In this document: one piece after another, positions 1-64,000 of the stretch
How the letters are laid out: each line of letters opens with the position of its first letter
How positions within the stretch are numbered: the stretch's first letter is position 1
Made by a program: the position numbers and the translations under genes
The notes under the pieces: generated by a model
What the model saw: the letters and a program-made list of their open reading frames with translations, nothing else
Databases searched by the model: none
Told to the model about the DNA's origin: nothing
Origin: Candidatus Multivoradales bacterium
GTDB taxonomy: Bacteria; Acidobacteriota; Thermoanaerobaculia; Multivoradales; J023
Direction of reading: 5' to 3'
Assembly (NCBI GenBank): GCA_965248925.1
Contig: CBDFLE010000006.1
Span: forward strand, 5,088,001-5,152,000
Length of the DNA stretch: 64,000 nucleotides

Positions 1-2
1 TG

Positions 3-212
3 TTGCTCGCCGATCAAGATCTGCTGCTTGTGCTCTCGGATCGCGGCAAAGTGGCGGTGGTCGCGGCCACTCCGCAGGGCTTCTCCGAGTTGGCAAGCCT
101 GCAAGCCATCGCCGGCAAGACCTGGAACCACCCGGTAATCGCCGACGGTGTGCTCTATGTGCGCAACAGTGAGGAGATGGCAGCCTTCCGCCTACCGCTG
201 GAGCAGGGATAG
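3..212 (+). CDS. C-terminal end of a PQQ-binding-like/BamB-type beta-propeller protein (5' truncated by window)
   Basis: Tail [27 protein letters not shown] matches the last blade typical of PQQ-like propeller proteins; stop TAG at 210-212. Confidence 0.7.
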
Positions 213-347
213 CGCTCGTCTTCTAAGGGATCAACCCGGTGGTGGATGAGCGCCGGTGAGCCAGCGCCAGATCGAGAATCTGTCGGGCGTCTTGGCGGCC
301 CGGATCCTGCCGCCGGTCAGCGTCTCGCCAGTTCGCTCAGCACAGGC

Positions 348-687
348 TCAGTGGCAGCAGCAGAGCGACCCAAGCCAGGCGGCGAAATCGCTTTGCCAAC
401 TTACTGCGACCGCGATGACCAGCGGCCGCGCGACTTCTAGGACCCTAAGAGCCGCGCCGAATGAGGCGCAAGCCAGCGCCGCCAGAATCGCCGACAAGAG
501 GTTGGCGAGGAAAGCCGTAGAACCCAGTGGAACCCAGCGGGTAAAGGCGTGATTGAGCAACAGGTAAGCGGGGTAGCCGGTGGGGTGAGGGGTTCCCAGA
601 TGCCTACCCAAGAATTGGAATTTCACCGTGTCACTCGAACCCCCGATCCCGGGTTGCAGGGTCGGCGCGTCGACGGCCGGTCTCGGT
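348..687 (-). pseudogene. Remnant of a DUF2723 (TMEM260-like membrane glycosyltransferase) gene
   Basis: Minus frame reads APTLQPGIGGSSDTVKFQFLGRHLGTPHPTGYPAYLLLNHAF...ANLLSA, the DUF2723 N-terminal HPxGYP signature. An in-frame TGA lies just upstream (~688-690) and a stop follows after about 110 codons, so the gene is broken at both ends. Confidence 0.7.
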
Positions 688-718
688 CACGCCTTTTCGC
701 TGCTGCGGGTCGAGGCGC

Positions 719-724
719 TAGGAT
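719..724 (+). promoter_or_regulatory. Putative -10 box (TAGGAT) for a leaderless CHAT transcript
   Basis: TAnnnT hexamer ends 7 nt before the in-frame GTG at 731; no Shine-Dalgarno visible. Confidence 0.4.
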
Positions 725-727
725 GCA

Positions 728-3700
728 GTGGTGAATTCACCGTCACTCCCCTGGTTAGGCCAACTGCTGAAACGCTGCCGCCCTCTTTCCGTGCTGTGCT
801 TACTGGGTGGTATTGCACTGGTCTCGGCCGGCCCTGGTGTGGCGACAAATACGGTTTCGAACCTGGCGCTGGGTGAGACTCAAGAGGGGGAAATCAGCGC
901 CGCCGAGGTCCAAACTTGGCAGATCCAGCTTCCTGGTTCGGCCGCGGTCTTGCTGCGGGTGGAGCAGTTGGGGGTTGATCTGACGGTGGCGATCAGAGAT
1001 CCGCAAGGGACGCCGCTGCTGGCGATCGACAGCCCGGTCGATCGGCTCGGCGAAGAGGTAGCGCTGCTGGAAGCCATGGAGGCTGGTCTCTACCGGATCG
1101 AGATCAGGGCTCGCGAGCTTGGTGCGCCGCCGGGGCGCTACAGCCTGCACGCCGAATCGCTGTCGGGCGACGATCGCCGCTTGCCTGCCTGGCGGCAGAT
1201 GACTCGGGCTGCTGCTGGCTATCGCGTGGGAGGCGCGGAGGGGATGCAAGCAGGGGTTGCCGCCTACCGGCGAGCACAGCAGCTGTTTGCCGCCACGATG
1301 GCCCGCCGGCCCGCGGCTGAGGCTGCGTATCGAGCCGCGGTGCTGCTGCGTTTGGTGGACGACACGGCGGCGGCGGTGGACCTCGCTAGCCGCGCTCTGG
1401 CCATGTGGCTAGCACTCGGCGAGGAGGCGCGGATGGCGGCCAATGCCTGGAATGAAATCGGCCTCGACCGCTGGGCTTTAGGCGAGGTCCCGGCGGCTCG
1501 TTCCGCGTTTCAGAGCGCGCTCGAAATCTACCGCCAGCAGGGCGAACGCTATGGCGAGGGCGCGGCCTTGGCCAACCTCTGCCTGATGGATCTGGTCGCT
1601 GGTGATTTGCGGGCCGGCTTGCATTGCTACCAGCAAGCGTTGCCGATCTTGGCTGAGGTGGGTGCGGTCGAGCTCGAGGCGGCAGCCCAGATCAGTGCCG
1701 GCCGAGCTTGGCAGGTGCTAGGCGAACTCGATCCCGCCCGCCGCAGCTACCGTCGAGCGTTGGCGATGATGGCGGCAGCTGGCAATCGTCGCGGCGAGGC
1801 GCAAGTGCTGAACAACCTGGGTGTCTTGCAGCAGAGTGCTGGTCAGCTGGAGGCTGCGCTGGGGGCTTTTGACCGTTCGCTGGAGATCTTTCGCCAGCTC
1901 GGCGAACGTCGTTGGCAGGCGCGAGTGCTGAACAATCTAGGTTTTGCTTACCAAGAACTCGGCGAGCCTCGGCGTGGCCTGGTGTTTCTCCAGCAAGCGC
2001 TGGCCGGCTGGCGGCAGGTGCAGGACCGTCGTGGTGAGATCCAGACCCTGTCCAACTTGAGCCGGGCGCGGCTCGACCTTGGCGAGCCGGTGCCAGCGAT
2101 CGAGCTGTTGCGCCAGGCGCTGGTAGAAGCCCGTGCCCTCGACGACCCGCGGGCTGAAGGGATTGCCCTCTACGAGCTGGCGCGGGCTACTGCCGAGGTT
2201 GAAGGGCAGCTTTCGCGGCGGCCTCTGGAGCTGTTCGATGCGGCGTTGCTGAAACTCGCCGCAGCTGCCGAGCGGCGCACCGAGGCTGCCGCCTTGCTGG
2301 AGCGGGGCGAGCTGCGTTTGGCACTGGCTGAACCGGCTGCCTCGGCGGCCGATATCGAGCGGGCGCTCGGCATCGCCCGCGACATCGGCGACGGTGCTGC
2401 CGAGGCTCGCGGTCTCTACTTGGCGGCCCGTCTCGACCGTGCTCGTGGTCATCCCGAAGGGGCGCGACAGCGCCTCGAAACGTCGATTGAGATCATCGAG
2501 GGCCTGCGCACTCGAATCAGCCATCCGCAGTTGCGCGCCATCTTCGCCAGCGTGCAACCGCGGGCCTACGAGCTGTTGGTCGATCTGACCATGGCGGAGC
2601 ATCGAGCGGCGCCGTCGGTGGGCCACCACCAGACCGCGTTCGAGATCAGCGAGCGCGGCCGAGCCCGTGGTCTCGCGGAGCTGCTGGCCGAGGCCCGCGC
2701 GGATCTTGGGCTAGGGGTCGATCCAGCGCTGCAAAAGCGCCGCCGAACTTTGCTCGAAAAATTGAACGCTCGCGCCGAGCGGGCGCTCCAGGGGCGCTCC
2801 GTGCTTGACGACGGAATTGCCGCTAGTGCTGAGCAATCTGAACTCCTGCGTCAGCTCGATCTGATAGAGGCTGAGATGCGTCAACGGCGGCCGGCTTTCT
2901 CGGATTTGACCCGCCCCGAGCCGCTCACCGTCGCCGAGGCGCAAGCGCAGCTAGTGGACCAGGATGGCGCCACGCGGATTGACCAGCCAGGTCCGTTGCT
3001 GCTGGTCTATAGCCTAGGGGAGCAGAGGAGTTTTCTCTGGGCCTTGACTTCTGAGTCCTTCGCCAGTTTCGAGTTGCCGCCCCGACGAGTTCTAGAAGAA
3101 GCGGTGCGGCAGCTCTACCCCCGCTTGTCGACCCTTTCGCCGGCGCAGCGGCCCGCCGAAATCAGAGCGGCGGCCAAGCTGAGCCGTCAGTTGCTCGGGC
3201 CGGTGGCTGATCTGCTGGCAGATCGGCAGCTGGTGATCGTCCCTGACGGCGCCCTGCATTACTTGCCCTGGGCGGCTTTGCCACGACCTGGGGGCAGCGC
3301 CGACGCACCGCTGCCAGCGTTGGTCGAGAGCCAGCCGCTGGTGCTGTTGCCGGCAGCACGACTGCTGGTGTCTCTGCGCCGCGACCGCAAGCCGCGAACA
3401 GCAGCGGCCAAGCGCATCGCGGTGCTTGCCGATCCGGTGTTCGACGCCGCCGATCCAAGGTTGGCCAGGGTTCTCGACAAGCCTGCGGTCGCCACCATTG
3501 CCGAGCCGTCAACCGCAGTGCAGCGCGACGGCTTGGCCCGTCTGCCATGGACTGCCGCTGAGGCACAGGCGATTGTCGAGCTAGTGCCGGCAGATCAGCT
3601 TTGGGTCGGACTGGGGCTTGCCGCTAATCGTCAGCAAGTGCTCGCCGGTCTGCTGAGTGACTACGCGGTGGTGCATCTGGCGACTCACGGCATTCTGGAC

Positions 3701-4111
3701 ACTGAGAATCCAGTCCTGTCGGGCTTGGTGTTGTCGCTGGTCGACTCCCAGGGCCAGCCGCAGCGGGGCTTCTTGCAACTCGCCGACATCTATCAACTAC
3801 GTTTAGCGGCGGACTTGGTGGTGTTGTCGGGTTGTAAGACAGCGCTGGGCAAGGAGATTCACGGCGAGGGACTGGTCGGGCTGACTCGAGGGTTTCTCTA
3901 CGCTGGTGCCTCGCGGGTGGTCGCCAGCCTGTGGCGGGTGGAGGACCGCGCCACCGCCGAGTTGATGAGCCGGTTTTACCGGGCGTTGTGGCGGCAAGGG
4001 CTCGATCCGGCATCGGCCCTACGTGCTGCGCAAATCTCGATTCGAGCTGAGCGGCGCTGGCGTGATCCATATTTCTGGGCCGGGTGGGTGCTGATCGGTG
4101 ATTGGCGCTAG
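728..4111 (+). CDS. TPR-CHAT (caspase-like) protease, probably exported
   Basis: Hydrophobic N-terminal stretch (LSVLCLLGGIALVSAG), PPC-like beta domain, many TPR repeats (e.g. EAQVLNNLG, QARVLNNLG), CHAT catalytic motifs VVHLATHG and VVLSGCKT, C-terminal PYFWAGWVLIG. Start may be GTG 731. Confidence 0.93.
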   Translation: MVNSPSLPWLGQLLKRCRPLSVLCLLGGIALVSAGPGVATNTVSNLALGETQEGEISAAEVQTWQIQLPGSAAVLLRVEQLGVDLTVAIRDPQGTPLLAIDSPVDRLGEEVALLEAMEAGLYRIEIRARELGAPPGRYSLHAESLSGDDRRLPAWRQMTRAAAGYRVGGAEGMQAGVAAYRRAQQLFAATMARRPAAEAAYRAAVLLRLVDDTAAAVDLASRALAMWLALGEEARMAANAWNEIGLDRWALGEVPAARSAFQSALEIYRQQGERYGEGAALANLCLMDLVAGDLRAGLHCYQQALPILAEVGAVELEAAAQISAGRAWQVLGELDPARRSYRRALAMMAAAGNRRGEAQVLNNLGVLQQSAGQLEAALGAFDRSLEIFRQLGERRWQARVLNNLGFAYQELGEPRRGLVFLQQALAGWRQVQDRRGEIQTLSNLSRARLDLGEPVPAIELLRQALVEARALDDPRAEGIALYELARATAEVEGQLSRRPLELFDAALLKLAAAAERRTEAAALLERGELRLALAEPAASAADIERALGIARDIGDGAAEARGLYLAARLDRARGHPEGARQRLETSIEIIEGLRTRISHPQLRAIFASVQPRAYELLVDLTMAEHRAAPSVGHHQTAFEISERGRARGLAELLAEARADLGLGVDPALQKRRRTLLEKLNARAERALQGRSVLDDGIAASAEQSELLRQLDLIEAEMRQRRPAFSDLTRPEPLTVAEAQAQLVDQDGATRIDQPGPLLLVYSLGEQRSFLWALTSESFASFELPPRRVLEEAVRQLYPRLSTLSPAQRPAEIRAAAKLSRQLLGPVADLLADRQLVIVPDGALHYLPWAALPRPGGSADAPLPALVESQPLVLLPAARLLVSLRRDRKPRTAAAKRIAVLADPVFDAADPRLARVLDKPAVATIAEPSTAVQRDGLARLPWTAAEAQAIVELVPADQLWVGLGLAANRQQVLAGLLSDYAVVHLATHGILDTENPVLSGLVLSLVDSQGQPQRGFLQLADIYQLRLAADLVVLSGCKTALGKEIHGEGLVGLTRGFLYAGASRVVASLWRVEDRATAELMSRFYRALWRQGLDPASALRAAQISIRAERRWRDPYFWAGWVLIGDWR

Positions 4112-4220
4112 CTTCGGTCCGAGAAAGTACCCTGCCAGGGTGCGATCGATCGGTCTCCCGTCCCACAGAGTGATTGAGAACACGGGTCAGATTCGGTCCC
4201 AGAACAACAAGGAGAGTGCC

Positions 4221-4592
4221 ATGACCTTGAGTGATTACGTAGGTAGCTACTGTGTGCGGACTGCCAATTTGGGAGTTCCAGTGGGTTGGATTTACGCCGG
4301 GCCGTCAGTGGTGGTGGGGCAGATGGTGGTGATCGCCAGCAGTGGCGAGGACAAAGCGATCGTCACCATCGACGGTCAAGACTTCGACTTCGACTGGTCG
4401 GACGCAAGCCAGACTCTGCAAAGATCGTTCGATGTCATCGCCGCCCCACCGGGATCCTCAGCGGAATTCCTACCGGCCCTCAACCAGATCTCCCTGATCG
4501 AAAATGGCAAATTCAAAGCGATCTACGCCGCCAGCATAGCCGGCGATCCACAGCAGGTCGGGGTTTGGGGCGCGGACAACGGCGGCGGCTGA
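4221..4592 (+). CDS. Small hypothetical protein (123 aa)
   Basis: Clear RBS (AAGGAGAG) before ATG 4221; fills the gap between the CHAT and sigma genes; ends GDPQQVGVWGADNGGG; no family recognised. Confidence 0.7.
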   Translation: MTLSDYVGSYCVRTANLGVPVGWIYAGPSVVVGQMVVIASSGEDKAIVTIDGQDFDFDWSDASQTLQRSFDVIAAPPGSSAEFLPALNQISLIENGKFKAIYAASIAGDPQQVGVWGADNGGG

Positions 4593-4657
4593 GAATGCCC
4601 TGAGCGTCCTGGTCGCGGATCGGCCGCGGATCGAGTTGGGTGCTCGGTTACAATGGC

Positions 4658-4705
4658 GGCTCATGACTGGCAAGGCTCATGACTGGCAAGGCTCATGACT
4701 GGCAA
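4658..4705 (+). repeat. Three exact tandem copies of 16-bp GGCTCATGACTGGCAA spanning the sigma start codon
   Basis: Read directly: 4658-4673, 4674-4689, 4690-4705. A TACAAT -10-like box sits at 4649-4654. Confidence 0.95.
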
Positions 4706-5384
4706 TAAAGTGCTGTCCGGACAGTCTTCGCCGCCGCTTGCGGCAGCGGGGCCTGAGTCGCTAGTGAGTCGGATCGAGGCCGGAGACCCGCAGGCCGAAG
4801 AAGACTTGGTGGTTCGCTATGGGCGCTCCGTGGCACTGCTTCTGCAACGGCATACTGGCGGCCGACCGGAGGCCGAGGATCTCTTTCAGGACACTTTTGC
4901 GGTGGCCCTGACCCAACTGCGCCGGGGCGAGTTGCGACAGCCGTCACGGCTGCCTGGATACCTCGCCGGCATCGCCCGCAGCTTGGCCATCGAGCAGTAC
5001 CGCAAGGCTGCGCGGCGCAAGACCGAGCCCAACACCGAGGCGGTGGACGGCCGGGCGAAGGCGCCCGCCGGGCAGCTCGGCGAGTTACTCAGCTCGGAAA
5101 CCGCCAGCCTGGTGCGCCGTCTGCTCGATGGGCTGCGTAACGAGCGTGATCGCGAGTTGCTTTTCCGCTTTTATGTTGCTGAGGAAGAACGTGGCACGAT
5201 CGCCGCTGACTTTGGTCTCGACAGTCTGCAATTCAATCGCGTCCTGCACCGAGCACGGCAGCGCTACAAGACGCTTTATTTGGCCCACCAAAACGGTTTG
5301 GACGGCCAGCGACGGACCTTCCTAAAGGTCGCTAATATTCTTCTTCTGCTGACCTTGGTGCGGGCCCTTGGAGATCCTCGGTGA
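4695..5384 (+). CDS. ECF sigma-70 family sigma factor
   Basis: Region 2 motif EAEDLFQDTF...YLAGIARSL and region 4 motif ERDRELLFRFY...IAADFGL...VLHRARQR; stop overlaps the anti-sigma start. Confidence 0.9.
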   Translation: MTGNKVLSGQSSPPLAAAGPESLVSRIEAGDPQAEEDLVVRYGRSVALLLQRHTGGRPEAEDLFQDTFAVALTQLRRGELRQPSRLPGYLAGIARSLAIEQYRKAARRKTEPNTEAVDGRAKAPAGQLGELLSSETASLVRRLLDGLRNERDRELLFRFYVAEEERGTIAADFGLDSLQFNRVLHRARQRYKTLYLAHQNGLDGQRRTFLKVANILLLLTLVRALGDPR

Positions 5385-6247
5385 TGGATCACGGTTACAT
5401 CGAAGAGCAAGCGCTGATCGAGCGCTACTTTCGTGGTGATTTGCCAGCTGTCGAGGAAGCAGCTTTCGAACAACACTTCTTCGCTTGTGAGCGCTGCCAG
5501 GGCGAGCTCGAGGTGGCGCGGGAAATGGGGCGTGGACTGAAGGCGGTGGCGGCTCAGCAGGCGGTCCGACCGGCCGTCGTGTCAGGAGCTGTACTCGGTT
5601 GGCTGGCCCGCCGCTCGGCTCTCCAGCTGGGTCTGCTGGCGGCGACTCTGTTGGCGGCCTTGGCCCTACCCCTGTTGGTTTTCTATGGCCAGCAGCGCGA
5701 ACTCGACGAGCAGCTACTCGCCGCCCATTCCACCACTCAAGAACTGCGGCAAGACCTGGTCGATGAACGTCAGCGAGCCAACCAGGCCAGCCAGCGTCTG
5801 GTCGTTTCCGCGAGTGATTGGCAAGCACAGCGTCAGCAACTCGAGGAGAAGCTCAAGGAACTCGCTGCCAGCGAATCACCAGCTACGGGGCTGTCCCAGC
5901 CGCTGGTCGACGCGGCGGTCTACCTGCTGGCCGCCATGCGTGACTCGGCGGCGCGGCCAGTGGTGGTTGTGCGCCGGCCGAGCGCTGCGGAGGGCGCCTT
6001 CAGCTTGGCCGTCGATGTGGGTGCCGCTGCCTACGATAGCTATCGCGTAACCATTGTCGATGGTGATGGCGAGCGCCGTTTCGAGCGTGCAGGCTTGAAG
6101 CTCAACGTCCTGGAAGTGGTGATGGTCACTTTCCCCGCTCGCTTCCTCTCGCCGGGCGACTATCGCCTCGAGCTTGCCGGTCGCGAGCCTGGTGGCAAGC
6201 TCACGGTGTTGGCGAGCCACCGTTTTCGCGTTGCCGGGGATTCTTGA
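5381..6247 (+). CDS. zf-HC2 (ZAS) membrane-anchored anti-sigma factor
   Basis: HFFACERC = HxxxCxxC; one TM helix (LGLLAATLLAALALPLLVFYG); coiled coil; C-terminal beta domain; coupled to the sigma gene. Confidence 0.88.
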   Translation: MMDHGYIEEQALIERYFRGDLPAVEEAAFEQHFFACERCQGELEVAREMGRGLKAVAAQQAVRPAVVSGAVLGWLARRSALQLGLLAATLLAALALPLLVFYGQQRELDEQLLAAHSTTQELRQDLVDERQRANQASQRLVVSASDWQAQRQQLEEKLKELAASESPATGLSQPLVDAAVYLLAAMRDSAARPVVVVRRPSAAEGAFSLAVDVGAAAYDSYRVTIVDGDGERRFERAGLKLNVLEVVMVTFPARFLSPGDYRLELAGREPGGKLTVLASHRFRVAGDS

Positions 6248-6373
6248 TCACCCGCTGCTTGAAGTTTCTCTTCGGGGGCGTTGCCCTGGCCTTTTTGCCG
6301 CTAGAATCGCCTTCATCCGGGCCGGCTCTGCTGCTGGCCCAAACCTTCGAACCGCTAGTTGTGGGGACACACG

Positions 6374-7138
6374 ATGGACTTTTCGCTCGATCACATCGTT
6401 ACCTTGGGGCTTCTGGTCCTGCTTCAGGCGGTGCTTGGCTTCGACAATCTGCTCTACATTTCGCTCGAATCGAAGCGCGCCCCGGCCGACCAGCAGGCGC
6501 GGGTTCGGCGGCTCGGCATCGGTTTGGCGATCGGCTTGCGGATCGTCCTGCTCTTTGTGCTGATCAAGCTGATTGCGGTCTTCGAGAAGCCGGTGTTTGG
6601 TCTCCATTGGTCGGGTGTGGCCGAGGGTGAATTCAACATTCACAGCTTGATAGTGCTCCTTGGCGGCGCTTTTATCCTCTATACCGCGACCAAGGAAATC
6701 CTCCACATGATGAAACTAGAGCACGATGGGTACGCCGCGGCTAGCGCCACATCGGTGGGCAAGATCATCTTCTGGATCGTCGTCATGAACCTGGTGTTCT
6801 CGTTCGACTCGATTCTCTCGGCGATGGCTTTGAGCGATGTTTTCTGGGTAATGGCGACGGCGATCGTGATCAGTGGCTTGCTGATGATCTGGCTCAGCGA
6901 TCGCGTGGCGACCTTTCTGCAGAAGAATCGCATGTACGAGGTTTTGGGCCTCTTCGTGCTCTTCGTCGTCGGTATCCTGCTGCTCTCCGAGGGCGGCCAC
7001 CTGGCCCACTTGCAGCTGTTCGGCAATCCGGTGACGCCGATGACCAAGACCACCTTCTACTTCGTCATCGGTGTCCTGGTGCTGACCGACATCGTCCAGT
7101 CGCGCTATCAGAAGAAGCTGCTGCGCGAACAGTCCTGA
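6374..7138 (+). CDS. TerC-family integral membrane protein
   Basis: LQAVLGFDNLLYI and MNLVFSFDSILSA motifs with multiple TM helices; -10-like TAGAAT near 6302. Confidence 0.9.
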   Translation: MDFSLDHIVTLGLLVLLQAVLGFDNLLYISLESKRAPADQQARVRRLGIGLAIGLRIVLLFVLIKLIAVFEKPVFGLHWSGVAEGEFNIHSLIVLLGGAFILYTATKEILHMMKLEHDGYAAASATSVGKIIFWIVVMNLVFSFDSILSAMALSDVFWVMATAIVISGLLMIWLSDRVATFLQKNRMYEVLGLFVLFVVGILLLSEGGHLAHLQLFGNPVTPMTKTTFYFVIGVLVLTDIVQSRYQKKLLREQS

Positions 7139-7275
7139 AATCGGGCTGCGAAGCCGGTCTAGGGGAATCTGGATATCGAAGCGGTCTCTGAATGTCGGCC
7201 TTGGCACTCTTGGGGATCCCTCGACGATGGCAGTTTTCAATCGATGGACTCTCGGCGGCTTCCCAAGCCTAGCTT

Positions 7276-7408
7276 GCCCGAGTCGGCGGCGATGGGCCGT
7301 GGGCAGCGAGGCCTGAATATTCCGGCGGACTGGTCGAAAGACCTGGCCCGCGGGCCGGAGCTTGCTGGGCTTGGTCGGGGCGGATAGGCTGATTGCCGTC
7401 AGAGTCAA
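7276..7408. repeat. 133-bp intergenic direct repeat, copy 1
   Basis: Matches 9255-9387 with 6 substitutions by hand alignment; contains hairpin GGTC-GAAA-GACC and palindrome GGCCCGCGGGCC. Confidence 0.93.
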
Positions 7409-7589
7409 CGGGGTTCGCTCAAGTTTCGAGATCTATTGGGAGCGAACGGTGACTCATTTGCTGGAGCTTCTTCTGGCTCATTTGCGTCGCCGGTCGGATC
7501 AGCAGGACGTAGTGGATAAGGGGCCCACATTTCGGTAGCCTAGAGGTGAAGCGTTGGAGCCCCTCCTCCAAGACCCTCTCGGAGAGGTC

Positions 7590-7961
7590 ATGTCGGTACC
7601 CAGCAGCATGAGAAAAATCCTCAAGAGCCTCGGTACTTTAGGTCGACAATCGGTCAGTGTCGCGTCGAGTTCCTTGGTCGAAGTAGGGCCGATGCCTCCG
7701 CGCCAGACTTTGCCTTGGAAGATTCGTGCGACCCGGCCCGAGGTCAGCCTGCTATTCCGGGCGGCGGATAACCGCGAGTTTATCCGCCAGCCTGACCTGC
7801 GCCAGGCTTATCGTCAGGAGACGATCAGCTTTCCTTGGCGGGCAGGAGTCCTGCTGATGCTCGACAACCTGACGGTGGCCCATGGCCGGGAGCCGGTCGA
7901 GGGCGATCGCAAAGTGGCGGTCGGCATGTCGGAGCCCGGTAGTTGGAGCGGGTTGGGATGA
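7590..7961 (+). pseudogene. Internally deleted paralogue of the TauD/SyrP hydroxylase at 10992
   Basis: About 67 N-terminal residues (KSLG...SSSLVE...QTLPWKI.ATRP.VSLL) are fused in frame to about 55 C-terminal residues (DLRQAY...LLMLDNLTVAHGR...EPGSWS). The HxE iron ligands are absent. About 60 bp of upstream DNA is also homologous. Confidence 0.88.
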
Positions 7962-9217
7962 GCTTGGCGAGGGGCTGGCGCCGGCCGATCTTTTGGCTGG
8001 CAATGATGCTCGGCCTACTTGCCTTGTTCGAGTTGAGTTCACTCCTGGGGCTGCTGATTCTCGGGGAGTCACCGTTCAGCGTGGCGCGGAGCCGGGGAAT
8101 GCTGCTCAGCGGGGTCGTTAACCTGGAGTCACCGCGTCGAGTGCGTTCGGTGCTACACCCTCTTATTGGTTACGTCCGTGAGGAGACCGGCGCGGGAGCA
8201 GCAATGCCGGGACCGAGCCTCGAAAGAGCCCGGTCGGTTTACGGCACGGTCAATCGCGATCCGGCTGTGCCACGGCGGGGTGCCGGGCAGGTGATCGTGG
8301 CGTTGACCGGCGGCTCGGTGGCACAGCAAGTAGCCGATCTCGGCGGTGAAGTGCTGGTGCGGCGCTTGCAGAGGTCGCGGCGCTATGCCGGCAAAGAGGT
8401 GCTCGTCGTGAGCCTCGCGGCCGGCGGTTTCAAACAACCGCAACAGCTGATGGGTTTGCAGTACTTGTTGGTTCTCGGTGCTGAGATCGATGTGCTGGTC
8501 AACCTCGATGGTTTCAATGAGGTGGCGCTGCATCCGTTCGAGAACGCACCCAGCCGGACTTTCTATGCCTACCCCAGACTGTGGCAAGCGATGACCGGCA
8601 TCCTCTATCGCGACAATGCTCGGATCCTCGGCAAGCTTGCTTTCTTTCGCTCTCTTAGACTCCGCTGGGCAGCCTACTTCGAGCAATCATTCGGCGGTCG
8701 TACAGCCTCTGGAAACCTGCTTTGGGAAGTTGGGAACCGGATGATCGATCGACGGGTTCTCAAGGCGGGAACGGCCTTGAGGTTGATCGAAGAACAGCAA
8801 GCCCTGGCCGCAGGCGCCGGCCCGCCGACCGGCGAGGCGCAGATGTACCAGCAATTGGTCGAGCTGTGGACAGAAGCCTCAATGCAGTTGGATCGGCTGT
8901 GTCGGGCCAACGGAATTCGCTATTTTCATTTTCTGCAGCCCAATCAGTACGTTGTCGGCTCGAAGCCGATGAGCGCCGAAGAACGCTCGCTGGCCATCTC
9001 TGAGGGACAGGGGTATCGGGTGGGCGCTGAGTTCGGCTATCCCTTGCTGATCGAGGCGGGCCGCAGCAAGCTGCAGGGTGCGGTGGCCTACACCGATCTG
9101 ACAATGCTCTTCGCCGAAACTCGAGAAGTGGTCTATACCGACGACTGCTGCCACTTCAATCGCCGAGGGGTGCGAAAAATCGCCCAGCGGATTGCCGATG
9201 AGATCCTGCGCCTCTGA
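7958..9217 (+). CDS. Membrane-anchored SGNH-hydrolase-like protein
   Basis: N-terminal TM helix, VALTGGSVA (block I-like), LDGFNE (block III-like), DDCCHFN (DxxH); ATGA overlap with the upstream stop. Confidence 0.65.
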   Translation: MSLARGWRRPIFWLAMMLGLLALFELSSLLGLLILGESPFSVARSRGMLLSGVVNLESPRRVRSVLHPLIGYVREETGAGAAMPGPSLERARSVYGTVNRDPAVPRRGAGQVIVALTGGSVAQQVADLGGEVLVRRLQRSRRYAGKEVLVVSLAAGGFKQPQQLMGLQYLLVLGAEIDVLVNLDGFNEVALHPFENAPSRTFYAYPRLWQAMTGILYRDNARILGKLAFFRSLRLRWAAYFEQSFGGRTASGNLLWEVGNRMIDRRVLKAGTALRLIEEQQALAAGAGPPTGEAQMYQQLVELWTEASMQLDRLCRANGIRYFHFLQPNQYVVGSKPMSAEERSLAISEGQGYRVGAEFGYPLLIEAGRSKLQGAVAYTDLTMLFAETREVVYTDDCCHFNRRGVRKIAQRIADEILRL

Positions 9218-9254
9218 TCAGGCTTGGGTACCGTTGGACCGGAGCCGTCGGCCC

Positions 9255-9387
9255 GCCCGAGTCGGCGGCGATGGGCCGCGGGCAGCGGGGCCTGAGTATT
9301 CCGGCGGACTGGTCTAAAGACCTGGCCCGCGGGCCGGAGCTTGCCGGGCTTGGTCGGGGCGGATAGGCTGATTGCTGTCAGAGTCAA
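9255..9387. repeat. 133-bp intergenic direct repeat, copy 2
   Basis: Matches 7276-7408. Confidence 0.93.
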
Positions 9388-9500
9388 GTTCTTCCACTCC
9401 GCATGCCTGAACATCTAGCACCTGGTGACCTCGCGCCCTGCGAGTGACCGGGAAAGAACTCCCTGACAGTGCGGGCGTCCGCGCCCTGGGGGATCGAGTC

Positions 9501-10700
9501 ATGGTGGCGAAAAGAAGCTGGAAGAGAGCCCTGCTGCCCGCCCTGGGCAAGCTGACGCTGCTGGCAGTCGGCTTCGGCGTAGGGTTGTTGATCGCAGAAG
9601 TTGGAGTGCGGCTGATCGCTCCCCAAGCACTCTGGCAATGGCATCCCGGACCCTTCGTTGAAGACGGCGAAGGATTCTTTCGTTTGCGCCCTGGGCTGCA
9701 CAGTGAGTCGAAGAACCGGGTCGAATTCGAGCACCAGGTGGAGGTCAACGCGGCGGGACTGCGGGGACCCGAGCTGGAGGCCAAGGCTGCGGGGGAATGC
9801 CGCATCCTGGCAATTGGCGATTCCTTCACCTTTGGGGTTGGTGTCGAGGGTGCCGAGGTCTTCCATCAGCAAGCAGCGCTGAGGCTCCGCCAGCAGGGAG
9901 TCTCGGCGACCACTCTCAACGGCGGTATTCCGGCGATTGGTGTACCGCAGGCAGTTCGCTGGCTGCGCCGACACGGGTTGAAGACCGAGCCCGATGTGGT
10001 GTTGCTCTCGTTCTTTGTCGGCAACGATCTGCAGGATGCCAGCTCACGGAACGAATGGGTGATCGACGAAGGACAGCTGGTGATTGGCGCGCGGACCAAG
10101 GGGTGGAAGCGATGGTTCTATCGCAACTCCCATCTCTACGTGCTGTTGAAGAAGTCGCTTTCCGCCAGGCTGCTGGCGCGGTTTGGGCTGCGGGAGCCTT
10201 GGAGTCTGCGCAGTGCGCGAGATAGTTTCGCGGTGTACCAACTGGCTCCGTCGCAGTTGATCGAAGAGGGGCTGCGAAATACCGACCTGGCTCTCACCGA
10301 ATTGGTCGAGCTAGCAGAGGCACATGGTTTTCGGCTAGTTGCGATGCTGATTCCAGACATTCTCCAAGTGGATGACCAGCGTTGGCAGTCGGCTTTGCGG
10401 CAGCTTGAGCTAGCGCCGGCGGATTATCATCCGCGGCGGCCGAGCACAATTCTGCAAGATCTGTTCGCCAGCCATCAGATTCCGTTTCACGACCTGACAG
10501 ATGCTTTCGATGCTGGCTTCGATGCTGGCGAGGCGCTCTACTTTCCAATCGACCGTCATTGGACACCAGCCGGACACCGGCTGGCGGCAGCGGAAATTGT
10601 CGACCAATTGCTCGTGGCAAACGAGGTTTGCAGCTCAGCCGCAAGCGCTGCCGAAGCGCCAGTAGGTCAGGAGCCTCCGGTCAGCGACTCGACTGGCTGA
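9501..10700 (+). CDS. SGNH/GDSL hydrolase family protein (AlgJ/AlgX-like), membrane-anchored
   Basis: TM anchor, ILAIGDSFTFG, FFVGNDL, IDRHWTPAGH. Alternative start GTG 9444. Confidence 0.85.
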   Translation: MVAKRSWKRALLPALGKLTLLAVGFGVGLLIAEVGVRLIAPQALWQWHPGPFVEDGEGFFRLRPGLHSESKNRVEFEHQVEVNAAGLRGPELEAKAAGECRILAIGDSFTFGVGVEGAEVFHQQAALRLRQQGVSATTLNGGIPAIGVPQAVRWLRRHGLKTEPDVVLLSFFVGNDLQDASSRNEWVIDEGQLVIGARTKGWKRWFYRNSHLYVLLKKSLSARLLARFGLREPWSLRSARDSFAVYQLAPSQLIEEGLRNTDLALTELVELAEAHGFRLVAMLIPDILQVDDQRWQSALRQLELAPADYHPRRPSTILQDLFASHQIPFHDLTDAFDAGFDAGEALYFPIDRHWTPAGHRLAAAEIVDQLLVANEVCSSAASAAEAPVGQEPPVSDSTG

Positions 10701-10915
10701 GGATGAAGGAGTTCGGGTTGTTGGCAATCTCCTCGGCGCCCAGGCCGGCTGTGGTGAGCAAACTCCCGACTGCCTTCTGCCCTACTCTGCTTGCTGCCCT
10801 TTCGCTCTCCCATTCCTCTTGATACGGAATTTGGCGTGCGCTGGAGCGGAAATCGTTCTCTGATAACCCGGCATGAATTCTGTGGGAAAGTGAAATTCTA
10901 CTAGTCAAGATATTC

Positions 10916-10943
10916 TTGCTCGAACGCCCGCCTTCGGTAGTCT
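10916..10943 (+). promoter_or_regulatory. Putative sigma-70 promoter of the hydroxylase (TTGCTC-N16-TAGTCT)
   Basis: AT-rich intergenic region; the TTCGGTAGyCTA segment is also kept upstream of the deleted paralogue (~7531). Confidence 0.4.
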
Positions 10944-10991
10944 AAGAGAAGAGCCGTTGGAGCCTTCCTTCTAGACCTTCTCGGAGATTTC

Positions 10992-12044
10992 ATGTCAGCC
11001 CCCAGCAACAAGCAGAAGAGTCTCAAGAGCCTCGGTAAGCTACGTCGGCGGTCGGTCCGCATCACGTCGAGTTCGTTGGTTGAGGAAGGGGCGATAGATC
11101 CAGGTCAGACCCTCCCCTGGAAGATTCACGCTACCCGACCCGATGTCAGCCTGCTGTCCTGGGCAGCGGACCACCGCGAGCATATTCGTGAGCTCGTCCT
11201 GCGCCACGGAGGGGTTCTTTTCCGCGGTTTCAAGGAACGTGGAGTAGAAGACTTCGAGAGCCTGATTGGCGTCGTCTCCGACAAGCTCTTGGAATACAAG
11301 GAGCGCTCTTCGCCGCGCAGTCAAGTCCAGGGCAACGTCTACACATCGACCGACTATCCGCCTGATCAGGAGATCTTTCTGCACAATGAGAACTCCTATC
11401 AAAGCGGTTGGCCGCAGAAGATTTTTTTCTTTTGCTTGCGGTCTGCGACAGAGGGGGGAGCGACGCCGCTAGCCGATTGCCGTCAGGTGTTTCAGCGGCT
11501 GGCGCCGGAGATTCGCCAGCGCTTTGATGATTTGGGTTGGATGTATGTGCGCAATTTCGGCGATGGCTTCGGCTTGTCGTGGCAAACAGTTTTCCAGACC
11601 GAGGATCGCGCGGTGGTCGAGGCCCATTGTCGTCGCAACGGAGTTGCGATCGAGTGGAAAGATGGGGGCCGGCTTCGTACCCGTGCCATCCGCCCGACGG
11701 CTTTGCGCCATCCGCAATCCGGCGAACTAACTTGGTTCAACCACGCGACGTTCTTCAACATCTCGACCTTGGCGCCGTCGATTCGTGAGGCTTTGCTGGG
11801 AGAATTCGCGATCGAGGACGTTCCCGCTCACACTTACTATGGCGACGGGACAGCGATCGAAAGCGAGGTTCTGGACGACTTGCGGCAGGCCTATAGCCAG
11901 GAAACTACCCGCTTCTCCTGGCAGGAAGGGGATCTGCTAATGCTCGACAACCTGACGGTAGCTCATGGCCGGGATTCTTTCGCCGGCGACCGCAAAGTGG
12001 TCGTCGGCATGGCCGAACCTGGTAGTTGGAGCGAGTTAGAGTGA
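10992..12044 (+). CDS. TauD/TfdA-family Fe(II)/2-oxoglutarate dioxygenase, SyrP-like NRPS beta-hydroxylase
   Basis: RSSPRSQV.GNVYTSTDYP, IFLHNENSY (HxE), WFNHA, DNLTVAHGR...RKV; GGAGA RBS. Confidence 0.92.
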   Translation: MSAPSNKQKSLKSLGKLRRRSVRITSSSLVEEGAIDPGQTLPWKIHATRPDVSLLSWAADHREHIRELVLRHGGVLFRGFKERGVEDFESLIGVVSDKLLEYKERSSPRSQVQGNVYTSTDYPPDQEIFLHNENSYQSGWPQKIFFFCLRSATEGGATPLADCRQVFQRLAPEIRQRFDDLGWMYVRNFGDGFGLSWQTVFQTEDRAVVEAHCRRNGVAIEWKDGGRLRTRAIRPTALRHPQSGELTWFNHATFFNISTLAPSIREALLGEFAIEDVPAHTYYGDGTAIESEVLDDLRQAYSQETTRFSWQEGDLLMLDNLTVAHGRDSFAGDRKVVVGMAEPGSWSELE

Positions 12045-13319
12045 GCTGGTGGGCTCTCCGGCCCCTTCTATAGCCAGGCGATGTAGTAGCTCAGCTGTCT
12101 CTTCAGCGGCTTCTTGATTGCCCTGCTGGCGATGGTAGCGCTCGAGCAAGACGGCGTCGGCGTGGGTCCAAACGCCGCCCTGGGCGAGGTGAATGTGGGC
12201 GAAGAGTTCTTCCACTCGGTCCTCGGCCCCTTGCTGGTCGAGCAAGAGGCGGATCAGCAAGCTGACCGATGGCAGGTGCAGCGAGCGTCCGCCACAGGCT
12301 CCCGAGCAGCAGCTGCGAACTTCGCTGTCGAGCAAGCTGATGGCCTCGGCTGGCCGCTCGAGACGGTCGAGGACCCCAGCTAGTCGTTGGGTGAAGTCCT
12401 GCTGGGCTGGGAAGCGGCGATGGGCGTTGGCGAGAAACTCGGCTGCTTCGGGCCAGCGCTCTGAACTTTGCAGAGCAGCGGCATAGGCGGCGGTGAGCGC
12501 CGGGTCGAAATGCTGTGGCGGGCTGATCTCGGCGAGCCGGGTCAGCACGGCTTCGGGTTCACCGGCGGCGAGTTGCGCTTCGCTCCACAGGGTGGGCAGA
12601 GACAGGGCGCCTGCGTGATCGAAGGGTTCGACTCCGAAGACCTCCCAAACAGCTTCGAAATCAGCCCGAGCCCCTACCCCATCTCCCTGCAGCAGCCGGC
12701 AACGGCCGCGTTCCAAGCGCAGGGCCGGCTCGCTCGGAAACTGCTCGCAGAGAACCTCGAGGGTTTCGGCAGCGGTGGCCGTGTCACCGGTATTGAGGGC
12801 AACCCAGGCGGGCCGAAAAGCTTCCGGCAGCCGTTGCCAGAGGCCGACCACCTCGTCGACTAACGAGTCGAGCAGGGCGTGGTAGTGAGCCTCGAATTCG
12901 ATCTCCGCCGCCGGTCGATCGTCGGCCGCGCGGTCGGCAAGGGCCTGCGCTTCGGTCGTGGCAGCGGCTTCCGCTTGCTCGTCGATCCGTCGCTGAAAAA
13001 TCCTAGCTCGCTGCTTCAAGGGGCGGCGGATGTCGATGTCCGAAGCTCGTTCCAGCGCCACCTGGGTGTAGTCCAGGGCCTCTTCCCAAAGTTCTGCTCG
13101 CTCGGCAACGTCGACCCGCTCGATGGCGATGGCAAGCAGCCGCGCGTCGGCCTGATCGGCGAGCTCGCGGGCGCGCTCTTGCAGCCGTCCTTCGCTGCGA
13201 TGCTCTACTCGCCGCGCCAGCGCCAACGCTCGCGATGGGTCGTCTCGCTTTAGCAATTCGCTGGCTTGCACCAGCAATGCCGCTGGATCGCGGCCAAACA
13301 ATCGTCCAAGAAGGCTCAT
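12036..13319 (-). CDS. Tetratricopeptide-repeat-like helical protein with a CCxxxC patch
   Basis: Ala/Leu/Glu-rich helical repeats (e.g. LRLERGRCRLLQGDGVGARADFEAV); RSCCSGACGG near the C-terminus; likely start MSLLGRLFG; divergent from the radical SAM operon. Confidence 0.7.
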   Translation of the reverse strand: MSLLGRLFGRDPAALLVQASELLKRDDPSRALALARRVEHRSEGRLQERARELADQADARLLAIAIERVDVAERAELWEEALDYTQVALERASDIDIRRPLKQRARIFQRRIDEQAEAAATTEAQALADRAADDRPAAEIEFEAHYHALLDSLVDEVVGLWQRLPEAFRPAWVALNTGDTATAAETLEVLCEQFPSEPALRLERGRCRLLQGDGVGARADFEAVWEVFGVEPFDHAGALSLPTLWSEAQLAAGEPEAVLTRLAEISPPQHFDPALTAAYAAALQSSERWPEAAEFLANAHRRFPAQQDFTQRLAGVLDRLERPAEAISLLDSEVRSCCSGACGGRSLHLPSVSLLIRLLLDQQGAEDRVEELFAHIHLAQGGVWTHADAVLLERYHRQQGNQEAAEETAELLHRLAIEGAGEPTSSL

Positions 13320-13606
13320 CGATCTGGATCTCCAAGGTAAGCGAGAGGTTTGCTCTGGCAGCGACAATAGTGCTGCTGGCTGGCCTTTACAACAATTTTA
13401 CCCGGCCGGGTTCGGCCGTCGCCGAGGCCGCAAAGAGTATGACCAGTGCGCCTCACCGCAGCATTTCGAGGTCTGGGAGGAAGTAGCCGCTGGCTGACGC
13501 CGAGGATTGTAAGCAGCGGTGGCAGAACTCCGGCCGAGGAGTCTGCGTAGCAGCTGGTATCGTCCGCCAGTGGCCTGATTCCAACCCCTCCCAAGGAGCC
13601 CATATC

Positions 13607-14911
13607 GTGACGTCTTTGGCCCGGTCTGTGCCCCAGTCCAATCCGATCTCCGAGTCTGCCGCAGAATCGCCCTATCGGCACGAGGCTCCCCGGCGTTCGT
13701 TTCTGCGCGAGCAGGCTACCTTGGCGCGTTTGGCTTGGCGGACTCTCACCGAGATCTCCCCCCGAGCACTGCTCAAGATGCTCTACCTCTATGCCGGCAA
13801 AGGGGCGGCGGCGGTGTGGGCTTACAAACGGCGATTGGCCAAGGGCGAGCTGTACCCGCCTTTCTTGTTCATCGCCGTCACCAACACCTGCAATCTGCGC
13901 TGCCACGGCTGCTGGGTCGAGAAGGAAGGGCAAGCTCATTTCCTCACCGACCAAGATCTCGACCGGATGATCGTCAGCGGCAAGCGGCAGAAGTCCTACT
14001 TCTACACCCTGCTCGGTGGTGAGCCCTACCTGTTCAAGGGCATTTGGGAAGTCTTTGAGCGGCATTCGGATTGCTATTTCCAGACCATCACCAACGGCAT
14101 GTTGTTCACCGACGAGAATGTCGCCAGGCTGCGGCGCACTGGCAACGTGACGCCGCTGATCAGCCTCGACGGGTTCGAGTCGCAGAATGATTTGCGTCGT
14201 GGTGAAGGAGTGTGGGACGCGGCCCTCGCCGGCATGGAGCGGTTGCGGAAAGCGAAGCTCTTTTACGGCGTGGCGACCACCGCGACGGCGCTGAACATGG
14301 AAGAGGTCATGTCGGACGACTACGTGAACTTCTTTATTGAACGCGGCGCCATGTATCTCTGGTATTACGTCTACCGGCCGATGAGTCCCGAGCCGCACAC
14401 CGAGTACTGCGTCAGCGAAGAGCAGTTGCTGTGGATGCGGCGTCGCCTGCTGGAATTGCGCCGCCGTCACCCGATTCTGATTATCGACACCTACTGGACC
14501 GCTGATGGCGAGGCGTTTTGCCCGGCGGCCACCGGCCTAGGCTTTCACATCGGGCCGCAGGGATCGGTGGAGATCTGCCCGGCCCTGTCTTTCGCCACCG
14601 CCACCGTGCGTGGTGAGCGGGAAGACCTTTATGACACCTTCAACGGCAGCGATTTCTTGCGCGGTTTTCAGGGCTTCGTCAAAGAGCGCACCAAGGGCTG
14701 CGTGATTCTCGAGCATCCGCAAGAGCTGCGCGACTACATCGAAGACGCTGGCGCTCGGGACTACAGTGGGCGCGGCACCGCTTTCTCCGAACTCGGCGCG
14801 CTGTCGCCGCGGCATAGCCACCACCTGCCGGGGCGTGAGATACCCGAGGATTTCTGGTTTTATCGGTTGCTCAAGAAGAACGTATTCTTCGGCATGGGCG
14901 CCAACGGGTGA
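13607..14911 (+). CDS. Radical SAM enzyme with C-terminal twitch/SPASM-like cysteines
   Basis: CNLRCHGC, LGGEP, TNG, ISLDG; later FCPAATG...EICP...KGC; AAGGAG RBS before GTG. Confidence 0.92.
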   Translation: MTSLARSVPQSNPISESAAESPYRHEAPRRSFLREQATLARLAWRTLTEISPRALLKMLYLYAGKGAAAVWAYKRRLAKGELYPPFLFIAVTNTCNLRCHGCWVEKEGQAHFLTDQDLDRMIVSGKRQKSYFYTLLGGEPYLFKGIWEVFERHSDCYFQTITNGMLFTDENVARLRRTGNVTPLISLDGFESQNDLRRGEGVWDAALAGMERLRKAKLFYGVATTATALNMEEVMSDDYVNFFIERGAMYLWYYVYRPMSPEPHTEYCVSEEQLLWMRRRLLELRRRHPILIIDTYWTADGEAFCPAATGLGFHIGPQGSVEICPALSFATATVRGEREDLYDTFNGSDFLRGFQGFVKERTKGCVILEHPQELRDYIEDAGARDYSGRGTAFSELGALSPRHSHHLPGREIPEDFWFYRLLKKNVFFGMGANG

Positions 14912-16119
14912 GGGGTGATTCCGAGCCGGTGATCTACCTCGATCACCACGCCACGACCCCCTGTGATCCGCGGGTTCTTGAGGCCATGTTGCCGTATTTC
15001 ACGGAGAACTTTGGCAATCCATCGAGCACCCAGCATGCCTATGGTCGTCGTGCGGAGGCGGTGGTGGCGGCGGCGCGAGCCGAAGTAGCGGCGCTGATCG
15101 GTGCCAGAGCGAGCGAGATCGTCTTCACCTCGGGAGCCACCGAGGCCGACAATCTGGCTCTCTTCGGGGTGGTCGCGGCAAGCCGCTCGCGGGGACGCCA
15201 TGTCATCACCCAAGTGACCGAGCATCGGGCGGTGCTCGACGCCTGTGGCGAGCTCGAGCGCCAGGGCTGCGAAGTGACCTATCTGGTGGTGGAGTCTGAC
15301 GGTCGGGTAGATCCAGATCGAGTCGCGGCGGCTTTGCGATCCGACACAGTTCTGGTGTCGATCATGCTGGCCAACAACGAGATTGGAACGCTACAGCCGA
15401 TCGCTGAGATCGCCGCCCGCTGTCGCCGCCAGGGCGTACCGCTGCACACCGATGCGGCCCAAGCCCTGGCGCTAGTCGATTGCCACCTAGAGAGCCTAGG
15501 GGTGGATCTGATGTCCTTTTCGGCCCACAAGGCTTATGGCCCCAAGGGTATCGGCGCTCTCTATGTGCGCCGTCGCCAACCGCGAGTGCGGCTGCTGGCG
15601 CGGCAATTCGGCGGCGGCCATGAGCGAGGCCGTCGCTCTGGAACTCTCGACGTACCTTCCATCGTTGGTCTGGCCACTGCTAGTTCTCTGGTGACCGCGG
15701 AGCGTGACAGCGATGCCCGACGCCTGGCCGGCTTGCGGCAGCGCTTACTTTCGGGGTTGCGTCGAGCGCTTCCGGGAGTTGAGGTCAACGGTTCGCTCGA
15801 GCATCGATTGGCCAATAATCTCAATGTCAGTTTACCCGGGATTCATGCCGATCTCGTGCTGCAGGAAGTCTCGGGGGTGGCGTTTTCGAGTGGCGCCGCG
15901 TGTACCTCGCCAGCAGGTTCAAGTTCTCATGTGTTGGCGGCTCTGCCGGAGGGGCGCCAGCGGGCGGATAGGGCGCTGCGGTTCGGCTTGGGTCGTGGCA
16001 CCACCGCTGGCCAGATCGATGCTGCGGTGGCTGAGATAGCCAGGGCTGCCAGCGCGGTGGGGAGCCGGCCACTGGCAGCGGAAGAATCCTGTGCGGTAGC
16101 CGTCTGTGAGGTGCTGTAG
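14908..16119 (+). CDS. IscS/NifS-type (group I) cysteine desulfurase
   Basis: IYLDHHATTP, FTSGATE, NNEIG, HTDAAQ, SAHKAYGPKG (PLP Lys), SSGAACTS (catalytic Cys). Confidence 0.95.
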   Translation: MRGDSEPVIYLDHHATTPCDPRVLEAMLPYFTENFGNPSSTQHAYGRRAEAVVAAARAEVAALIGARASEIVFTSGATEADNLALFGVVAASRSRGRHVITQVTEHRAVLDACGELERQGCEVTYLVVESDGRVDPDRVAAALRSDTVLVSIMLANNEIGTLQPIAEIAARCRRQGVPLHTDAAQALALVDCHLESLGVDLMSFSAHKAYGPKGIGALYVRRRQPRVRLLARQFGGGHERGRRSGTLDVPSIVGLATASSLVTAERDSDARRLAGLRQRLLSGLRRALPGVEVNGSLEHRLANNLNVSLPGIHADLVLQEVSGVAFSSGAACTSPAGSSSHVLAALPEGRQRADRALRFGLGRGTTAGQIDAAVAEIARAASAVGSRPLAAEESCAVAVCEVL

Positions 16120-16650
16120 TTGAGAGACACGGTGAAGTTCAACAGCTTAGTGCCGTCGGAAGACCTGCCGCCGAAAAACCTACGACCGCGAGACTTCGTT
16201 CGCTTTCGCCGGCACCGGTTTGTCGCCAAATTCCCCCGCTCCTACCGCTACAGCCCGGCCCACTTCTGGCTCTGCGAAGACGAGGGCGTGCAACACATCG
16301 GCCTCACCCATTTCGCCACCCGGATGCTGGGGGAGATTGTTGAATTCGACTTCGAAACCAAACCCGGCAATGCAGTCGAGGATGGGCAGGTGATTGGCTG
16401 GATCGAAGGCATGAAAGCGGTGACCGATCTTTTCTGTGTGGCGCGCGGCAGCTTCGCCGGGGTCAACTCGACCGCCCTCGACGACCCCGAGTTGGTGTGC
16501 AAAGACCCCTATGGATATGGCTGGCTTTACGCCGTTCACGGCCAGCCCGGCACCGGCACTCTGGATCTCGACCAATACCTCGAAATGCTCGGCGAGACGA
16601 TCGACGCGATGGAGGAGCAGCCTTGGAAAACACCGCAGATGGCGACTTGA
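16120..16650 (+). CDS. Glycine-cleavage-H-like lipoyl carrier protein
   Basis: YRYSPAHFWL, IGLTHFATRMLGEIV, IEGMKAVTD (lipoyl Lys position), DPYGYGWL. Exact start uncertain (TTG 16120 or GTG 16132). Confidence 0.88.
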   Translation: MRDTVKFNSLVPSEDLPPKNLRPRDFVRFRRHRFVAKFPRSYRYSPAHFWLCEDEGVQHIGLTHFATRMLGEIVEFDFETKPGNAVEDGQVIGWIEGMKAVTDLFCVARGSFAGVNSTALDDPELVCKDPYGYGWLYAVHGQPGTGTLDLDQYLEMLGETIDAMEEQPWKTPQMAT

Positions 16651-17840
16651 GTCGCAGCCTGAAGAGCGCCGCCAACCTCACCGCCAACCGCGCTGCTAAG
16701 GCACCGCGGGCGCGCTACATGATGATCGGTGGCTTTCTCGGCGCCGGTAAGTCCACCGCTGTTGGTCAGCTGGCCCGGAGGTTCACCGAGCGGGGGATTC
16801 GGGTCGGTCTGATCACCAACGATCAAGGCCGTGGCCTGGTGGATAGCCGCAGCCTCAGACACCAAGGCTTCGCCGTGGAAGAGATCGCTGGCGGTTGTTT
16901 CTGCTGCCGTTTCGATTCGTTGAAGGGCGCCGCCGACCGCTTGACCAAGCAGCAGCGTCCTGAGGTCTTCATTGCCGAGCCGGTCGGTAGCTGTACCGAT
17001 CTGGTGGCGACGGTCAGCTATCCGCTGCGCCGCCTTTATGGCGACCGCTTCGCTATTGCCCCTCTTTCCGTGTTGGTCGATCCGCTGCGGGCGGCGCGGG
17101 TACTGGGGATCGAAGAAGGGCGGAAATTCTCCGCCAAAGTGCGTTACGTCTATCTCAAGCAGCTCGAAGAAGCGCATGTGCTGGTGATCAACAAGATCGA
17201 CTTATTGGACGATCTCAAGCGCCGGGCTTTACGCCGCGAACTTGCCGAGCGCTTTCCCACCGCACGGATCTTCGAAGTCTCGGCCCGCCAGGGAGCGGGT
17301 CTCGAAAAGTGGTTCGAGTATCTAGAGCAGAACTCCATCCCCAGTTCGCCGACCCTGGAGATCGATTATCAGCGCTATGGCGAGGGCGAAGCTCTGCTCG
17401 GCTGGCTCAACGGCACCCTCAGGCTGCGGGCTGATCAAGAACTCGACGGCAATGCCTGGACCGTGGCCTTCGCCCGTCGCTTGCAGCAGCGGCTGCTGGC
17501 CGAAGAGGTTGAAGTTGCCCACTTGAAGATGACCCTATCGCCGCTGGCCGAGGCCGGCAGTAGGGATGCCAACAGTGAAGACGAGGAAGTGCTGCCCGGC
17601 GATTTGGCCCTGGTCAACCTGGTTAACAACGACTTCGTTCCCGAAATCTCAGAGCGGTTGGCCGCGCCGTTGCGCCATGGGCAGTTAGTGGTCAATCTGC
17701 GTGCCGAGGCCGCGCCGGCAATCCTCCTGCGGGCTTTCGAAGCGGTGATCGATGGGCGCCCAGAGTTGCGCTTGGAACATGTCGAATGCTTCGAACCGGG
17801 ACAGCCGCGACCCACTCACCGGATGACTTTTGGGAGCTGA
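16647..17840 (+). CDS. CobW/COG0523 (G3E) metallochaperone GTPase
   Basis: GGFLGAGKS Walker A, ITND, GGCFCC (CxCC), EPVG, INKID; TTG 16647 overlaps the upstream stop. Confidence 0.9.
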   Translation: MSRSLKSAANLTANRAAKAPRARYMMIGGFLGAGKSTAVGQLARRFTERGIRVGLITNDQGRGLVDSRSLRHQGFAVEEIAGGCFCCRFDSLKGAADRLTKQQRPEVFIAEPVGSCTDLVATVSYPLRRLYGDRFAIAPLSVLVDPLRAARVLGIEEGRKFSAKVRYVYLKQLEEAHVLVINKIDLLDDLKRRALRRELAERFPTARIFEVSARQGAGLEKWFEYLEQNSIPSSPTLEIDYQRYGEGEALLGWLNGTLRLRADQELDGNAWTVAFARRLQQRLLAEEVEVAHLKMTLSPLAEAGSRDANSEDEEVLPGDLALVNLVNNDFVPEISERLAAPLRHGQLVVNLRAEAAPAILLRAFEAVIDGRPELRLEHVECFEPGQPRPTHRMTFGS

Positions 17841-17845
17841 CCAGA

Positions 17846-18226
17846 ATGGAAACCACGGCAGCCAACTCAGCTGAACGGCGCATTCTTTACTGCCACTGCG
17901 CCTTCTCGCGGGTGGTGAAGGAGGAGGTGAAATCGGCGGTATTCGCTGGCCTGGCCAGCTCGGGCCAAGCCTTCGACGCCGTGCCCGATCTCTGCGAATT
18001 GGCCGCCAGGCAAGATCCGGCGCTACATCGACTGGCCGCCGGCCGCCGGCCGGTCGAAATCGTCGCCTGCTACCCGCGAGCGGTGCGTTGGCTGTTTCAT
18101 GCCGCGGAGGCTGATCTACCCGAGGACAATGTGCGGATTCACAACATGCGGGCCGAGGAGTCGACCACTATTCTCGAGCGCTTGCTCAAAGAAGACAGCC
18201 TCGCCGACCCGGAGACTAGAGGTTGA
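17846..18226 (+). CDS. Small Cys protein resembling the heterodisulfide reductase A N-terminal Fe-S domain
   Basis: ILYCHCA...DLC...IVACYPR...HNMR parallels HdrA VCHCG...C...VAACSPR...NIRE (similarity judged by eye). Confidence 0.6.
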   Translation: METTAANSAERRILYCHCAFSRVVKEEVKSAVFAGLASSGQAFDAVPDLCELAARQDPALHRLAAGRRPVEIVACYPRAVRWLFHAAEADLPEDNVRIHNMRAEESTTILERLLKEDSLADPETRG

Positions 18227-19044
18227 ACCCCTTACAACAAGACCGGCTGCGGGTGGTGATCGACCGCGGCGAGAGGCCAGCGGTAGCGCCACAAGTTGCG
18301 CTCTTGGAAAAGCTCCTGAGCAGCGGCGTGGCACTGACGGCGAGTGGCGAAGGTGCGGTGGCGCCGCTCGACGACGCCGAGCTGCTGGTGCTTGAGACCA
18401 CCACGAAAGCCAACGTTGAGACGGCGAAATCGACCGCCGAAGAAGGGGTCCAGCTGACCAAGATGGCGGTGGGTGGCCTCGACCCTGCCGAGGTTTTGAG
18501 TCGGGTCGAGGCCAAGGGCCAGGGCAAGCCGGCCGGTGGCTGGACGCCGTGGTTTCCAGTGATCGACTACGATCGCTGTACTAACTGCATGCAATGCCTC
18601 AGCTTCTGCCTTTTCGGGGTCTACGATGTCGACGCTGAAAAGCAGATCGACGTCAAGCATCCCGAACGTTGCAAGACCCTCTGCCCGGCCTGCTCGCGGG
18701 TCTGTCCGGAAGTGGCGATCCTCTTTCCCAAATACAAAGCTGGTCCGATCAATGGCGATGTGGTGAAAGACGCCGATCTGGCGCGGGAGAAGATGAAGAC
18801 CGATATCTCCTCCCTGCTCGGAGGCGATATCTACTCCTTGCTACGCCAGCGAACCGAGAAGGCGGCTTCCAGATTTTCCAAGGAACGCGACGAAGATCGA
18901 GCACTCAAAGAACGCCAGCGTTGTCTGGCCAAGCTCAAGAAAGATCTCGACATTCCCGACGAGGTCCTATCCCAACTACCGACCGCCGAAGCCATCCGGG
19001 CGCGCGCCAGCGAACTTCTGGCGGCGCGCACCAAGGGAGAATGA
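18223..19044 (+). CDS. 2x[4Fe-4S] ferredoxin-domain protein
   Basis: IDYDRCTNCMQCLSFC and CKTLCPACSRVCPEVAI; overlaps both neighbours by 4 nt. Confidence 0.88.
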   Translation: MNPLQQDRLRVVIDRGERPAVAPQVALLEKLLSSGVALTASGEGAVAPLDDAELLVLETTTKANVETAKSTAEEGVQLTKMAVGGLDPAEVLSRVEAKGQGKPAGGWTPWFPVIDYDRCTNCMQCLSFCLFGVYDVDAEKQIDVKHPERCKTLCPACSRVCPEVAILFPKYKAGPINGDVVKDADLAREKMKTDISSLLGGDIYSLLRQRTEKAASRFSKERDEDRALKERQRCLAKLKKDLDIPDEVLSQLPTAEAIRARASELLAARTKGE

Positions 19045-20762
19045 TCATGCCACTGCCGGTGATGAGTCTGCCAAAGGTCATGATGCCGCGCCTCGAAAGG
19101 CCGGTGCAAGCCAATATTCCGCCGACCCGAGAGCAACGCGACGAGCTGCTGGCCCGGATCCGCGAATTCACTGCGACGACGGATCTGGTGCCGCCATTGC
19201 CTCTCGCTGACTTGCAGGTCGAGGCGGAGAAGATCTGTCGACGGCATGGATTTGATCCTGCCTTCAGCGAATTCGCCGCTCTGTTGATTAGCAACGAGTT
19301 GTGGCGTGAGTCGTTGGCCTCAGTGCCTTTCGAGCGCCGCCTGTTGCTGTTGCCCAAATGCATGCGGGTCGAAGAGCACTGCCCAGCTCCCTTCGATGAG
19401 TTGGGTCTGCTATGCAAGAAGTGTGGCCTGTGTTCGATCGAGGATCTGCAAGAAGAAGCCGAGCGCATGGGATATGCCGTCTTGGTGGCGGAGGGCTCGC
19501 CGATCGTCATGGCGATAATCGAGACCGGCCAGATCGAGGCCATCGTCGGGGTCAGTTGTCTCAACGTGCTGGAGCGGGTATACGGCTATATGGAGGCCGC
19601 GGCCATTCCCGGCATCGCCCTACCGCTGTTGCAAGATGATTGTCTGGACACCAACGTCGATCTCGATTGGGTGTGGGATTCAGTCCATCTGACCAGCGAC
19701 GACAAGACCCGGCGTTTGGATCTTGGCGGGTTGCGTGACCAGGTCGCCACCTGGTTCGGGGCGCTGGCCCTGCAGGAGATCCTGGGCGAAGCAGAGACCG
19801 AGACTGAAAAGATTGGCCAAGAGTGGTTGGCCCAAGGAGGCAAGCGCTGGCGCCCCTTCCTGACCGTCGCTCTGCATCAAGCCTTGCAAGAAGAACCCGG
19901 TGCCGAGATCTCCAAGGTCATCCGGCAAGTCGCCTTGGCGGTGGAGTGCTTCCACAAGGCTTCGCTGATTCACGATGACATCGAAGACGGTGATGATCTG
20001 CGCGATGGCCGCGAGACTTTGCACAGCCGGCTGGGGGTGCCCCTAGCGCTCAATGTCGGCGACTATCTGGTCGGCGAAGGCTACCGCCTGCTAGCCACCG
20101 TCGAAGCCCCCGCCGAAAGCATCGCGGAGATGCTGCGCTTGGCGGCGGAGGGGCATCGCACTTTGTGTCTGGGCCAGGGCGATGATCTGGCGTGGTCGCA
20201 AGAGCCCAAGATCCTGAAGCCGATCGAGGTGGTGAAGATCTTCAAGAACAAGACCGCGCCAGCTTTCGAAATTGCCTTGCGACTGGGTGCGGCCTGCGCC
20301 AGCGCCAGTGCCGAGTTGCACGACACCCTGAGCGCCTTCAGCGACGCCTTGGGAGTGGCCTATCAAATTCGTGACGATCTCGGCGAGTTGCGTGAAGCCG
20401 CTACCGCCGGAGAGGCGCCAGAACGCCGGCCGACCTTGGTCTGGGCGTTGGCCTATGCCGCGGCCAAGAAAGCGCGGCGAGCCGAGGTCAAGGCAGCGTG
20501 GATCGACGGTCAAGGAGCGCCGGCCGAGCTGCACGCCCTGTTGACCGATCTCGGTGCGGACACGAGAGCCGAGGAATTCCTCAACGCCTATCGAGACGAA
20601 GCGATCCGCTCTCTGCGGTTGTTGCAGGACGCCAATGTCAAGGGTCTCCTGCGGCGGGTGCTGGGCAAGATTTTCGACGAGCTCAAGATCGAGGGGTGGT
20701 GTAGTGAGTTTGAGACTGGAGATGTTGCAAGTCGCCAGGCTGGCGCCGCGGTTGCTGGGTGA
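19041..20762 (+). CDS. DUF116 (Cys-rich) - trans-polyprenyl diphosphate synthase fusion
   Basis: N-half: LLLPKCMR...CPA...CKKCGLC...GVSC...LLQDDCLDTNVD. C-half: GGKRWRP, first Asp-rich motif HDDIEDGDDLRDG, GQ, KTA, second motif YQIRDDLGE. ATGA overlap at 19041. Confidence 0.88.
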   Translation: MIMPLPVMSLPKVMMPRLERPVQANIPPTREQRDELLARIREFTATTDLVPPLPLADLQVEAEKICRRHGFDPAFSEFAALLISNELWRESLASVPFERRLLLLPKCMRVEEHCPAPFDELGLLCKKCGLCSIEDLQEEAERMGYAVLVAEGSPIVMAIIETGQIEAIVGVSCLNVLERVYGYMEAAAIPGIALPLLQDDCLDTNVDLDWVWDSVHLTSDDKTRRLDLGGLRDQVATWFGALALQEILGEAETETEKIGQEWLAQGGKRWRPFLTVALHQALQEEPGAEISKVIRQVALAVECFHKASLIHDDIEDGDDLRDGRETLHSRLGVPLALNVGDYLVGEGYRLLATVEAPAESIAEMLRLAAEGHRTLCLGQGDDLAWSQEPKILKPIEVVKIFKNKTAPAFEIALRLGAACASASAELHDTLSAFSDALGVAYQIRDDLGELREAATAGEAPERRPTLVWALAYAAAKKARRAEVKAAWIDGQGAPAELHALLTDLGADTRAEEFLNAYRDEAIRSLRLLQDANVKGLLRRVLGKIFDELKIEGWCSEFETGDVASRQAGAAVAG

Positions 20763-21642
20763 TTCCACCGAGCTGATCCGCGATTTCACCTTGGCGGCGC
20801 AGGCGCCGGACGGGGGATTCCGCGACCGCGGCGGCGACAGCGACCTCTATTACACGGTTTTCGGCCTCGACGTGTTGGCGATTCTCGAGGGTCTCGGTGC
20901 TAGCGGTAGTGAAGGAACTCAGACAGATGCTGAGGTCTGGCGCCGTGCCGGAGGTTTCTTGGCTAGCCTGGGTCACCAAGATCTCGATCTAGTGCATCTG
21001 ACCTGCCTGGCGCGATCCGCGGCAGCCGTTGCCGCGGGAACCAAGACCGCGGAGCTGCCCATCGATCATCAAGTCCTGGTCGATCGTCTTCTAGATCTTC
21101 GCCGTCAAGACGGAGGCTGGGCGATGACCTCGGGGGATTCCTCCAGCACCACCTATGGCACATTCCTGGCCATCGGCGCCCATCAAGACCTAGGGCTGCC
21201 CTTTGCCGCCCCCTCCTCGGCAGCGGCTTTCCTGGCGGCGGCGGTCGGCGAAGACGGCGGCTACGGCTCTGCCCCTTCGATGCCGGTGGCGACCACGCCG
21301 ACCACCGCGGCGGCGGTGGTGGCGCTGCGTCAGCTAGGTGCCGAAGCTCACCCCCAGACCGCCCGCTGGTTGCGCCGTCAGTTGCATCCTCAGGGAGGAT
21401 TTGTGGCGGCGGCTGGAGCTCCGATGCCCGACTTGCTGTCCACCGCGGTGGCCCTGCATGCGTTGTCCGTCTTGCAGGAGCCATGTGCCGATCTGGTCGA
21501 TTCGCTGCTCGATTTTGTCGATAGCCTGTGGACCTCGCGCGGTGCCTTCTTCGGCCATTGGGCGGACGATGCAGCAGATTGCGAGTACGCCTACTACGGC
21601 TTGTTGGCCCTGGGACATCTGGCGGTTTGGAGCGACGGATGA
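20704..21642 (+). CDS. Prenyltransferase/squalene-oxidase-repeat alpha/alpha barrel, protein-prenyltransferase-beta-like
   Basis: Repeats AQAPDGGFRDRGGDSDLYYTVFGL, RRQDGGW, EDGGYG, PQGGF, DCEYAYYGLLAL; single barrel of about 312 aa; no cyclase DxDD. Confidence 0.8.
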   Translation: MSLRLEMLQVARLAPRLLGDSTELIRDFTLAAQAPDGGFRDRGGDSDLYYTVFGLDVLAILEGLGASGSEGTQTDAEVWRRAGGFLASLGHQDLDLVHLTCLARSAAAVAAGTKTAELPIDHQVLVDRLLDLRRQDGGWAMTSGDSSSTTYGTFLAIGAHQDLGLPFAAPSSAAAFLAAAVGEDGGYGSAPSMPVATTPTTAAAVVALRQLGAEAHPQTARWLRRQLHPQGGFVAAAGAPMPDLLSTAVALHALSVLQEPCADLVDSLLDFVDSLWTSRGAFFGHWADDAADCEYAYYGLLALGHLAVWSDG

Positions 21643-23507
21643 GCATCGCGGCCGCGCGCAGCCCACCATCGCCAGCCAAGGCCTCCGCAGCCGAACTTGA
21701 CCGCGTCTTGGGTGAAGTGCGGGCCGAACTCGTGCGCCGTTTTCAGCCTCGTGGCCACTGGCGAGGCGGTTTGTCATCGAGTGCTCTGTCGACCGCGGTG
21801 GCCTGCTTCGCTATCACCTTGGTTAGCGAGCAGCGAGGACAGTGGCCAGAAGACTCGCGCGCCTTGGCCCGTCGCGGACTAGATTGGTTGGCTGCCCATG
21901 CCAATGCCGACGGTGGTTGGGGAGATACGGTCCGGTCGGTATCCAACTTGCCCACCACGGTTCTGGCCTGGGCTGCGCTGCGGGCGGCGAGGGACTCCGA
22001 AGTCGGTGCGGTCACAGGTCTTGCATTGGCCATCGACGGTGCCGAAAGCTGGATTGTGCGCCGCACGGGGGACTTGCAACCAGACTCGCTGCGACGGACG
22101 ATCGAAGACCTCTACGGCAAGGACAAAACCTTCTCCGTACCTATTCTCACCCTGGTCGCGCTAGCCGGGCTGCTGGGCCCAGAACCCGATTGCTGGCGCG
22201 GTATCACCCCTTTGCCTTTCGAGTTGGGGGCGTTACCCCAGGCGACTTTTCGCTTCATCGGCCTACCGGTAGTGAGTTACGCCTTACCGGCGTTGATCGC
22301 TGTCGGCCAGGTACAGCACCATCGTCGACCGTCGAAGAACCTGTTGGCGCGCTGGCTACGGCAGATCTTGCGCGCTACCACTCTGCGCCGCTTGCAAACC
22401 CTGCAGCCCTCGAGCGGTGGATTTCTGGAAGCGATTCCGCTCACTGGCTTCGTCACCTTGAGCCTCGCCGGAGCGGGGGAGTGCGATCACGCCGTGGTGC
22501 GAAAGGCGCAGGAGTTCTTCGCTCAGTCGGTGCGCGAAGATGGCAGCTGGCCGATCGATGTAGATCTGGCCACCTGGATCACCACCCTGTCGATTCAGGG
22601 ACTGCGAGAATCAGGGGGAGTGGCAGCAGCGGTGGGCGTGGCTGGGGTGGCAAGCTTACGCCGCTTCTTGCTCCAACAGCAGTACAAAGAGATTCACCCC
22701 TTCACCGGTGCGGCTCCCGGAGGCTGGGCCTGGACCGATCTGCCGGGGGGCGTTCCTGATGGCGACGATACTCCTGGAGCGGTCTTGGCCCTGCGGCATC
22801 TCGGACCAATCGACGACCAGGTTCGGGCCGCTGCCGCCGCCGGTTTGCGCTGGCTTATCGGCTTACAAAATCGCGATGGCGGCATACCGACCTTTTGCCG
22901 CGGCTGGGGCACCCTGCCCTTCGATCGCAGTTCTCCCGACCTCACCGCCCATGCACTGCGCGCGATCCACGCCTGGCGCGACGAGCTTGCTGAGGACCTT
23001 CGGTCCAGCCTCGATCTCTGTGCCCGCCGCTGTCGGCAGTATCTGCACCGGGTCCAACACGCCGATGGCTCGTGGGTACCCTTGTGGTTTGGCCACGAAG
23101 CTGCGCCGTCGAACGAGAATCGGGTCTTTGGAACCGCCCGAGTTCTGCGCGCCTTGGTCGAGTTGCAGGATCCTACGGTGGCATCGATGATCGAGGCCGG
23201 CCGAGCCTACTTGCTAGCGGCCCGCAACAACGACGGAGGTTGGGGTGGCGGCGAGGGCATCGCTTCGTCGATGGAGGAAACCGCACTAGCGCTCGATGCG
23301 CTGTCGCGTCTAGAAGACCCAGATCTAGCACCAATTCTTCAGCAAGCCGCCGGTTTTTTGTGCCGGGCCTGGGATGCTGGCCGCTTCAAGCAGGCGACAC
23401 CGATTGGTTTTTACTTTGCTAATCTGTGGTACTTCGACGACGCCTATCCGCTGGTCTTCACCGCGGCGGCGCTGGGGCGGGCGCAGGGGGTCCTGGCGGT
23501 GCGTTGA
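21639..23507 (+). CDS. Squalene-hopene-cyclase-like class II terpene cyclase
   Basis: QW-type repeats (NADGGWG, REDGSWP, LQNRDGG, VQHADGSW, NNDGGWG) and GGWAWTDLPGGVPDGDDT with DxDD; ATGA overlap. Confidence 0.88.
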   Translation: MSIAAARSPPSPAKASAAELDRVLGEVRAELVRRFQPRGHWRGGLSSSALSTAVACFAITLVSEQRGQWPEDSRALARRGLDWLAAHANADGGWGDTVRSVSNLPTTVLAWAALRAARDSEVGAVTGLALAIDGAESWIVRRTGDLQPDSLRRTIEDLYGKDKTFSVPILTLVALAGLLGPEPDCWRGITPLPFELGALPQATFRFIGLPVVSYALPALIAVGQVQHHRRPSKNLLARWLRQILRATTLRRLQTLQPSSGGFLEAIPLTGFVTLSLAGAGECDHAVVRKAQEFFAQSVREDGSWPIDVDLATWITTLSIQGLRESGGVAAAVGVAGVASLRRFLLQQQYKEIHPFTGAAPGGWAWTDLPGGVPDGDDTPGAVLALRHLGPIDDQVRAAAAAGLRWLIGLQNRDGGIPTFCRGWGTLPFDRSSPDLTAHALRAIHAWRDELAEDLRSSLDLCARRCRQYLHRVQHADGSWVPLWFGHEAAPSNENRVFGTARVLRALVELQDPTVASMIEAGRAYLLAARNNDGGWGGGEGIASSMEETALALDALSRLEDPDLAPILQQAAGFLCRAWDAGRFKQATPIGFYFANLWYFDDAYPLVFTAAALGRAQGVLAVR

Positions 23508-23740
23508 CGGGTGGCTGGGGAAGGTTTGAGGTCAGCGGCGAAACTCCGTGGTGGCGGTTTTCGAACTAAGATCTTCTCCGTTTTTCGGGCATCTCCCAAA
23601 GAGGATTCGAGTCCCTTCAGGAATTTCTCTCGGTAGTGTTGTCAGGGGTGCGAGCAGGGATTGGTTTGCTAGTGTTATTTGAGCATTTCCTACCCCGGAA
23701 CACGCTTGGACCGCACCTCGGAAGACCTCCAACGCTAGCT

Positions 23741-26700
23741 ATGGCAACTCCACCCGTCTGTTCATCGCCGGCCTCAGCAAACAACCTGGTAGACCTGCTG
23801 CGGAGGCGTAGCAGGCAGCACCCTGACCGTATCGCCTTCATTTTCCTCAGCAATGGCGAGGAGGAGGGCGAGCGTCTGACCTATGGCGAACTCGATCAGC
23901 GGGCGCGGGTTCTCGGTTCCCATCTGCGCCGCAAGCTGCCAGCCGGTGAGCGGGCGCTGCTGCTCTATCCTCCTGGTTTGGAACTCATCGTCGGTTTCTT
24001 CGGTTGTCTCTATGCCGGCATGGTCGCTGTGTTGGCCCACCCGCCGCGCGGCCGGCGGACGCTGCCGCGCCTGGCGGCGATCGTTGCCGACGCCGCCCCT
24101 GGAGCGGTACTGAGTCAGACCGTCGAGATGCGCCGGATTGCCGCCTGGGCGAAGCAAGTTGAAGCTCTCGCTCGGGTCGAGCTGATCGCTTCGGATGCAC
24201 TCGCCGAGGAACTCGCCGACGGGTGGCGCGATCCACGAAGCGAGCCGCAGACACTGGCTTTCCTGCAATACACCTCAGGTTCCACCGCCGCTCCCAAAGG
24301 AGTGATGGTCAGCCATGGCAACCTGCTGCACAATGAACGCTTGATCCAGTCTGCCTTTCGCCAACCCGAGGGGACGGTGGTGGTCGGTTGGTTGCCGCCG
24401 CAGCACGACATGGGTCTGATCGGCAATGTAATACAACCGTTGTACATGGGTGGCCGCGCCATCCTGATGTCACCGGTGGCCTTTCTGCAGAGTCCGGTTC
24501 GCTGGCTGCGGGCGATCGATCGCTACCGGGCGAATGTCAGCGGTGGTCCCGATTTCGCTTACCAGCTGTGTGTCGATCGCATTGAGCGGCAGCTGTGTTC
24601 AACGATCGATTTGAGCTCCTGGGAAGTGGCCTTCAATGGCGCCGAGCCGGTGCGTGAGGAGACCCTGCGGCGGTTTTCCGAGCATTTCTCCGACGCCGGC
24701 TTCAGCGCCGCGCGGTTTTTCCCCTGCTATGGCCTGGCTGAAGCTACCTTGCTGGTGTCGGGTGGCCGCCAGGCCGCCGAGCCTGTGCGGCGGCTGGTGT
24801 CGTCGAAAGCCCTGGCGCTCGACCAGATCCGTCCGCCGGAGCCTGGCGATGAGGCCGGCCGTTGGTTAGTGAGTTCTGGCCGCTGCCATCCCGAGGTCGA
24901 GGTGGTGGTGGTCGAGCCGCAGACCGGCCGACCTGTAGAGCCCGGTGAGGTCGGCGAGATCTGGGTGTCGGGGCCGAGTGTTGCCGCCGGCTACTGGCAC
25001 AATCGCCAGGCCACCGCGGAGATTTTCGAAGTTGCCGTAGCCGGTCGGCCGGGGCGTTTCTTGCGTAGCGGCGATCTGGGCTTTGTCGATCAAGGAGAGC
25101 TCTTCGTCACCGGCCGGCTGAAGGATCTGATCATTATTCGCGGCCGCAACCACTACCCGCAGGATCTAGAGTTGACCATGGAGGGGTGCCACCCAGCGGC
25201 GATCAGCGGCCGTGGCGCGGCGTTTTCGGTAGATCGGGGAGGAGGAGAACGCTTGGTTCTGGTGCAAGAGGTGCTGCGCGATGCTGACTTGGTCGTCGAA
25301 GATCTGCTGAGCACCGTCTGTCAGGCCGTTGCCGAGCTGCATGAACTACAGGTTGAAGATCTGCTGCTGATCCGCCGTGGTTCTTTGCCGGTCACCACCA
25401 GCGGCAAAGTGCGTCGCCGACGGTGCCGCGAACTCTATCTCCAGGATCGACTGCGGGTGGTGGCGCAGTGGGGTCGCCAGCAGGGCGCGGCCAGCGCGGT
25501 GGGTGGCGTCATTGCCCGGCCTAGCCTTGACCGGCTGCGGACGATGGACCGGGAGCAGCGTCGGACCACTTTGGGGCCCTACCTATTGCAGCAGTTGGCG
25601 GACGGTCTGGAGATCGATGTCGCCCAACTCCGTCCGGATCGACCGTTGACCGCCCAGGGACTCGATTCGCTGAACGCGCTGGAACTCGGGCATCGGGTCG
25701 AGTCAGAGTTCGCTGTGAGGTTGTCGGTCGCCGAGCTGTTGGCCGGGGCGAGCCCGAGACAGGTGTTGGAGCGGCTGGTGGATGGCATCGACACGCGATC
25801 CAGCGCCAGTCCTGAGCACCGCCCCGAGAATTCGCTTGGAGACGCCCTTTCCTACGGCGAGAAATCGCTCTGGTTTCTCCATCAGTTGGCGCCCCTGAGC
25901 GCTGCCTACAACTTGTTCGGAGCGTTGCGGGTGCAGCCGGCTCTCGATCCTGGCCGGCTACGTCGGGCGGTGGCGGCCCTGGCCCGTCGGCATCCGGCGC
26001 TGCGCACGACCTACGGCACTCGCCAGGGCCAGCCCTATCGCCGGGTCGCGGCCGCCGCGGAAATGGCCGTGAACGTGGCTGTGGAGATTGAGCCTACTGC
26101 CGGCTGGAGCGTAGCGAAGCAGCATTCGCGAATGGTCGAACTGGCGCATCAGCCTATCGATCTCGAATCAGGACCGCTGCTGCGGGTGGTGCTGTTCACT
26201 GCTGATACCGACGACAGCCGGCTGTTGCTGGTGCTGCATCACATCGTCGGTGATTTCTGGTCGTTGGCCATTCTGGCGCAGGAATTGGGTCTGCTCTATG
26301 ACGATCTAGAATCTGTCTTGCCGACCTTGCTGACAACCTATGCTGAGTCCGTGCAACTGGCGGCGGCCGACCTTGATGGGCAGCGCGGCAAGGTCGATTG
26401 GAAGTACTGGCGGACGCTGCTCGCCGCCGCGTTCGAGGATCTCAATCTGCCCACTGACCGGCCGCGACCGGCGTCGCAGACTTTTGTCGGCGATCGCCGT
26501 CTGATCCACTGGCCGGCGCCTTTGAAGGCGGCGGTCGAGAGTTTGGCCAAGGACCATGGGGTTACTGTTTACGTAGTCTTGTTGGCGGTCTTTCAGGTGC
26601 TGCTGCACCGCCTGTCCGGCCAATCGAACTTTGCTGTCGGCTCACCTTTCGCCGGCCGCGAGCGGGCCGAACAGAAGAGTGTGGTCGGCTATTTCGTCAA

Positions 26701-29700
26701 TACGCCGGTGTTGCGGGCCGAGTTGGCCGATAGTCCGACCTTCTCGACTTTTCTTGGTCGGACTCGTGACATGGTGCTGGCCGCCCTGGAACATCAGTCT
26801 TTCCCCTTTGCCCTGCTCGCCGAGCGCCTGCGCCCGCAGCGCGATCCGTCACGGTCGCCACTCTTTCAGCACCTCTTCAGCTGGCACCGGCTACCGCCCG
26901 GCGCGCCAGCCGGTCTCACCGCTTGCGGCGTTGGCGAGGCTGGAATTGAGGTCGTCCTCGGTGAATTGCGGGCGACCAGCTTGTCGATCGCCAATCTCTC
27001 GGCGCAGTTTGATCTCGCTTTGTCGATCACCGAGGTCGACGATCAGCTGGTCGCTTGCTTGCAATTCAATACTGACCTTTTCGACTCCACTACCGCCCAG
27101 AGGTGGCTGGACAACCTGACCACGTTGACCACCACATTGACCACCACGGACAGTGCCGCGGCCGATCGGCCGCTGTCGCGATTAGAGCTGCTCAGTGCGG
27201 GGCAGCGTCAGCAGTTGATGGTTGAATGGAATGCCACCGAGCGGTCGCCGGCGGCCGACTCGGTAGGTGGCGTCGGCGCTGGCTTTGCCGCCCAGTTGGC
27301 GCGTTGGCCGCAGCGGATCGCTGTCGAGGACGGTTCAGGCCAACGCAGCTACGAAGCGGTGGATCGTCTGGCATCGGGGGTTGCGGAGGCCTTGCAAGGT
27401 CGCGGTCATGGGCCGCGATCGCGGATCGGAGTCTTTCTCGTCCGTTCCCTCGACCTGCCCGCAGTGCTGCTCGGCATTCTCCGTGCTGGCGCTGCCTACT
27501 TGCCGCTCGATCCGCGCTTTCCAGAACCTCGGCTGGAGATGATGATTGCCGACGCGCGGCCGGCGGTAGTGATTGTCGAGGATCAGCCGCCGGCTTTCAT
27601 CACCGCGTCGGGTGCCGAGCCGCTGCGCCTCGGCGAACTCCGCTCGCGGCTGCCGAGTCGTCGTCGAACTTACGCCGAACCAGCGGCGGAAAGCCTGGCC
27701 TATGTGCTTTTCACCTCAGGCTCTAGCGGCCGGCCCAAAGGAGTGCAGATCTCCCACCGGGCGCTCAACAATTTTCTGGCATCGATGGCAGAGCGCCCTG
27801 GGTTGACCGCCGAGGATCGTCTGCTGGCAGTCACTACTCTGTCCTTCGACATTTCCGTATTGGAGATCTTCCTGCCCCTGATGGTAGGTGCTCGACTGTG
27901 CTTGGCGAGTTCTGCCGCGGCGGCCGACGGCGAGGCTTTGGGCGAGTTGTCGCGGCGCTGGCGAGCGACCGTTTTGCAAGCTACACCGACCACCTGGCGG
28001 CTGTTGCTGGTGGCTGGCTGGTCGGGGAGCAACCAGCTCACCGCTTGGTGCGGCGGCGAAGGGTTGCCGGCCGACCTGGCTACCGCATTGTTGCAGCGCT
28101 GTGCTCGGCTGTGGAACCTCTACGGCCCGACCGAAACGACGGTGTGGTCGGCGATCGAGCGGATAGAGATGCCAATCGGGCGAATTGCGGTCGGTCGGCC
28201 GATCGCCAATACCAGGATTCAGCTTCTCGATCAGGCCCTTGAAGCTCGGCCGATCGGAGTTCCCGGAGAGCTATATATCGCCGGTGACGGTCTGTCCCAA
28301 GGCTACCTCGGCCGGCCCGCCTTGACCGCTGAGAAATTCCTACCGGAAGTGTCCGAGGGGCGTTCTGGTGCACGGATGTACGCCACCGGTGATCTTGCCC
28401 GATGGCTCGCCGATGGTCGGCTGGAATGTCTCGGTCGCACTGATCACCAGGTCAAGGTGCGCGGTTTTCGCATCGAGCTCGGTGAAATCGAAGCGGCGAT
28501 CTGCGCTCATCCAGAGATCCGTCAGGCGGTAGTGGTGGCTCGCCCCCAGCACCATGGCGACGCCGATCTGGTGGCCTATCTGGTCGCCGGCAGCGAAATC
28601 CAATGGGAAGATCTGAGGGTCGAGCTGCGGCGCTCATTGCCGGACTACATGGTACCGAGTAGGGCGGCTTTTCTGCTGTCGTTGCCGCTGACGCCGAATG
28701 GCAAAGTAGATCGTCGGCGCCTGCCGGAGCTGGCTGCTAACGCACCGCGGGGAGGGGGGGGAGAGTTGCGCTCGCCGCTGCAGGAGCTGCTCGCCGGGTT
28801 GTGGAGCGAGCTGCTGTCGGTTGCCGTGGTCGGGCCTCGCGACAACTTTTTCGAACTTGGCGGGCACTCCCTGAAGGCTGCCCAGCTGGCGGCCAGGGTT
28901 GGTCGTGCGGTGGCGGTCGAGCTGCCGGTGAGGAAAATTTTCGAAGCACCGATTCTGGCCGACCTGGCGACCGCTATCGAGCAGCTGCAGGGCCTTCCAC
29001 CGGCGCCAACGGAAGTTCTTTCGCGGGTCCCTGAGGATGGTCGGCGGCTGTCTTTCGCGCAACAGAGACTGTGGTTCTTCGATCGCCTGCAGCCGCTCAG
29101 CAGTGCTTACAACATGGCCGCGACGGTGGGCATCGAGGGCCGGCTGGAGCCAGCATCGTTGCGGGCGGCGCTACTTGGAGTCGTGCGTCGCCATCAGATC
29201 CTACGGACTGCCTATCCGGAGCGCGACGGGGAGGCCGCGGTAGAAGTTCTTCCCACCGTCGAGATCGAGTTGCCGCAGCTCGACTTGAGTTCCTTGGCGC
29301 CGGGTCTCCAGCGCCGGCAAGTGGCGGTGTTGGCAGCGGCGGAAGCTCGCCGGCCTTTCCGCCTCGACCGCGCACCCTTGCTTCGGGTTTGCTGGATTCG
29401 GCTTGGCGCTGCGGTTCATCAGCTGCTGATCACCGCTCACCACATGGTTGCCGATGGCTGGTCTATGGACCTGTTTTTCGATGAATTTACCGAACTCTAC
29501 TCGGCGGCGGTCGAGGACCGACCGCCGCGGCTGAGCCGCTTGAGAGTGGATTATGCCGACTACGCCGCCTGGCAGCGCCTAGCTCTGAGCAGCGCGGGAC
29601 TGGCCGCGGACGTAGCCCATTGGCGACAGAAGCTAAGCGATCCGCCAACCCTCGATTTGCCAACCGACCGGCCGCGGCGGGCGGTGCAGAGTTTTCGCGG

Positions 29701-32230
29701 AGAGCTGCTTCGACTGAGCCTGGAGCCGGCGTGCTGGGAACAGCTGCAAGCGCTTGCCCGGCGCTCTGAGGCAACGTCCTACATGGTCTTGCTGGCGGTT
29801 TTTGGCGCCTTCCTCGGTCGCTACGCTGGACAGCGGGACCTGGTTATCGGGGCGCCTTTCGCAGAGCGCGATCGACTCGAGACCGAGCCCTTGATCGGCT
29901 TCTTCGTCAACACCTTGGCTCTGCGTTTCGACTTGCGGGGCCAGCCCAGTATTGCGGAGTTGGCGCAGCGTGCCAAAGAGCTGGTGCTCGATGGCTATGC
30001 CCACCGGCGGCTGCCATTCGAGCAGGTTCTCGAAGAGCTCGAGATCGACCGCACCCTCAGCCACAATCCACTCTTCCAGGTCACTTTTTCTGCCCTCAAT
30101 CCGCTACCCCAACGCACTCTTTCAGCTGTCACCTGGAGCCCGAGAGTACTGCACAATGGCAGTGCCAAATTCGATCTCAGCCTGTTTGTCGTCACCGACC
30201 CGCGGGGTCCGGAGCTACAGCTAGAATATGCCTCAGATCTCTTCGACGGGGTTACGGCGAAGCGCATGTTGAGGCATTTCCATACTTTGCTCGGCGCCGG
30301 TTTGAGCCGCCCGGATCATTGCTTCTCCTCTCTGCCTCTGCTCAGCCTTGGCGAACGCGCGCAGCTGCAGGTGGAGTGGAACGACACCGCAGTGCCTCGC
30401 CATCTGGGTGCGGGCCGGGAAGATCGGAGCCTTGCTGGTGGGGTAGTTGAACGCTTCCGCGAACAAGCCATGACAACTCCCGACGCTTTGGCGGTAGTTG
30501 GCGGGGAGGGTCGGCTGAGCTATGCCGACCTCGACCTCGCCAGTGATCGATGGGCGGGGCACCTGCTGGGCGGCGGGGTAGGTCCGGAGTCCGTGGTCGG
30601 GGTGTGGGCGGATCGCTCGCTAGAATTGATCATTGCTTTGCTGGCGGTGCTCAAGGCGGGTGGTGCCTACTTGCCCCTCGATCCAGCGTTGCCTGCCGAG
30701 CGGGTGGCGGCGCAGCTCGGCGATGCTCGGGCCGGCTGGCTGTTGCGGGCGGGCCGCAACAGAACCGCGCTCCCCGGCGATTGGAGCGAACTATGGATGG
30801 ACCAGGGCTCACAGCCCCGAGGCGAGCTTGCCGGGGCTCTGCCACCGGCTGCCGTCGAGCCGCAGAATCTCGCTTATGTGATCTATACCTCGGGCTCTAC
30901 CGGCCGGCCGAAGGGAGTGGCCATCAGCCATCGCGGTCTGACTAATCTGGTGAGCTGGCACCAACGTCGCTACCGCATCGAGCCGGGACACCGGGCAACC
31001 CAGATGGCGGGGCTTGGTTTCGATGCCGTGGTGTGGGAGATCTGGCCCTATTTGACCGCTGGCGCCTGCCTATACCTGGCGGCGGAGGATCTCCAGGCCG
31101 ATCCAGCAAGGCTGCTCGATTGGTTGGCTAGGAAACGAATCGACTTCTGCTTCTTGCCCACTCCGCTGGCCGAAGCGTTGCTGGATGAGCCGCCGCGGAC
31201 AGAGATCGGGCTGCGGGTTCTGCTCACCGGTGGCGATCGGCTGCACGCTGGAAAACCGGACGGTTGGCCGTTCGAGCTGGTCAATCACTACGGCCCCACC
31301 GAGAGTTCGGTGGTCGCCACCGCTGGCCGGGTGGCGCCGGCCCGCCAGCTCGAGGTGGCGCCGGATATCGGCCGGGCGATCGACAACCTACAGGTTCATG
31401 TTGTCGATCAAGCTTTGCAGCTGGTGCCGATCGGGGTTGTCGGTGAACTGGTGATCGGCGGCAGGGGTCTGACCCGGGGCTACCTCGGCCGATCTCGCCG
31501 CACCGCCGAGGTACTAGTACCGGAACCTTTTGGTGCTGATGGGCGGCGGCTCTACCGCACCGGTGATCTGGTCCGCTGGCTGGGGTCAGGTCGCTTGGAG
31601 TTCCTCCGCCGGCTCGACGATCAGGTGCAGCTACGTGGCTTTCGCATTGAACTGGGGGAGATCGAGAGCGAGTGCCGGCGCCATCCAGCAGTCAGCGAGG
31701 CAGCGGTCGTGGTCCTTCGGCAAGGCCAGGCAGAATCCCGGTTGGTAGCCTACCTGGCCGCTTCCGAACTATCATCCGAAACCGATCTGACCGAACATCT
31801 TCGGCGGCGCCTACCAGGCTACATGGTGCCCTCGAACTTCATTTTTCTCGAACAGCTTCCAGTCAATGCTAACGGCAAGATAGACCGCCTTCGCCTGCCC
31901 CCACTCGAAGGTTCCGATTTGCTGCGAGGGGCGAGGTTTGTCGCGCCGCGCACCGATTTTGAAGAACTACTTGCCGAGATCTGGAGTGATCTACTGCAAG
32001 TAGAGAAAATTGGTGTTTACGATAGTTTCTTCGAGCTGGGTGGGCACTCTCTTATGGTCGTGCGGATGCTTTCGCGAGTTCGTGACCTATTGGATGTAGA
32101 ACTCTCGCCGCGCCCCTTGTTCGAAGATCCGACCATCGCTGGTCTCTCCAGGCAGATTGCCATGGCTCTTCTCGCCGAGAACGACAAAGACATTGTCGAA
32201 GACCCGCTCAACGACTCGCTCGAGAGCTGA
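23741..32230 (+). CDS. NRPS 1: FAAL-ACP-C-A(Gly)-T-C-A(Leu-like)-T
   Basis: FAAL motifs LQYTSGST, WLPPQHDMGLIG, CYGLAEATL; ACP GLDSL; C motifs HHIVGD and HHMVAD; hand-read codes DILQWGLVWK and DAWFLGHVVK; T motifs GGHSL. Confidence 0.95.
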   Translation: MATPPVCSSPASANNLVDLLRRRSRQHPDRIAFIFLSNGEEEGERLTYGELDQRARVLGSHLRRKLPAGERALLLYPPGLELIVGFFGCLYAGMVAVLAHPPRGRRTLPRLAAIVADAAPGAVLSQTVEMRRIAAWAKQVEALARVELIASDALAEELADGWRDPRSEPQTLAFLQYTSGSTAAPKGVMVSHGNLLHNERLIQSAFRQPEGTVVVGWLPPQHDMGLIGNVIQPLYMGGRAILMSPVAFLQSPVRWLRAIDRYRANVSGGPDFAYQLCVDRIERQLCSTIDLSSWEVAFNGAEPVREETLRRFSEHFSDAGFSAARFFPCYGLAEATLLVSGGRQAAEPVRRLVSSKALALDQIRPPEPGDEAGRWLVSSGRCHPEVEVVVVEPQTGRPVEPGEVGEIWVSGPSVAAGYWHNRQATAEIFEVAVAGRPGRFLRSGDLGFVDQGELFVTGRLKDLIIIRGRNHYPQDLELTMEGCHPAAISGRGAAFSVDRGGGERLVLVQEVLRDADLVVEDLLSTVCQAVAELHELQVEDLLLIRRGSLPVTTSGKVRRRRCRELYLQDRLRVVAQWGRQQGAASAVGGVIARPSLDRLRTMDREQRRTTLGPYLLQQLADGLEIDVAQLRPDRPLTAQGLDSLNALELGHRVESEFAVRLSVAELLAGASPRQVLERLVDGIDTRSSASPEHRPENSLGDALSYGEKSLWFLHQLAPLSAAYNLFGALRVQPALDPGRLRRAVAALARRHPALRTTYGTRQGQPYRRVAAAAEMAVNVAVEIEPTAGWSVAKQHSRMVELAHQPIDLESGPLLRVVLFTADTDDSRLLLVLHHIVGDFWSLAILAQELGLLYDDLESVLPTLLTTYAESVQLAAADLDGQRGKVDWKYWRTLLAAAFEDLNLPTDRPRPASQTFVGDRRLIHWPAPLKAAVESLAKDHGVTVYVVLLAVFQVLLHRLSGQSNFAVGSPFAGRERAEQKSVVGYFVNTPVLRAELADSPTFSTFLGRTRDMVLAALEHQSFPFALLAERLRPQRDPSRSPLFQHLFSWHRLPPGAPAGLTACGVGEAGIEVVLGELRATSLSIANLSAQFDLALSITEVDDQLVACLQFNTDLFDSTTAQRWLDNLTTLTTTLTTTDSAAADRPLSRLELLSAGQRQQLMVEWNATERSPAADSVGGVGAGFAAQLARWPQRIAVEDGSGQRSYEAVDRLASGVAEALQGRGHGPRSRIGVFLVRSLDLPAVLLGILRAGAAYLPLDPRFPEPRLEMMIADARPAVVIVEDQPPAFITASGAEPLRLGELRSRLPSRRRTYAEPAAESLAYVLFTSGSSGRPKGVQISHRALNNFLASMAERPGLTAEDRLLAVTTLSFDISVLEIFLPLMVGARLCLASSAAAADGEALGELSRRWRATVLQATPTTWRLLLVAGWSGSNQLTAWCGGEGLPADLATALLQRCARLWNLYGPTETTVWSAIERIEMPIGRIAVGRPIANTRIQLLDQALEARPIGVPGELYIAGDGLSQGYLGRPALTAEKFLPEVSEGRSGARMYATGDLARWLADGRLECLGRTDHQVKVRGFRIELGEIEAAICAHPEIRQAVVVARPQHHGDADLVAYLVAGSEIQWEDLRVELRRSLPDYMVPSRAAFLLSLPLTPNGKVDRRRLPELAANAPRGGGGELRSPLQELLAGLWSELLSVAVVGPRDNFFELGGHSLKAAQLAARVGRAVAVELPVRKIFEAPILADLATAIEQLQGLPPAPTEVLSRVPEDGRRLSFAQQRLWFFDRLQPLSSAYNMAATVGIEGRLEPASLRAALLGVVRRHQILRTAYPERDGEAAVEVLPTVEIELPQLDLSSLAPGLQRRQVAVLAAAEARRPFRLDRAPLLRVCWIRLGAAVHQLLITAHHMVADGWSMDLFFDEFTELYSAAVEDRPPRLSRLRVDYADYAAWQRLALSSAGLAADVAHWRQKLSDPPTLDLPTDRPRRAVQSFRGELLRLSLEPACWEQLQALARRSEATSYMVLLAVFGAFLGRYAGQRDLVIGAPFAERDRLETEPLIGFFVNTLALRFDLRGQPSIAELAQRAKELVLDGYAHRRLPFEQVLEELEIDRTLSHNPLFQVTFSALNPLPQRTLSAVTWSPRVLHNGSAKFDLSLFVVTDPRGPELQLEYASDLFDGVTAKRMLRHFHTLLGAGLSRPDHCFSSLPLLSLGERAQLQVEWNDTAVPRHLGAGREDRSLAGGVVERFREQAMTTPDALAVVGGEGRLSYADLDLASDRWAGHLLGGGVGPESVVGVWADRSLELIIALLAVLKAGGAYLPLDPALPAERVAAQLGDARAGWLLRAGRNRTALPGDWSELWMDQGSQPRGELAGALPPAAVEPQNLAYVIYTSGSTGRPKGVAISHRGLTNLVSWHQRRYRIEPGHRATQMAGLGFDAVVWEIWPYLTAGACLYLAAEDLQADPARLLDWLARKRIDFCFLPTPLAEALLDEPPRTEIGLRVLLTGGDRLHAGKPDGWPFELVNHYGPTESSVVATAGRVAPARQLEVAPDIGRAIDNLQVHVVDQALQLVPIGVVGELVIGGRGLTRGYLGRSRRTAEVLVPEPFGADGRRLYRTGDLVRWLGSGRLEFLRRLDDQVQLRGFRIELGEIESECRRHPAVSEAAVVVLRQGQAESRLVAYLAASELSSETDLTEHLRRRLPGYMVPSNFIFLEQLPVNANGKIDRLRLPPLEGSDLLRGARFVAPRTDFEELLAEIWSDLLQVEKIGVYDSFFELGGHSLMVVRMLSRVRDLLDVELSPRPLFEDPTIAGLSRQIAMALLAENDKDIVEDPLNDSLES

Positions 32231-32472
32231 TAGATCACCACCCTTGGCGAAGTTTCTCCTTAAGACGGTGGTCTCTCTGTGGCGCGTGGGCAGCTACTCC
32301 CATGGCTCTGTTGAGGTAAAATACTGGCCGAATAGCGGGTTCTTTCACAGGTCTGTGGGGGGATTCAACAGTCAGTTCGATAGGCCTGGGCGGCGCCTAA
32401 TCGGTGTCAGGGTGGGTCTGCGGGTCAAGTTTTATACTCCTGGAATTTTCTTCCGATGGCTTGCGGAGAACG

Positions 32473-35400
32473 ATGGATCGAAAGAGGCAAATCGATGGGT
32501 TGTCGCCGGCTGCGCTTGCCGCTCTGGTCAAGAACCTGCGGCAGAAAAAGAAAGTAGTCCGGCGCCGTATTCCGCGGCTCGGGCGGTCGCCGGCTGGTGA
32601 TCGGCTGTCGTTTGCCCAAGAAAGATTCTGGTTCCTCGATCGCCTACATCCGGGTAGCGCAACCTACAACATAGCCGGAGCGGTCACCCTCGGTGGTGAG
32701 CTCGACGTGGCGGCGCTGCGCGCCAGCCTGGATGCGCTGGTGGCGCGTCATCAAACCCTGCGCACCAGGTTCGCCGAGCGCGACGGCAGTCCGGTGCAGA
32801 TCCTTTTCGATCCGCCACTGACTCCCTTGCCGGTGATCGATTTGCAGCAGTTGCTATCGAGCGACCGGCAGCAGCAAGCCGACCGGCTGGGCGCGCGCTG
32901 GGCAAGATCTCCCTTCGAGCTGAACCGGGGTCCACTGCTGCGCTGTTTGCTGCTGCATGTGTCGGCGCGTCAGACGCAGCTGGTCCTCGGCTTGCACCAC
33001 ATCATCGCGGATGGATGGTCTTGCGCCATCATGGTGCGCGAAATAGCAGATGGCTATTCCAGGTGGTGTGTTCCCGAACCGCCTGCAGACGGCGGTTGGG
33101 ACGCCGAGTTGCCGATTCAATATGCCGATTTCGCTGACTGGCAGCGCCAGCGTTTGGTGGACGAGCGGCTGGCGTCGCTACTCGACTTCTGGCAGCCACG
33201 TCTGCAGGGGGTTCCGGTCTTGGACTTGCCGACCGACGGCCAACGGTCTGCGTCGGCCGCCGGGCTCGGTGGGCGCCTGCCGTTGCGTATCGACAGGCAT
33301 CTGACCAGCGGTCTAGAGACGCTTGCCAAGGGCGCCGGGGTGACTTTGTTCGTTGCCCTGGTCGGCGTTTTCGGCTTGCTGTTGCGGCGTTTCTCGGGCC
33401 AGCAAGACTTTGCTGTCGCCACCCCGACGGCGGGACGCGATAGGTCTGAACTCGAGCCGCTGATTGGCTGCTTCGTCAACACTCTGCTACTGCGGCTGCG
33501 GTGGTCCGACAATCTGCTGCTCGATGATCTGCTGAGTGCTACCGGTGAGCAGATGGCCGGCGCTCTTGAGCACCAGGAGCTGCCATTCGAAGAGCTGGTG
33601 CGTGAGTTGGATCCGCAGCGCAGCATGGCGACGGCGCCACTGGCGCAAGTGATGTTGGTGCTTCAGGGTACCCCCCTCGACCTGCGCCTAGGCGATCTAT
33701 CACTAACCTTGGAGGAACTGGACACCGGCTCAGCCAAGTTTGATTTGTTACTCAATCTGACACCCTGCTCGGGGCGGCTGGAGGGCTTCCTCGAGTACCG
33801 CCGCGAACTCTTCGACCGCTCGACAGTCGACCGCCTCTGCCGCTATCTGGAAGCGCTGATCGCGGCCTTTGTCGGTGGCCGGGGCCGCCTTCTGTCGCAG
33901 CTCTCCGCCGCGCCTCGAAGTGAGCGGCAGCAGCTGCTTTATGAGTGGAGCGAAGCGTCGACCGCCGGGTCGCCGAACCGCGGGTCGGTTGGCGATTTGC
34001 TACACCGCATGGTGGCGGCGCAGAGCCAGCGTTCGCCGACGTCGACAGCGCTAATCGATGGCGCTAGCAGCTGGAGCTATGCCCAGCTCGACGAGGCTGT
34101 CGGGCAGCTGGCGAGTCGCCTTGTCGGTGCCGGGGTCGAGCCCGGACAGCCGGTGGCGGTCTGCCTGCGGCGATCGCCGGAGATGGTTGTTTGCTTGTTG
34201 GCGGTTATGCGGGCAGGAGCCTACTACGTGCCTTTGGATGTTGGCTACCCGACCGAACGGCTGCACTTCATAGTCACCGATTCGGCGGTGCAGGTGGTGC
34301 TGCTCGGCGCGGCGCTGGAGGTGGATTTACCGCCGGTGGCCACCACCCTGCGAATCGAGCCGTGGCGGCTGGCCGAGCTGTCCGGGACGGCGGCGCGGCG
34401 CGACCGGGAGTGCAGGCCGAGCGTCGCGCTGGCCAGTGAGTCGCTCGCCTACGTGATCTACACCTCGGGCTCGACCGGTCAGCCGAAAGGGGTGGGGATC
34501 TCGCACTCTGCCGCGACCGGGCTGATGCATTGGGCGCGAAGTCAGTTCAGCGATAGCGAACTCAGCGGCGTGCTGGCGGCGACCTCGATTTGTTTTGACC
34601 TGTCGGTGTTCGAACTCTTCGCGCCGCTGTGCTGGGGTGGCTGCGCGGTGCTGGCTGAGGATGCTCTGAACCTGTCTGGTTTGCCGGCGGCCGATCGCGT
34701 GCGGCTGATCAACACGGTGCCCTCGGTGATGGCCGCGGTGCTGCGGCAGGGCCCTCTGCCGGCCTCGGTCGAGACTATTAACCTGGCTGGCGAGGCACTC
34801 AGCGGTGCTCTGGTGGCGCAGGTTTACGCCGCCGCAGGTGTCCGTCGGGTGCTGAATCTCTACGGCCCGTCCGAAGACACGACTTACAGCACCGCTACCG
34901 AGGTAAGCCGCTCTGCCAGGGTGCCGACAATCGGCCGGCCGTTGCCCGCTACCGAAGTCTATCTGCTGGATCGGCGCGGTCTGCCGGTGCCCCTTGGGGC
35001 GCGTGGCGAGCTGGCTTTAGGTGGTGCCCATCTCGCGCGTGGCTATTTGCGCCGAAGTGCGCTGACCGCTGAGCGTTTCGTGCCTCACTCGTTCTCGGCG
35101 GCGGCCGGAGCGCGACTCTATTTGACTGGCGATCAGGCGCGCTATCGCGGCGCTGGTGAGCTTGATTTCTTGGGCCGGCTGGACCATCAAGTCAAAGTGC
35201 GGGGCTTTCGCATCGAGCTGGGTGAAGTTGCCGCGCGGCTGACCGAGCATCCTGCGGTCGAGGAGGTAGTGGCGGTGGTGGAAGCGGACGCCGACGGTGG
35301 TTGGCTGATCGCTTTCTGGAGTGGTCGATCGGCAGACTCGCCAGCGGTCAGCGGCGCCGAGCTGCGCGCCTTCCTCGCCACTCGCCTGCCGGATTTCATG

Positions 35401-38400
35401 GTTCCTACCTGGCTGCTGCGGCTGGCCGAGCTACCACGGACTGCGAATGGCAAGATCGACCGCCGAGCCCTGCCGGGCCTGAGCGAGATCCGCGGTCAAC
35501 ACAGCGGCGAATACATCGCGCCGCGAGATGCGGTCGAACGGACCGTGGCGGACATCTGGTGCCAGGTGCTAAAGCTCGAGCGAGTCGGCGCCCTGGACGA
35601 GTTCTTTGCCCTTGGCGGTCACTCCTTACTGGCCACTCGGGTGGTGGCGCGGGTGCGCGAGGCGTTCGGCATCGAGCTGCCACTGCGCAGTGTCTTCGAA
35701 TTCTCGACCGTCGAGCGCTCGGCTGAGCAGATTCGTTCTCTCCAGCAGGCGCCGGGAGAGCTGGCTGAGTGGGCGCGGATCGAAGCGGTCTCGGCCGCGG
35801 TTCTACCCCTGTCGTTCGCCCAGGAACGGCTGTGGTTTGTCGAGCAGCTGGAACCCGGCGCGGCGACCCATAACGTGCCGGCGGCGGTTCGCTTGGTTGG
35901 CTCTCTCGATCGCTTGGCGCTGCACGCTGCACTCGCCGCGATCATCGAGCGCCACGCCATCTTGCGCACGGTTGTGCGTTCCACTGATGGCCGTGGGCTG
36001 CAAGAGTTCTTGCCCAGCTTGGAGCTACTTGTACCGCTCACCGATCTTTCCGCCCTCGATTCGGCAGCGGCGGAAGACCAGCTGGCGCTGGTCTTTGCCG
36101 CTAGCGCCCAGCGTCCCTTCGACCTCGAGAAAGGGCCGCTGATTCGCTCCCAACTGCTGCGGCTGGCGTCCGCTGAGCACGTCCTACTGCTCGAACTGCA
36201 CCACCTGATCACCGACGCCTGGTCGATGGAGATCTTGATTCGCGAGCTGACCGCGTTCTATGGCGGCAAGAGCCTGCCGCCGGTCGAGCTGAGCTACGGT
36301 GACTTCGCTCTGTGGCAGCGACGGCTGCTGGACGAACGAGCCCTGGAGCCGCACCTCGACTACTGGCGCCGCCAGCTAGCGGCGATCGAGCCTTTAGAGC
36401 TGCCGACGGATTGGCCTCGGCCGACTCAGCCGAGCCAGCGTGGTGGTGCCCTGCCGGTGGTTCTCGGCATGCGGCTCAGCGCCGCGCTGGAAGACTTCAG
36501 CCGGCGATTCGCCGCCACTCCATTCATGGTCTTACTGGCCACCTTCGCCCACCAATTGTCGATTTACAGCGGACGTTGCGATATCGCCATCGGTTCGCCG
36601 GTCGCTGGCCGGCAGCGAATCGAACTCGAGGAGATGATCGGCTTCTTTGTCAACACCCTGGTACTGCGGGTCGAAGTCGGCGGTGATCCGACCTTCCGCC
36701 AGCTGCTTGGCAGGGTTCGCGAGCTGACCCTACAGGGGCAGGAGCACCAGCAAGTGCCTTTCGCGCGTCTGGTGGAGGAGTTGAGCCCGCGGCGGGATTT
36801 AGGCATCACTCCTCTGTTCCAGGTGATGCTGGTGTTGCAGACCGCGCCGCGGCCGGTGTTGGCTGTCGAGGGCCTAGAGCTGGAGCCTTTGGCGGTCCAC
36901 AACGCGACGGCACCGTTCGAGCTGACCCTGTCACTGGCGCCGGTCGATGACGGCCTCGAAGGTACCTTCGAATATGCCGCAGAGCTGTTCTCGGCAGCGA
37001 CGGTGGCGCGATTTCGCGATCACTTCTGCCACCTGCTGTCGGCTGTTGTCGAGCAGCCGAATCGTCGCCTGTCTGAACTCTCGCCACTAGCGGCTGGCGA
37101 ACGTCATCAGGTGTTGGTGAGCTGGGCTGGAACGACACTGTGCTTGGCTGAGCCCAGCACAGTGGTGGAGCGGATCGATGCGGCGGTCGGTGGACGGCAA
37201 GCGGTCGCGGCGGTGGTGGACGGCGACCAACGGCTGAGCTATGGCGAACTCGATGTCGCGGTCGTCGCGCTGGCCCAGCGCTTGCGCCGGTTCGGCGTTG
37301 GCCCCGAGATCCGGGTGGCGGTTCATCTGCGCCGCTCGGCGCGGTTGATAGTCGCCTTGCTGGCGGTGATGAAGTGTGGCGGTGCCTATGTGCCGCTCGA
37401 TCCGCGAGCACCGCGGCGGCGGCTGGCTCAGATCCTTGACGACGCCGGGGTGGCCTTAGTGCTCAGCGAGTCGCAGCTGCTCGGCGATCTGCCGTCGACC
37501 GAGGTGCCGGTGTGGACTCTCGGCGCGCTCGAGGAAGCCGCCGCGGTGGCTGACGAACGGGCCTTTGCTACCGTCGCCCCCGAACTCACCGCTTATTTGA
37601 TTTACACCTCTGGATCGAGCGGCCGGCCGAAAGGGGTGGCGATCTCTCATCGCGCCTTGGCCAGCTATGTGGTGCGGGCTGCCGAACGCTATGACCTGGG
37701 GGAGGGTGACCGGGTCTTGCAGCTCAACTCGATCAGCTTCGACACCAGTGCCGAGGAGATATTTCCCGCGCTACTCGCCGGCGCTACGTTGGTTCCGTGG
37801 AGCGGTGAACTCGAGTCCGCTGGCGCTTTCCTGGCCAGTTGTCAGCGGGTTGGCGTCACCGTGCTCAATTTCCCGACAGCCTACTGGCACACCCTGGTGG
37901 CGGAAGTTGAAGACGATTCGACCGCCCACTGGCCGGCCGGCCTGCGGCTGGTGATCATCGGCGGCGAGCAGGCACTGGCCCAGGATCTCGGCCGATGGCG
38001 GGGGCAGCTGGATGGTGCGGTGCGACTTCTCAATACCTATGGTCCTACTGAAGCGACAATCGTCGCCAGTTGGTGGGAGGACGCTGGTCAGAGATTGTCC
38101 GGCGCCACTGGCCTACCGATTGGTGAGCCGACACCCAACGCGCGCACTCGGGTGCTCGACCGCTGCCTGCGGCCGCTACCGATCGGTGTTCCTGGTGAAC
38201 TCTGCATCGGCGGCGAGGGATTGGCTCGCGGCTACTTCGGCAATCCCCGGCTGACCGCTGAGCTGTTTGTACCCGATCCCTATTCGAGCGATGCTTTCGA
38301 CCGCCTCTACCGCACTGGCGATCTGGTCCGGTTTACCGGCGGCGGGGAGCTGGAGTTTGTTGGTCGGCGCGATCACCAGGTCAAAATCCGCGGTTTCCGA

Positions 38401-41400
38401 GTGGAGTTGGGTGAGATCGAAGCAGCGCTCGAAGCTGATCCCGGAGTGCGTTCCGCGGTGGTGACAGCGACCCCGTCTCCAGCCGGCGATCTGCGCCTGG
38501 CGGCCTATGTAGTGGCCCTCGATTCGGTGCAGCTGAATCTCGAAGATCTGGCCACGGCGACCGCCAGCCGGCTGCCGAACTATATGTTGCCGAGCGCCTG
38601 GGGCGAACTCGATACCCTGCCTTTGCTGGCCAGCGGCAAAGTCAACCGCCGCGCATTAGCGTCTCCGGAGTGGCGTTCTGAAAGCGCTGAAAGGGTGGCT
38701 CCGGTCGGTGAATCCGAAGTGTTGCTAGCGCGGCTCTTCGGCGAGTTGTTGGAAGTCGCTCAGGCTGGTGCTAATGACGATTTTTTCCGCCTCGGCGGCC
38801 ACTCACTGCTCGCAATTCAGTTGGTTTCACGAGTCCGTGCGGCACTCGCCGTGGAGCTGCCGGTGAGGCAGGTCTTCGAGCATCCGCGGTTGGCTGATCT
38901 GGCGCGGCGGCTAGATGTCCTGCGCCACCAGCAGGCCGCAGTCGAGCTGGGCTCGATCGAGCGCCGGCCGGACAGTGCGCCGGTCGAGCTTTCCTACGCC
39001 CAGCAGCGACTGTGGTTTCTCGACCAGCTGCAGCCCGAGAGCATCGCTTACCATGTGCCGGTTGTGGTCGAACTCGAAGGCGCGCTCGACGTCGACGCAC
39101 TGCGCCACAGTCTAGCCCGGACGATGGCTCGTCACTCGGTGCTACGGACCATCTTCCCCACCCGCGGCGGTCGGCCGGCGGCCGAGGTCGCTGCCACTGC
39201 TGTCCTCGGTCAACCGGCGGTGGATCTGACGGCGCTGACCCATTCGGCGGCCGAGAAGCAGGCCCAGCAGATCGTCTTGCAGAGTATCCGGCGGCCTTTT
39301 GATCTGGGCCGTGGCCTGCTGTGGCGAACCCTCTTGCTGCGTCTGGGTGAGCGTCGCCACAGGCTGATTCTGACCTTGCATCACATCGTTACCGATGGCT
39401 GGTCGATGGGTATTCTGCTGCGCGAGCTGACGATTCACTACGCCGCCCTGAAGTCTGGTGAGCAGATCGACCTGCCGGCTTTGCCGGTGAGCTATTCGGA
39501 CTATGCCAGTTGGCAGCGCGGTTGGTTGGGAAGCGAGTTGATCGCTTCGCAGCTGGCGTATTGGAAAGAGGCTCTAGCTGGCGCCCCGGCGGTGCTCGAC
39601 CTGCCCACCGACCGGCCGCGGCCAGCGAATCCGCGCCAGCTGGGCGCTCTGCACGGATTTCGTTGGTCGAGTTCGTTGAGCGACCGTCTCAGTGCCTTCG
39701 GCCGGGACCGGGGTGCCACTCTCTTCATGGTCTTGCGGGCGCTCTTTCAGCTCTTGCTGGCCCGGCAGGCGCGGCAGACAGACCTGGTGATCGGAAGCCC
39801 GGTGGCTGGTCGCCGGCAGCTCGAAGTCGAGGGTTTGATCGGCCTGTTTGTCAACCTGTTGCCACTGCGCGCCGAACTCAGCGGCGAGCCGACTTTCGAA
39901 GACTTCCTGGAGCAAGTGCGCGACAACACTCTAGCCGCCTTCACGCACCAGGATCTACCTTTCGAACGGCTAGTGGACGAACTCCAGCCGCAGCGCGACT
40001 TGAGCTACACGCCGATCTTTCAGACCTTGCTGGTGTTGCAAAATGCCCCCCTGAAGCCGGCGGTGGTCAGCGACCTGGAGCTGCGACCGCTACAAGTCGA
40101 TTTCGGCATCGCCAAATTCGATTTGACGCTGACGTTCGAGGAGGGTTCTGAGGGTCTCGAGGGGCTTTTCGAGTATGACCTGGAGCTGTTCGACACGACC
40201 ACGGTCGAGCGTTTCGCCAGCCGCTTGCAAACGCTCTGCGAGAGCGCCCTGGCGGCGCCCCTGCAATGCTGCGGCAGGCTCGACCTGCTGCCGCCCGAGG
40301 AGCGCCGGCAACTGCTCGCCCAGACCCCGCTTCGCGTGGCCGCGCCGTCGCTCGAGCCGTTACACCAGTTGTTCGAGGCGCAAGCCGCGAGGCGCCCTGA
40401 TGCGGTGGCTCTCTGCCTGGGCTCGGCGACCCTGACCTACCGCGCGCTCGACCGGCGAGCCGAGCGCTTGGCAGCGGCGCTGCGCGGTCTGGGGGTGAAG
40501 CGCGGCGCCCGCGTGGGGATCTTCCTCGACCGCTCTCTGGACCTGGTGATGGCGATCTTGGCGGTGCTCAAGATGGGTGCTGCTTATGTGCCCCTCGACC
40601 CGGCCAATCCGGCGGAGCGGCTGGCCTACCTGCTGCAGGATTCCGGGCTTGGTGTGTTGCTAACCCAGCGGCGCCTGCTCGCCAGCCTGCCCGAATCTAA
40701 TCTGCGCACGGTGCTCCTCGATGCCCCCTGGCCGCCGCCGCTGGCCGGGGGTGTGCGGTCGACACCGGAGGACGCGGCCTATGTCATCTACACCTCGGGC
40801 TCGACCGGCAAACCAAAGGGAGTGGAGGTCACCCATGCCAATGTTACCCGGCTGCTGAGCGCGGCGCGGCAAGGATTCGATTTCGACCAACTCGATGCCT
40901 GGTCGTTGTTTCATTCCTGCGCTTTCGACTTCTCGGTCTGGGAACTCTGGGGTGCGCTGGCCTACGGCGGTCGGCTGCTGGTGGTGCCGTACTGGACCAG
41001 CCGCTCGCCCGATGAATTGCTCGAGCTGCTCGCTCGCCAGCGGGTGACGGTGCTCAACCAGACGCCGTCCGCATTTCGCCAGCTAATACGGGCCGAGCAG
41101 TCTGCCGCCGCCGCGCCGCGGCTGGCGCTACGCTGGGTGATCTTCGGCGGTGAAGCGCTGGAGCTCGAATCGCTGCGGCCCTGGTTCGAGCGCCATGGCG
41201 AGGAGCGGCCGCGCCTGGTCAACATGTTCGGCATCACCGAGACCACGGTGCACGTCACCTACCGCCGGTTGCTGGCGGCGGATCTCGACCGTCTGGCCGG
41301 TGCCAGCCCGATCGGCGAGCCGCTGCCCGACTTGCGCCTGCACCTACTGGACGGTTATCTCGAGCCGCTGCCGATCGGCGTTGTCGGTGAGCTGTATGTG

Positions 41401-44400
41401 GCCGGCGCTGGGATCGCACGGGGCTATCTGGAGCGGCCCGCGCTGACTGCTGAGCGGTTGGTGCCCGACCCCTTTTCGGGCCTGCCCGGCGAGCGTCTGT
41501 ATCGCTCGGGAGACCTCGCCCGGCGGCTCACCAGCGGTGACTTGGCCTATGTTGGCCGGGCCGATCAGCAGGTCAAGATCCGCGGCTTCCGCATTGAACT
41601 CGGTGAGATCGAAGGCGCTTTGCTGGAGCATCCGGCGGTGACCGAGGCGGCGGTGCTGGCCCTCGACGGCGGCGATGGCAGCAAGCTCGCCGCCTACGTT
41701 GTCGCCACGGCGGCGAGCGACGACCTGCGAGCCCATCTGCTGGCGCTGCTGCCACAGTACATGGTGCCGGAGCACATCCAGACGCTGTCCAACCTGCCGC
41801 TGACCGCCAATGGCAAGCTCGACCAGCGCCGATTGCCGGTGCCGCGGCGGCAGGCCGGTGAGCCGACCGCCGCTCATGTGCCGCCGACCGATCCGCTGGC
41901 TCGGCGGGTGGCAGCGGCGTGGCGGCAGGTGCTGGAGCGGCAGGAGATCGGCATGACCGACAGCTTCTTCACCCTCGGTGGCGACTCGATCAAGGCGGTG
42001 CGGCTCGCCGGCCTACTCAACGAAGAGTTCGACGCCGGTTTCAAGGTGCGCGACGTGTTCCGCTTTCAGACCGTCGGCGAGCAGACCGAGCGGCTGCGCG
42101 GCGGTGCCGCCGGCTGGACGATCGAGCGGGAGCACTCCGCTGGCCTGGAACAAATCGCCCGCTTTCGCAAGGGACTGCTCGCCGATGCCGAAACCGCCGC
42201 TCGCCTGCCGCCGGATTGGGCCGATGTCTACCCTCTGAGCGACATCGAAAAGAGCATGGTGTACTACTCCTTGCTGTGGCCCGAGGAGCCAGTTTATCAC
42301 GATCAATTCGTCTACTTCGTCGAGCTGCAGCAGCCGGCCGGCTTCTTCCGCGCTCTCGAGCTGCTGATCGACCGCCATCACAACCTGCGCTGCAGCTTCG
42401 ATCTCTACAGCTTCGCCGAGCAGGCCAAGGTGGTGCATCGAACGGCGGGTCCGCAGTGGGCGGTCGAGGATCTCTCGGCGCTAGCCGAGGATGCCCAGCG
42501 GCGTCGAGTCTTGCAGTACCAGGCCAGCGATCTGGCTCGGCGTTTTTCCTTCACCGGCGACCTGATGTGGCGTTTCAAACTCTTCCGCTTGGCGGGCGAG
42601 CGCCATTGTGTAGTGTGGACTTTCCACCATGCCATCCTCGATGGCTGGAGCAACATTTCGTTGTGGGTTGAGCTGAGTGAGACCTGCCGGCTCGCCGACC
42701 TCGAAACACGGTCTGCCTTGCCCCCGCTGGCCACCGGCTACCGCGACTATGTGGCGGTTACTCTGGGCCGCAAGGGCTCGGCCGAGACCACCGCTTTCTG
42801 GCGCCGCTACCTGGCCGGCCACGAGCGCAGCAAGCTGCCTTTCAACCGCGCTCGTCGGCAACTCGGTACCGACACCGCGATGCAGATTCGGCGTCGCGAC
42901 CTGGGCGGCGAACTGCTCGAGCGGCTGCGCCGGCAGGCCGCTCGGTACGAATTGTCGCTGCAGGGCTTGTGCCTGGCGGCGCATGTCTTCTTGCTCCATG
43001 TGCTGTCATCAGTTGGCGACTTGGTCACCGGGGTGGTGTCCAACGATCGGGTCGGGTTGGCGGACGGCGAGAAAGTTCTCGGCTGTTTCCTGACCACTTT
43101 GCCCCTACGTTTGGCGGCCGATCGCCACCACCATCGCCTGGAGCTGGTGCGGGAGGTCGAGCGGCGGTTGATCGACGTCAAAGCGCATGAGATTCCATTG
43201 GTCGAGATCGCTGCCGCCAGTGGCACACGGGTGACCTCAGGAAATCCGCTCTTCGACACCCTGTTTAACTACATGGATTTCCATCGTCTGGAAGGACTGC
43301 AGCAAAACTCTTGCTTCCGCGCTCAAACCTCAGACCAGCAGGTCGAGGCCTTCGGGCTCGAGAACAGCGAGATGACCAATACGTTGTTCGATCTCGAGGT
43401 CAACACCACCTTGGGTGGTCTGGGTTGCGTGGTGAAATTCTCGCCGGAGCATTTTGAGCCGGCTGATATCGAAAAGACCCTCGATCTCTACGGCTCTCTC
43501 TTACACGCATTCGCCGAGGATCTCGGCGCGCCACTCGACGCCGAGCAGTTGCTGGTTTCGAGCAGCGAGCGGCAGCAGCTGGTGCAGCGCTACAACCACA
43601 CCGGGATCGCCTATAAGACCGATCAGCTGCTGCACCAGCCGTTCGAGCGCAGCTGCGCAAGGGCTGCTGCGAGAGTGGCGGTATCGTGTGCTGGCAAGAG
43701 CCTTAGTTATGGCGAACTCGAGAACCGCGCCAACCAGCTGGCTCACTATCTGATCGAGCGTGGGGTCGAGCCTGGGGACAATGTCGGTCTGATCTACGCC
43801 CGGTCGCTGGAACTCGCTGTCGGGGTCCTAGCGATCCTCAAGGCGGGTGCTGCCTATGTGCCAATAGAGCCTTCGTACCCGGCGCTGCGCAAGAGCTACA
43901 TCGTCAATAGCTCGGGTATTCGCTGGCTGTTGGCCGCTGATCAGAGCCAGACGGTACTCGATTTCGACCAGTTGGTGGCGGACGAGGTCATGGTGTTGGT
44001 TCCCGAGCCGCAGGTGCTGGCCGCTTGCTCGCCGAGGATTCCGGAAGTTGCTTCGTCGGCGGCCCATCGAACTCGCCAGCTTGCCTATACGATCTACACT
44101 TCGGGCTCAACTGGCCGGCCGAAGGGAGTGATGATTGAGCATCAGCAGGCGATCAATCTGCTGAGCTGGGTCAACCGTCAGTATCGGGTCGGGGGTGACG
44201 ACGTTCTGCTGATGCTGTCATCGGTGTGCTTCGACCTCTCGGTGTACGACTTGTTCGGTGGTTGGGCAGCAGGGGCGAAGGTGGTGATTGCTGAACTCGG
44301 TGATATCCGCGAGCCTGGTCGCACCCGCGATCTGCTGGACGCCGAAGGGGTGACTTTCTGGAACTCGGTGCCCTCTACGCTGGGCACCCTGGTGAAGTAC

Positions 44401-47400
44401 CTTGAGGATCGCCAGCCGGACTATTGCAACAGGACTCTGCGGCTAGTGTTTCTGAGTGGAGACTGGATTCCGGTGTCGCTGCCCGATCGAATCCGACGGT
44501 TTTTTTCCGCCGCCGAAGTGGTCAGCCTGGGAGGTGCCACCGAAGCGACGGTGTGGTCGATCTTCCACCCGATCGGCGAAGTCGATCTATCGTCCGTCAG
44601 TATTCCCTACGGTCGGCCGCTCGATAACAACACTTTCTTTGTTCTCGACCGCAGTCTGAGCTTGGTGCCCACTGGCGTGGTCGGCGACCTTTACATTGGT
44701 GGTGTTGGCGTGGCTCGTGGCTATGCCGGTGATCCGCGCAAGACCGCGCAGGCTTTTGTACCTGACCGTTTCGCTGTTGGGGGCGAGCGCCTGTACCGCA
44801 CCGGTGACCTCGGCCGGATGCTCGACAGTGGCGCGATCGAGTTTCTCGGCCGCGCCGACCACCAGGTCAAGATCCGCGGGTTCCGGGTCGAACTCGGTGA
44901 GATCGAAAACACCCTGTTGCAGCATCCGCAAATCGTCGAGGCGGTAGTAGTGGTGCGAAGCGACCCGGCCGGTGACAAGTTGCTGTGCGCCTACCTCGTG
45001 GCTCGAGGTGGTTTCGAGCTGAACGCCGTTGAATTGCGCCGGCATCTCGGCGCAGCCTTGCCGGAGTACATGATCCCGGCGACCTACGTCTTCCTCGATC
45101 AGTTACCGCTGAATGCCAACAACAAACTCGATCGGCACCAGCTGCCGGATCCAGAGGTGGCCAATCTGGCGATCGCCGCCAGGTATGTGGAGCCGGAGAG
45201 CGTTCTGGAGAGTGAGCTGATCGATATCTGGCAGGAAGTGCTCGGCGTCGACGGTATCGGGACCCGGCATGACTTCTTTGAACTCGGTGGACACTCGCTC
45301 TCGGCGGTGCAAGTGATTACCCGGTTGCGCCAGAGCTACGGCATCGAGCTACCGCTGCGCGAGCTGTTCGATGGACCGACGGTGACCGAGCTGGCGGCTC
45401 GCTTGGGGCGGCTCGGGGCCAGCGGCGCCCGCAGCACTACAGCTCTGGAGATCGATCCGAGTCAGCGGCCAGATCCGGCCCCGCTATCGTTCTCTCAGGA
45501 GCGGCTGTGGTTCATCGATCAACTGGAGCCGGGCAACCCTGCCTACAATATCTCTACCGCCCTGCGTCTCAGAGGCGATCTCGATCTCGCTGCTCTGAGC
45601 GCCGCTTTCAGCGAGATCGTTCGTCGGCATGAGGTGTTGAGAACCACTTATCCGGCCGACCAGGGGCGACCTCTGATGGTGATCGCCGAGCCGGCAGCGG
45701 TGGCCGTCGGAGTTATCGATCTTGGGGCTATCGCCGCTGATCAGCGCCTCGATCAGGCTCGCGGGCTGGCCCAAAGAGTCGCTGAGCAGCCCTTCGATCT
45801 GGCCCGAGATTCGCTGTTGCGGGTAGTGGCGGTGCGGTTGGCGGAGGCTGATCACGTCGCTCTGCTGAGCATGCATCACATCGTTACCGATGGTTGGTCG
45901 ATGGGTATCTTGATTGACGAACTGGGAGTGCTCTACGGCAGCCGGGTGAGTGGCCGCGAAGGGAGCTTGCCGGAGCTACCGATTCAGTACGCGGACTATG
46001 CCCACTGGCAGCGACAGCGTCTGACTGACCGGGTGATCGAAAGCCAGCTTAACTTCTGGCGCGGCCAGCTGGAGGGCACCGCCACGGTGATCGATCTGCC
46101 CACCGATTTTCCGCGGCCGGCGCAGCGCAGCTCGCGTGGAGCGGTGGCTCGGGTGAGCATCGACCAGCGCTTGTCGGAGGCCCTGGCCGAGCTTGGCCGG
46201 GCGCGAGGGATGACCACGTTCATGGCCGTGTTGGCAGTGCTCGAGGTCTTACTACAACGCTACTCTGGCCAGAACGATTTCACTATCGGCACGCCGGTGA
46301 TGGGCCGGCACCGGGTGGAAACAGAAAGCTTGATCGGTTTCCTAGTCAACACCTTGGTGTTGCGTGCCGACCTCTCCGGGCAGCCCACTTTTGAATCGCT
46401 CTTGGAGCGGGTGCGAAGGATCAATCTGCGTGCTCACGAGCACCAGGAGCTGCCCTTCGAAAAGCTCGCCGAGCACCTTCAGCCGGACCGAGACCTCAGC
46501 CGCACACCCCTCTTCCAAGTTCTTTTCGTGCTGCAAAAGATGGCTAGCGAAGAGGCTCTGGAGTTGCCCGGCCTGACTCTCGAACCGCTGCGCGTTGATA
46601 CCGAAACGGCCCAGTTCGAGCTTACTTTGATCCTCAACGAGACGGTCGACGGTCTGACCGGATCCTTGATCTACAGTACAGATTTATTCACCGCCGACAG
46701 CATCGAGCGTCTGTGGCGGCATTTTGAGAGCTTGGCGCGGGCGGCGGTCGAGAATCCGGCGACCAAGATCGGCGATCTTGCGTTGCTCAGTGTTGCTGAG
46801 CGGCAAGAGCTGCTGAGTCTGGCCGTGGTCCGTGCACCAGCCTCGGCGAACGCTGGACGACTCACCCTGGTCGAGCTGTTTGCCCGCCAAGTCAAGGCTC
46901 GGCCAGACCATCTCGCGCTCAGCGCCGGTCAGCAGCATTGGACCTACCTGGAACTCGATCAGCAAACCGACCAGCTGGCGGCGCTGTTGCAGAGCCGCGG
47001 CGCCCGGCCGGAGGTGCTGATCGGCTTGTGCTGTGAGCGTGGTGCCAACATGGTGCTCGGCATCCTAAGCATTCTCAAAGCCGGCGCGGCCTACCTGCCG
47101 TTGGATCCGCGGTACCCGAAAGAGCGCCTAAGGCTGATTCTCGACGATTGTCGGGCACCGTTGTTGCTCAGTGAGCGGGCCGTGGCAGGTGACTTGCCCA
47201 GCCATGGTGCCGAGGTGGTCTTAGTCGATCAGCGGGCGGGTTTCGTTTCTGCCGCGTTGGCACCAGTGGCACTCGCGGCGGACCATCCGGTGTACGTGAT
47301 CTACACCTCCGGTTCTACCGGACGGCCGAAAGGGGTGCCGGTGAGCCACCGCAGTGTGGTCAGGCTGTTCGAGGCCTGCCAGCCGTGGTGTGAGTTTGGT

Positions 47401-50061
47401 GCTGAGGAAGTATGGGCGTTGTTTCATTCGTTCGCTTTCGATTTCTCGGTCTGGGAACTCTGGGGCGCGTTGCTGCACGGTGGGCGAGTGGTGGTAGTGC
47501 CCTATGCCACCAGCCGCTCGGCGGACGAGTTCCTCAACTTGCTCCGGCGGGAGCAGGTGACTGTTTTGAGCCAGACCCCTTCGGCTTTCCGCCAGTTGAT
47601 CGCGGCGGTAGAAAATGCCGCGGAGGCCGCCGAGGCTAGGGGCGAGGAATTCTCCACCGGCGCCTTGCGCTGGGTGATCTTCGGCGGCGAAGCGTTGGAG
47701 TTGCAGAGTCTGCGTCCCTGGTTCAAGCGCTTTGGCGACCGCCGGCCGCGGCTAGTCAACATGTATGGCATCACCGAAACAACCGTTCACGTTACCCAGC
47801 GGCATCTCGGCTTGCCGGACCTCGATGCTAGGCAGGGCTCGGTGATCGGCAAGGCCCTCGATCATCTGGGTATCTACCTGCTCGATAGGCACCTTCAGCT
47901 GCTGCCGCGGGGAGTAGTCGGCGAGATCTTTGTTGCCGGTGAGGGTCTCAGCCGCGGTTACCTGAGGCGGGCTGGCCTAACAGCCCTGCGTTTCGTGCCC
48001 CATCCCTACGCCGAAATGCCGGGTGAGCGGCTCTACCGCAGCGGGGATTTGGCCCGTTGGCGACGCGGTGGTGGCCTTGAATACCTCGGCCGCGCCGACA
48101 CCCAAGTCAAGATACGCGGTTTCCGGATCGAACTCGGTGAAGTCGAGGCGGTGCTGGCGGCACACCCAAGAGTGCGTCAAGCGCTGGTGTTGAAGAACGA
48201 GTTCAAGGCTGACGACGCCCGCTTAGTTGCTTATGCGGTGGTCGATACGGAGGAGCCGCCGACTCTCGATGAGCTGCTCACCCACCTGCATGCACAGCTG
48301 CCCGACTACATGGTGCCGGCCGCCTGCTGTCTGCTCGAAGCCTTTCCGCTGACCGCCCATGGCAAGATCGATCGTGGCTCCCTGCCGGAGGTCGAGACGG
48401 CACTAGTGAGGGCCGGTGGCGAGGCTCCGGTAACAACCGCCGAGGAGTTGCTGGCGGGGCTTTGGCAGGAGTTGTTGGGGGTCGAGGGGGTGGGTCGCCG
48501 GGATGATTTCTTCGACCTTGGCGGTCATTCTCTGCTCGCCACCCAACTAGTGTCGAGGCTGCGCGAGGTTTTTGCTCGCGAAGTATCCGTGCGGCAGATT
48601 TTCGAGCATCCGCGATTGGTCGACTTGGCTGCCAGCCTGGAAGACTCGGGGGTGGCTGAGCGACCACCACCGATCGTCCGCCGATCGTCCGCCGGGCGCC
48701 ATTTACTGTCTTTCCCCCAGCAGCGATTCTGGCTGCTTGAGCAGCTCGATCCAGGCTCTGCGGCCCACAATGTGATCGATGCTCTGCGCCTCGAAGGCGA
48801 GTTGGACGTTGCCGCGCTGGGACAGGCGCTGCAGCAGGTGTGGCAACGCCACGAGGTCTTGCGGGTGACTTTCTTCGAGGTCGACGGCCGGCCCTACCAG
48901 CGGCTCGGCTCGAAGTTGCAGCTGACCCTGCCGACGGTCGACCTGGGTGGTCTGGACAGCGCCGACCGGCAGCACCAACTGCGGCGTTGGATCGAGCGAG
49001 AAAGTACTGTTGGTTTCGATCTGGGCCGCGGACCCCTGCTGCGGGCGAAGCTGATTCGCCTGGCGAAGATCGAGCATGTCTTGCTGGTCAACCTCCACCA
49101 CATCGTTTGCGATGGTTGGTCAATGGGGCGCTTGATGGGCGAGGTCACCGGTTTCTACGGTGCCCTTAGGTCGAGGGATGGCCGGCTACCGGAAAAGCTA
49201 CCGGTGAGCTACTTGGACTATGTCGCCTGGCAGCGCGAGTGGCTCGACGAGGCTCGCCAAGAGGAGCAACTGGACTACTGGCGGCTACGCCTAGCCGGTG
49301 ATCCGCCACCGGTCGAGTTGCCGCTCGAGCTGCCCAAACCCCAAGTTGGTCACCGTCGCGGTGCGGCCCATGTCGAATGGCTGCCCAGCGAACTCAGTGG
49401 CGAGTTGGAACGGCTCGGCCGGCGGCAGGGCGCTACCTTGTTCATGACTTTGTTGGCGGCCTTTAAGGTATTGCTACTGCGGGCCTCGGGTATCGACGAT
49501 TTGGTGGTGGGAACTAATCTAGCCAACCGCAATCGGGTCGAACTAGAGGGCCTGGTAGGCAACTTCATCAACATGCTGGCCTTGCGCAGTGACCTTTCCG
49601 GCGCACCGTCTTTTCTCGAGGTGCTGGAGAGGGTACGGGTCACGGCACTCGAGGCCTACGCGCACCAGGATGTGCCGTACGAACAGGTGCTGCGGGAAGT
49701 ACTACCCCATCGCGCAGGCCGCGGCGCGGCGCTGATCCGCTGGATGCTGGCTTTCGAGAAGTATCCACCGAGCGGTGTCGAGCTGCCCGAACTGGTGGTG
49801 TCGGCGGTCGACTTCGAGGTTTCTTCCTCAGCTTTTGACCTCAGTCTCAATCTCAGTGAGGACGGCGAGCGGGGTATCAAGGCGATCTGGGTCTTCGATA
49901 CCGAGTTCTTTGGTCAGGCGGCAATCACCGCCCTGGCGCAGGATTTCCTGGCTGTGCTCGAGCAAGTGACCCTTAACCCGGAACGGCCGGTGAGTGAGGT
50001 GCGGATCGTCCATGAGGCGCCGACTTCGACTCTGGTCGACGCCTTCAATGACGACCTCTGA
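32473..50061 (+). CDS. NRPS 2: C-A(Ala)-T-C-A(Lys/Orn-like)-T-C-A(Thr)-T-C(modAA)-A(Cys)-T-C-A(Thr)-T-C
   Basis: GGAGA RBS before ATG 32473; five A domains with codes DLFNNALTYK, DTENIGTIVK, DFWNIGMVHK, DLYNFSLVWK, DFWSIGMVHK; six HHxxxDG C domains; ends in a C domain plus acidic tail DAFNDDL. Confidence 0.95.
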   Translation: MDRKRQIDGLSPAALAALVKNLRQKKKVVRRRIPRLGRSPAGDRLSFAQERFWFLDRLHPGSATYNIAGAVTLGGELDVAALRASLDALVARHQTLRTRFAERDGSPVQILFDPPLTPLPVIDLQQLLSSDRQQQADRLGARWARSPFELNRGPLLRCLLLHVSARQTQLVLGLHHIIADGWSCAIMVREIADGYSRWCVPEPPADGGWDAELPIQYADFADWQRQRLVDERLASLLDFWQPRLQGVPVLDLPTDGQRSASAAGLGGRLPLRIDRHLTSGLETLAKGAGVTLFVALVGVFGLLLRRFSGQQDFAVATPTAGRDRSELEPLIGCFVNTLLLRLRWSDNLLLDDLLSATGEQMAGALEHQELPFEELVRELDPQRSMATAPLAQVMLVLQGTPLDLRLGDLSLTLEELDTGSAKFDLLLNLTPCSGRLEGFLEYRRELFDRSTVDRLCRYLEALIAAFVGGRGRLLSQLSAAPRSERQQLLYEWSEASTAGSPNRGSVGDLLHRMVAAQSQRSPTSTALIDGASSWSYAQLDEAVGQLASRLVGAGVEPGQPVAVCLRRSPEMVVCLLAVMRAGAYYVPLDVGYPTERLHFIVTDSAVQVVLLGAALEVDLPPVATTLRIEPWRLAELSGTAARRDRECRPSVALASESLAYVIYTSGSTGQPKGVGISHSAATGLMHWARSQFSDSELSGVLAATSICFDLSVFELFAPLCWGGCAVLAEDALNLSGLPAADRVRLINTVPSVMAAVLRQGPLPASVETINLAGEALSGALVAQVYAAAGVRRVLNLYGPSEDTTYSTATEVSRSARVPTIGRPLPATEVYLLDRRGLPVPLGARGELALGGAHLARGYLRRSALTAERFVPHSFSAAAGARLYLTGDQARYRGAGELDFLGRLDHQVKVRGFRIELGEVAARLTEHPAVEEVVAVVEADADGGWLIAFWSGRSADSPAVSGAELRAFLATRLPDFMVPTWLLRLAELPRTANGKIDRRALPGLSEIRGQHSGEYIAPRDAVERTVADIWCQVLKLERVGALDEFFALGGHSLLATRVVARVREAFGIELPLRSVFEFSTVERSAEQIRSLQQAPGELAEWARIEAVSAAVLPLSFAQERLWFVEQLEPGAATHNVPAAVRLVGSLDRLALHAALAAIIERHAILRTVVRSTDGRGLQEFLPSLELLVPLTDLSALDSAAAEDQLALVFAASAQRPFDLEKGPLIRSQLLRLASAEHVLLLELHHLITDAWSMEILIRELTAFYGGKSLPPVELSYGDFALWQRRLLDERALEPHLDYWRRQLAAIEPLELPTDWPRPTQPSQRGGALPVVLGMRLSAALEDFSRRFAATPFMVLLATFAHQLSIYSGRCDIAIGSPVAGRQRIELEEMIGFFVNTLVLRVEVGGDPTFRQLLGRVRELTLQGQEHQQVPFARLVEELSPRRDLGITPLFQVMLVLQTAPRPVLAVEGLELEPLAVHNATAPFELTLSLAPVDDGLEGTFEYAAELFSAATVARFRDHFCHLLSAVVEQPNRRLSELSPLAAGERHQVLVSWAGTTLCLAEPSTVVERIDAAVGGRQAVAAVVDGDQRLSYGELDVAVVALAQRLRRFGVGPEIRVAVHLRRSARLIVALLAVMKCGGAYVPLDPRAPRRRLAQILDDAGVALVLSESQLLGDLPSTEVPVWTLGALEEAAAVADERAFATVAPELTAYLIYTSGSSGRPKGVAISHRALASYVVRAAERYDLGEGDRVLQLNSISFDTSAEEIFPALLAGATLVPWSGELESAGAFLASCQRVGVTVLNFPTAYWHTLVAEVEDDSTAHWPAGLRLVIIGGEQALAQDLGRWRGQLDGAVRLLNTYGPTEATIVASWWEDAGQRLSGATGLPIGEPTPNARTRVLDRCLRPLPIGVPGELCIGGEGLARGYFGNPRLTAELFVPDPYSSDAFDRLYRTGDLVRFTGGGELEFVGRRDHQVKIRGFRVELGEIEAALEADPGVRSAVVTATPSPAGDLRLAAYVVALDSVQLNLEDLATATASRLPNYMLPSAWGELDTLPLLASGKVNRRALASPEWRSESAERVAPVGESEVLLARLFGELLEVAQAGANDDFFRLGGHSLLAIQLVSRVRAALAVELPVRQVFEHPRLADLARRLDVLRHQQAAVELGSIERRPDSAPVELSYAQQRLWFLDQLQPESIAYHVPVVVELEGALDVDALRHSLARTMARHSVLRTIFPTRGGRPAAEVAATAVLGQPAVDLTALTHSAAEKQAQQIVLQSIRRPFDLGRGLLWRTLLLRLGERRHRLILTLHHIVTDGWSMGILLRELTIHYAALKSGEQIDLPALPVSYSDYASWQRGWLGSELIASQLAYWKEALAGAPAVLDLPTDRPRPANPRQLGALHGFRWSSSLSDRLSAFGRDRGATLFMVLRALFQLLLARQARQTDLVIGSPVAGRRQLEVEGLIGLFVNLLPLRAELSGEPTFEDFLEQVRDNTLAAFTHQDLPFERLVDELQPQRDLSYTPIFQTLLVLQNAPLKPAVVSDLELRPLQVDFGIAKFDLTLTFEEGSEGLEGLFEYDLELFDTTTVERFASRLQTLCESALAAPLQCCGRLDLLPPEERRQLLAQTPLRVAAPSLEPLHQLFEAQAARRPDAVALCLGSATLTYRALDRRAERLAAALRGLGVKRGARVGIFLDRSLDLVMAILAVLKMGAAYVPLDPANPAERLAYLLQDSGLGVLLTQRRLLASLPESNLRTVLLDAPWPPPLAGGVRSTPEDAAYVIYTSGSTGKPKGVEVTHANVTRLLSAARQGFDFDQLDAWSLFHSCAFDFSVWELWGALAYGGRLLVVPYWTSRSPDELLELLARQRVTVLNQTPSAFRQLIRAEQSAAAAPRLALRWVIFGGEALELESLRPWFERHGEERPRLVNMFGITETTVHVTYRRLLAADLDRLAGASPIGEPLPDLRLHLLDGYLEPLPIGVVGELYVAGAGIARGYLERPALTAERLVPDPFSGLPGERLYRSGDLARRLTSGDLAYVGRADQQVKIRGFRIELGEIEGALLEHPAVTEAAVLALDGGDGSKLAAYVVATAASDDLRAHLLALLPQYMVPEHIQTLSNLPLTANGKLDQRRLPVPRRQAGEPTAAHVPPTDPLARRVAAAWRQVLERQEIGMTDSFFTLGGDSIKAVRLAGLLNEEFDAGFKVRDVFRFQTVGEQTERLRGGAAGWTIEREHSAGLEQIARFRKGLLADAETAARLPPDWADVYPLSDIEKSMVYYSLLWPEEPVYHDQFVYFVELQQPAGFFRALELLIDRHHNLRCSFDLYSFAEQAKVVHRTAGPQWAVEDLSALAEDAQRRRVLQYQASDLARRFSFTGDLMWRFKLFRLAGERHCVVWTFHHAILDGWSNISLWVELSETCRLADLETRSALPPLATGYRDYVAVTLGRKGSAETTAFWRRYLAGHERSKLPFNRARRQLGTDTAMQIRRRDLGGELLERLRRQAARYELSLQGLCLAAHVFLLHVLSSVGDLVTGVVSNDRVGLADGEKVLGCFLTTLPLRLAADRHHHRLELVREVERRLIDVKAHEIPLVEIAAASGTRVTSGNPLFDTLFNYMDFHRLEGLQQNSCFRAQTSDQQVEAFGLENSEMTNTLFDLEVNTTLGGLGCVVKFSPEHFEPADIEKTLDLYGSLLHAFAEDLGAPLDAEQLLVSSSERQQLVQRYNHTGIAYKTDQLLHQPFERSCARAAARVAVSCAGKSLSYGELENRANQLAHYLIERGVEPGDNVGLIYARSLELAVGVLAILKAGAAYVPIEPSYPALRKSYIVNSSGIRWLLAADQSQTVLDFDQLVADEVMVLVPEPQVLAACSPRIPEVASSAAHRTRQLAYTIYTSGSTGRPKGVMIEHQQAINLLSWVNRQYRVGGDDVLLMLSSVCFDLSVYDLFGGWAAGAKVVIAELGDIREPGRTRDLLDAEGVTFWNSVPSTLGTLVKYLEDRQPDYCNRTLRLVFLSGDWIPVSLPDRIRRFFSAAEVVSLGGATEATVWSIFHPIGEVDLSSVSIPYGRPLDNNTFFVLDRSLSLVPTGVVGDLYIGGVGVARGYAGDPRKTAQAFVPDRFAVGGERLYRTGDLGRMLDSGAIEFLGRADHQVKIRGFRVELGEIENTLLQHPQIVEAVVVVRSDPAGDKLLCAYLVARGGFELNAVELRRHLGAALPEYMIPATYVFLDQLPLNANNKLDRHQLPDPEVANLAIAARYVEPESVLESELIDIWQEVLGVDGIGTRHDFFELGGHSLSAVQVITRLRQSYGIELPLRELFDGPTVTELAARLGRLGASGARSTTALEIDPSQRPDPAPLSFSQERLWFIDQLEPGNPAYNISTALRLRGDLDLAALSAAFSEIVRRHEVLRTTYPADQGRPLMVIAEPAAVAVGVIDLGAIAADQRLDQARGLAQRVAEQPFDLARDSLLRVVAVRLAEADHVALLSMHHIVTDGWSMGILIDELGVLYGSRVSGREGSLPELPIQYADYAHWQRQRLTDRVIESQLNFWRGQLEGTATVIDLPTDFPRPAQRSSRGAVARVSIDQRLSEALAELGRARGMTTFMAVLAVLEVLLQRYSGQNDFTIGTPVMGRHRVETESLIGFLVNTLVLRADLSGQPTFESLLERVRRINLRAHEHQELPFEKLAEHLQPDRDLSRTPLFQVLFVLQKMASEEALELPGLTLEPLRVDTETAQFELTLILNETVDGLTGSLIYSTDLFTADSIERLWRHFESLARAAVENPATKIGDLALLSVAERQELLSLAVVRAPASANAGRLTLVELFARQVKARPDHLALSAGQQHWTYLELDQQTDQLAALLQSRGARPEVLIGLCCERGANMVLGILSILKAGAAYLPLDPRYPKERLRLILDDCRAPLLLSERAVAGDLPSHGAEVVLVDQRAGFVSAALAPVALAADHPVYVIYTSGSTGRPKGVPVSHRSVVRLFEACQPWCEFGAEEVWALFHSFAFDFSVWELWGALLHGGRVVVVPYATSRSADEFLNLLRREQVTVLSQTPSAFRQLIAAVENAAEAAEARGEEFSTGALRWVIFGGEALELQSLRPWFKRFGDRRPRLVNMYGITETTVHVTQRHLGLPDLDARQGSVIGKALDHLGIYLLDRHLQLLPRGVVGEIFVAGEGLSRGYLRRAGLTALRFVPHPYAEMPGERLYRSGDLARWRRGGGLEYLGRADTQVKIRGFRIELGEVEAVLAAHPRVRQALVLKNEFKADDARLVAYAVVDTEEPPTLDELLTHLHAQLPDYMVPAACCLLEAFPLTAHGKIDRGSLPEVETALVRAGGEAPVTTAEELLAGLWQELLGVEGVGRRDDFFDLGGHSLLATQLVSRLREVFAREVSVRQIFEHPRLVDLAASLEDSGVAERPPPIVRRSSAGRHLLSFPQQRFWLLEQLDPGSAAHNVIDALRLEGELDVAALGQALQQVWQRHEVLRVTFFEVDGRPYQRLGSKLQLTLPTVDLGGLDSADRQHQLRRWIERESTVGFDLGRGPLLRAKLIRLAKIEHVLLVNLHHIVCDGWSMGRLMGEVTGFYGALRSRDGRLPEKLPVSYLDYVAWQREWLDEARQEEQLDYWRLRLAGDPPPVELPLELPKPQVGHRRGAAHVEWLPSELSGELERLGRRQGATLFMTLLAAFKVLLLRASGIDDLVVGTNLANRNRVELEGLVGNFINMLALRSDLSGAPSFLEVLERVRVTALEAYAHQDVPYEQVLREVLPHRAGRGAALIRWMLAFEKYPPSGVELPELVVSAVDFEVSSSAFDLSLNLSEDGERGIKAIWVFDTEFFGQAAITALAQDFLAVLEQVTLNPERPVSEVRIVHEAPTSTLVDAFNDDL

Positions 50062-50098
50062 CCCCTGGCTTGGATCGGCCGACGGAGAACATTTCAAT

Positions 50099-51619
50099 AT
50101 GGCAACAGTGCGCCTCTTGACCCTCGATTTCTACACTTTGGAGGAGCTTCGTCAGTGGCTTGAAGACGACCTCGAGCTAGTGCTGGATGATGCAGTTCGC
50201 CAGAGCATTCAAGCGGGTGCCGAATTCGTCCAACGCAAGGCCCAAGAGGACTGCTTCATCTATGGTGTCAATACCGGTTTTGGTTCGCTGTGCGAGACTC
50301 GGGTCGACAGTGATGAGATCGAGTTGCTGCAGTACAACCATGTGGTTTCGCACGCCTGCGGCGTCGGCCAACTGGTGCCTGAGCACACCGCGCGGATGTT
50401 GCTGTTAATCAAGCTACTGACCTTTCGCTCCGGTCGCACCGGTATCTCTCTGCCGACCGTTGGACGGATCGTCGAAATGTGGAATCGGCGGATCACTCCG
50501 GCGATCCCGCGCAAGGGTTCAGTGGGCGCCAGCGGTGATCTCGCGCCACTGGCCCACATGTCGTTGCCGCTGCTGGGTCTCGGCCGGGTCTATTACCGCG
50601 GCGAGGTAATAGACAGTGCGGAGATGTTGGCCGCCGAAGGTTGGCAGCCCCTCGAACTCAAAGCCAAGGAAGGTCTCGCTTTGACCAACGGCGTGCAGTA
50701 CATCAACTCGGTAGCGGTGGAAAGTGTGCTGTGGGCTATCGAGTTGGCCCGTTGCGCCGATTTGGCGGCGGCGATGAGTATCCAGGCGTTTAGTGCCGCC
50801 AGCAGTTTCTATCACCCGCGGTACCACGAAACCTCGTACCACTTAGAACGACGCACGGTTGCTGGCAACTTGAGATTGCTACTCGACGGCAGCAACCACG
50901 ACCGCTTGCCGACCTGTAACTCATCGCAGCAAGACCCCTACTCGTTCCGCTGCATTCCGCAGGTTCACGGGGCCATCCGACAAGTGCTCGGTTTCGTTGC
51001 CGGAGTGATCGAGAATGAGGTCAATGGAGTTTCAGACAACCCGCTGTTCTTCGCCGAGGCCGATGAGATCCACTACGGCGGCAATTTGCACGGCGAGTCC
51101 ACCGCCTTGGCCCTAGATAACTTGGCGATCGCTATTTCGGAGCTGTCTAATATTTCTGAGCGCCGCACCTACCAGCTGCTCTCGGGTAGTCGTGGCCTAC
51201 CCAGCTTCTTGGTTGCCAAGCCAGGCGCCAACTCCGGCTTCATGATCGTGCAATACACCTCGGCGGCGTTGCTCAATGAGAACAAACTGCTAGCCAGTCC
51301 GGCCAGCGTCGACACTATTCCGACCTGTCAGTTGCAGGAGGATCACGTCAGCATGGGTGCTACCTCGGCCCACAAACTCCTGCAAATCCTGACTAACTCC
51401 GAACGCATCCTGGCCACCGAAATGCTGATCGCCGCCCAGGCGATCGATTTCAACCAGGGATTGGAACTGTCAGAGATCACCCGGGCGGTACACCAGGGAC
51501 TGCGCTCGGTGGTGCCGTTTTTGGACAACGACCGGGTGATGAGCGACGATATGGAAACCGCCTTCGAGTTCTTCGCTGGCAACAAACGCGAGTGGAGTAG
51601 CTCGCTAGGGCTGAGCTGA
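50099..51619 (+). CDS. MIO-dependent aromatic amino-acid ammonia-lyase/aminomutase with a histidine-type signature
   Basis: YGVNTGFG, VVSHACGVG, GASGDLAPL (Ala-Ser-Gly MIO), KEGLALTNG, QDPYSFRC, QEDHVSMG. Alternative start ATG 50048. Confidence 0.92.
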   Translation: MATVRLLTLDFYTLEELRQWLEDDLELVLDDAVRQSIQAGAEFVQRKAQEDCFIYGVNTGFGSLCETRVDSDEIELLQYNHVVSHACGVGQLVPEHTARMLLLIKLLTFRSGRTGISLPTVGRIVEMWNRRITPAIPRKGSVGASGDLAPLAHMSLPLLGLGRVYYRGEVIDSAEMLAAEGWQPLELKAKEGLALTNGVQYINSVAVESVLWAIELARCADLAAAMSIQAFSAASSFYHPRYHETSYHLERRTVAGNLRLLLDGSNHDRLPTCNSSQQDPYSFRCIPQVHGAIRQVLGFVAGVIENEVNGVSDNPLFFAEADEIHYGGNLHGESTALALDNLAIAISELSNISERRTYQLLSGSRGLPSFLVAKPGANSGFMIVQYTSAALLNENKLLASPASVDTIPTCQLQEDHVSMGATSAHKLLQILTNSERILATEMLIAAQAIDFNQGLELSEITRAVHQGLRSVVPFLDNDRVMSDDMETAFEFFAGNKREWSSSLGLS

Positions 51620-51623
51620 GCCA

Positions 51624-54600
51624 GTGAAGGCTGAACCAACATTGGCCAGGGTCAGCGCAGCCAGAAGGCCGGCGGGCACTTTGCAACGCCCCTTCGAGCC
51701 GATTCATCGATGGATCGGCCGGCGAGCTGCCAGCGCTCCCCGGAGCATCGCGATCGAATTCGCCGGTGGCTCTCTGACCTTTGGCGAGCTGGCGCAAGCC
51801 GTGGCCGAGCTGGTCGGTAGATTGCGTCGGGCCGGGGTCGACCAGGGCGATTTGGTCGGTGTTGCGACCAGCGATCGAGAGCAAGTGGTGGTGGCGCTGT
51901 TAGCAGTGCTCGAAGTCGGCGGCCTATTCATGCCGATCGACCCAGAATTCCAGGCCGCGACTCTCGGCAGCTTGATCACCGCCGCCGAGCCGTCTTGGTG
52001 GTTGGTGGCGCCGGAGCAAGCCGAGGCGATCAGGGCGGCGAGCCGCGGCTGTGGTGTCGATTGCAGCTGTCTGGATCTTTTTCCGGTCGCTAAGAAAGAG
52101 GAGAAGAGGGCCGCTGGAGCGGCGCCGGCAGCGCTCTCTGTGATCGATCCGGAGCTACCTTGCTACGTCTATTTCACCTCCGGATCCAGTGGCCAACCGA
52201 AGGGCATTGTCGGACGCCTGAAGGCCCTCGATCACTACGCGGGCTGGATGCATGACGCTTTCGACGTCGGCTCAGATTGCCGCTTCAGCCAGCTCATCTC
52301 GCCGGCCTGGGATGGCTTCTTGCTCGATGTCTTCGTGCCCCTGTCGGCAGGCGGTACGGTGGTGGCACCGCCTGATCGAACCACCCTGCTCGATGGCGCT
52401 CGATTGGTGCGCTGGCTCGACCAAGAACAGATCAGCCACATGCATTGCACCCCCTCCTTGCTGCGCAGCCTGCTCAATCAGCCATTGCAGCCGCGGCTGT
52501 TCAGAGCCTTGCGCTGGCTGATGTTGGTTGGCGAAGCGGTGTTGCCTTCGGATGTCGCCCGCTGGATGGAGATCTTCGGCGAGCGGGTTCGACTGGTCAA
52601 CTTATATGGTCCTAGCGAAACTACCCTGACCAAGCTCTTCTATTGCATCTCAAGTGCCGATGGGGCCGCCGATACAGTGCCGATCGGTGGTCCGATGCCA
52701 GGGGCCAGGGTCTTGGTGGTCGACGAGCGTGGCCAACCTTGTCCGCCAGGGCGGGAGGGAGAAATCCTGATCCGCACCCCCTATCGTTCGTTGGGCTATC
52801 TGCGGCAACCCGAGCTCAGTGCCAAGGTCTTTGTCCAGAACCCGTTCAGCGATCGGACTGGCGATCTGGTCTATCGCACCGGCGACCTGGGACGCACGCG
52901 CGCTGATGGTTTGCTGGAGTTTATCGGCCGCCGCGATGGTCAAGTGAAGATCCGCGGCGTCCGCGTCGAGCTAGTGCCGATCGAGAGCCTGCTGTCGTCG
53001 CATCCGGCGGTGAACGAAGTGGTGGTGGTCGAACGGCGTGACCGTCAGGGTGGCAACTTCCTCTGTGCCTTCCTCAGTCTCGGCCAGCCGGTCGAAAGAG
53101 GCGAGCTACGCGCTTTTCTACTCTCCAGCCTTCCCGAGATCAAAGTGCCGTCGGCTTTCGTGGTGATGGAAAGTCTACCGCGGACTTTGACTGGCAAGAT
53201 CGATCGAGGCGCGCTACCTGAGCCGAACCAGTCGCTGCTCGGCCGGGGCCAGTCCTACCGTCAGCCCCGCAATCCGGTCGAGCAGAAGTTGGCCGCAGTC
53301 TTCGGCCGCATTCTGAATCTCGAGCGAGTCGGCATCGATGACAGCTTCTTCGAACTCGGTGGCCATTCGCTATTGTCGATGGAGCTGTTGTCGGGGATTC
53401 GGGATGAACTCGGCGTCGAGCTTCCCCTGGGGCAGATTTTCGAGCATCCGACCATCGTCGCCCTGGCGCGCGTGGTCGCTCAGGGGGCGCCGGTCAGTGC
53501 TGCCCGCTCCGCCATCTCGCCGGTCGAGCTCGGCGATGGAGAGTTTCCTCTGTCTTTCTCACAGCAACGCCTGTGGTTCGTGGATCAGCTGTCGCACGAC
53601 GCCACGTTCCTCAACATTGCCGACGCTGTCGAATTGCGAGGAGAAGTTTCGCCAGAGGTGTTGCGGCGCGCGCTGGAGCGCACCGTCGAACGTCAGGAGG
53701 CTCTGCGCACGGCCTTCGCGGAGCGCGGTGGCGAGCCCGTCCAGATGGTGGGTGAGCCGTGGTCGGTAGCGCTGCCAGAAGTCGATCTTCGGAGTTTGCC
53801 AGAGGCGCAGAGAGATAGCTTGGCAAGTCGACATCTGGCGCAAGAAAGTCGCCGGGTCTTCGATCTGCGCAACGGCCGGCTGCTGCGCTGCCGGCTGCTG
53901 CGTCTGGCCGATCAACGCTACTTGCTGATCTGCGTGATCCATCACATCATCGCTGATTGGTGGTCTTTTGGTGTGCTGGTGCGCGAGCTGACGTCGGCCT
54001 ACGAAGATCTGGCCGCGGGGCGTTCTTGCACCCTGCCGGAACTCGCCGTGCAAGGTCGCGATTTCGCGCTCTGGGAGCGTCGCTGGATGGTCGACGAAGT
54101 GCTGGAGCAACAGCTGGTCTACTGGCGAGAGCGATTGCAAGGTTGTGCGACTTTTCATCCTCTACCGCTCGACTTTCCGCGGCCCAGCCGCCAGATCCAT
54201 GCTGGCGACCAAGTCGACTTCGAGTGGCCGCGGCCGCTGGCTGCTCGGCTGGTGAGGCTTGCCGAGGAGCAGGGTTGCAGCCGTTTCATGCTCGGTTTGG
54301 CGCTCTTCCAGATAGTTGTGGCGCATCTGGTCAAGACCGACGATGTGGTGATCAGTGCGCCGGTGAGCTTTCGCGATCGGCCCGAGGTCGAGCCGTTGAT
54401 CGGTTTCTTCGTCAACACGCTGTTGTTTCGTGCTCAGCTTGCCGTCGAACTCGACTTTGGCGGTTTTCTGCTCCAAGTTCGACAGCGGGTGGTGGAAGCA
54501 TTCGATCATCAGCACCTGCCGCTCGAGCGCTTGATCGAGGAGCGGGCGCCACAGCGCAGCCTCGACCACACCCCGTTGTTGCAGATCGGTTACAGCTTTT

Positions 54601-55013
54601 TCGAGCTGGCCTCGACGACTGCTCTGCGGCTCAATTCTTTGCGGATCGAGCCTTTTCCGGTTGTCGTACAGGAGGTTCAGTTCGAGCTCAATCTGATTGT
54701 TCGTGAGACCGGCGATGGCCTTGCCGGAACCTTGCAGTACCAAACCGCGTTGTTCGAGCGCTCGACTGTCGAGCGCTTTGCCGATCTCTTGGTGAGCTTG
54801 GCCGAAGCGGTTGCAGAACATCCTGAGGCCAGCCTTGGCGAGCTTCGCCAGCGGCTTGTCACGGCGGAGCAAAGTTCTCTTGAGGCTCGCCGTGAGGTGC
54901 TTGGAGGGTGGGCTCGACAGCGCTTCTCGAAACGCCGCCGAACCGTCGTGCGAGCGGTCAGCCGAGCCGCGTCTAACAACTCAGCCAGTGAGGACTCATG
55001 CAAGACTCCCTAG
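51624..55013 (+). CDS. NRPS 3: A(unknown)-T-C
   Basis: FTSGSSGQPKG, NLYGPSETT, YRTGDL, GGHSL, HHIIADWWS; code DGLHMVLLTK; basic tail RFSKRRRTVV. Confidence 0.93.
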   Translation: MKAEPTLARVSAARRPAGTLQRPFEPIHRWIGRRAASAPRSIAIEFAGGSLTFGELAQAVAELVGRLRRAGVDQGDLVGVATSDREQVVVALLAVLEVGGLFMPIDPEFQAATLGSLITAAEPSWWLVAPEQAEAIRAASRGCGVDCSCLDLFPVAKKEEKRAAGAAPAALSVIDPELPCYVYFTSGSSGQPKGIVGRLKALDHYAGWMHDAFDVGSDCRFSQLISPAWDGFLLDVFVPLSAGGTVVAPPDRTTLLDGARLVRWLDQEQISHMHCTPSLLRSLLNQPLQPRLFRALRWLMLVGEAVLPSDVARWMEIFGERVRLVNLYGPSETTLTKLFYCISSADGAADTVPIGGPMPGARVLVVDERGQPCPPGREGEILIRTPYRSLGYLRQPELSAKVFVQNPFSDRTGDLVYRTGDLGRTRADGLLEFIGRRDGQVKIRGVRVELVPIESLLSSHPAVNEVVVVERRDRQGGNFLCAFLSLGQPVERGELRAFLLSSLPEIKVPSAFVVMESLPRTLTGKIDRGALPEPNQSLLGRGQSYRQPRNPVEQKLAAVFGRILNLERVGIDDSFFELGGHSLLSMELLSGIRDELGVELPLGQIFEHPTIVALARVVAQGAPVSAARSAISPVELGDGEFPLSFSQQRLWFVDQLSHDATFLNIADAVELRGEVSPEVLRRALERTVERQEALRTAFAERGGEPVQMVGEPWSVALPEVDLRSLPEAQRDSLASRHLAQESRRVFDLRNGRLLRCRLLRLADQRYLLICVIHHIIADWWSFGVLVRELTSAYEDLAAGRSCTLPELAVQGRDFALWERRWMVDEVLEQQLVYWRERLQGCATFHPLPLDFPRPSRQIHAGDQVDFEWPRPLAARLVRLAEEQGCSRFMLGLALFQIVVAHLVKTDDVVISAPVSFRDRPEVEPLIGFFVNTLLFRAQLAVELDFGGFLLQVRQRVVEAFDHQHLPLERLIEERAPQRSLDHTPLLQIGYSFFELASTTALRLNSLRIEPFPVVVQEVQFELNLIVRETGDGLAGTLQYQTALFERSTVERFADLLVSLAEAVAEHPEASLGELRQRLVTAEQSSLEARREVLGGWARQRFSKRRRTVVRAVSRAASNNSASEDSCKTP

Positions 55014-58000
55014 AAGGATTCCACCTTTCGAGCCAGCAGCTTCGGCTGTGGAGTGTGGCGGTTCGGGGTCAGGGCATGACCCCGCGAGCGGTGGCAAGGA
55101 TCGAATTCCACGGCGAGCTGGATCCTCAGGCCCTGTCTGCGGCGGCGAGCCAGCTGGTGGCGCGGCATGAGATTTTGCGTACCGCTTTTCGTTGCCTGCC
55201 AGGGATGAGCCGGCCGCTGCAGGTGATCGAGGAGCCGGCCGCGCCCTTGATCGAGAGGCGGGATTTCAGTGGCATCGACGAGCAGCTGGCCGCGGTGGCC
55301 GTGGCGCAAGCTTGCATCGAGTTGCAAGAGTGCGAACTCGACCTCGAAGTCGGGGTTGCATGGCGAATGCTCTGCTTACGGTTGGGCAGGGATCGCCACC
55401 AGCTGGTGTGGGTGCTACCAGCATTGTGCTGTGATGCCGCGAGCATGGTCAACTTGACCGCCGAGTTGAACCAGGCTTATCGGCAGGGGGCGGCAACCCT
55501 GGACGAGGCCACCCAATATGCCGACATCTCTAGTTGGCAGGCCGAGCTTCTGGAGGCTGATGAAGCCAGTGAGGGGAGGGCCTTTTGGCGCCGCTTGGGC
55601 GCCGCACTACCGGTCCTCGGCGACTTGCCCTTCGAACGACGCCAGGCGGAGTCCGCCGCTGGCGAGCGGGGGACCTCGCGGGTCCGGTTGCCGGCGGTGT
55701 TGGTAGACGCTCTGCGGGTATCGGCCGCAGCTCACGGCGCTGAGCCCAAAGTGCTGCTGGCGGTGGTTTGGGCGACCTTGCTGGGCCGGCTGCTGGAATC
55801 CTCCCGAGTGGCTCTAGGGATGCTTGTCGAGGGGCGTCCCTATGAAGAGATGGTGACCGCGGTGGGCCCCTACGCGCGCTGGGTGCCGCTCGATTTCCCC
55901 CTGCCAGACGAGGCCGATTTTGGCGCCTTGGTCGAGTCCACGGCGGCCCGTTTGAACGAACTCGAGGATTGGCTGGACAGCTACGACGAGCATGCTCTAG
56001 CAACCGCCTCCGAAGCTGCCGATGGGCATCGATTCGGCTTCGAATTCGAATCTCTCACTGCTGTGGTTTCCGCCGACAAGTTTCGCCTGGTGGAGCGTCG
56101 GTGGACTTCAGAGCCCTTCGAACTTCTATTGAAAGTGTGCCTCGCGGCGGCTGGCGACAGTGACGCCGAGAGTCATGTCGAACTGCATTGGAATTCTGCC
56201 CGCTGGCTGGGTTGGGAGCTCGAGCAGCTGCCATATTGGTATCGGCACCTACTCACCGACGCGGTGGAGCGGGGCGGGGCCTTGACAGCGTTGGCATGGG
56301 GTGACGCTGCCCCTCGCCGCGCTCGCTTGGCGGCGCTGAGCAGTACAGCGATCGATGTTGGCAGCGATGCCTTGCTACCGCGGCTGGTCGAGCACCAGGC
56401 CAGAATGACGCCACAACGTTGGGCGGTCAGCAGCTCCCAGGGCGAGCTCAACTATGCCGAGTTGGTTGAGCGCGCCACGCGGCTGGCGCGGCAACTGCGC
56501 GCGCGGGGCGTTGGTCAGGGAGACCGAGTAGGGATTGCAGTGCAGCGATCGCTGGCGATGGTGGTCGGCATGTTGGCGATCTGGAAGACTGGAGCTGCCT
56601 ATGTGCCGCTCGACCCAAGCTATCCGGCCGAGCGCTTACGCTTCATGATCGAGGATTCGGACCTCGCCTTGTTGCTCACCCACGAAGGCGGTTTGGCCGA
56701 CTTGGACGGCTTCACTGATCGCTGTTTGCTGGTTGATCCAGCGGGGGTTGGTGAGGGGTCGACAGCTGGCGGGGAAGGATTGCCCGAAGTTTGCTCATCG
56801 GCGCCCGCTTACGTCATCTACACCTCGGGCTCGACCGGACGGCCGAAGGGAGTAGTGGTAGCCCATCGGGCGATCGCCAATCGCTTATCGTGGATGCGCC
56901 GCGCCCAGCCGTTGGCGGCCGACGATCGGGTGCTGCAGAAAACTCCTTTCAGCTTCGATGCCTCGATTTGGGAGATCTTCCTTCCTCTGATCAGCGGCGC
57001 CGGCTTGGTGTTGGCCGAGCCTGGTGGGCAGCGTGACAACGCCTACTTGCTGGCGACCGTCGTCGCCCAGCGCATTACTGTGCTGCAATTGGTGCCATCG
57101 CAGCTGGCGGTTTTTCTACAGCAGCCTGATATTGAAGAGGGCTGTCGAGGGCTGCGGCGGATGTACTGTGGCGGGGAGGCTTTCGCGGTCCACCTGGCGG
57201 CTCGTTTTCATCAGCTTTGTGGTGCCGAGCTGTACAACCTCTATGGCCCCACCGAGGCTTCCATCGATGTTGCTTGGCAGCAGAGCTCGGGCGCCATGAG
57301 CGACGAAAGTGGCCGCGCCGCCTGGTTGCCGATCGGCCGGGCGCTTGACAACGTCCGCTTGTTGGTGGTCGATCGGCGTCTGCGCCAGCAGCCCTGGGGA
57401 GTGTCCGGCGAGCTGCTGATCGCTGGTGTCGGCCTGGCCCAGGGCTATCACCATCGGCCCGGCCTGACCGCCGAGAGGTTCTGCCCTGATCCAGCGGGGG
57501 TCGAAGTCGGTGGTCGTGGCTATCACTCCGGCGACCGGGTGCGGCGGCTACGCGACGGTGGGCTCGAGTTCCTTGGTCGCCTCGACGAGCAGGTCAAGTT
57601 GCGGGGCTTTCGCATCGAGCTGGGTGAGATCAATACTCTGATCGAGCGTCAGCCGGGTGTGCGCGAGGCGGCGACGGTGCTCCACGGCGACAGCATGGAC
57701 CAGATCCTGGCTACTTACGTGGTGCCGAGCGACCAGCAGTTGGAGGTCGAAAGTCTCGGACGGGTGCTGGCGGAGTGGCTGCCTGAGCACATGATTCCGA
57801 CGGTTTTCGTCGAACTCGATACTTTGCCGCGGCAGCCCAACGGCAAGCTCGATCGGGGTGCTCTACCCGAGCCACGGCGGCAACGTGGCGAACAGGTGCA
57901 GTGGGTGGCGCCGCGCAATTCTACCGAAGAGCTGTTGGCCGGATTCTGGTGCGAGCTGTTGGGAGTCGACGAGGTTGGTATCGACGATGATTTTTTCGCC

Positions 58001-61000
58001 CTCGGCGGACACTCGCTGTTGGCTACTCGGCTGATCGCTAGAGTGCGCGAGTTGTTCCAAGTCGAGATCAAGGTCGCGCAGCTCTTCGAGCGGCCGACGA
58101 TCGCCGAATTGGCGCCAGAGATCGCCGACGCCCGAGGCTCGAAGGATGCAACTGCTGCTGCCATTCCGCCACTGCGGCGAGCGCCGCGACCGGTACGGAT
58201 CCCGCTGTCGTTCGGACAACGGCGACTGTGGTTCCTCGACCGGCTTCAGCCTGGGTTGGTGGCCTACAACTTACCCGTGGCGATCGGCCTAGAAGGGCGG
58301 CTCGAGCGGTCGGCGCTCGAAGCAGCCCTCGGCGAAGTGGTGCGGCGTCACGAGGTCCTGCGCACGGTTTTTGAGCAGGCCGACGGCGAGCCTTACCAAA
58401 GGCTGCTGGCGCCCAACCCGGTAGTCCTGCCATGGGTCGACCTCGAGCAGCTCGAGGCTGGCGATGCCGAGGACGAGGCGCGGCTCTGGCTGGGCGAGGC
58501 AGCCGCGAGACCCTTTGATTTGCGCCGCGGGCCTCTGCTGCGGGGCCTGGTGCTGGTTCTGGAGGCGGATCGCCACGTCGCGCAGCTGACCTTGCACCAC
58601 ATTGTTTCGGACGGCTGGTCCAACAGCTTGCTAGTCGAGGAGCTGTCGACTCTTTATGGGGCGTTCATCAAGGCTCGACCCAGCCCCCTGGCGGAGCTAC
58701 CGGTGCAGTACGCAGACTACGCTTGTTGGCAACACGGTTGGCTGGCAGAGGAGGTGCTAGAGAACGAGTTGGCCTACTGGCGAGCGGCCCTAGCGGGGGC
58801 GCCAAAAGAGCTTGGTCTGCCCACCGATCGGCCGCGTCCGGCGGTGCAGTCCTTTCGCGGTGCCAGCTGCGACCTGCGGCTCGATGAAGGGCTTTCGCAG
58901 CAGCTGAAGAATCTCGCCCTACAGAGTTCGGCGACTCCTTTCATGGTCTTCGTCGCTGCCTTTCAGTTGCTGTTGGGCCGCTATGCCGGTCAGCGTGATC
59001 TCTGTATTGGAACACCGGTCGCGGGCCGCGGTCAGCTGCTTTCAGAAGGGTTGATCGGTCTGTTCGTCAATACTCTGGTACTGCGAGCCGAACTCGACCC
59101 GCGGCAGACCTGGGCCGAGCTGTTGACGGCGGTTCGCGCCACTTGCCTGGCCGCCCACGACCATCAGGAGCTGCCTTTCGAGTGCTTGGTGGAAGCCATC
59201 GAAAGCGAGCGCAGCCTCAGCCATTCGCCAGTTTTTCAGGTCATGCTGGCGCTGCAGAACGTACCTCGCGCGAGCCTCGATCTTCCCGGCCTGACCTTGA
59301 GAGCGTTAGAGTCGGATCACCGCACCTCGAAGATGGAGCTGACCCTGGTGCTGGCGGAAGCCGACGGCTGCTTTAGCGGCTCGCTAGAGTACAACACCGA
59401 CCTCTTCGACGGCGTTACCATGCGGCGCCTACTGGGCCACTTTGCAACCCTGCTCGGCAGTGTTGCCGCCGCTCCTCAGAGTCTCCTGGGTGAGCTCGAC
59501 ACGCTCTCTCGCGCCCAGCGCAATCAGCTACTGCAAGAGTGGAATTCGCGGCCGCAAACGGATACTTCGGAGCCCTTTTCCCATCGCCTCTTCGCTCTTC
59601 GGGCGGCGCAGCAGCCAAAGGCGTTGGCGGTTGCCGACGAGCGCGGCGAGCTGAGCTACGGCGAGCTTGATCAGCTGGCCAACCGGTTGGCGCACCAACT
59701 TGTCGACCTAGGAGTTGCTGCGGACCATGTGGTGGCAATCATGGTGGAGCGGTCGCCGAGTTTGGTGGTGGCGATTCTAGCGGTGATGAAGGCCGGTGGT
59801 GCCTACCTACCGCTCGACCCGGACCATCCCTCAGCCCGCTTGCAGCTGATGCTCGAAGATGCCCAACCAACAGTTTTGATCGCCACCGGAGCAACCCTCG
59901 GCCTGTTGGCCGAAGTAGCGCTGCCGGTCTTGCGGCTCGACCAGGAAGTCGGCAAAGCGGCGACAAAGACTCCGCTGGGGTCCCCCGAAGTCGAGCTGCT
60001 CCCCTCCAACCTGGCCTACGTGATCTACACCTCGGGATCTACGGGTCGACCGAAGGGAACTGGTTTGACTCATGCCGGCTTGGCCAACTTGGCGGCTTGG
60101 CATCGCCGTACCTATGCCGTCGAAGCGGCAGATCGCGCCACCATGGTCGCCAGCCAGGCCTTCGATGCTTCGGTTTGGGAGTTGTGGCCCTATCTCACCG
60201 CTGGCGCTAGCCTGCATGTGCCCGGCGCGGCGGTGCGGGGCGCGCCAGCGGCACTCTTCAGCTGGCTGGGGGAGCAGCGCATCAGCTTGAGCTTCTTGCC
60301 CACCCCGTTGGCCGAAGCGATGCTCGAAGGGGTGGCGCCGGCGGGTCTTGCCTTACGCGCCCTGTTGATCGGTGGAGACCGGCTGCACAAGATGAGTGGC
60401 AAACCACTGCCCTGCCGCGTGGTCAACCACTACGGTCCGACCGAGGACACCGTGGTGTCGACTTGGGGCGAGGTGCCGGCAGAAACCGTTTCTGACCCCT
60501 CGATAGGGCGGCCGATCGATCAAACCTCAGCCTATGTCGTCGACGCTGACCTGCGCCTGCTGCCGATCGCGGCCCGGGGTGAACTGGTCCTCGGCGGCGT
60601 CGGGCTAGCCCGCGGCTACCTACGCCGGCCAGCAGCGACGGCAGCTGCCTTCATCCCCGATCCTTTCAGTAGCCAAGTGGGGAGCCGCTTGTATCGAAGT
60701 GGCGATCTGGTGCGCCTGTCAGTGGCTGGTGATCTCGAATTCCTCGGTCGTCGCGACCACCAGATCAAGGTGCGCGGCTTTCGTATCGAACCGGGCGAGA
60801 TTGAAGCAACTCTGATGGCTGTGCCGGGGGTTCGCGAAGCCCTGGTGGTGGCCCGCAAAGCGGCCGGCGGTGGTCACCGGCTGGTGGCCTACATCGTGCC
60901 GGACGAGCCGTCTGTCGACCCGGAGTCGGCGGCCGAAGGGCTGCGCCAGGTGCTGCGCGCGGCGCTGCCGGACTACATGGTGCCGAGCGCCCTGGTGGCG

Positions 61001-61426
61001 CTCGAGGCTCTGCCACTAAGCCCCAACGGTAAGCTCGATCGAGGGGCCTTGCCGGAGCCCGAGCTGCTTGGCCGCGGCAGTTACGTGGAGCCGCAAACGC
61101 CGACTGAACAAAGCCTGGCGAAGATTTGGGCGGAAGTCTTGGAACTCGATCGGGTGGGAGCTGAGGACAATTTCTTCGCCCTAGGTGGCCATTCCTTGAT
61201 TGCTTTGAAAGTGGTTTCGCGAGTTCTCGGGCAGTTTGCAGTCGAGCTGCCGGTCCGCGATCTCTTTGCGGCCGCGACCCTCGCCGAGTTGGCGGAGCGG
61301 CTCGACCAGCTGACGCTGGAGTCAGTAGATACCGACGAACTTGCCATGTTGCTGGCCCAGGTCGAGGAAGAAGGCGACGCCGAGAGCTTGGCCGGCGAAG
61401 TTGAGAAAGCTGGGGTGAAGGGATGA
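54998..61426 (+). CDS. NRPS 4: interface-type C*-A(Gln)-T-C-A(Leu-like)-T
   Basis: N-terminal C-like domain (EGFHLSSQQLRLW) with LPALCCDAAS in place of HHxxxDG; codes DAWQYGLIDK and DAWFLGHVVK; second C motif HHIVSDGWS. Confidence 0.93.
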   Translation: MQDSLEGFHLSSQQLRLWSVAVRGQGMTPRAVARIEFHGELDPQALSAAASQLVARHEILRTAFRCLPGMSRPLQVIEEPAAPLIERRDFSGIDEQLAAVAVAQACIELQECELDLEVGVAWRMLCLRLGRDRHQLVWVLPALCCDAASMVNLTAELNQAYRQGAATLDEATQYADISSWQAELLEADEASEGRAFWRRLGAALPVLGDLPFERRQAESAAGERGTSRVRLPAVLVDALRVSAAAHGAEPKVLLAVVWATLLGRLLESSRVALGMLVEGRPYEEMVTAVGPYARWVPLDFPLPDEADFGALVESTAARLNELEDWLDSYDEHALATASEAADGHRFGFEFESLTAVVSADKFRLVERRWTSEPFELLLKVCLAAAGDSDAESHVELHWNSARWLGWELEQLPYWYRHLLTDAVERGGALTALAWGDAAPRRARLAALSSTAIDVGSDALLPRLVEHQARMTPQRWAVSSSQGELNYAELVERATRLARQLRARGVGQGDRVGIAVQRSLAMVVGMLAIWKTGAAYVPLDPSYPAERLRFMIEDSDLALLLTHEGGLADLDGFTDRCLLVDPAGVGEGSTAGGEGLPEVCSSAPAYVIYTSGSTGRPKGVVVAHRAIANRLSWMRRAQPLAADDRVLQKTPFSFDASIWEIFLPLISGAGLVLAEPGGQRDNAYLLATVVAQRITVLQLVPSQLAVFLQQPDIEEGCRGLRRMYCGGEAFAVHLAARFHQLCGAELYNLYGPTEASIDVAWQQSSGAMSDESGRAAWLPIGRALDNVRLLVVDRRLRQQPWGVSGELLIAGVGLAQGYHHRPGLTAERFCPDPAGVEVGGRGYHSGDRVRRLRDGGLEFLGRLDEQVKLRGFRIELGEINTLIERQPGVREAATVLHGDSMDQILATYVVPSDQQLEVESLGRVLAEWLPEHMIPTVFVELDTLPRQPNGKLDRGALPEPRRQRGEQVQWVAPRNSTEELLAGFWCELLGVDEVGIDDDFFALGGHSLLATRLIARVRELFQVEIKVAQLFERPTIAELAPEIADARGSKDATAAAIPPLRRAPRPVRIPLSFGQRRLWFLDRLQPGLVAYNLPVAIGLEGRLERSALEAALGEVVRRHEVLRTVFEQADGEPYQRLLAPNPVVLPWVDLEQLEAGDAEDEARLWLGEAAARPFDLRRGPLLRGLVLVLEADRHVAQLTLHHIVSDGWSNSLLVEELSTLYGAFIKARPSPLAELPVQYADYACWQHGWLAEEVLENELAYWRAALAGAPKELGLPTDRPRPAVQSFRGASCDLRLDEGLSQQLKNLALQSSATPFMVFVAAFQLLLGRYAGQRDLCIGTPVAGRGQLLSEGLIGLFVNTLVLRAELDPRQTWAELLTAVRATCLAAHDHQELPFECLVEAIESERSLSHSPVFQVMLALQNVPRASLDLPGLTLRALESDHRTSKMELTLVLAEADGCFSGSLEYNTDLFDGVTMRRLLGHFATLLGSVAAAPQSLLGELDTLSRAQRNQLLQEWNSRPQTDTSEPFSHRLFALRAAQQPKALAVADERGELSYGELDQLANRLAHQLVDLGVAADHVVAIMVERSPSLVVAILAVMKAGGAYLPLDPDHPSARLQLMLEDAQPTVLIATGATLGLLAEVALPVLRLDQEVGKAATKTPLGSPEVELLPSNLAYVIYTSGSTGRPKGTGLTHAGLANLAAWHRRTYAVEAADRATMVASQAFDASVWELWPYLTAGASLHVPGAAVRGAPAALFSWLGEQRISLSFLPTPLAEAMLEGVAPAGLALRALLIGGDRLHKMSGKPLPCRVVNHYGPTEDTVVSTWGEVPAETVSDPSIGRPIDQTSAYVVDADLRLLPIAARGELVLGGVGLARGYLRRPAATAAAFIPDPFSSQVGSRLYRSGDLVRLSVAGDLEFLGRRDHQIKVRGFRIEPGEIEATLMAVPGVREALVVARKAAGGGHRLVAYIVPDEPSVDPESAAEGLRQVLRAALPDYMVPSALVALEALPLSPNGKLDRGALPEPELLGRGSYVEPQTPTEQSLAKIWAEVLELDRVGAEDNFFALGGHSLIALKVVSRVLGQFAVELPVRDLFAAATLAELAERLDQLTLESVDTDELAMLLAQVEEEGDAESLAGEVEKAGVKG

Positions 61427-64000
61427 GTCGGCGCCAGCTTGAAGAACGCCTGCGCCAGCTACCCGCGGCCAAGCGGCAGCAGCTGCTCGGGCTGATGCGG
61501 CAGCGAGCGACTGCCGATCGGCTGTCGGAAAAAATTCCGCGCCGTCGTCAAGACGGCCCTTCGCCTCTGTCTTTTGCCCAGCAGCGGTTGTGGTTCCTGG
61601 ACCGCTTGACGCCGGATAACGCGGCCTACAACTTGCCTTTTGCGGTTCGCCTCGAAGGTCAGCTTGAAGTCGCGGAGCTCGAGGCGGCGATTCTTGAGGT
61701 AGTCAGCCGCCATCAGGTTCTGCGCTCGCGCTTCAGTACCGTAGGTGGCCAACCTCGGCAACAACCCGCCGCAATGGCTGAAGTCGGGCTGGCGCGGGTC
61801 GATCTAGGCCGCCTGACGGAGGCTGCAGGAGATCGCGAGCTGGCTCGTCGGCTCAACGATGAAGCTAGCCGTCCGTTCGATCTGCAGGCAGAACTCCCAT
61901 TTCGGGCTTGCTTAGTGGAATTGCGTAAGCACCATCATGTGGTTCTCTTTACCTTGCATCACATTGCTGCCGACGGCTGGTCGATGGGCAATTTGAGTGC
62001 TGAAGTGGCAGCTCTCTATGGTGCCTTGGTGGCCGGCGAAGAATCTGACCTTACAGCCTTGGAAGTTCAGTATTCAGACTATGCCGCCTGGCAGCGGGAG
62101 ACTCTCGAGGGCGAGGTTCTGCAAGCGCAGCTGGACTATTGGCGGCAATGTTTGAGCGGCGCTCCGCAAGTTCTGGAGCTGCCTACTGATCGGCCGAGGC
62201 CCGCCACCCAGAGCCTGCGCGGTTCGTTTCGCAAATTGCAGCTTGGGACCGACTTGGCAGTGGCCCTGGAGGGGTTGGCACAGGCTAGCGAAGTGACCTC
62301 CTTTATGTTGCTGATGGCGGCCTTCCAAACGCTACTCAGCCGGTACTGCGGCCAGACCGACTTGGTCGTAGGCTCACCGGTGGCCAATCGAGGCCGGCCC
62401 GAGTTGGAGCCGCTGATCGGCTACTTCGTCAATAACTTGGCGCTGCGGAGTGATCTGTCGGGCAATCCTGTGTTCGCCGATCTGCTCGCTAGCACCAAGA
62501 CCTCGGTGTTGGCTGCCTTCGATCACCAGGAGGTGCCGTTCGAGAAGCTAATCGATGAGTTCGGTTTGGAACGTAGCCTGAGCTATCCGCCGTTATTTCA
62601 AGTGGTGTTCGCTCTGCAGGCAGCCGCGCCAGAGCCGATCGCTATACCCGGTGGCCTGCGGATGAGCGCCATCGATCTTGACAGCTACAGCGCAAAATTC
62701 GAACTCACCCTATCGATGCAGCGCAGCAAGGACGGATTTCACGGCGGCTTGGAGTACGCCACCGATCTGTTCGACTCCACCACCGTCGACCGTCTGCTGG
62801 GGGCCTTTGCCAATCTGCTGCGGGGTCTGGTGAAACAGTCTCGCGCACGGCTCTGGGAGTTGCCTCTGCTGAGTGCCTCGGAGTGTTGGCAAGTGCGGAC
62901 GGAGTGGAGCGGAGGGGGCCTCGATCTGGTGCCACGAAACAACTTGATCGATTGTTTCGCGGCGCGAGTGGCGAACGGCCCTGAGCGCCTGGCCGTAGCC
63001 TGCGGCAGGCGCTCGCTGAGTTATGGCGAACTCGATCGAAGGTCAACAGAGCTGGCTGCCGAACTGGTCGAACGCGGTGCCTTGCCGGGGCAGCGGATCG
63101 CTCTATGTGTCGAGCGCGACGTCGAACTGGCGGTAGGTATCTTGGGGATTCTCAAGGCCGGTTGCGCCTACCTGCCGATCGACTCGAAGCTGCCGGCTGA
63201 GCGCTTGAGGTTCTTGCTCGAGGATGCTGCCGCTGAGTTGGTGGTGGCCGATCGGGCAGCCTCGACCGCGGCTCTGCCGACGAGTGTTGTTGCGCCGGTG
63301 CGGGTCGACCGGCTGACGGCTGCGAAGGTCACCGACTGGCGACCGGTCAGTGTGCCGCCAGAAGCGCCAGCCTACGTCATTTACACCTCTGGCTCGACCG
63401 GCCGACCTAAAGGGGTGGTGGTCAGCCACGCCAACGTCTTGCGTTTGTTCGACGCCTCTGAACGGTGGTTCAACTTCGATGCTTCAGATGTCTGGACGCT
63501 GTTCCACTCCTACTCCTTCGATTTTTCGGTGTGGGAGTTCTGGGGGGCGCTACTCTACGGCGGACGGCTCGAAGTCGTGCCCTATTCGGTGAGCCGATCG
63601 CCAGCTGATTTTCGCGCCTTGCTGACCGAGCGCGGGGTCACCGTTCTCAATCAAACACCGTCGGCTTTTCGCCAGCTCATCCAGGCGGACGAACAGGTTG
63701 GTGGGACAGCGGCGCTGCGGTTGCGGTGGGTGATCTTTGGCGGCGAGGCTCTTGAACCTCGCAGCTTGGCGGGCTGGGTCGAACGGCATGGCGATGGTCA
63801 CAGCGATGGTGGGGTGGTGGGCCGCCGCGGGCCGCGGCTGATCAACATGTACGGCATCACTGAAACGACCGTGCATGTGACCTATCGCCGCCTCACCCGA
63901 CGCGAGATCGAACTGGGTTTTGGCAGTGTCATCGGCGTGCCGATTCCCGACCTGCAAACTTTGGTGCTGGACCACCGGGGCGGTTTGGTGCCGATCGGTG
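61423..64000 (+). CDS. NRPS 5 (3' truncated by window): C-A(Thr)...
   Basis: Not in the ORF track because it has no stop in the window. ATG 61423 overlaps the NRPS 4 stop; translates MSRRQLEERL...PLSFAQQRLWFLD...HHIAADGWS...YTSGSTGRPKG...FDFSVWE...NMYGITETTVHVT. Confidence 0.92.
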   Translation, partial: MSRRQLEERLRQLPAAKRQQLLGLMRQRATADRLSEKIPRRRQDGPSPLSFAQQRLWFLDRLTPDNAAYNLPFAVRLEGQLEVAELEAAILEVVSRHQVLRSRFSTVGGQPRQQPAAMAEVGLARVDLGRLTEAAGDRELARRLNDEASRPFDLQAELPFRACLVELRKHHHVVLFTLHHIAADGWSMGNLSAEVAALYGALVAGEESDLTALEVQYSDYAAWQRETLEGEVLQAQLDYWRQCLSGAPQVLELPTDRPRPATQSLRGSFRKLQLGTDLAVALEGLAQASEVTSFMLLMAAFQTLLSRYCGQTDLVVGSPVANRGRPELEPLIGYFVNNLALRSDLSGNPVFADLLASTKTSVLAAFDHQEVPFEKLIDEFGLERSLSYPPLFQVVFALQAAAPEPIAIPGGLRMSAIDLDSYSAKFELTLSMQRSKDGFHGGLEYATDLFDSTTVDRLLGAFANLLRGLVKQSRARLWELPLLSASECWQVRTEWSGGGLDLVPRNNLIDCFAARVANGPERLAVACGRRSLSYGELDRRSTELAAELVERGALPGQRIALCVERDVELAVGILGILKAGCAYLPIDSKLPAERLRFLLEDAAAELVVADRAASTAALPTSVVAPVRVDRLTAAKVTDWRPVSVPPEAPAYVIYTSGSTGRPKGVVVSHANVLRLFDASERWFNFDASDVWTLFHSYSFDFSVWEFWGALLYGGRLEVVPYSVSRSPADFRALLTERGVTVLNQTPSAFRQLIQADEQVGGTAALRLRWVIFGGEALEPRSLAGWVERHGDGHSDGGVVGRRGPRLINMYGITETTVHVTYRRLTRREIELGFGSVIGVPIPDLQTLVLDHRGGLVPIG

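Follow-up and report, generated by a model that had tools for sequence, protein, structure and literature searches.

What kind of product could require sulfur-handling and Fe-S proteins, a radical SAM enzyme and isoprenoid enzymes to be encoded side by side? The question is raised by nine ORFs (13607-23507, + strand) in the window, i.e. the whole stretch of 64,000 nucleotides of a Candidatus Multivoradales bacterium that was analysed. The first-pass annotation described nine co-oriented genes that abut or overlap with gaps of at most 5 nt, and the junction coordinates bear this out (Table 1): all ORFs have a single orientation and are translationally coupled, and AAGGAG is found 9 nt upstream of the g1 start. 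The start of g8, which gives the longest overlap, agrees with the family consensus MLQVARLAP. The operon is preceded by a TauD-type dioxygenase (10992-12044) and followed by a FAAL-initiated NRPS (23636 onward). It was also claimed that hpnCDE/sqs, hpnH, gcvP/T and Hdr are absent from the window, and indeed none was found among the ORFs scanned (the longer ones, with the second NRPS covered up to residue 4000); the sole SQS_PSY match of the genome lies about 4.3 Mb from the operon.

Table 1. Genes of the operon, with start codons, junctions and the principal evidence for each assignment.
Gene	Position	Strand	Start	Junction with preceding gene	Assignment	Evidence
g1	13607..14911	+	GTG		Radical SAM enzyme, twitch-like auxiliary-cluster domain	Radical_SAM PF04055, 60.4 bits
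g2	14908..16119	+		4 nt overlap	IscS/NifS-like cysteine desulfurase, accessory module	Aminotran_5 PF00266, 246.8 bits
g3	16120..16650	+		abutting, no spacer	Glycine-cleavage H-protein-like carrier, accessory module	GCV_H PF01597, 69.7 bits
g4	16647..17840	+	TTG	4 nt overlap with g3 stop	CobW/G3E-type GTPase, GGCFCCRF motif, C-terminal half without family	cobW PF02492, 76.1 bits
g5	17846..18226	+	ATG	5 nt gap	Small four-cysteine protein, flavodoxin-like fold	Invariant Cys, AF2 model
g6	18223..19044	+		4 nt overlap	2x[4Fe-4S] ferredoxin-like, conserved C-terminal extension	Fer4 family matches
g7	19041..20762	+	ATG	4 nt overlap	DUF116 (Cys-rich, flavodoxin-like) + trans-polyprenyl diphosphate synthase	PF01976, 117.2 bits; PF00348 (polyprenyl_synt), 143.6 bits
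g8	20722..21642	+	ATG	41 nt overlap	Single alpha/alpha-toroid, prenyltransferase/cyclase fold, without DxDD	Prenyltrans PF00432, 50.8 bits
g9	21639..23507	+	ATG	4 nt overlap	Two-domain class II terpene cyclase, 'SHC-like'	SQHop_cyclase_N/_C: PF13243, 92.2 bits; PF13249, 46.7 bits

The gene set recurs in other genomes, which answers the check on conservation that had been proposed. Among the 39 related loci with adequate flank, on which the following counts are based, g3-g9 are found in 20 and all nine genes in 19, six loci are partial, and the other 13 contain g7 alone or with one or two of the others. According to the locus labels the cluster spans Acidobacteriota, Verrucomicrobiota, Planctomycetota and Chloroflexota, so the arrangement is not due to chance; no further family is conserved next to the cluster in the related loci compared. 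In 5 of 5 genomes with an unlinked g7, g5 (matched at E 1e-45 to 1e-56) is encoded at another site, and the same holds for g9 (E about 1e-165). There is also a reduced form (L088-L095), i.e. a core of fused g5/g6, the radical SAM enzyme, the DUF116-synthase and g8, with g9 adjacent or elsewhere (elsewhere in 4 out of 4 reduced-core genomes examined), in which g2-g4 are missing. None of five reduced-core genomes has a g4 orthologue, and all five have only generic GcvH proteins (25-31% identity). Since reduced clusters lack the cysteine desulfurase, the H-like protein and the GTPase, we regard g2-g4 as an accessory module.

The isoprenoid part of the operon starts with g7. It has at least 545 relatives in the genome contigs searched, and the fusion of DUF116 with a synthase, universal in the family, was already recorded in 2015 (Psta_0175, PMC5898192). 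Five cysteines (C107, C114, C125, C128 and C131) and also C173 and C201 are invariant in 36 sequences; no match at E<=1e-3 among solved folds was obtained with the DUF116 model, which is of moderate quality (pLDDT 71.4). Archaeal GGPP synthases are the best match to the synthase domain (1wy0, E 1.6e-24); the domain retains the IPP-binding GKRWRP, and its FARM, HDDIEDGD, is conserved. Of the second aspartate motif, here DDLGE, only the DD is conserved, which makes normal chain elongation uncertain. Five residues ahead of the first Asp-rich motif an Ala replaces the Tyr of 1wy0, a type of change that lengthens the prenyl product, and judging from this one position the chain that g7 would make is probably longer than C20.

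The two toroid proteins differ in their catalytic motifs. In g8 an invariant PDLLSTA occupies the position of the cyclase DxDDTA, while in g9 the motif is VPDGDDT, with D374, D376, D377 and T378 invariant in 31 sequences. The score of g9 on TIGR01507 is 72.7 bits vs a cut-off of 431.1, and two genomes carry both a g9 orthologue and a true SHC (688-693 bits); on these grounds a role of g9 as hopene cyclase was rejected. In the genome analysed here g9 is the sole cyclase match and there is no true SHC. In its properties g9 fits the 'SHC-like' clade (Santana-Molina et al. 2020, PMC7306690; McShea et al. 2025, PMC12414744), a placement made by length, taxa and motifs and not by a tree of the published sequences. 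The size is alike (622 aa in g9; the published clade was filtered at 550-700 aa), as are the two toroid domains, the conserved catalytic DxDD and the range over Planctomycetota, Verrucomicrobiota and Acidobacteriota. The text of PMC12414744 describes the clade in PVC, Acidobacteriota and others as having no known substrate, places it as sister to cyclases of head-to-tail polyprenyl substrates, and reports an excess of substitutions on the SHC dimer surface. According to the text of PMC7306690, the catalytic residues are retained in planctomycete SHC-like proteins, and the genomic context of these hints at a non-squalene precursor; the context of g9 likewise points away from squalene. The main texts of the two papers (fig. 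S10 of the 2020 supplement shows the context) make no mention of a DUF116-synthase, an H-protein, a GTPase, or Fe-S and radical SAM proteins as partners.

The remaining genes encode redox and sulfur proteins. In g1 the motif CNLRCHGC (CxxxCxxC), followed by CX14GX4C and GC, is conserved across 39 aligned sequences; the closest solved relative is SkfB (6efn, E 1.3e-10), and CteB (5wgg, E 9e-5) is also among the best, both of them thioether-forming. On the HpnH model g1 scores 37.5 bits vs a cut-off of 225, and many other radical SAM models score higher. Profile matches or motifs support eight of the nine family labels given in the first-pass annotation; the exception is the weakly supported 'HdrA-N-like' label of g5, for which the Foldseek matches to HdrA and MvhD lie at E values of about 0.02, with no row reaching 1e-3. 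This protein matches no Pfam family, its model (AF2, pLDDT 88) has a flavodoxin-like fold with generic fold matches, and C16, C18, C50 and C75 do not vary among 30 sequences; it is a probable Fe-S electron carrier. The g5 family has 705 representatives at E<=1e-3, and among the best 150 of these, 58 have at least 245 aa, 55 of which contain a ferredoxin motif, i.e. they are g5-g6 fusions. In g6 itself CTNCMQCLSFC, CKTLCPACSRVCPE and a C-terminal stretch are conserved in 32 sequences. With respect to the accessory module, g2 reaches 445 and 433 bits on IscS models, each under its equivalog cut-off; 19 of 20 full loci have it linked to the cluster, its position and strand varying, and it has no match in the nine loci L087-L095, reduced forms among them. 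The carrier g3, a diverged paralogue, scores 69.6 bits on the gcvH equivalog (cut-off 115.85), and the genome's three other GCV_H matches are all stronger; the lysine of EG.KA..D is retained in at least 90% of 33 sequences. The top NCBIfam model of g4 is a 'CobW-related selenoprotein' (58.4 bits vs a cut-off of 180), and its motifs are conserved in 32 sequences.

Taken together, we favour, with about even confidence, the reading that the operon is a self-contained pathway that needs no oxygen and leads to a cyclic polyprenoid, one that does not derive from squalene and is tailored by Fe-S and radical chemistry. The synthase half of g7 would build a polyprenyl diphosphate of the regular (head-to-tail) type, whose chain probably exceeds C20; the DxDD acid of g9 would protonate a double bond and fold the chain, or its de-phosphorylated form, into rings, and g8 would be a further partner with a binding or cyclase-like role. 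A radical or reductive step would fall to g1 and to the Fe-S DUF116 half of g7, for example the reductive loss of the diphosphate or, by analogy with the action of HpnH on hopene, an addition to a double bond. We propose that g5 and g6 are a dedicated carrier pair serving g1 and DUF116 as electron source, and that g2-g4 provide the six or so Fe-S clusters with sulfur and metal, or possibly provide the product with sulfur. Two points weigh against this reading: most full loci retain g2-g4, more than maturation alone would call for, and the squalene/phytoene synthase homologue encoded at another site of the genome leaves squalene as a possible substrate.

Several known systems share features with the operon. 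The hopanoid pathway (Shc, HpnCDE or Sqs, HpnH) is similar in the cyclase fold and DxDD acid, in the radical SAM enzyme next to the cyclase and in not needing oxygen; it differs in that the operon contains no squalene synthase, that g9 and g1 stay far below the respective cut-offs, and that true SHCs coexist with g9 orthologues. In sulfur-oxidising sHdr systems a lipoate-binding H-like protein is encoded with Fe-S proteins, and [FeFe]-hydrogenase maturation (HydE/G/F) uses the H-protein with radical SAM enzymes and a GTPase. An H-type carrier alongside Fe-S proteins is thus a shared trait, but HdrB/C, DsrE, TusA, LipS, HydE/G/F and hydrogenase are absent from the scanned window ORFs, and g3 is dispensable in reduced clusters. 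In the Bacillus HepST-YtpB-SqhC sporulene route a polyprenyl diphosphate synthase works with, or has its gene beside that of, a class II cyclase acting on a non-squalene substrate, but the operon has no class I partner such as YtpB. The same pairing, also with a substrate other than squalene, is described for the Lon15/AtoE epoxy-polyprenyl cyclases in the text of PMC12414744; in contrast to these, the operon contains no epoxidase and would need none. Neither pathway has anything equivalent to the Fe-S and radical SAM partners. Finally, archaeal DUF116 (PF01976, arCOG02078), which Makarova et al. (2015, PMC5898192) predicted to transfer electrons, is like g7 Cys-rich, with a CxxCxxC motif and a flavodoxin-like core; however, that study gives it two N-terminal membrane helices where no hydrophobic stretch is seen by eye in the first 100 residues of g7, and its genes adjoin those of sulfite/nitrite reductase or ATPase.

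The first-pass annotation had left the choice between a sulfur-containing or radical-modified cyclic isoprenoid and a modification of the carrier protein. The cyclic isoprenoid with Fe-S or radical tailoring has held up better, since the absence of g2-g4 from the reduced form makes a sulfur product or carrier modification less likely as the core function. A sulfur-containing lipid or cofactor, in which g2 would mobilise cysteine sulfur, the lipoyl arm of g3 would relay it and g1 would insert it into the (cyclised) polyprenyl chain, by analogy with lipoyl and biotin synthases acting on their own substrates, is unlikely but worth keeping in mind. It accords with the frequent linkage of g2, the conserved lysine site of g3 and the thioether-forming relatives of g1. 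Housekeeping IscS and GcvH could also substitute for g2 and g3 in reduced-form genomes. Yet reduced clusters hold g1, g7, g8 and g9 without g2-g4 nearby, five of their genomes have neither a g4 orthologue nor more than a generic GcvH, a dedicated desulfurase is equally expected for the Fe-S clusters, and the cluster encodes no enzyme to attach a substrate to g3. Far less probable is that g3 itself is the target, with a new prenyl- or sulfur-bearing prosthetic group built on its lysine: its divergence and the retained lysine would suit such a role, but g3 is missing from reduced clusters, with no orthologue in the five genomes, and no lysine ligase or transferase is encoded. The zinc site of protein prenyltransferases uses a cysteine ligand, and this site is missing from g8, where none of the columns that are invariant or nearly so in 37 sequences is a cysteine.

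The known hopanoid set, Sqs/HpnCDE + Shc + HpnH, is mirrored by the synthase, cyclase and radical SAM enzyme of the operon, and one could imagine a ferredoxin-driven parallel in which g7 condenses two prenyl diphosphates head to head, using electrons from ferredoxin to reduce the product, g9 then forms a hopene-like polycycle and g1 takes the part of HpnH. The genome's lack of a true SHC is in line with this, as is a Bipolaricaulota cluster, described in 10.1101/2025.11.21.689855, with DUF116 beside IspH, SHC, HpnH and a polyprenyl synthetase. We nevertheless consider this route rather improbable, as the synthase domain of g7 is of the chain-elongating PF00348 type and not SQS_PSY, g1 is a poor match to HpnH, true SHCs occur together with g9 orthologues, and in the published tree (PMC12414744, text) the neighbours of the SHC-like clade are cyclases that act on head-to-tail substrates. 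Least credible of all is that the nine genes tailor the product of the adjacent NRPS into a terpene-lipopeptide hybrid. The position between the dioxygenase and the NRPS, with just 128 nt between g9 and the NRPS gene, invites the idea, but none of 80 related loci has a counterpart (E<=1e-8) of the TauD, of the 443-aa upstream ORF or of residues 1-667 of the NRPS, which separates the operon from that cluster and supports the nine genes as one co-conserved unit independent of it.

We return to the proposed squalene-independent cyclic polyprenoid. The suggestion that the system is undescribed stands in as much as the literature searched holds no characterised counterpart of the nine-gene set, even though the DUF116 fusion and the SHC-like clade had been noted before. 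The g5 marker occurs in 5 out of 201 sampled genomes of the window's phylum and 11 out of 151 of that of genome G004; such a rare and patchy distribution makes a housekeeping role unlikely, and the product of the cluster is probably an undescribed ring-shaped lipid.

The nine open reading frames g1 (first) to g9 (last) all lie on the plus strand between positions 13607 and 23507 of the window (C6:5088001-5152000 in a genome of about 8 Mb). With the likely start codons, they are coupled nearly without gaps. Overlaps of 4 nt are found at the g1/g2, g3/g4, g5/g6, g6/g7 and g8/g9 junctions, g2 and g3 abut, g4 and g5 are 5 nt apart, and g7 and g8 overlap by 41 nt, the start of g8 having been chosen because the family consensus fixes it. 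The sequence AAGGAG is located 9 nt ahead of the g1 start. In the region 12000-24500 no promoter-like site was found and terminator-like sites did not exceed those of shuffled sequence, the scan being uninformative. The ORFs, their junctions and the domain assignments bear out the first-pass annotation, which had described nine co-oriented, tightly packed genes of the families listed here; only the label given to g5 has to be treated separately.

Features of the operon and its surroundings (window positions; families of g1-g9 according to Pfam and NCBIfam)
Feature	Position	Strand	Assignment
CHAT/sigma region	728-6247		CHAT-domain protein with TPR repeats (1127 aa), small ORF next; also the sigma factor and 288-aa ORF
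Sigma factor	4695-5384		ECF-type, followed by an overlapping 288-aa ORF without family
TauD	10992-12044		TauD-type dioxygenase, 5' of the operon
443-aa ORF	12036-13367	-	putative, divergent to the operon; no Pfam family; unmatched in 80 related loci
g1		+	radical SAM
g2		+	IscS/NifS-like cysteine desulfurase
g3		+	GCV_H
g4		+	cobW-type GTPase with GGCFCC
g5		+	no family
g6	18223-19044	+	2x[4Fe-4S] ferredoxin
g7		+	DUF116 fused to polyprenyl_synt
g8		+	Prenyltrans toroid
g9		+	both squalene-hopene cyclase domains, VPDGDDT
NRPS cluster	23636-64000		very large, FAAL-initiated; ORFs of 2864, 5885, 1129 and 2142 aa and an open-ended one
Lyase gene	49994-51619		aromatic amino acid lyase/aminomutase type (PF00221), within the NRPS cluster

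On its 5' side the operon is preceded by the CHAT/TPR protein, the sigma factor, TerC, a GDSL-type protein, the TauD dioxygenase and the 443-aa minus-strand ORF, and on its 3' side the FAAL-initiated NRPS cluster extends to the window's end. The 288-aa ORF that overlaps the sigma factor may encode an anti-sigma factor. The NRPS cluster probably makes a lipopeptide that contains hydroxylated residues and beta- or dehydro-aromatic ones.

With g7 as bait, at least 545 relatives were detected and 80 related loci were fetched from species genomes, against which the nine proteins, TauD, the start of the NRPS and the upstream ORF were compared by tblastn. Adequate flanks (at least 6 kb upstream and at least 4 kb downstream of g7) are present at 39 loci; the remaining 41 of the 80 are too short for judging, and many of them contain the expected parts. 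Genes g3-g9 occur together at 20 of the 39 loci, partial clusters at 6, and g7 alone or with one or two other cluster genes at 13. All nine genes are present at 19 of the 20 full loci, i.e. at 19 of the 39, and the gene set that had been put forward as one system is thus co-conserved across genomes. The full loci belong to Acidobacteriota (Thermoanaerobaculia, Vicinamibacterales, Holophagae), Verrucomicrobiota, Planctomycetota and one Candidatus Limnocylindria (Chloroflexota); in addition, a Gemmatimonadales contig with short flanks contains eight of the nine genes. A cultured organism that has the genes is Chthoniobacter flavus Ellin428 (L017, L082). Gene order varies by group, i.e. g1 leads in the window's group and stands between g6 and g7 in most others, and both the position and the strand of g2 are variable. 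The TauD, NRPS and upstream-ORF queries found no tblastn match at any of the 80 loci. All-against-all clustering of ORFs suffered from the conserved shadow ORFs that this high-GC DNA contains; with these assigned to the nine genes, no tenth conserved family was left. It follows that the operon is a conserved unit, separate from the adjoining NRPS cluster. The gene cluster is real, conserved and patchily distributed, and its parts come from known families.

With g5 as the system-specific marker, the cluster proves rare. In the window's phylum 201 genomes were sampled and 5 have it (a count that includes the window's genome and the unpublished genome G054); in the phylum of genome G004 it is present in 11 of 151. 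Eight of these 11 genomes have a shorter arrangement consisting of a fused g5-g6, g1, g7 and g8, which g9 directly follows in four; within the stretches fetched around the eight, none of g2, g3 and g4 was found. Where g9 is not adjacent it lies elsewhere in the genome (4 of 4, fragmented in one). A g4 orthologue is absent from all five reduced-form genomes searched, one of which has a weak paralogue (E 7e-7), and the same five contain only generic GcvH proteins of 25-31% identity. Since the reduced form does without g2-g4, the invariant core consists of g5/g6, g1, g7, g8 and g9, with g2-g4 as an add-on; this comparison of gene content defines a minimal core of five proteins, with g5 and g6 fused. 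Next to the reduced clusters at loci L088, L089, L092 and L093 lie genes for an amidohydrolase, an efflux pump, FtsK, a BamB-like protein and a GHMP kinase, none of which gives a functional hint. The genomes with the reduced form (L088-L095, in G267, G213, G345, G294, G351, G225, G342 and G350) measure 2.2-5.6 Mb, and the full form is found in larger ones. At G351:C11:27651-29404 the g9 orthologue is matched as four consecutive pieces in differing frames, which indicates either a decaying gene or assembly errors. Five further genomes (Chthoniobacteraceae, Prosthecobacter, Verrucomicrobiaceae) have g7 alone or only with g8 and g9. All five carry g5 elsewhere (E 1e-45 to 1e-56), adjoining g6 and often g3, g4 or g2, and all five carry g9 elsewhere (E ~1e-165); the neighbours of the unlinked g7 (Sel1 repeat, DUF1501, sulfatase) again give no functional hint.

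The cyclase g9 has squalene-hopene cyclase (SHC)-like motifs along its whole length and keeps the proton donor DxDD(T) as VPDGDDT, with D374, D376, D377 and T378 invariant in 31 sequences. On the SHC model TIGR01507, however, it scores 72.7 bits, far below the curated equivalog cut-off of 431.1. Two genomes, G004 and G005, contain true SHCs (693 and 688 bits on the same model) alongside g9 orthologues of about 100-107 bits. This coexistence rules out a diverged hopene cyclase and makes g9 a separate family. A search of the window's genome found no true SHC, g9 being the only match (57 bits); SQS_PSY was not found in the window, its sole match in the genome lying at a distance (C6:814290), and neither a squalene supply (Sqs or HpnCDE) nor hpn genes are conserved beside the cluster. 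Compared by description, g9 agrees in length, taxa, catalytic residues and non-squalene context with the published 'SHC-like' clade, as far as the available parts of the two papers go. Gemmata obscuriglobus is reported to be a member of that clade. Santana-Molina et al. (2020, PMC7306690) define the 'SHC-like' cyclases and, in the sections available, report that those of Planctomycetes keep the catalytic residues and have a genomic context suggesting precursors other than squalene. In the corresponding sections of McShea et al. (2025, PMC12414744) the clade is of unknown function and has members in PVC, FCB, Spirochaetota and Acidobacteriota. Its sister group there comprises cyclases that act on head-to-tail epoxy-polyprenyl substrates, and substitutions are in excess where SHC forms its dimer surface; of the 14 cyclases expressed in that study, those sections list none as belonging to the clade.

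A candidate source of a non-squalene substrate is encoded two genes upstream. The synthase half of g7 scores 143.6 bits on PF00348 (cut-off 27), and its first Asp-rich motif HDDIEDGD and the IPP-binding GKRWRP are conserved across 81 sequences; in its second Asp-rich motif, DDLGE in the window, conservation is limited to DD. Its best alignment is to archaeal GGPP synthases, from which it differs in having Ala instead of Tyr five residues ahead of the first Asp-rich motif, a change that presumably points to a product longer than C20. The DUF116 half has seven invariant cysteines; its model found no fold-search row at E<=1e-3, and its domain profile found only chance-level rows among PDB sequences (E>=0.17). 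The available text of Makarova et al. (2015, PMC5898192) describes DUF116 as a Cys-rich, flavodoxin-like, predicted electron-transfer protein and mentions its fusion to polyprenyl synthetase in Pirellula staleyi, and a Bipolaricaulota preprint (10.1101/2025.11.21.689855) lists, in the part available, a DUF116 gene beside IspH, SHC, HpnH and polyprenyl synthetase.

The toroid protein g8 has many invariant aromatic and acidic residues, an invariant PDLLSTA at the position of the cyclase DxDDTA, and weak PDB matches (E ~4e-6). The zinc site of protein prenyltransferase beta subunits has Asp, Cys and His as ligands, and none of the invariant or near-invariant columns in 37 g8 sequences is a cysteine; a protein prenyltransferase of the zinc type was therefore rejected. 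We speculate that g8 may pair with g9, an arrangement that would be in keeping with the altered dimer surface described for the clade in the available part of PMC12414744. The prediction of a g9-g8 complex, with a score of 0.00, speaks neither for nor against binding, and a search for longer fused forms of g8 found no g8-g9 fusion, which is weak evidence; the one 734-aa protein it retrieved covers only 17% of g8 and is probably a read-through from g7.

The remaining core proteins are redox or radical proteins. In g1 the CxxxCxxC motif is CNLRCHGC, conserved in 39 sequences, and is followed by a twitch/SPASM-like CX14GX4C element; the nearest solved relatives are SkfB, BlsE and CteB, and on the HpnH model TIGR03470 the score is 37.5 bits versus a threshold of 225.05, with the alignment confined to the radical SAM core. 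The first-pass annotation had called g5 HdrA-N-like. In favour of this are its four invariant cysteines and the HdrA/MvhD rows found by Foldseek (7bkb_A, E 0.021; 5odc_D, E 0.026). Its model has a confident flavodoxin-like fold (pLDDT 88). Against the label stand the E-values of about 0.02, no row being at E<=1e-3, and the VIA-align matches, which are generic flavodoxin-like rows only (Z<=7.2). PDB sequences gave no meaningful match and the ESM Atlas only unnamed 'hypothetical protein' clusters, and the label is plausible but unproven. The g5 family was surveyed through its 150 best representatives, 58 of which reach 245 aa or more; a ferredoxin motif is present in 55 of these, so g5 and g6 are often one protein. 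At G115:C1:5477987-5478316 a g5 match lies inside a 916-aa frame that is open when read through one TGA. The ferredoxin g6 has a strongly conserved charged C-terminal extension without family at residues ~165-260 (FPKY..GPINGD ... RFSKERD ... DIP.EV), which may be a docking segment.

As for the accessory genes, g3 scores 69.6 bits on the gcvH model TIGR00527 (threshold 115.85); the genome has four GCV_H matches, of which it is the weakest, the three better ones lying elsewhere; neither gcvT nor gcvP was found in the window. At least 90% of 33 sequences retain its predicted lipoyl-type lysine, which is part of EG.KA..D. In g4 both the Walker A motif GAGKST and GGCFCC are conserved (PF02492, 76.1 bits), with no CobW_C match and 40.4 bits versus 332 on the CobW equivalog. 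Among NCBIfam models, the one called 'CobW-related selenoprotein' comes nearest to its GTPase domain, so selenocysteine use in relatives may deserve attention.

In the core, a chain synthase with a fused Fe-S domain stands together with a competent class II cyclase, and a radical SAM enzyme and a carrier pair accompany them. Such a set is read most economically as a pathway that needs no oxygen, starts from a regular polyprenyl chain and leads to a cyclic polyprenoid, which one radical or reductive step would tailor. We speculate that the DUF116 domain might act on the allylic diphosphate product of the g7 synthase and that g1 might target the chain at a C-H bond or a double bond, while g5/g6 would be the private electron-carrier pair of the core. 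The g2-g3-g4 module would most likely deliver sulfur and metal to the many Fe-S sites; that sulfur is instead built into the product has lower odds, even though the regular presence of g2-g3-g4 in the larger clusters speaks for it. A more specific version of the cyclic polyprenoid pathway, which we think improbable, is a route to polycyclic regular polyprenoids, i.e. lipids of the tricyclohexaprenol type: g7 would make a head-to-tail chain of C30 or longer, g9, together with g8, would turn part of that chain into rings in a reaction that needs no oxygen, and the Fe-S and radical SAM proteins would finish the head group. Ourisson's group reportedly proposed such lipids in two roles, as 'primitive' reinforcers of membranes and as the compounds from which the tricyclic terpanes (cheilanthanes) found in sediments and oils derive. 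According to the available part of a 2026 preprint (10.64898/2026.01.29.702649), cheilanthanes are biomarkers for which no pathway has been characterised.

Class II terpene cyclases make hopanoids and sterols, whose fossils are used for reading Earth history. The full gene set was not found described in the literature searched (DUF116, gene-name combinations, Psta_0173-0177, cyclase/phylum and 'SHC-like'), and some of it may be drawn in fig. S10 of PMC7306690. As the available parts of the sources show, pieces of the cluster context were noticed before, namely the DUF116-synthase fusion (PMC5898192) and the non-squalene context of 'SHC-like' cyclases (PMC7306690). The cluster would provide the gene context that has been lacking for a cyclase clade flagged in the field as an open problem; according to the available text of McShea et al. 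(PMC12414744), identifying the clade's substrate would constrain the evolution of substrate use in this enzyme family. The cluster, whose dedicated chain synthase carries an Fe-S domain and which adds to it a radical SAM enzyme, a private pair of electron carriers and a second toroid protein, is a concrete, testable gene set for the 'SHC-like' substrate question in Planctomycetota, Verrucomicrobiota, Acidobacteriota and others, and it would give DUF116 its first functional setting.

Follow-up and report, generated by a model that had tools for sequence, protein, structure and literature searches.

An N-terminally extended GcvH-like protein is a component of a conserved bacterial operon predicted to make a terpenoid

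The GcvH-like protein described here belongs, to judge from its sequence and that of its relatives, to a small, unnamed clade of N-terminally extended GcvH/lipoyl carriers. It appears to serve no glycine cleavage and is, as its setting indicates, a component of a conserved operon. The window (by which we mean the whole stretch of DNA analyzed, 64,000 nucleotides) holds this operon as nine genes encoding, in order, a radical SAM enzyme, an IscS-like desulfurase, the GcvH-like protein, a CobW-like GTPase, a small Cys protein, a ferredoxin, a DUF116::polyprenyl synthase, a prenyltransferase-like protein and a DxDD cyclase (Table 1). With a synthase, a prenyltransferase-like protein, a DxDD cyclase and a radical SAM tailoring enzyme among its members, the operon is predicted to make some terpenoid. 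The reading of the GcvH-like protein that we favor, and hold at slightly under even confidence, is that of a lipoyl-type swinging-arm relay, redox and possibly sulfur, for the ferredoxin of the cassette. A full-text literature search (excluding subscription journals and bioRxiv supplements) returned no description of either the cassette or the GcvH-like family.

Table 1. Genes of the cassette, with their positions in the window
Feature	Position	Strand	Remarks
Radical SAM enzyme, 434 aa, not LipA	13607..14911	+	Pfam Radical_SAM 60.4 bits
IscS/NifS-like cysteine desulfurase, 403 aa	14908..16119	+	Aminotran_5 246.8 bits
N-extended GcvH-like carrier protein, 176 aa	16120..16650	+	Presumed modified Lys99
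CobW/COG0523-like GTPase, GCFCC motif	16647..17840	+	cobW 76.1 bits
Small Cys protein, no known family	17786..18226	+	Probable start ATG 17846
2[4Fe-4S] ferredoxin-domain protein, 273 aa	18223..19044	+	Fer4_10 and other Fer4 families
DUF116 (Cys-rich) fused to trans-polyprenyl diphosphate synthase	19041..20762	+	DUF116 117-120 bits, polyprenyl_synt 143.6 bits
Prenyltransferase/alpha-alpha-toroid protein	20722..21642	+	Prenyltrans 50.8 bits; probable start ATG 20722
Squalene-hopene-cyclase-like class II terpene cyclase	21639..23507	+	SQHop_cyclase_C 92.2 bits, SQHop_cyclase_N 46.7 bits

The GcvH-like ORF starts with a TTG right behind the TAG of the upstream gene, in the same reading frame. An earlier note on this DNA had singled out a modifiable lysine and a basic/aromatic N-terminal extension, and both are there. 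The translation carries WIEGMKAVTD, in which the lysine is K99, and this residue is invariant across 65 family members, as are E96, A100 and G93. The extension is RDFVRFRRHRFVAKF at residues 24-38; it is conserved in the same 65 members, F34 being invariant and R31 kept in at least 90%, and is modeled as a β-hairpin (26-31/34-39, pLDDT about 94-96) that is strongly basic, with a net charge of +3 to +6 in most members. Since the lysine and glutamate are invariant and the N-terminal motif is conserved, this is a genuine feature maintained by selection and no product of chance. The protein scores 69.7 bits with Pfam GCV_H (cut-off 22.2). Its AF2 model (pLDDT 92) has solved GcvH structures as its top Foldseek matches (E 3e-11), 3tzu superposing with a TM of 0.87 (target-normalized) and an rmsd of 1.8 Å. 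The C-terminal helix is conserved and confidently modeled, and the family alignment contains no invariant Cys.

Four GCV_H genes are found in the source genome. The canonical gcvH, whose existence elsewhere in the genome the earlier note had proposed to check, scores 156.6 bits and adjoins gcvT (C6:657 kb), and two LbpA genes sit in a full sHdr cluster on contig C5. The copy in the window is therefore a fourth paralog, not the housekeeping H protein, and the possibility that it was the only gcvH in the genome falls away. A second, canonical-scoring GcvH is likewise found in four of five other cassette genomes. In the window itself, none of the 25 ORFs scanned (across 728-32230 and 49994-63999) matches the glycine-cleavage, LplA/LipB or LipA families, just as had been claimed from the sequence at first sight. 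The two neighbors named at the same time, a desulfurase and a radical SAM enzyme other than LipA, are both present.

In a tree, the GcvH-like family forms its own clade on a long stem (support 99/97), and the LbpAs of the source genome branch outside it (two LbpAs were included, both long-branched). Sequence models tell a similar tale. The protein misses the GcvH equivalog cut-offs (TIGR00527, 69.6 vs 115.85 bits; NF002270, 78.6 vs 117 bits) and those of NF045810 (GcvH_rel_desulf, 33.7 vs 150 bits) and TIGR03077 (not_gcvH, 25.1 vs 144.05 bits), and the 15 sequences scanned, family members and near relatives, all stay under the cut-off of every NCBIfam model. An E-value of 1e-30 is reached by only 72 of 8575 GcvH-like representatives. 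What marks the new clade is the combination of an N-terminal β-hairpin, an invariant lysine and co-occurrence with the DUF116::polyprenyl synthase and the small/ferredoxin protein. We define two sister families, both labeled "glycine cleavage system protein H" in genome annotation: the present one and another N-extended GcvH-like family, in which the hairpin is not basic. The E-x-x-K-A lysine hairpin is common to both families and to canonical GcvH.

With GcvH (PF01597, TIGR00527), the protein shares its fold, this lysine hairpin and an acidic core. It differs in an N-terminal extension of about 35 residues, 14 of them making up the conserved β-hairpin, in a conserved C-terminal helix, in a distinctive FATRMLGE motif, in scores under the equivalog cut-offs and in a different operon with no gcv neighbors. 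LbpA is the precedent for a lipoyl arm as redox or sulfur carrier. It is reported as a stand-alone GcvH homologue working outside glycine cleavage, in sHdr sulfur oxidation (PMC6067878, PMC10332631, 10.64898/2026.10.01.755906), and is encoded, like ours, in an operon rich in Fe-S proteins. The likeness has its limits. The cassette has no sHdr, DsrE, sLpl(AB) or LipS1/LipS2 neighbors; its GcvH-like core is acidic, whereas LbpA is reported to have a basic ligase-facing surface and a higher pI (10.64898/2026.10.01.755906; our comparison is a sequence-level proxy); and the terminal Cys pair reported there for LbpA is not invariant in the GcvH-like family. GcvH-L of the SirTM/macrodomain/LplA2 operon (PDB 5a35) is also a second, specialized H-like protein, but is a weaker structural match (TM 0.46, query-normalized; 19% identity), and no sirtuin, macrodomain or LplA2 gene neighbors the cassette. 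Glycine cleavage, sHdr sulfur oxidation and the GcvH-L/SirTM stress operon are known to employ H-type lipoyl carriers; the favored reading, if true, would add a further, separate use, tied to a ferredoxin and an uncharacterized terpenoid cassette. Hopanoid-type clusters resemble the cassette in having a radical SAM enzyme (HpnH) and a prenyl synthase alongside a DxDD cyclase of class II, but the cassette's cyclase and radical SAM enzyme fall far under the SHC and HpnH cut-offs. We know of no GcvH-like, CobW-like, small-Cys/ferredoxin or DUF116 components in hopanoid clusters.

The cassette occurs in many soil and water bacteria from several phyla, recurring in Acidobacteriota, Planctomycetota, Gemmatimonadales and other MAGs. 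Some of its other genes are present in 17 of 19 related loci. Of the 17 loci with sequence beyond the GcvH-like gene, 15 have CobW as the very next gene and 16 have the small protein and ferredoxin downstream; IscS is in the cassette at 14 of the 19, the remainder being mostly cut contigs. At one locus (L016, a 5.7-kb contig), the GcvH-like gene stands without cassette neighbors. Within the phylum of the source genome, the family, at 205 bits or more, is found in ten of 401 genomes (one of them unpublished, G049), the best other match reaching at most 98 bits; DUF116 is present in all eight family genomes tested and within 5 kb in seven. Among 301 Planctomycetota genomes, 27 encode the GcvH-like family and all 27 have a cassette-type DUF116::synthase, 23 on the same contig, while the sister family is found in 21, again always with the synthase. 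Taken together, N-extended families come with the DUF116::synthase in 48 of 48 genomes and are found in none of the 228 Planctomycetota genomes without it, counts that overstate the significance because related genomes are not independent. The suggestion that this orphan was a pathway carrier is thus upheld as regards its membership of a cassette, by an operon conserved across phyla and by co-occurrence with the DUF116::synthase. The isoprenoid link floated alongside it holds at the level of the pathway only, through that strict co-occurrence and the class II cyclase.

Which neighbors matter most was another question. The small-protein/ferredoxin unit accompanies the GcvH-like gene more constantly than the desulfurase or the radical SAM enzyme does, and here we part company with the earlier note, which had drawn attention to the latter two. 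An orthologue of the radical SAM enzyme persists in six cassettes without a GcvH-like gene (L025, L026, L039, L043, L046, L049). The sister family, for its part, is found near ferredoxin, cyclase and synthase with no IscS or radical SAM within its loci, and in six of seven loci the very next gene is a small-like::ferredoxin fusion, even far from the cyclase. In L013, the IscS-GcvH-like pair is kept, CobW is missing and the radical SAM enzyme is from another family.

The cassette can also exist without any N-extended GcvH-like gene, and so the GcvH-like protein is accessory to it. Such a gene is absent from the cassettes of three genomes (G270, G566, G692) and from 25 of 73 Planctomycetota genomes with the DUF116::synthase. 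At five of 24 GcvH-less loci (or five of the 12 whose upstream sequence extends for 3.5 kb or more), a NuoF/GltD-like module, with or without a NuoE-like part, lies no more than 3.2 kb upstream of the small::ferredoxin gene on the same strand; it is absent from five further GcvH-less loci whose upstream sequence is long enough. The module gave no match in 32 sources, including 27 GcvH-like-bearing loci. It appears to replace the GcvH-like carrier, on the positional basis of these five loci, in four of which the gap is an unannotated 1.3-3.2 kb.

On the reading we favor, Lys99, at the canonical hairpin tip, would bear a lipoyl-type dithiol arm. Since the core of the protein is acidic like that of GcvH (pI 4.1-4.9 in 25 family members vs 4.05 for the genome's own GcvH, a sequence-level proxy), the housekeeping LipB/LplA and LipA would probably attach the arm in trans. 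The region before the lysine reads DFE in the family, much like the DLPE of GcvH, and ligases are reported to tell acidic GcvH from basic LbpA (10.64898/2026.10.01.755906). The window's cassette encodes no ligase, transferase or lipoyl synthase; LipA and a LipB/LplA gene are found elsewhere in the source genome. Among complete cassette genomes, LplA-B_cat is present in five of five and LipA in four of five (it was not found in G413). One genome, G334, has a divergently oriented 223-aa LplA/LipB-type gene adjoining its cassette, an orthologue of which is missing near all other loci examined.

The protein would work with the dedicated small-Cys-protein/2[4Fe-4S] ferredoxin unit, its arm moving from one partner to the next as a relay of the dithiol/disulfide (possibly persulfide) type that may couple the ferredoxin with the reductant pool of the cell, dihydrolipoamide dehydrogenase being one possible link. 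The N-terminal β-hairpin and C-terminal helix are candidate family-specific docking elements. In cassettes without the GcvH-like gene, the same job would apparently be done by the NAD(P)H flavoprotein module; the prediction is that carrier and module are alternative feeders of one ferredoxin. Some points give us pause. Typical 2[4Fe-4S] ferredoxins are stronger reductants than dihydrolipoamide, so that the flow may run in either direction. Then, IscS and CobW nearly always accompany the gene of the GcvH-like family and not that of its sister, which a purely redox role leaves unexplained. The protein itself offers a small, soluble, easily expressed handle on the cassette, with a single lysine for mass spectrometry.

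One option raised in the earlier note is a sulfur shuttle, the lysine arm, or a persulfide of it, taking sulfane sulfur from the IscS-like desulfurase to the radical SAM enzyme, which would insert it into the terpenoid or, in a LipA-like reaction, into the arm itself. The IscS gene is immediately 5' of the GcvH-like gene, in frame with only the TAG between, and is in the cassette at most related loci; the pair survives in L013; and the four extra invariant Cys of the radical SAM enzyme could hold an auxiliary cluster. We nevertheless regard the shuttle as unlikely, given the radical SAM orthologue in the six loci that lack a GcvH-like gene, the sister family's loci with neither IscS nor radical SAM, and the absence of an invariant Cys in the GcvH-like protein. 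The radical SAM enzyme also shows no likeness to the one in the sHdr cluster, and its best models are NirJ/AhbD/HpnH-like, not LipA.

It is less probable still that the lysine or the thiols of its arm form a covalent bond with a prenyl or terpenoid intermediate from the DUF116::polyprenyl synthase, with cyclization or tailoring taking place on a protein-tethered substrate. The 48/48 against 0/228 co-occurrence fits this idea, as do a cassette with no recognizable lipoate ligase, the presence of a prenyltransferase-like toroid protein and a CobW-type metallochaperone GTPase, and the basic N-hairpin. Yet no candidate attachment enzyme was identified, and the 25 of 73 synthase genomes without a carrier retain the synthase, along with the cyclase in those where it was seen. 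The sister family lacks a basic hairpin, and E-x-x-K-A is the ordinary lipoylation motif. A bolder form, to which we give about one chance in ten, has the terpenoid built while tethered to the protein: an allylic diphosphate from the synthase would alkylate the dithiol arm or lysine, possibly aided by the toroid protein and a CobW-delivered metal, and the bound polyprene would then be freed or processed by reduction through the ferredoxin/DUF116 Fe-S system and passed to the DxDD cyclase. A lipoyl-type swinging arm would thereby serve isoprenoid synthesis as its "ACP", something known, to our knowledge, for no lipoyl or GcvH protein.

Equally hard to credit is an unmodified structural or regulatory subunit, in which the fold would serve to dock the GTPase or the ferredoxin and the lysine would be kept for binding. 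The conserved, confidently modeled N-hairpin and C-terminal helix would suit such a role, as would the translational coupling to the CobW-like GTPase (TTGA overlap), but the lipoylation hairpin G93/E96/K99/A100 is invariant and common to the sister family and canonical GcvH, a pattern typical of modified carriers, and for this reason we disfavor it. That the gene encodes a redundant H protein of glycine cleavage, or the GcvH of a lipoyl relay (cf. Bacillus LipM/LipL), and lies here by chance is very improbable: the fold and motif are canonical and the closest sequence models are GcvH, but against this stand the sub-cut-off scores, the separate clade, the operon context conserved across phyla and the canonical gcvH beside gcvT.

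The radical SAM enzyme has a CxxxCxxC cluster (C95/C99/C102) and further C156/C305/C324/C365, invariant in ten orthologues. It is far under cut-off for all NCBIfam models compared (NirJ2, AhbD, HpnH, Tes and others), its nearest solved structure is SkfB at only E 1e-10, and no similarity was found to the sHdr-cluster radical SAM. Its stop is overlapped by 4 nt by the start of the desulfurase, on which IscS models score 445 bits, under the equivalog cut-off of 548. The CobW-like GTPase, which starts at TTG 16647 (overlapping the GcvH-like stop) or ATG 16719, has its P-loop and C84/C86/C87 invariant in 16 orthologues. In the small protein C36/C38/C70/C95, and in the ferredoxin eight Cys, are invariant (n=17 sequences each). 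The small protein has no Pfam (E<=5) or PDB sequence match (E<=10) and finds only unnamed clusters in the Atlas; L013, L025, L031 and L032 encode it as a fusion with the ferredoxin. A correlation of its Cys with the presence of CobW or IscS was rejected, GcvH-less cassettes keeping the Cys without either gene. Complex prediction run without controls on the CobW-like GTPase, small protein 25-140 and ferredoxin, with GcvH-like 20-176 as partner, gave ipSAE values of 0.00 and 0.02, which count neither for nor against binding. Apparent IscS::GcvH-like (P0174, P0216) and GcvH-like::CobW (P0139) fusions were rejected as Rosetta-stone evidence because their junctions hold long Arg-rich, frameshift-like stretches.

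Downstream, the cyclase is under the NCBIfam SHC cut-offs and its translation contains a DGDDT (DxDD) motif. NRPS genes begin 129 nt beyond it (23636 onward); we excluded these NRPS genes from the pathway because the flanking genes differ in all related loci examined. Orthologue matches to the DUF116::synthase start at about ORF residue 121-135, and its ATG 19041 overlaps the ferredoxin stop; the AF2 model of DUF116, from a 14-row alignment, is poor, with a pLDDT of 63 (core about 40-65). The long overlap between the synthase and prenyltransferase ORFs was considered as a recoding site and rejected: it is explained by the internal ATG 20722, a start taken from the sequence and the most distant orthologue matches.

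The gene we set out to follow is not an ordinary gcvH, and the observation that singled it out is real. The earlier note had described a GcvH-like protein with a kept lysine motif and an N-terminal extension, and both WIEGMKAVTD and RDFVRFRRHRFVAKF are there in the translation. The start is a TTG right behind the TAG of the upstream gene, with an alternative GTG four codons on. The two genes, IscS-like and GcvH-like (window 14908-16650), share one reading frame, a single TAG codon lying between them. Fusions of the two in metagenome libraries were apparent only, being frameshift artefacts. Pfam GCV_H matches residues 43-140 with 69.7 bits (cut-off 22.2). NCBIfam GcvH models give 69.6-78.6 bits and their cut-offs of 115.85-117 are not reached; two NCBIfam 'GcvH-related' models score far under theirs.

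The fold is that of an H protein. An AlphaFold2 model (pLDDT 92, from an alignment of 65 relatives) found solved GcvH structures at the top of a Foldseek search (3tzu: E 3e-11, TM 0.87 over the target, rmsd 1.8 Å), whereas the H-like protein GcvH-L (5a35) was a far weaker match. The extension, some 35 residues long, is ordered in the model rather than disordered, with a β-hairpin at residues 26-31/34-39 (pLDDT ~94-96) that none of the matched GcvH structures covers. A C-terminal helix spans residues 150-165.

Nor is it the only gcvH in the genome, since the 7.98-Mb assembly (six contigs) holds four GCV_H genes. The separate canonical copy that the earlier note proposed looking for (127 aa, 156.6 bits) adjoins gcvT. 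Two more lie within a complete sHdr sulfur-oxidation cluster (locus L005, G000:C5:368000-387999), alongside genes for DsrE-family and HdrC/B/A-like proteins, EtfAB, a pair of LplA-like ligases and a radical SAM enzyme; they are therefore LbpA, the lipoate-binding protein of that system. The fourth is the window gene. LipA and a LipB/LplA-type gene are present elsewhere in the genome. The gcvT beside the canonical copy (locus L001, G000:C6:655730-659083) is split into two overlapping ORFs, 2256-3101(-) of 281 aa and 1930-2325(-) of 131 aa, which suggests a frameshift or assembly error.

Relatives numbered 108 at E <=0.001 among 136 candidates; Acidobacteriota MAGs supplied most of them, Verrucomicrobiota and other groups a few. 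Where the source names family proteins, it calls them 'glycine cleavage system protein H'. Of 15 family members or near relatives that were scanned, not one reached an NCBIfam cut-off. Across 1.84 billion representatives, a profile search returned 8575 GcvH-like proteins at E 0.001 and just 72 at E 1e-30. In 65 aligned members the lysine hairpin is invariant at G93, W94, E96, K99 and A100, as is a core motif, T-x-F-A-x-R-M-L-G (T63, F65, A66, R68-G71), with T67 and E72 at >=90%; the N-terminal hairpin has an invariant F34, with R31 and P39 kept in >=90%. In a maximum-likelihood tree of 50 selected sequences (32 family, 8 intermediate, 8 canonical and 2 of the genome's own LbpA), the family forms a single clade on a long stem (support 99/97). 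Weakly supported as its sister (89/55) is another N-extended family, whose hairpin reads L-x-F-x-M-G-x-F-E-A-x-x-P; it also has an IESSKA hairpin and, C-terminally, W-E-x-x-Q-x-x-L-K-G-Q. The family's N-terminal hairpin is basic (net +3 to +6 in most members) and the sister's is not.

The window gene sits third among nine tightly packed, co-directional genes (13607-23507), several pairs of which have overlapping stop and start codons. These make up a terpenoid cassette.

Features of the GcvH-like operon and of related loci
Feature	Position	Strand	Detail
Operon gene 1			radical SAM
Operon gene 2			IscS/NifS-like desulfurase
Operon gene 3, GcvH-like protein	window 16120-16650	+	open frame, 176 codons
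Operon gene 4			CobW/COG0523-like GTPase; GCFCC motif
Operon gene 5			small protein, no known family; four invariant Cys
Operon gene 6			2[4Fe-4S] ferredoxin-domain protein
Operon gene 7			DUF116 fused to polyprenyl diphosphate synthase
Operon gene 8			prenyltransferase-like toroid protein
Operon gene 9			squalene-hopene-cyclase-like protein; DGDDT kept
Sister-family example	L029:5986-6447		relatives P0203, P0205, P0242, P0250, P0253, P0256
NuoE/NuoF/GltD-like NAD(P)H flavoprotein module	L025:12194-18040	-	5' of small::ferredoxin; no GcvH-like gene
LplA/LipB catalytic-domain gene, 223 aa	L059:12557-13228	+	genome G334; divergent, adjoining IscS-GcvH-like cassette

A scan of species genomes gave 19 related loci, and tblastn with the window proteins found further cassette genes in 17; the other two are L017, cut at the gene, and L016, where the neighbours on its 5.7-kb contig are unrelated. 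Among the 17 related loci with >=1.5 kb of downstream sequence, the CobW-like gene lies directly 3' of the GcvH-like gene in 15, and the small protein and ferredoxin are found in 16. Gene order depends on the group: Acidobacteriota cassettes run radical SAM, IscS, GcvH-like and so on, and those of Planctomycetota and Gemmatimonadales run GcvH-like, CobW, small protein, ferredoxin, radical SAM and so on, ending in IscS.

The gene also keeps company with DUF116::synthase genome by genome. In its own phylum the family appears at >=205 bits in 10 of 401 sampled genomes (one of them, G049, unpublished), every other hit being <=98 bits. All eight family genomes tested have DUF116, in seven of them no more than 5 kb away and on the gene's own strand; in the exception, G245, the two are on different contigs. 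DUF116 of any kind occurs in 58 of the 401, and the long fused form (>=120 bits, ORF >=525 aa) in 12, ten of which have the family. In Planctomycetota, all 27 family genomes of 301 sampled fall among the 73 with cassette-type DUF116::synthase, the two genes sharing a contig in 23 (22 within ~5 kb, the remaining pair 12.6 kb apart). The sister family (>=138 bits) is in 21 of the 301, always with DUF116::synthase and within 8 kb in 11, and neither N-extended family turned up at these thresholds in the 228 Planctomycetota genomes lacking the synthase. Because related genomes are not independent, these counts are a strong association, not a probability. At the genome level the carrier is inseparable from DUF116::synthase.

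Which neighbour, then, is the constant partner? The earlier note had pointed to the desulfurase and the radical SAM enzyme as neighbours, and it is not this pairing that is conserved. The carrier is separable from radical SAM, because a radical SAM orthologue is retained in cassettes without a GcvH-like gene (L025, L026, L039, L043, L046, L049); the N-extended gene is found nowhere in genomes G270, G566 and G692. In the sister family the carrier is separable from IscS and CobW too. In six of seven sister loci (L028, L029, L034, L035, L036 and L037; not L038) the gene directly 3' encodes a ferredoxin domain joined to a small-protein relative that lacks Cys, with the cyclase next in L028, L029 and L037 and DUF116::synthase behind it in the first two; these sister genes have neither IscS nor CobW nor a cassette-type radical SAM nearby. 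In genomes G593 and G448 the sister pair stands hundreds of kilobases from the cyclase. The carrier is rarely parted from the ferredoxin unit, L016 and L038 being the only loci where that neighbour is missing. In L013, L025, L031 and L032 the small protein, of the kind with Cys, is naturally fused to ferredoxin, so small protein and ferredoxin work as a single unit. Other cassettes carry a B12-type radical SAM, and G593 has a HemN-like one by its sister pair, away from the cyclase. The radical SAM families that differ between cassettes are SPASM/twitch-like, B12-binding (~520 aa) and HemN/HutW-like (L013:2720-4282, L031, L032, L033, L035:7272-8582), a variety that suggests variable tailoring of one terpenoid scaffold.

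Cassettes without the carrier offered a clue to its role. In G270, NuoE-like [2Fe-2S], NuoF-like FMN/NADH and GltD/NfnB-like flavoprotein genes lie directly 5' of small::ferredoxin on the same strand. Of 24 GcvH-less cassettes, five (L025, L044, L047, L053, L055) have this module <=3.2 kb 5' of the ferredoxin unit (gap 1.3-3.2 kb in four). Twelve of the 24 have >=3.5 kb of sequence on that side; the five are among these, and the remaining seven have no module. A search of 32 sources (507 kb in all), 27 GcvH-like-bearing loci included, gave no match to it. Mainly because module and GcvH-like gene are placed complementarily, our main reading, built on position in a few loci, is that the carrier may feed the ferredoxin or accept from it rather than donate sulfur. 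The broader idea of a pathway carrier has held up, in the company of a ferredoxin and a terpenoid cassette. A sulfur relay by the carrier stays alive as an alternative, because IscS and CobW travel with this family and not with its sister.

The protein is a new, unnamed variant of the H-protein/lipoyl carrier, bound to a ferredoxin and a terpenoid cassette. Lys99 would bear a lipoyl-type arm, probably installed in trans, because the cassette has no ligase, because all five complete cassette genomes carry an LplA/LipB-type gene and four of the five LipA, and because G334 has an LplA/LipB-type gene beside its cassette (in that genome only, with no orthologue near any other locus examined). The family core is also acidic like GcvH (pI 4.1-4.9 vs 4.05 in the genome's own), and a 2026 preprint (10.64898/2026.10.01.755906) reports surface charge as what decides between acceptance by Lpl(AB) and by sLpl(AB). 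The arm might exchange electrons or sulfane sulfur, in either direction, with the small-protein/ferredoxin unit, whose own client could be the Cys-rich DUF116::synthase or the radical SAM enzyme, or the two together.

Beyond the cassette, a large NRPS cluster (23636-63999, +; ORFs of 2864, 5885, 1129, 2142 and >859 aa, all but the 5885-aa one scanned) starts 129 nt after the cyclase and contains an aromatic amino acid lyase/aminomutase-type gene (49994-51619). It is not conserved beside the cassette in other genomes; because cassette-flanking genes vary among loci, it is most likely a separate, neighbouring cluster. On the 5' side are an SGNH hydrolase (9444-10700) and a TauD-family dioxygenase (10992-12044), and farther out a TPR-CHAT protein of 1127 aa (728-4111, +), with an ECF-type sigma factor (4695-5384) and then a zf-HC2 anti-sigma protein (5381-6247) after it.

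Follow-up and report, generated by a model that had tools for sequence, protein, structure and literature searches.

The window analysed here, a 64,000-nucleotide stretch of a Candidatus Multivoradales genome, carries a series of NRPS genes and, embedded among them, a gene for a HAL-like MIO enzyme (Table 1). Its product matched PF00221 with 547 bits in a Pfam profile search. ATG 50099 is the likely start codon and TGA 51617–51619 the stop; a GTG at 49994 opens a longer reading frame that overlaps the upstream NRPS gene. As the earlier note had read it, the gene lies between an NRPS gene that ends in a condensation (C) domain and one that begins with an adenylation (A) domain, and the spacing is tight: 37 nt separate it from the upstream gene, whose terminal C domain is intact, and 4 nt separate its stop from the GTG of the gene bearing A8. 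Within 49500–52200, no sigma-70-like promoter was found, and the four terminator-like matches in this interval were no excess over shuffled sequences (mean 1.9, sd 1.5).

The product of the A8-bearing gene matched PF00501 (220.9 bits) as well as PF13193 and PF00550, and C8, at the end of the preceding protein, is followed by no A domain in cis. By this domain order, A8 occupies an elongation position behind the intact C8.

Table 1 Features of the HAL-like gene and the surrounding NRPS assembly line (window coordinates).
Feature	Position	Strand	Remarks
First NRPS gene, FAAL-T-C-A1-T-C-A2-T	23636..32230	+	Lipo-initiation; domain search
Upstream NRPS gene, C-A-T-C-A-T-C-A-T-C-A-T-C-A-T-C	32404..50061	+	Ends in Condensation domain
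C8, terminal condensation domain of the upstream gene	48688..50007	+	305 bits; intact HHIVCDGWS
GGAGAA, ribosome-binding-site-like hexamer	50083..50088	+	Read directly; 10 nt 5′ of the MIO-gene ATG
HAL-like MIO enzyme, Leu329 subclade	50099..51619	+	506 aa; PF00221 match
MIO-forming triad Ala144-Ser145-Gly146	50528..50536	+	Sequence GASGDLAPL
Leu330 codon (P. putida HAL Phe329 position)	51086..51088	+	Subclade-defining active-site substitution
NRPS gene A8-T8-C9	51624..55013	+	1129 aa; GTG start; 4 nt past the HAL stop
A8 adenylation domain	51714..53213	+	Code DGLHMVLLTK: Asp235, Lys517 kept; Leu239; His278
T8 carrier domain	53274..53483	+	Domain search
C9 condensation domain	53532..54851	+	Unusual motif HHIIADWWS, Gly to Trp
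Next NRPS gene, C-like domain, then A9-T-C-A10-T	54998..61426	+	C-like domain without HHxxxDG motif

A second HAL paralog apart from the hut cluster

No hut genes had been seen near the MIO gene, and the earlier note proposed a search for a separate hut operon; such an operon exists. The genome's other PF00221 gene (C6:2206356–2207921) belongs to a canonical hutH–hutI–hutU cluster located 2.9 Mb from the MIO gene (the window begins at C6:5088001), and both the only urocanase (PF01175) match and the only above-cutoff hutI match of the genome fall at C6:2.209–2.213 Mb, beside that other paralog. The two HALs share 41% identity. A second HAL-like match, at 39–43% identity, is likewise present in three other genomes with a Leu-type HAL as defined below (G124, G401, and G402). 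Unlike hutH genes, the MIO gene is NRPS-embedded, lacks hutU and hutI nearby and coexists with a separate hutH, an arrangement that points to a dedicated second HAL paralog and not a hut gene.

Histidine-recognising residues are kept in a remodelled active site

The best PDB match of the MIO enzyme was P. putida HAL (HutH; PDB 1B8F/1GKM; 2e-105), which it resembles in fold and length. The HAL-type residues singled out in the earlier note were borne out by alignment to 1GKM: the SH of VVSHACG and the Glu of QEDHVSM align with S82/H83 and E414, and Y53, N195, Q277, Y280, R283 as well as the Ala-Ser-Gly triad are shared. A144, S145, and G146 were invariant in a 33-sequence alignment, and Y53, H83, N195, Y280, R283, and E414 were kept in all 119 database homologues (at least 59% identity) and in all four further HALs from NRPS loci.

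Against TIGR01225, the hutH equivalog, the MIO enzyme reached 538.4 bits, a marginal miss of the 539.15 cutoff (subclade range, 538–557 bits; hut-type HALs, 600–652), and it passed the HAL subfamily model NF006871 (564.6 vs a cutoff of 524). The TAM and PAM models TIGR03832 and TIGR04475 were not reached (337 vs 501 and 328 vs 800, respectively). Across the subclade, scores were no higher than those of hut-type HALs for either the Tyr 2,3-aminomutase model (320–351 vs 322–402 bits) or the Phe aminomutase model (305–331 vs 329–408 bits).

Where the enzyme departs from HutH is in the pocket around these residues. At the position of F329, all 123 subclade members (the 119 homologues plus the four NRPS-locus HALs) have Leu and all 103 hut-type HALs have Phe, and fixed differences are also found next to N195 and E414; the pocket changes, numbered as in P. 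putida HAL, are F329L, T197V, P333S, N412L, S410C, and S112T. F329 is an active-site residue, and its mutation in Geobacillus HAL lowered efficiency and altered substrate scope (PMC11432326, in excerpt). The phylogeny against HutH that had been suggested earlier places the MIO enzyme in a monophyletic HAL subclade. Of the 108 sequences in the tree, the 51 subclade members all grouped together on a stem of 0.85 substitutions per site (node support 0.89), to the exclusion of every hut-type HAL.

This subclade comprises no fewer than 119 clusters (90% identity), with members in Acidobacteriota, Chloroflexota, myxobacteria, and Chromobacterium; public members occur in culturable bacteria, namely Chromobacterium vaccinii and Stigmatella. 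A scan of the genome collection with peptide words from the query returned mostly hut-type HALs, the only Leu-type loci being L015 and L016, and a metagenome scan with generic patterns (VGASGDLAP, SHA motif) yielded one Leu-type locus among the 80 listed. In phylum-wide samples at E ≤ 1e-150, two of 401 were positive in the window's own phylum (G024 and G152 were among the negatives, and a repeat led to the same contig). The phylum of G401 likewise gave two positives out of 401, neither of them new, and that of G403 gave none out of 381. HAL–NRPS fusion proteins were not found; the fusions detected were hut-type proteins with hutI-like or urocanase domains (39–43% identity).

Leu-type HAL genes adjoin NRPS genes

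The subclade of the MIO gene is consistently NRPS-linked. Among the five Leu-type loci with readable flanks (the window, L015, L016, L125, and L128), NRPS A or C domains adjoined the HAL gene in all five, and neither hutU nor hutI was found in any. For hut-type HALs, an adjacent NRPS was seen in 0 of 103 genome loci, and one of the 79 metagenome loci listed had an AMP-binding match, a weak one (22.7% identity). The linked members are scattered over the clade and come from two or more phyla, with MAGs of Acidobacteriota and Anaerolineae, and from one unassigned metagenome contig.

The HAL-linked A domain of L125 is flanked in cis by two intact C domains and follows an A-T protein encoded upstream. 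In L015 and L016, the C domain ahead of the linked A domain is truncated or without its catalytic His, which leaves this A domain as the first functional one.

An atypical adenylation domain accompanies the enzyme

We set the ten specificity positions of A8 by GrsA numbering. They read DGLHMVLLTK; together with the retained Asp235 and the motif AWDGFLLD, this agrees with the odd code given in the earlier note. For calibration, the remaining 17 A domains of the assembly line were read in this way and gave recognisable codes (e.g., DFWNIGMVHK vs the published Thr code DFWNVGMVHK; PMC9113097, in excerpt). The other four HAL-linked A domains have related unusual codes, DAPHLALLVK, DAAQLALLAK, DACQLALLAK, and DACQMALLAK; for the last three, the positions were counted off from the NLYGP(S/T)E motif. 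Asp235 is thus kept in five of five, and an A-domain tree separated these five domains from the other 20, which clustered together.

The earlier note had likened A8 to domains with Arg239 and His278, with Arg239 replaced by Leu, and the nearest relatives of A8 almost all form an Arg/Lys239–His278 family. In the best A8-like domain of its 119 nearest proteins, position 239 was Arg in 87, Lys in 27, and Leu in four, while His278 occurred in 116; 112 (86 R-H, 26 K-H) combined a basic residue 239 with His278, with the rest of the code pattern as in A8. The basic residue is lost (Leu or Pro) in A8, in four orthologue-like proteins, and in L128. The A8-like domain was N-terminal in 115 of the 119 relatives, resembling a loading domain. 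The code type with a basic residue 239 is, we presume, that of the iso-linked D-MeAsp and D-Glu modules of microcystin synthetase, from which A8 differs by its Leu239. In the literature searched, nothing was found on Arg239/His278 codes as side-chain-carboxyl activators, on the A-domain codes for beta-Tyr or for microcystin iso-Asp and iso-Glu, or of relevance on Phaselicystis flava; neither GrsA nor the McyB fragment was among the best-ranked PDB matches.

Hydroxyphenylglycine carries its ring on the amine-bearing carbon, as beta-histidine would. Its code, DIYHLGLLCK, has five to six of ten positions in common with the HAL-linked codes (PMC9113097, in excerpt). The A domains for beta-amino acids described in an excerpt of PMC9802438 have a bulky aromatic residue or Thr beside the amine-binding Asp; this position is Gly in A8 and Ala in the other four HAL-linked A domains, a point against the beta-amino-acid specificity that the earlier note had proposed.

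A possible route to a histidine-derived building block

Because its module is internal, the product loaded by A8 must keep an amine; here, as in L125, an intact C domain precedes the linked A domain, whose substrate therefore needs one. We tentatively favour, at slightly below even likelihood, a dedicated enzyme whose product is a histidine derivative with its amine retained, beta-histidine from 2,3-aminomutase chemistry being the simplest case. The window's enzyme would be a specialised HAL paralog serving the surrounding lipopeptide NRPS of about 18 modules, from a subclade that would have spread horizontally and that keeps the MIO group and all histidine-recognising residues, with the pocket around them remodelled. 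Free L-histidine would be its substrate; the product would pass to A8, encoded 4 nt downstream, and be loaded on T8, its amino group would be acylated by C8 in trans from the preceding protein, and C9 would hand the chain on. The simplest chemistry would be that of a MIO 2,3-aminomutase giving 3-amino-3-(imidazol-4-yl)propanoate, i.e., beta-histidine. Two links in this scheme are inferred: that A8 takes up the HAL product, and that the enzyme works as a mutase and not as a lyase. The earlier proposal of a beta-amino acid made by a HAL-derived aminomutase thus gains a dedicated paralog, an NRPS linkage, and an elongation module; its mutase chemistry drew no support, since no sequence feature marks it and TAM/PAM scores are no better than those of hut-type HALs.

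MIO lyases are known for His, Phe, and Tyr, and to our knowledge MIO aminomutases are known only for Phe and Tyr. SgcC4, CmdF, and AdmH, which we take to be NRPS-side MIO aminomutases, appeared as PDB matches (2OHY, 3UNV). Enzymes of this kind, HabB included, are TAM/PAM family members acting on Tyr or Phe, whereas the window's enzyme has His-type selectivity residues; no true Tyr aminomutase scored above cutoff in five related genomes. The habitasporins offer a precedent, their beta-Phe being supplied by a MIO aminomutase gene next to the NRPS; HabB/HabA and the window are alike in that a MIO gene adjoins an NRPS with a non-standard A code (PMC9802438, in excerpt). Neither a histidine aminomutase nor a beta-histidine natural product was found in the literature searched. 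According to an excerpt of a 2022 review, genomes give no evidence of a histidine mutase (PMC9002059).

No sequence feature separating mutase from lyase was found in the subclade, and the supply of urocanate is therefore a serious rival, albeit one we consider unlikely. In this reading the enzyme would be a true HAL, and the urocanate it makes would either be activated by the adjacent A domain, whose Asp235 would pair with the imidazole instead of an amine, and serve as a starter or cap, or undergo further conversion before it is loaded. The full set of catalytic and histidine-binding HAL residues and a score above the NCBIfam HAL subfamily cutoff are in keeping with this; the linked A domains of L015 and L016, being the first functional ones, and the N-terminal habit of the A8 family would suit a starter. 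Moreover, imidacin biosynthesis in Stigmatella aurantiaca is proven to start from urocanate, a HAL product that an A domain loads onto a secondary-metabolite assembly line (PMC11301661, in excerpt). That line, however, is a PKS with urocanate at its start and its HAL far from the cluster (PMC11301661, in excerpt), whereas the window has the HAL in the NRPS operon and an internal module. The elongation modules of the window and L125 need a nucleophilic acceptor amine behind their intact C domains, Asp235 is retained in every linked A domain, the five loci share no further tailoring gene, and the genome already has a distant hut-type HAL that could make urocanate, as the imidacin HAL does, all of which speaks against this rival.

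The enzyme might instead act on a carboxyl-derivatised histidine (a carrier thioester or the N-terminal His of the released peptide), with A8 loading plain L-histidine in an atypical pocket, which we regard as improbable. We know of no MIO enzyme acting on carrier-bound substrates, and the free-carboxylate-binding Arg283 is invariant in the subclade. Deamination of a finished peptide is impossible in the window and L125, because the amine of this residue is acylated during assembly, but the linked residue of L015 and L016 would stand at the N-terminus, its amine free. The F329 position is among the fixed changes of the subclade, and Geobacillus HAL F325Y, altered at the equivalent site, gained activity on L-histidinamide, while histidine methyl ester is accepted by HALs (PMC11432326, in excerpt). 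Finally, the adjacency may have no functional meaning, an ordinary second hutH having landed in the cluster and A8 loading an unrelated substrate. Similarity alone would annotate the protein as a HAL, and five loci are a small sample; we nonetheless hold this to be very improbable given the contrast in linkage between Leu-type and Phe-type loci, the operon-like spacing, the monophyly and fixed active-site changes of the subclade, and the scatter of linked members over the clade.

Returning to the amine-retaining product, its extension to the whole family is a tentative step that could well fail: the Leu329 subclade may be the missing third MIO aminomutase branch, a histidine 2,3-aminomutase, and beta-histidine a recurrent NRPS building block that has so far escaped detection and for whose recognition two A-domain lineages would have converged on a D-[AG]-x-[HQ]-[LM]-[AV]-L-L-x-K pocket. 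We know of no natural product containing beta-histidine. The pairing of a divergent HAL with an NRPS A domain may supply an undescribed histidine-derived building block. With one diagnostic residue, Leu329, sharply defining the candidate family, a conserved partner A domain, and members in culturable bacteria, the question of a histidine mutase becomes directly testable. Whatever the chemistry, the Leu329 marker would separate biosynthetic paralogs from catabolic hutH in annotation pipelines, and the HAL-linked A-domain code would close a gap in NRPS substrate prediction.

Genomic context of the MIO gene

The NRPS assembly line in this 8.0-Mb genome starts at 23636, is encoded entirely on one strand and continues past the end of the window, with 18 adenylation (A) domains in total; domain orders were derived from Pfam tiling and phmmer searches with the window's own domains. 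Apart from A8, its A domains carry codes that we take to be familiar Gly-, Leu-, Ala-, Thr-, Cys-, Gln-, Asn-, and Asp-like ones, and the Thr code was confirmed by comparison with DFWNVGMVHK in the available part of PMC9113097. The earlier note had placed the MIO gene between a C-terminated and an A-initiated NRPS gene, 4 nt from the latter, and this holds: the preceding C8 domain has an intact HHIVCDGWS motif, the ATG start is preceded by GGAGAA 10 nt upstream and by the stop of the previous gene 37 nt away, and 4 nt separate the MIO stop codon from the GTG of the A8 gene. No promoter-like site was found between these two genes, and terminator-like matches around the MIO gene were no more numerous than in shuffled controls.

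Features of the NRPS region and related loci (plain coordinates are window positions; G000, the window's own genome; L numbers, fetched loci)
Feature	Position	Content
TPR-CHAT protein, 1127 aa	728-4111	left window edge; unrelated to the MIO-gene finding
Stand-alone TauD gene	10992-12044	174 bits; upstream of cluster
Gene run directly 5' of NRPS	13607-23507	radical SAM, class V aminotransferase, CobW-like GTPase, 4Fe-4S ferredoxin, DUF116-polyprenyl synthase fusion, prenyltransferase-like and squalene-hopene-cyclase-like proteins
NRPS gene	23636-32230	FAAL-T-C-A1-T-C-A2-T
NRPS gene	32404-50061	C-A3-T-C-A4-T-C-A5-T-C-A6-T-C-A7-T-C8
A4 region	35104-37110	code DTENIGTIVK
MIO gene	50099-51619	between C8-ending gene and A8 gene
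NRPS gene	51624-55013	A8-T8-C9
C9	53532-54851	HHIIADWWS
NRPS gene	54998-61426	C-like domain, A9-T-C-A10-T
C-like domain lacking HHxxxDG	54998-56380	
NRPS gene, 7262 aa	from 61423	six more modules, fused C-terminal TauD domain
TauD/TfdA dioxygenase domain of 7262-aa protein	G000:C6:5170105-5171208 (L013:1105-2208)	161 bits
C-like domain lacking HHxxxDG	G000:C6:5171108-5172490 (L013:2108-3490)	
C-like domain lacking HHxxxDG	G000:C6:5175741-5177120 (L013:6741-8120)	
Three further NRPS genes	beyond 7262-aa gene	final one ends in thioesterase; ABC transporter next
Final NRPS protein	G000:C6:5180378-5183470	C, C-terminal subdomain only of A, T, TE
Second PF00221 gene	C6:2206356-2207921	adjoins hutI and hutU
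Anaerolineae NRPS of L015 (second A domain)	L015:11589-17402	code VAWLTSLSNK
Anaerolineae NRPS of L016 (second A domain)	L016:11530-18912	code VAWLTSLSNK

Several features of the line are recorded here in their own right. C9, for which the A8 residue serves as donor, carries a motif whose usual Gly is replaced by Trp. Three NRPS genes open with a Condensation-like domain (96–124 bits) lacking HHxxxDG; in each case the preceding gene ends in a normal C domain, and the A domains that follow have Gln- and Asp-like codes. These domains resemble the 'interface' domains of siderophore NRPSs, which we take to recruit beta-hydroxylases of the TauD type. The two TauD proteins probably act in beta-hydroxylation at the Asp and Gln modules. 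The codes of A4 and of A14 and A15 in the 7262-aa gene (DAEDIGTIVK and DAEIAGLISK) look like those for basic amino acids, the termination module apparently has no complete A domain, and the gene run directly upstream could represent a terpene cluster of its own or supply the lipid.

The MIO gene belongs to a distinct HAL subclade

The MIO protein matches PF00221 with 547 bits and exceeds the cutoff of the HAL subfamily model NF006871 (564.6 versus 524 bits), while falling just short of that of the hutH equivalog TIGR01225 (538.4 versus 539.15) and well below those of the Tyr and Phe aminomutase models TIGR03832 (337 versus 501) and TIGR04475 (328 versus 800). Its closest solved structure is P. 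putida HAL (2e-105), and alignment to this enzyme bore out the HAL-type residues reported in the earlier note: Y53, S82-H83, N195, Q277, Y280, R283, and E414 are all kept, whereas F329 is replaced by Leu. The same note had suggested looking for a separate hut operon, and the only other PF00221 gene of the genome indeed adjoins hutI and hutU; its product scores 652.6 bits against the hutH equivalog and is 41% identical to its paralog.

At least 119 cluster representatives among 8000 scored candidates were homologous to the MIO protein at 59–70% identity. When these were aligned with HALs from 102 other genome loci and the window genome's own hut-type HAL, the F329 position was Leu in 119/119 homologs and in all four NRPS-locus HALs (Leu type), versus Phe in the remaining 103/103 (Phe type). 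The other catalytic residues are identical between the two types; further fixed differences (S112T, T197V, E227Q, P333S, S410C, A411Q, and N412L; P. putida numbering) include several that flank N195 or E414. The available text of PMC11432326 treats F329 as a recognized active-site residue and describes Geobacillus HAL F325Y as still active, albeit less efficient, with a new activity on L-histidinamide. The phylogeny against HutH proposed in the earlier note set the Leu type apart from hut-type HALs: in a FastTree phylogeny of 108 sequences (every third database match, every second hut-type locus, and named members), with non-HAL MIO proteins as the outgroup, the Leu-type sequences sampled, 51 in all, formed one clade without any Phe type (support 0.89, stem 0.85). 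Leu-type proteins scored 538–557 bits against the hutH equivalog, versus 600–652 for the Phe type, and gained nothing over the latter on aminomutase models.

Leu-type HALs are uncommon and unevenly distributed. With a cutoff of E ≤ 1e-150, they were found in two of 401 sampled genomes of the window's phylum (G000 and the compared genome G124), where all other best matches were at most 48% identical and negatives included G024 and G152, two genomes flagged as unpublished; in two of 401 genomes in the phylum of two Anaerolineae MAGs, namely those MAGs themselves; and in none of the 381 sampled from a third phylum. Sampling around a Pyrinomonadaceae MAG recovered G124's contig again, which points to Acidobacteriota as the window's phylum. 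The other Leu-type genomes G124, G401, and G402 each had, in addition, a second HAL-like match (39–43% identity). Named carriers are Chromobacterium vaccinii, Stigmatella, Polyangium, Phaselicystis, Pyrinomonadaceae, and Chloroflexota; among the proteins are WP_046155457.1 (C. vaccinii), WP_272140311.1 and WP_225408521.1 (Stigmatella), WP_281325544.1 (Polyangium sp.), and AYM54407.1 (Phaselicystis flava).

Leu-type HALs are linked to NRPS genes and unusual A domains

For all fetched loci, tblastn screening used A8 and C9 of the window as NRPS queries and hutU and hutI of its genome as hut queries. NRPS domains lay beside the HAL in every Leu-type locus with flanks, and the NRPS-linked members are spread across the Leu clade. 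No NRPS match was found beside a Phe-type HAL in 103 genome loci, many of which had hutU or hutI; among the matches listed, Phe-type metagenome loci had hut genes in 41 of 79 cases and a single weak AMP-binding match (22.7% identity).

Leu-type HAL loci with flanks and codes of the linked A domains (ten positions, read in an A8-anchored alignment; for L125, L015, and L016, position 331 was counted from NLYGP(S/T)E because of an alignment gap there)
Locus	Arrangement	Code
Window	C8, HAL, A8-T-C	DGLHMVLLTK
L128	stand-alone A domain, ending ~60 nt 5' of HAL	DAPHLALLVK
L125 (G124)	[..methyltransferase..A-T], HAL, [C-A-T-C..]	DAAQLALLAK
L015	HAL, [C remnant]-A-T-C-A-T, C-A-T	DACQLALLAK
L016	HAL, [C-like domain without catalytic His]-A-T-C-A-T-TE, type II thioesterase, sulfotransferase	DACQMALLAK

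The odd code of A8 and its retained Asp235, both read in the earlier note, were recovered in this alignment, and Asp235 and Lys517 are kept in all five HAL-linked domains. In an A-domain tree these five fell into two groups, neither of them part of the cluster formed by the remaining 20, and their codes match the hydroxyphenylglycine code DIYHLGLLCK, as given in the available part of PMC9113097, at 5–6 of ten positions. As a side observation, the C domain following the linked module in L015 and L016 has FHEITLD instead of HHxxxDG, and the second A domain lacks Asp at 235 or 236, pointing to a substrate that has no alpha-amine and might be a hydroxy acid.

Searching the database with the first 545 residues of the A8 protein gave 119 proteins, and the best A8-like domain of each was read. 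At residue 239, 87 have Arg, 27 Lys, four Leu, and one (a partial domain) Thr; 116 have His at residue 278; and in 115 the domain starts within the first 30 residues, placing A8 in a large, mostly protein-initial family with a basic residue at 239. This residue is lost in A8 and the L128 domain, the two members with a known HAL neighbor. The four Leu239 proteins (P0231, P0235, P0241, and P0247; code DGLH[LF]VLLTK, 53–57% identity) share the A-T-C layout of the window gene. In P0157, an N-terminal Arg-His domain is accompanied by another whose code is DAAQLALLAK. Across the relatives (P0135–P0253), many of them from Acidobacteriota and Thermoanaerobaculia MAGs, the code pattern was D-[AGP]-[RK]-H-[LV]-x-[LI]-x-x-K, and in the 115 cases the domain opens an A-T, A-T-C, or A-T-C-A-T protein; the presumed substrate of the family is an acidic amino acid that serves as a starter. 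Like the earlier note, we take the Arg239/His278 type to be that of microcystin modules that activate D-MeAsp and D-Glu at the side-chain carboxyl. So activated, these are in effect beta- or gamma-amino acids whose amine-bearing carbon carries a carboxylate, and if this assignment is right, Arg239 to Leu would be expected for an imidazole-bearing beta-amino acid.

Aminomutase or lyase

The HAL-derived aminomutase of the earlier note, which would form beta-histidine and feed it to A8, is the leading, though tentative, reading. An amine-retaining product is favored by the acceptor role of the linked A domain, which follows an intact C domain both in the window and, as a separate case, in L125, by the invariant Asp235, by the catabolic HAL that the genomes already carry, and by the lack of any tailoring gene, other than the HAL, common to the five Leu-type loci. 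Against it, model scores gave no signal of mutase function in the Leu type, and the residue beside Asp235 is small in the linked domains, a position for which beta-amino-acid A domains follow another rule according to the available part of PMC9802438. Our literature search returned no histidine aminomutase, its sole relevant match being a review whose available text describes genome evidence for such an enzyme as lacking (PMC9002059).

In L015 and L016, the linked module comes first and the C domain before it is dead or truncated, which also counts against an amine-retaining product; urocanate is a proven starter elsewhere, according to the accessible text of PMC11301661. A supply of urocanate by the MIO enzyme is the less probable but serious rival, and action on a derivatized histidine is less probable still. 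Mere chance as the cause of the HAL–NRPS adjacency is very improbable, given its recurrence in every flanked Leu-type locus and its absence from the 103 Phe-type genome loci.

The adjacency is genuine and anything but accidental. Rather than an ordinary hutH, the MIO gene represents a clearly delimited HAL subfamily that is associated with NRPSs, and it has a dedicated partner A domain. For the Leu type we propose a histidine 2,3-aminomutase-type chemistry, undescribed in the literature searched, which appears plausible from these sequence comparisons.
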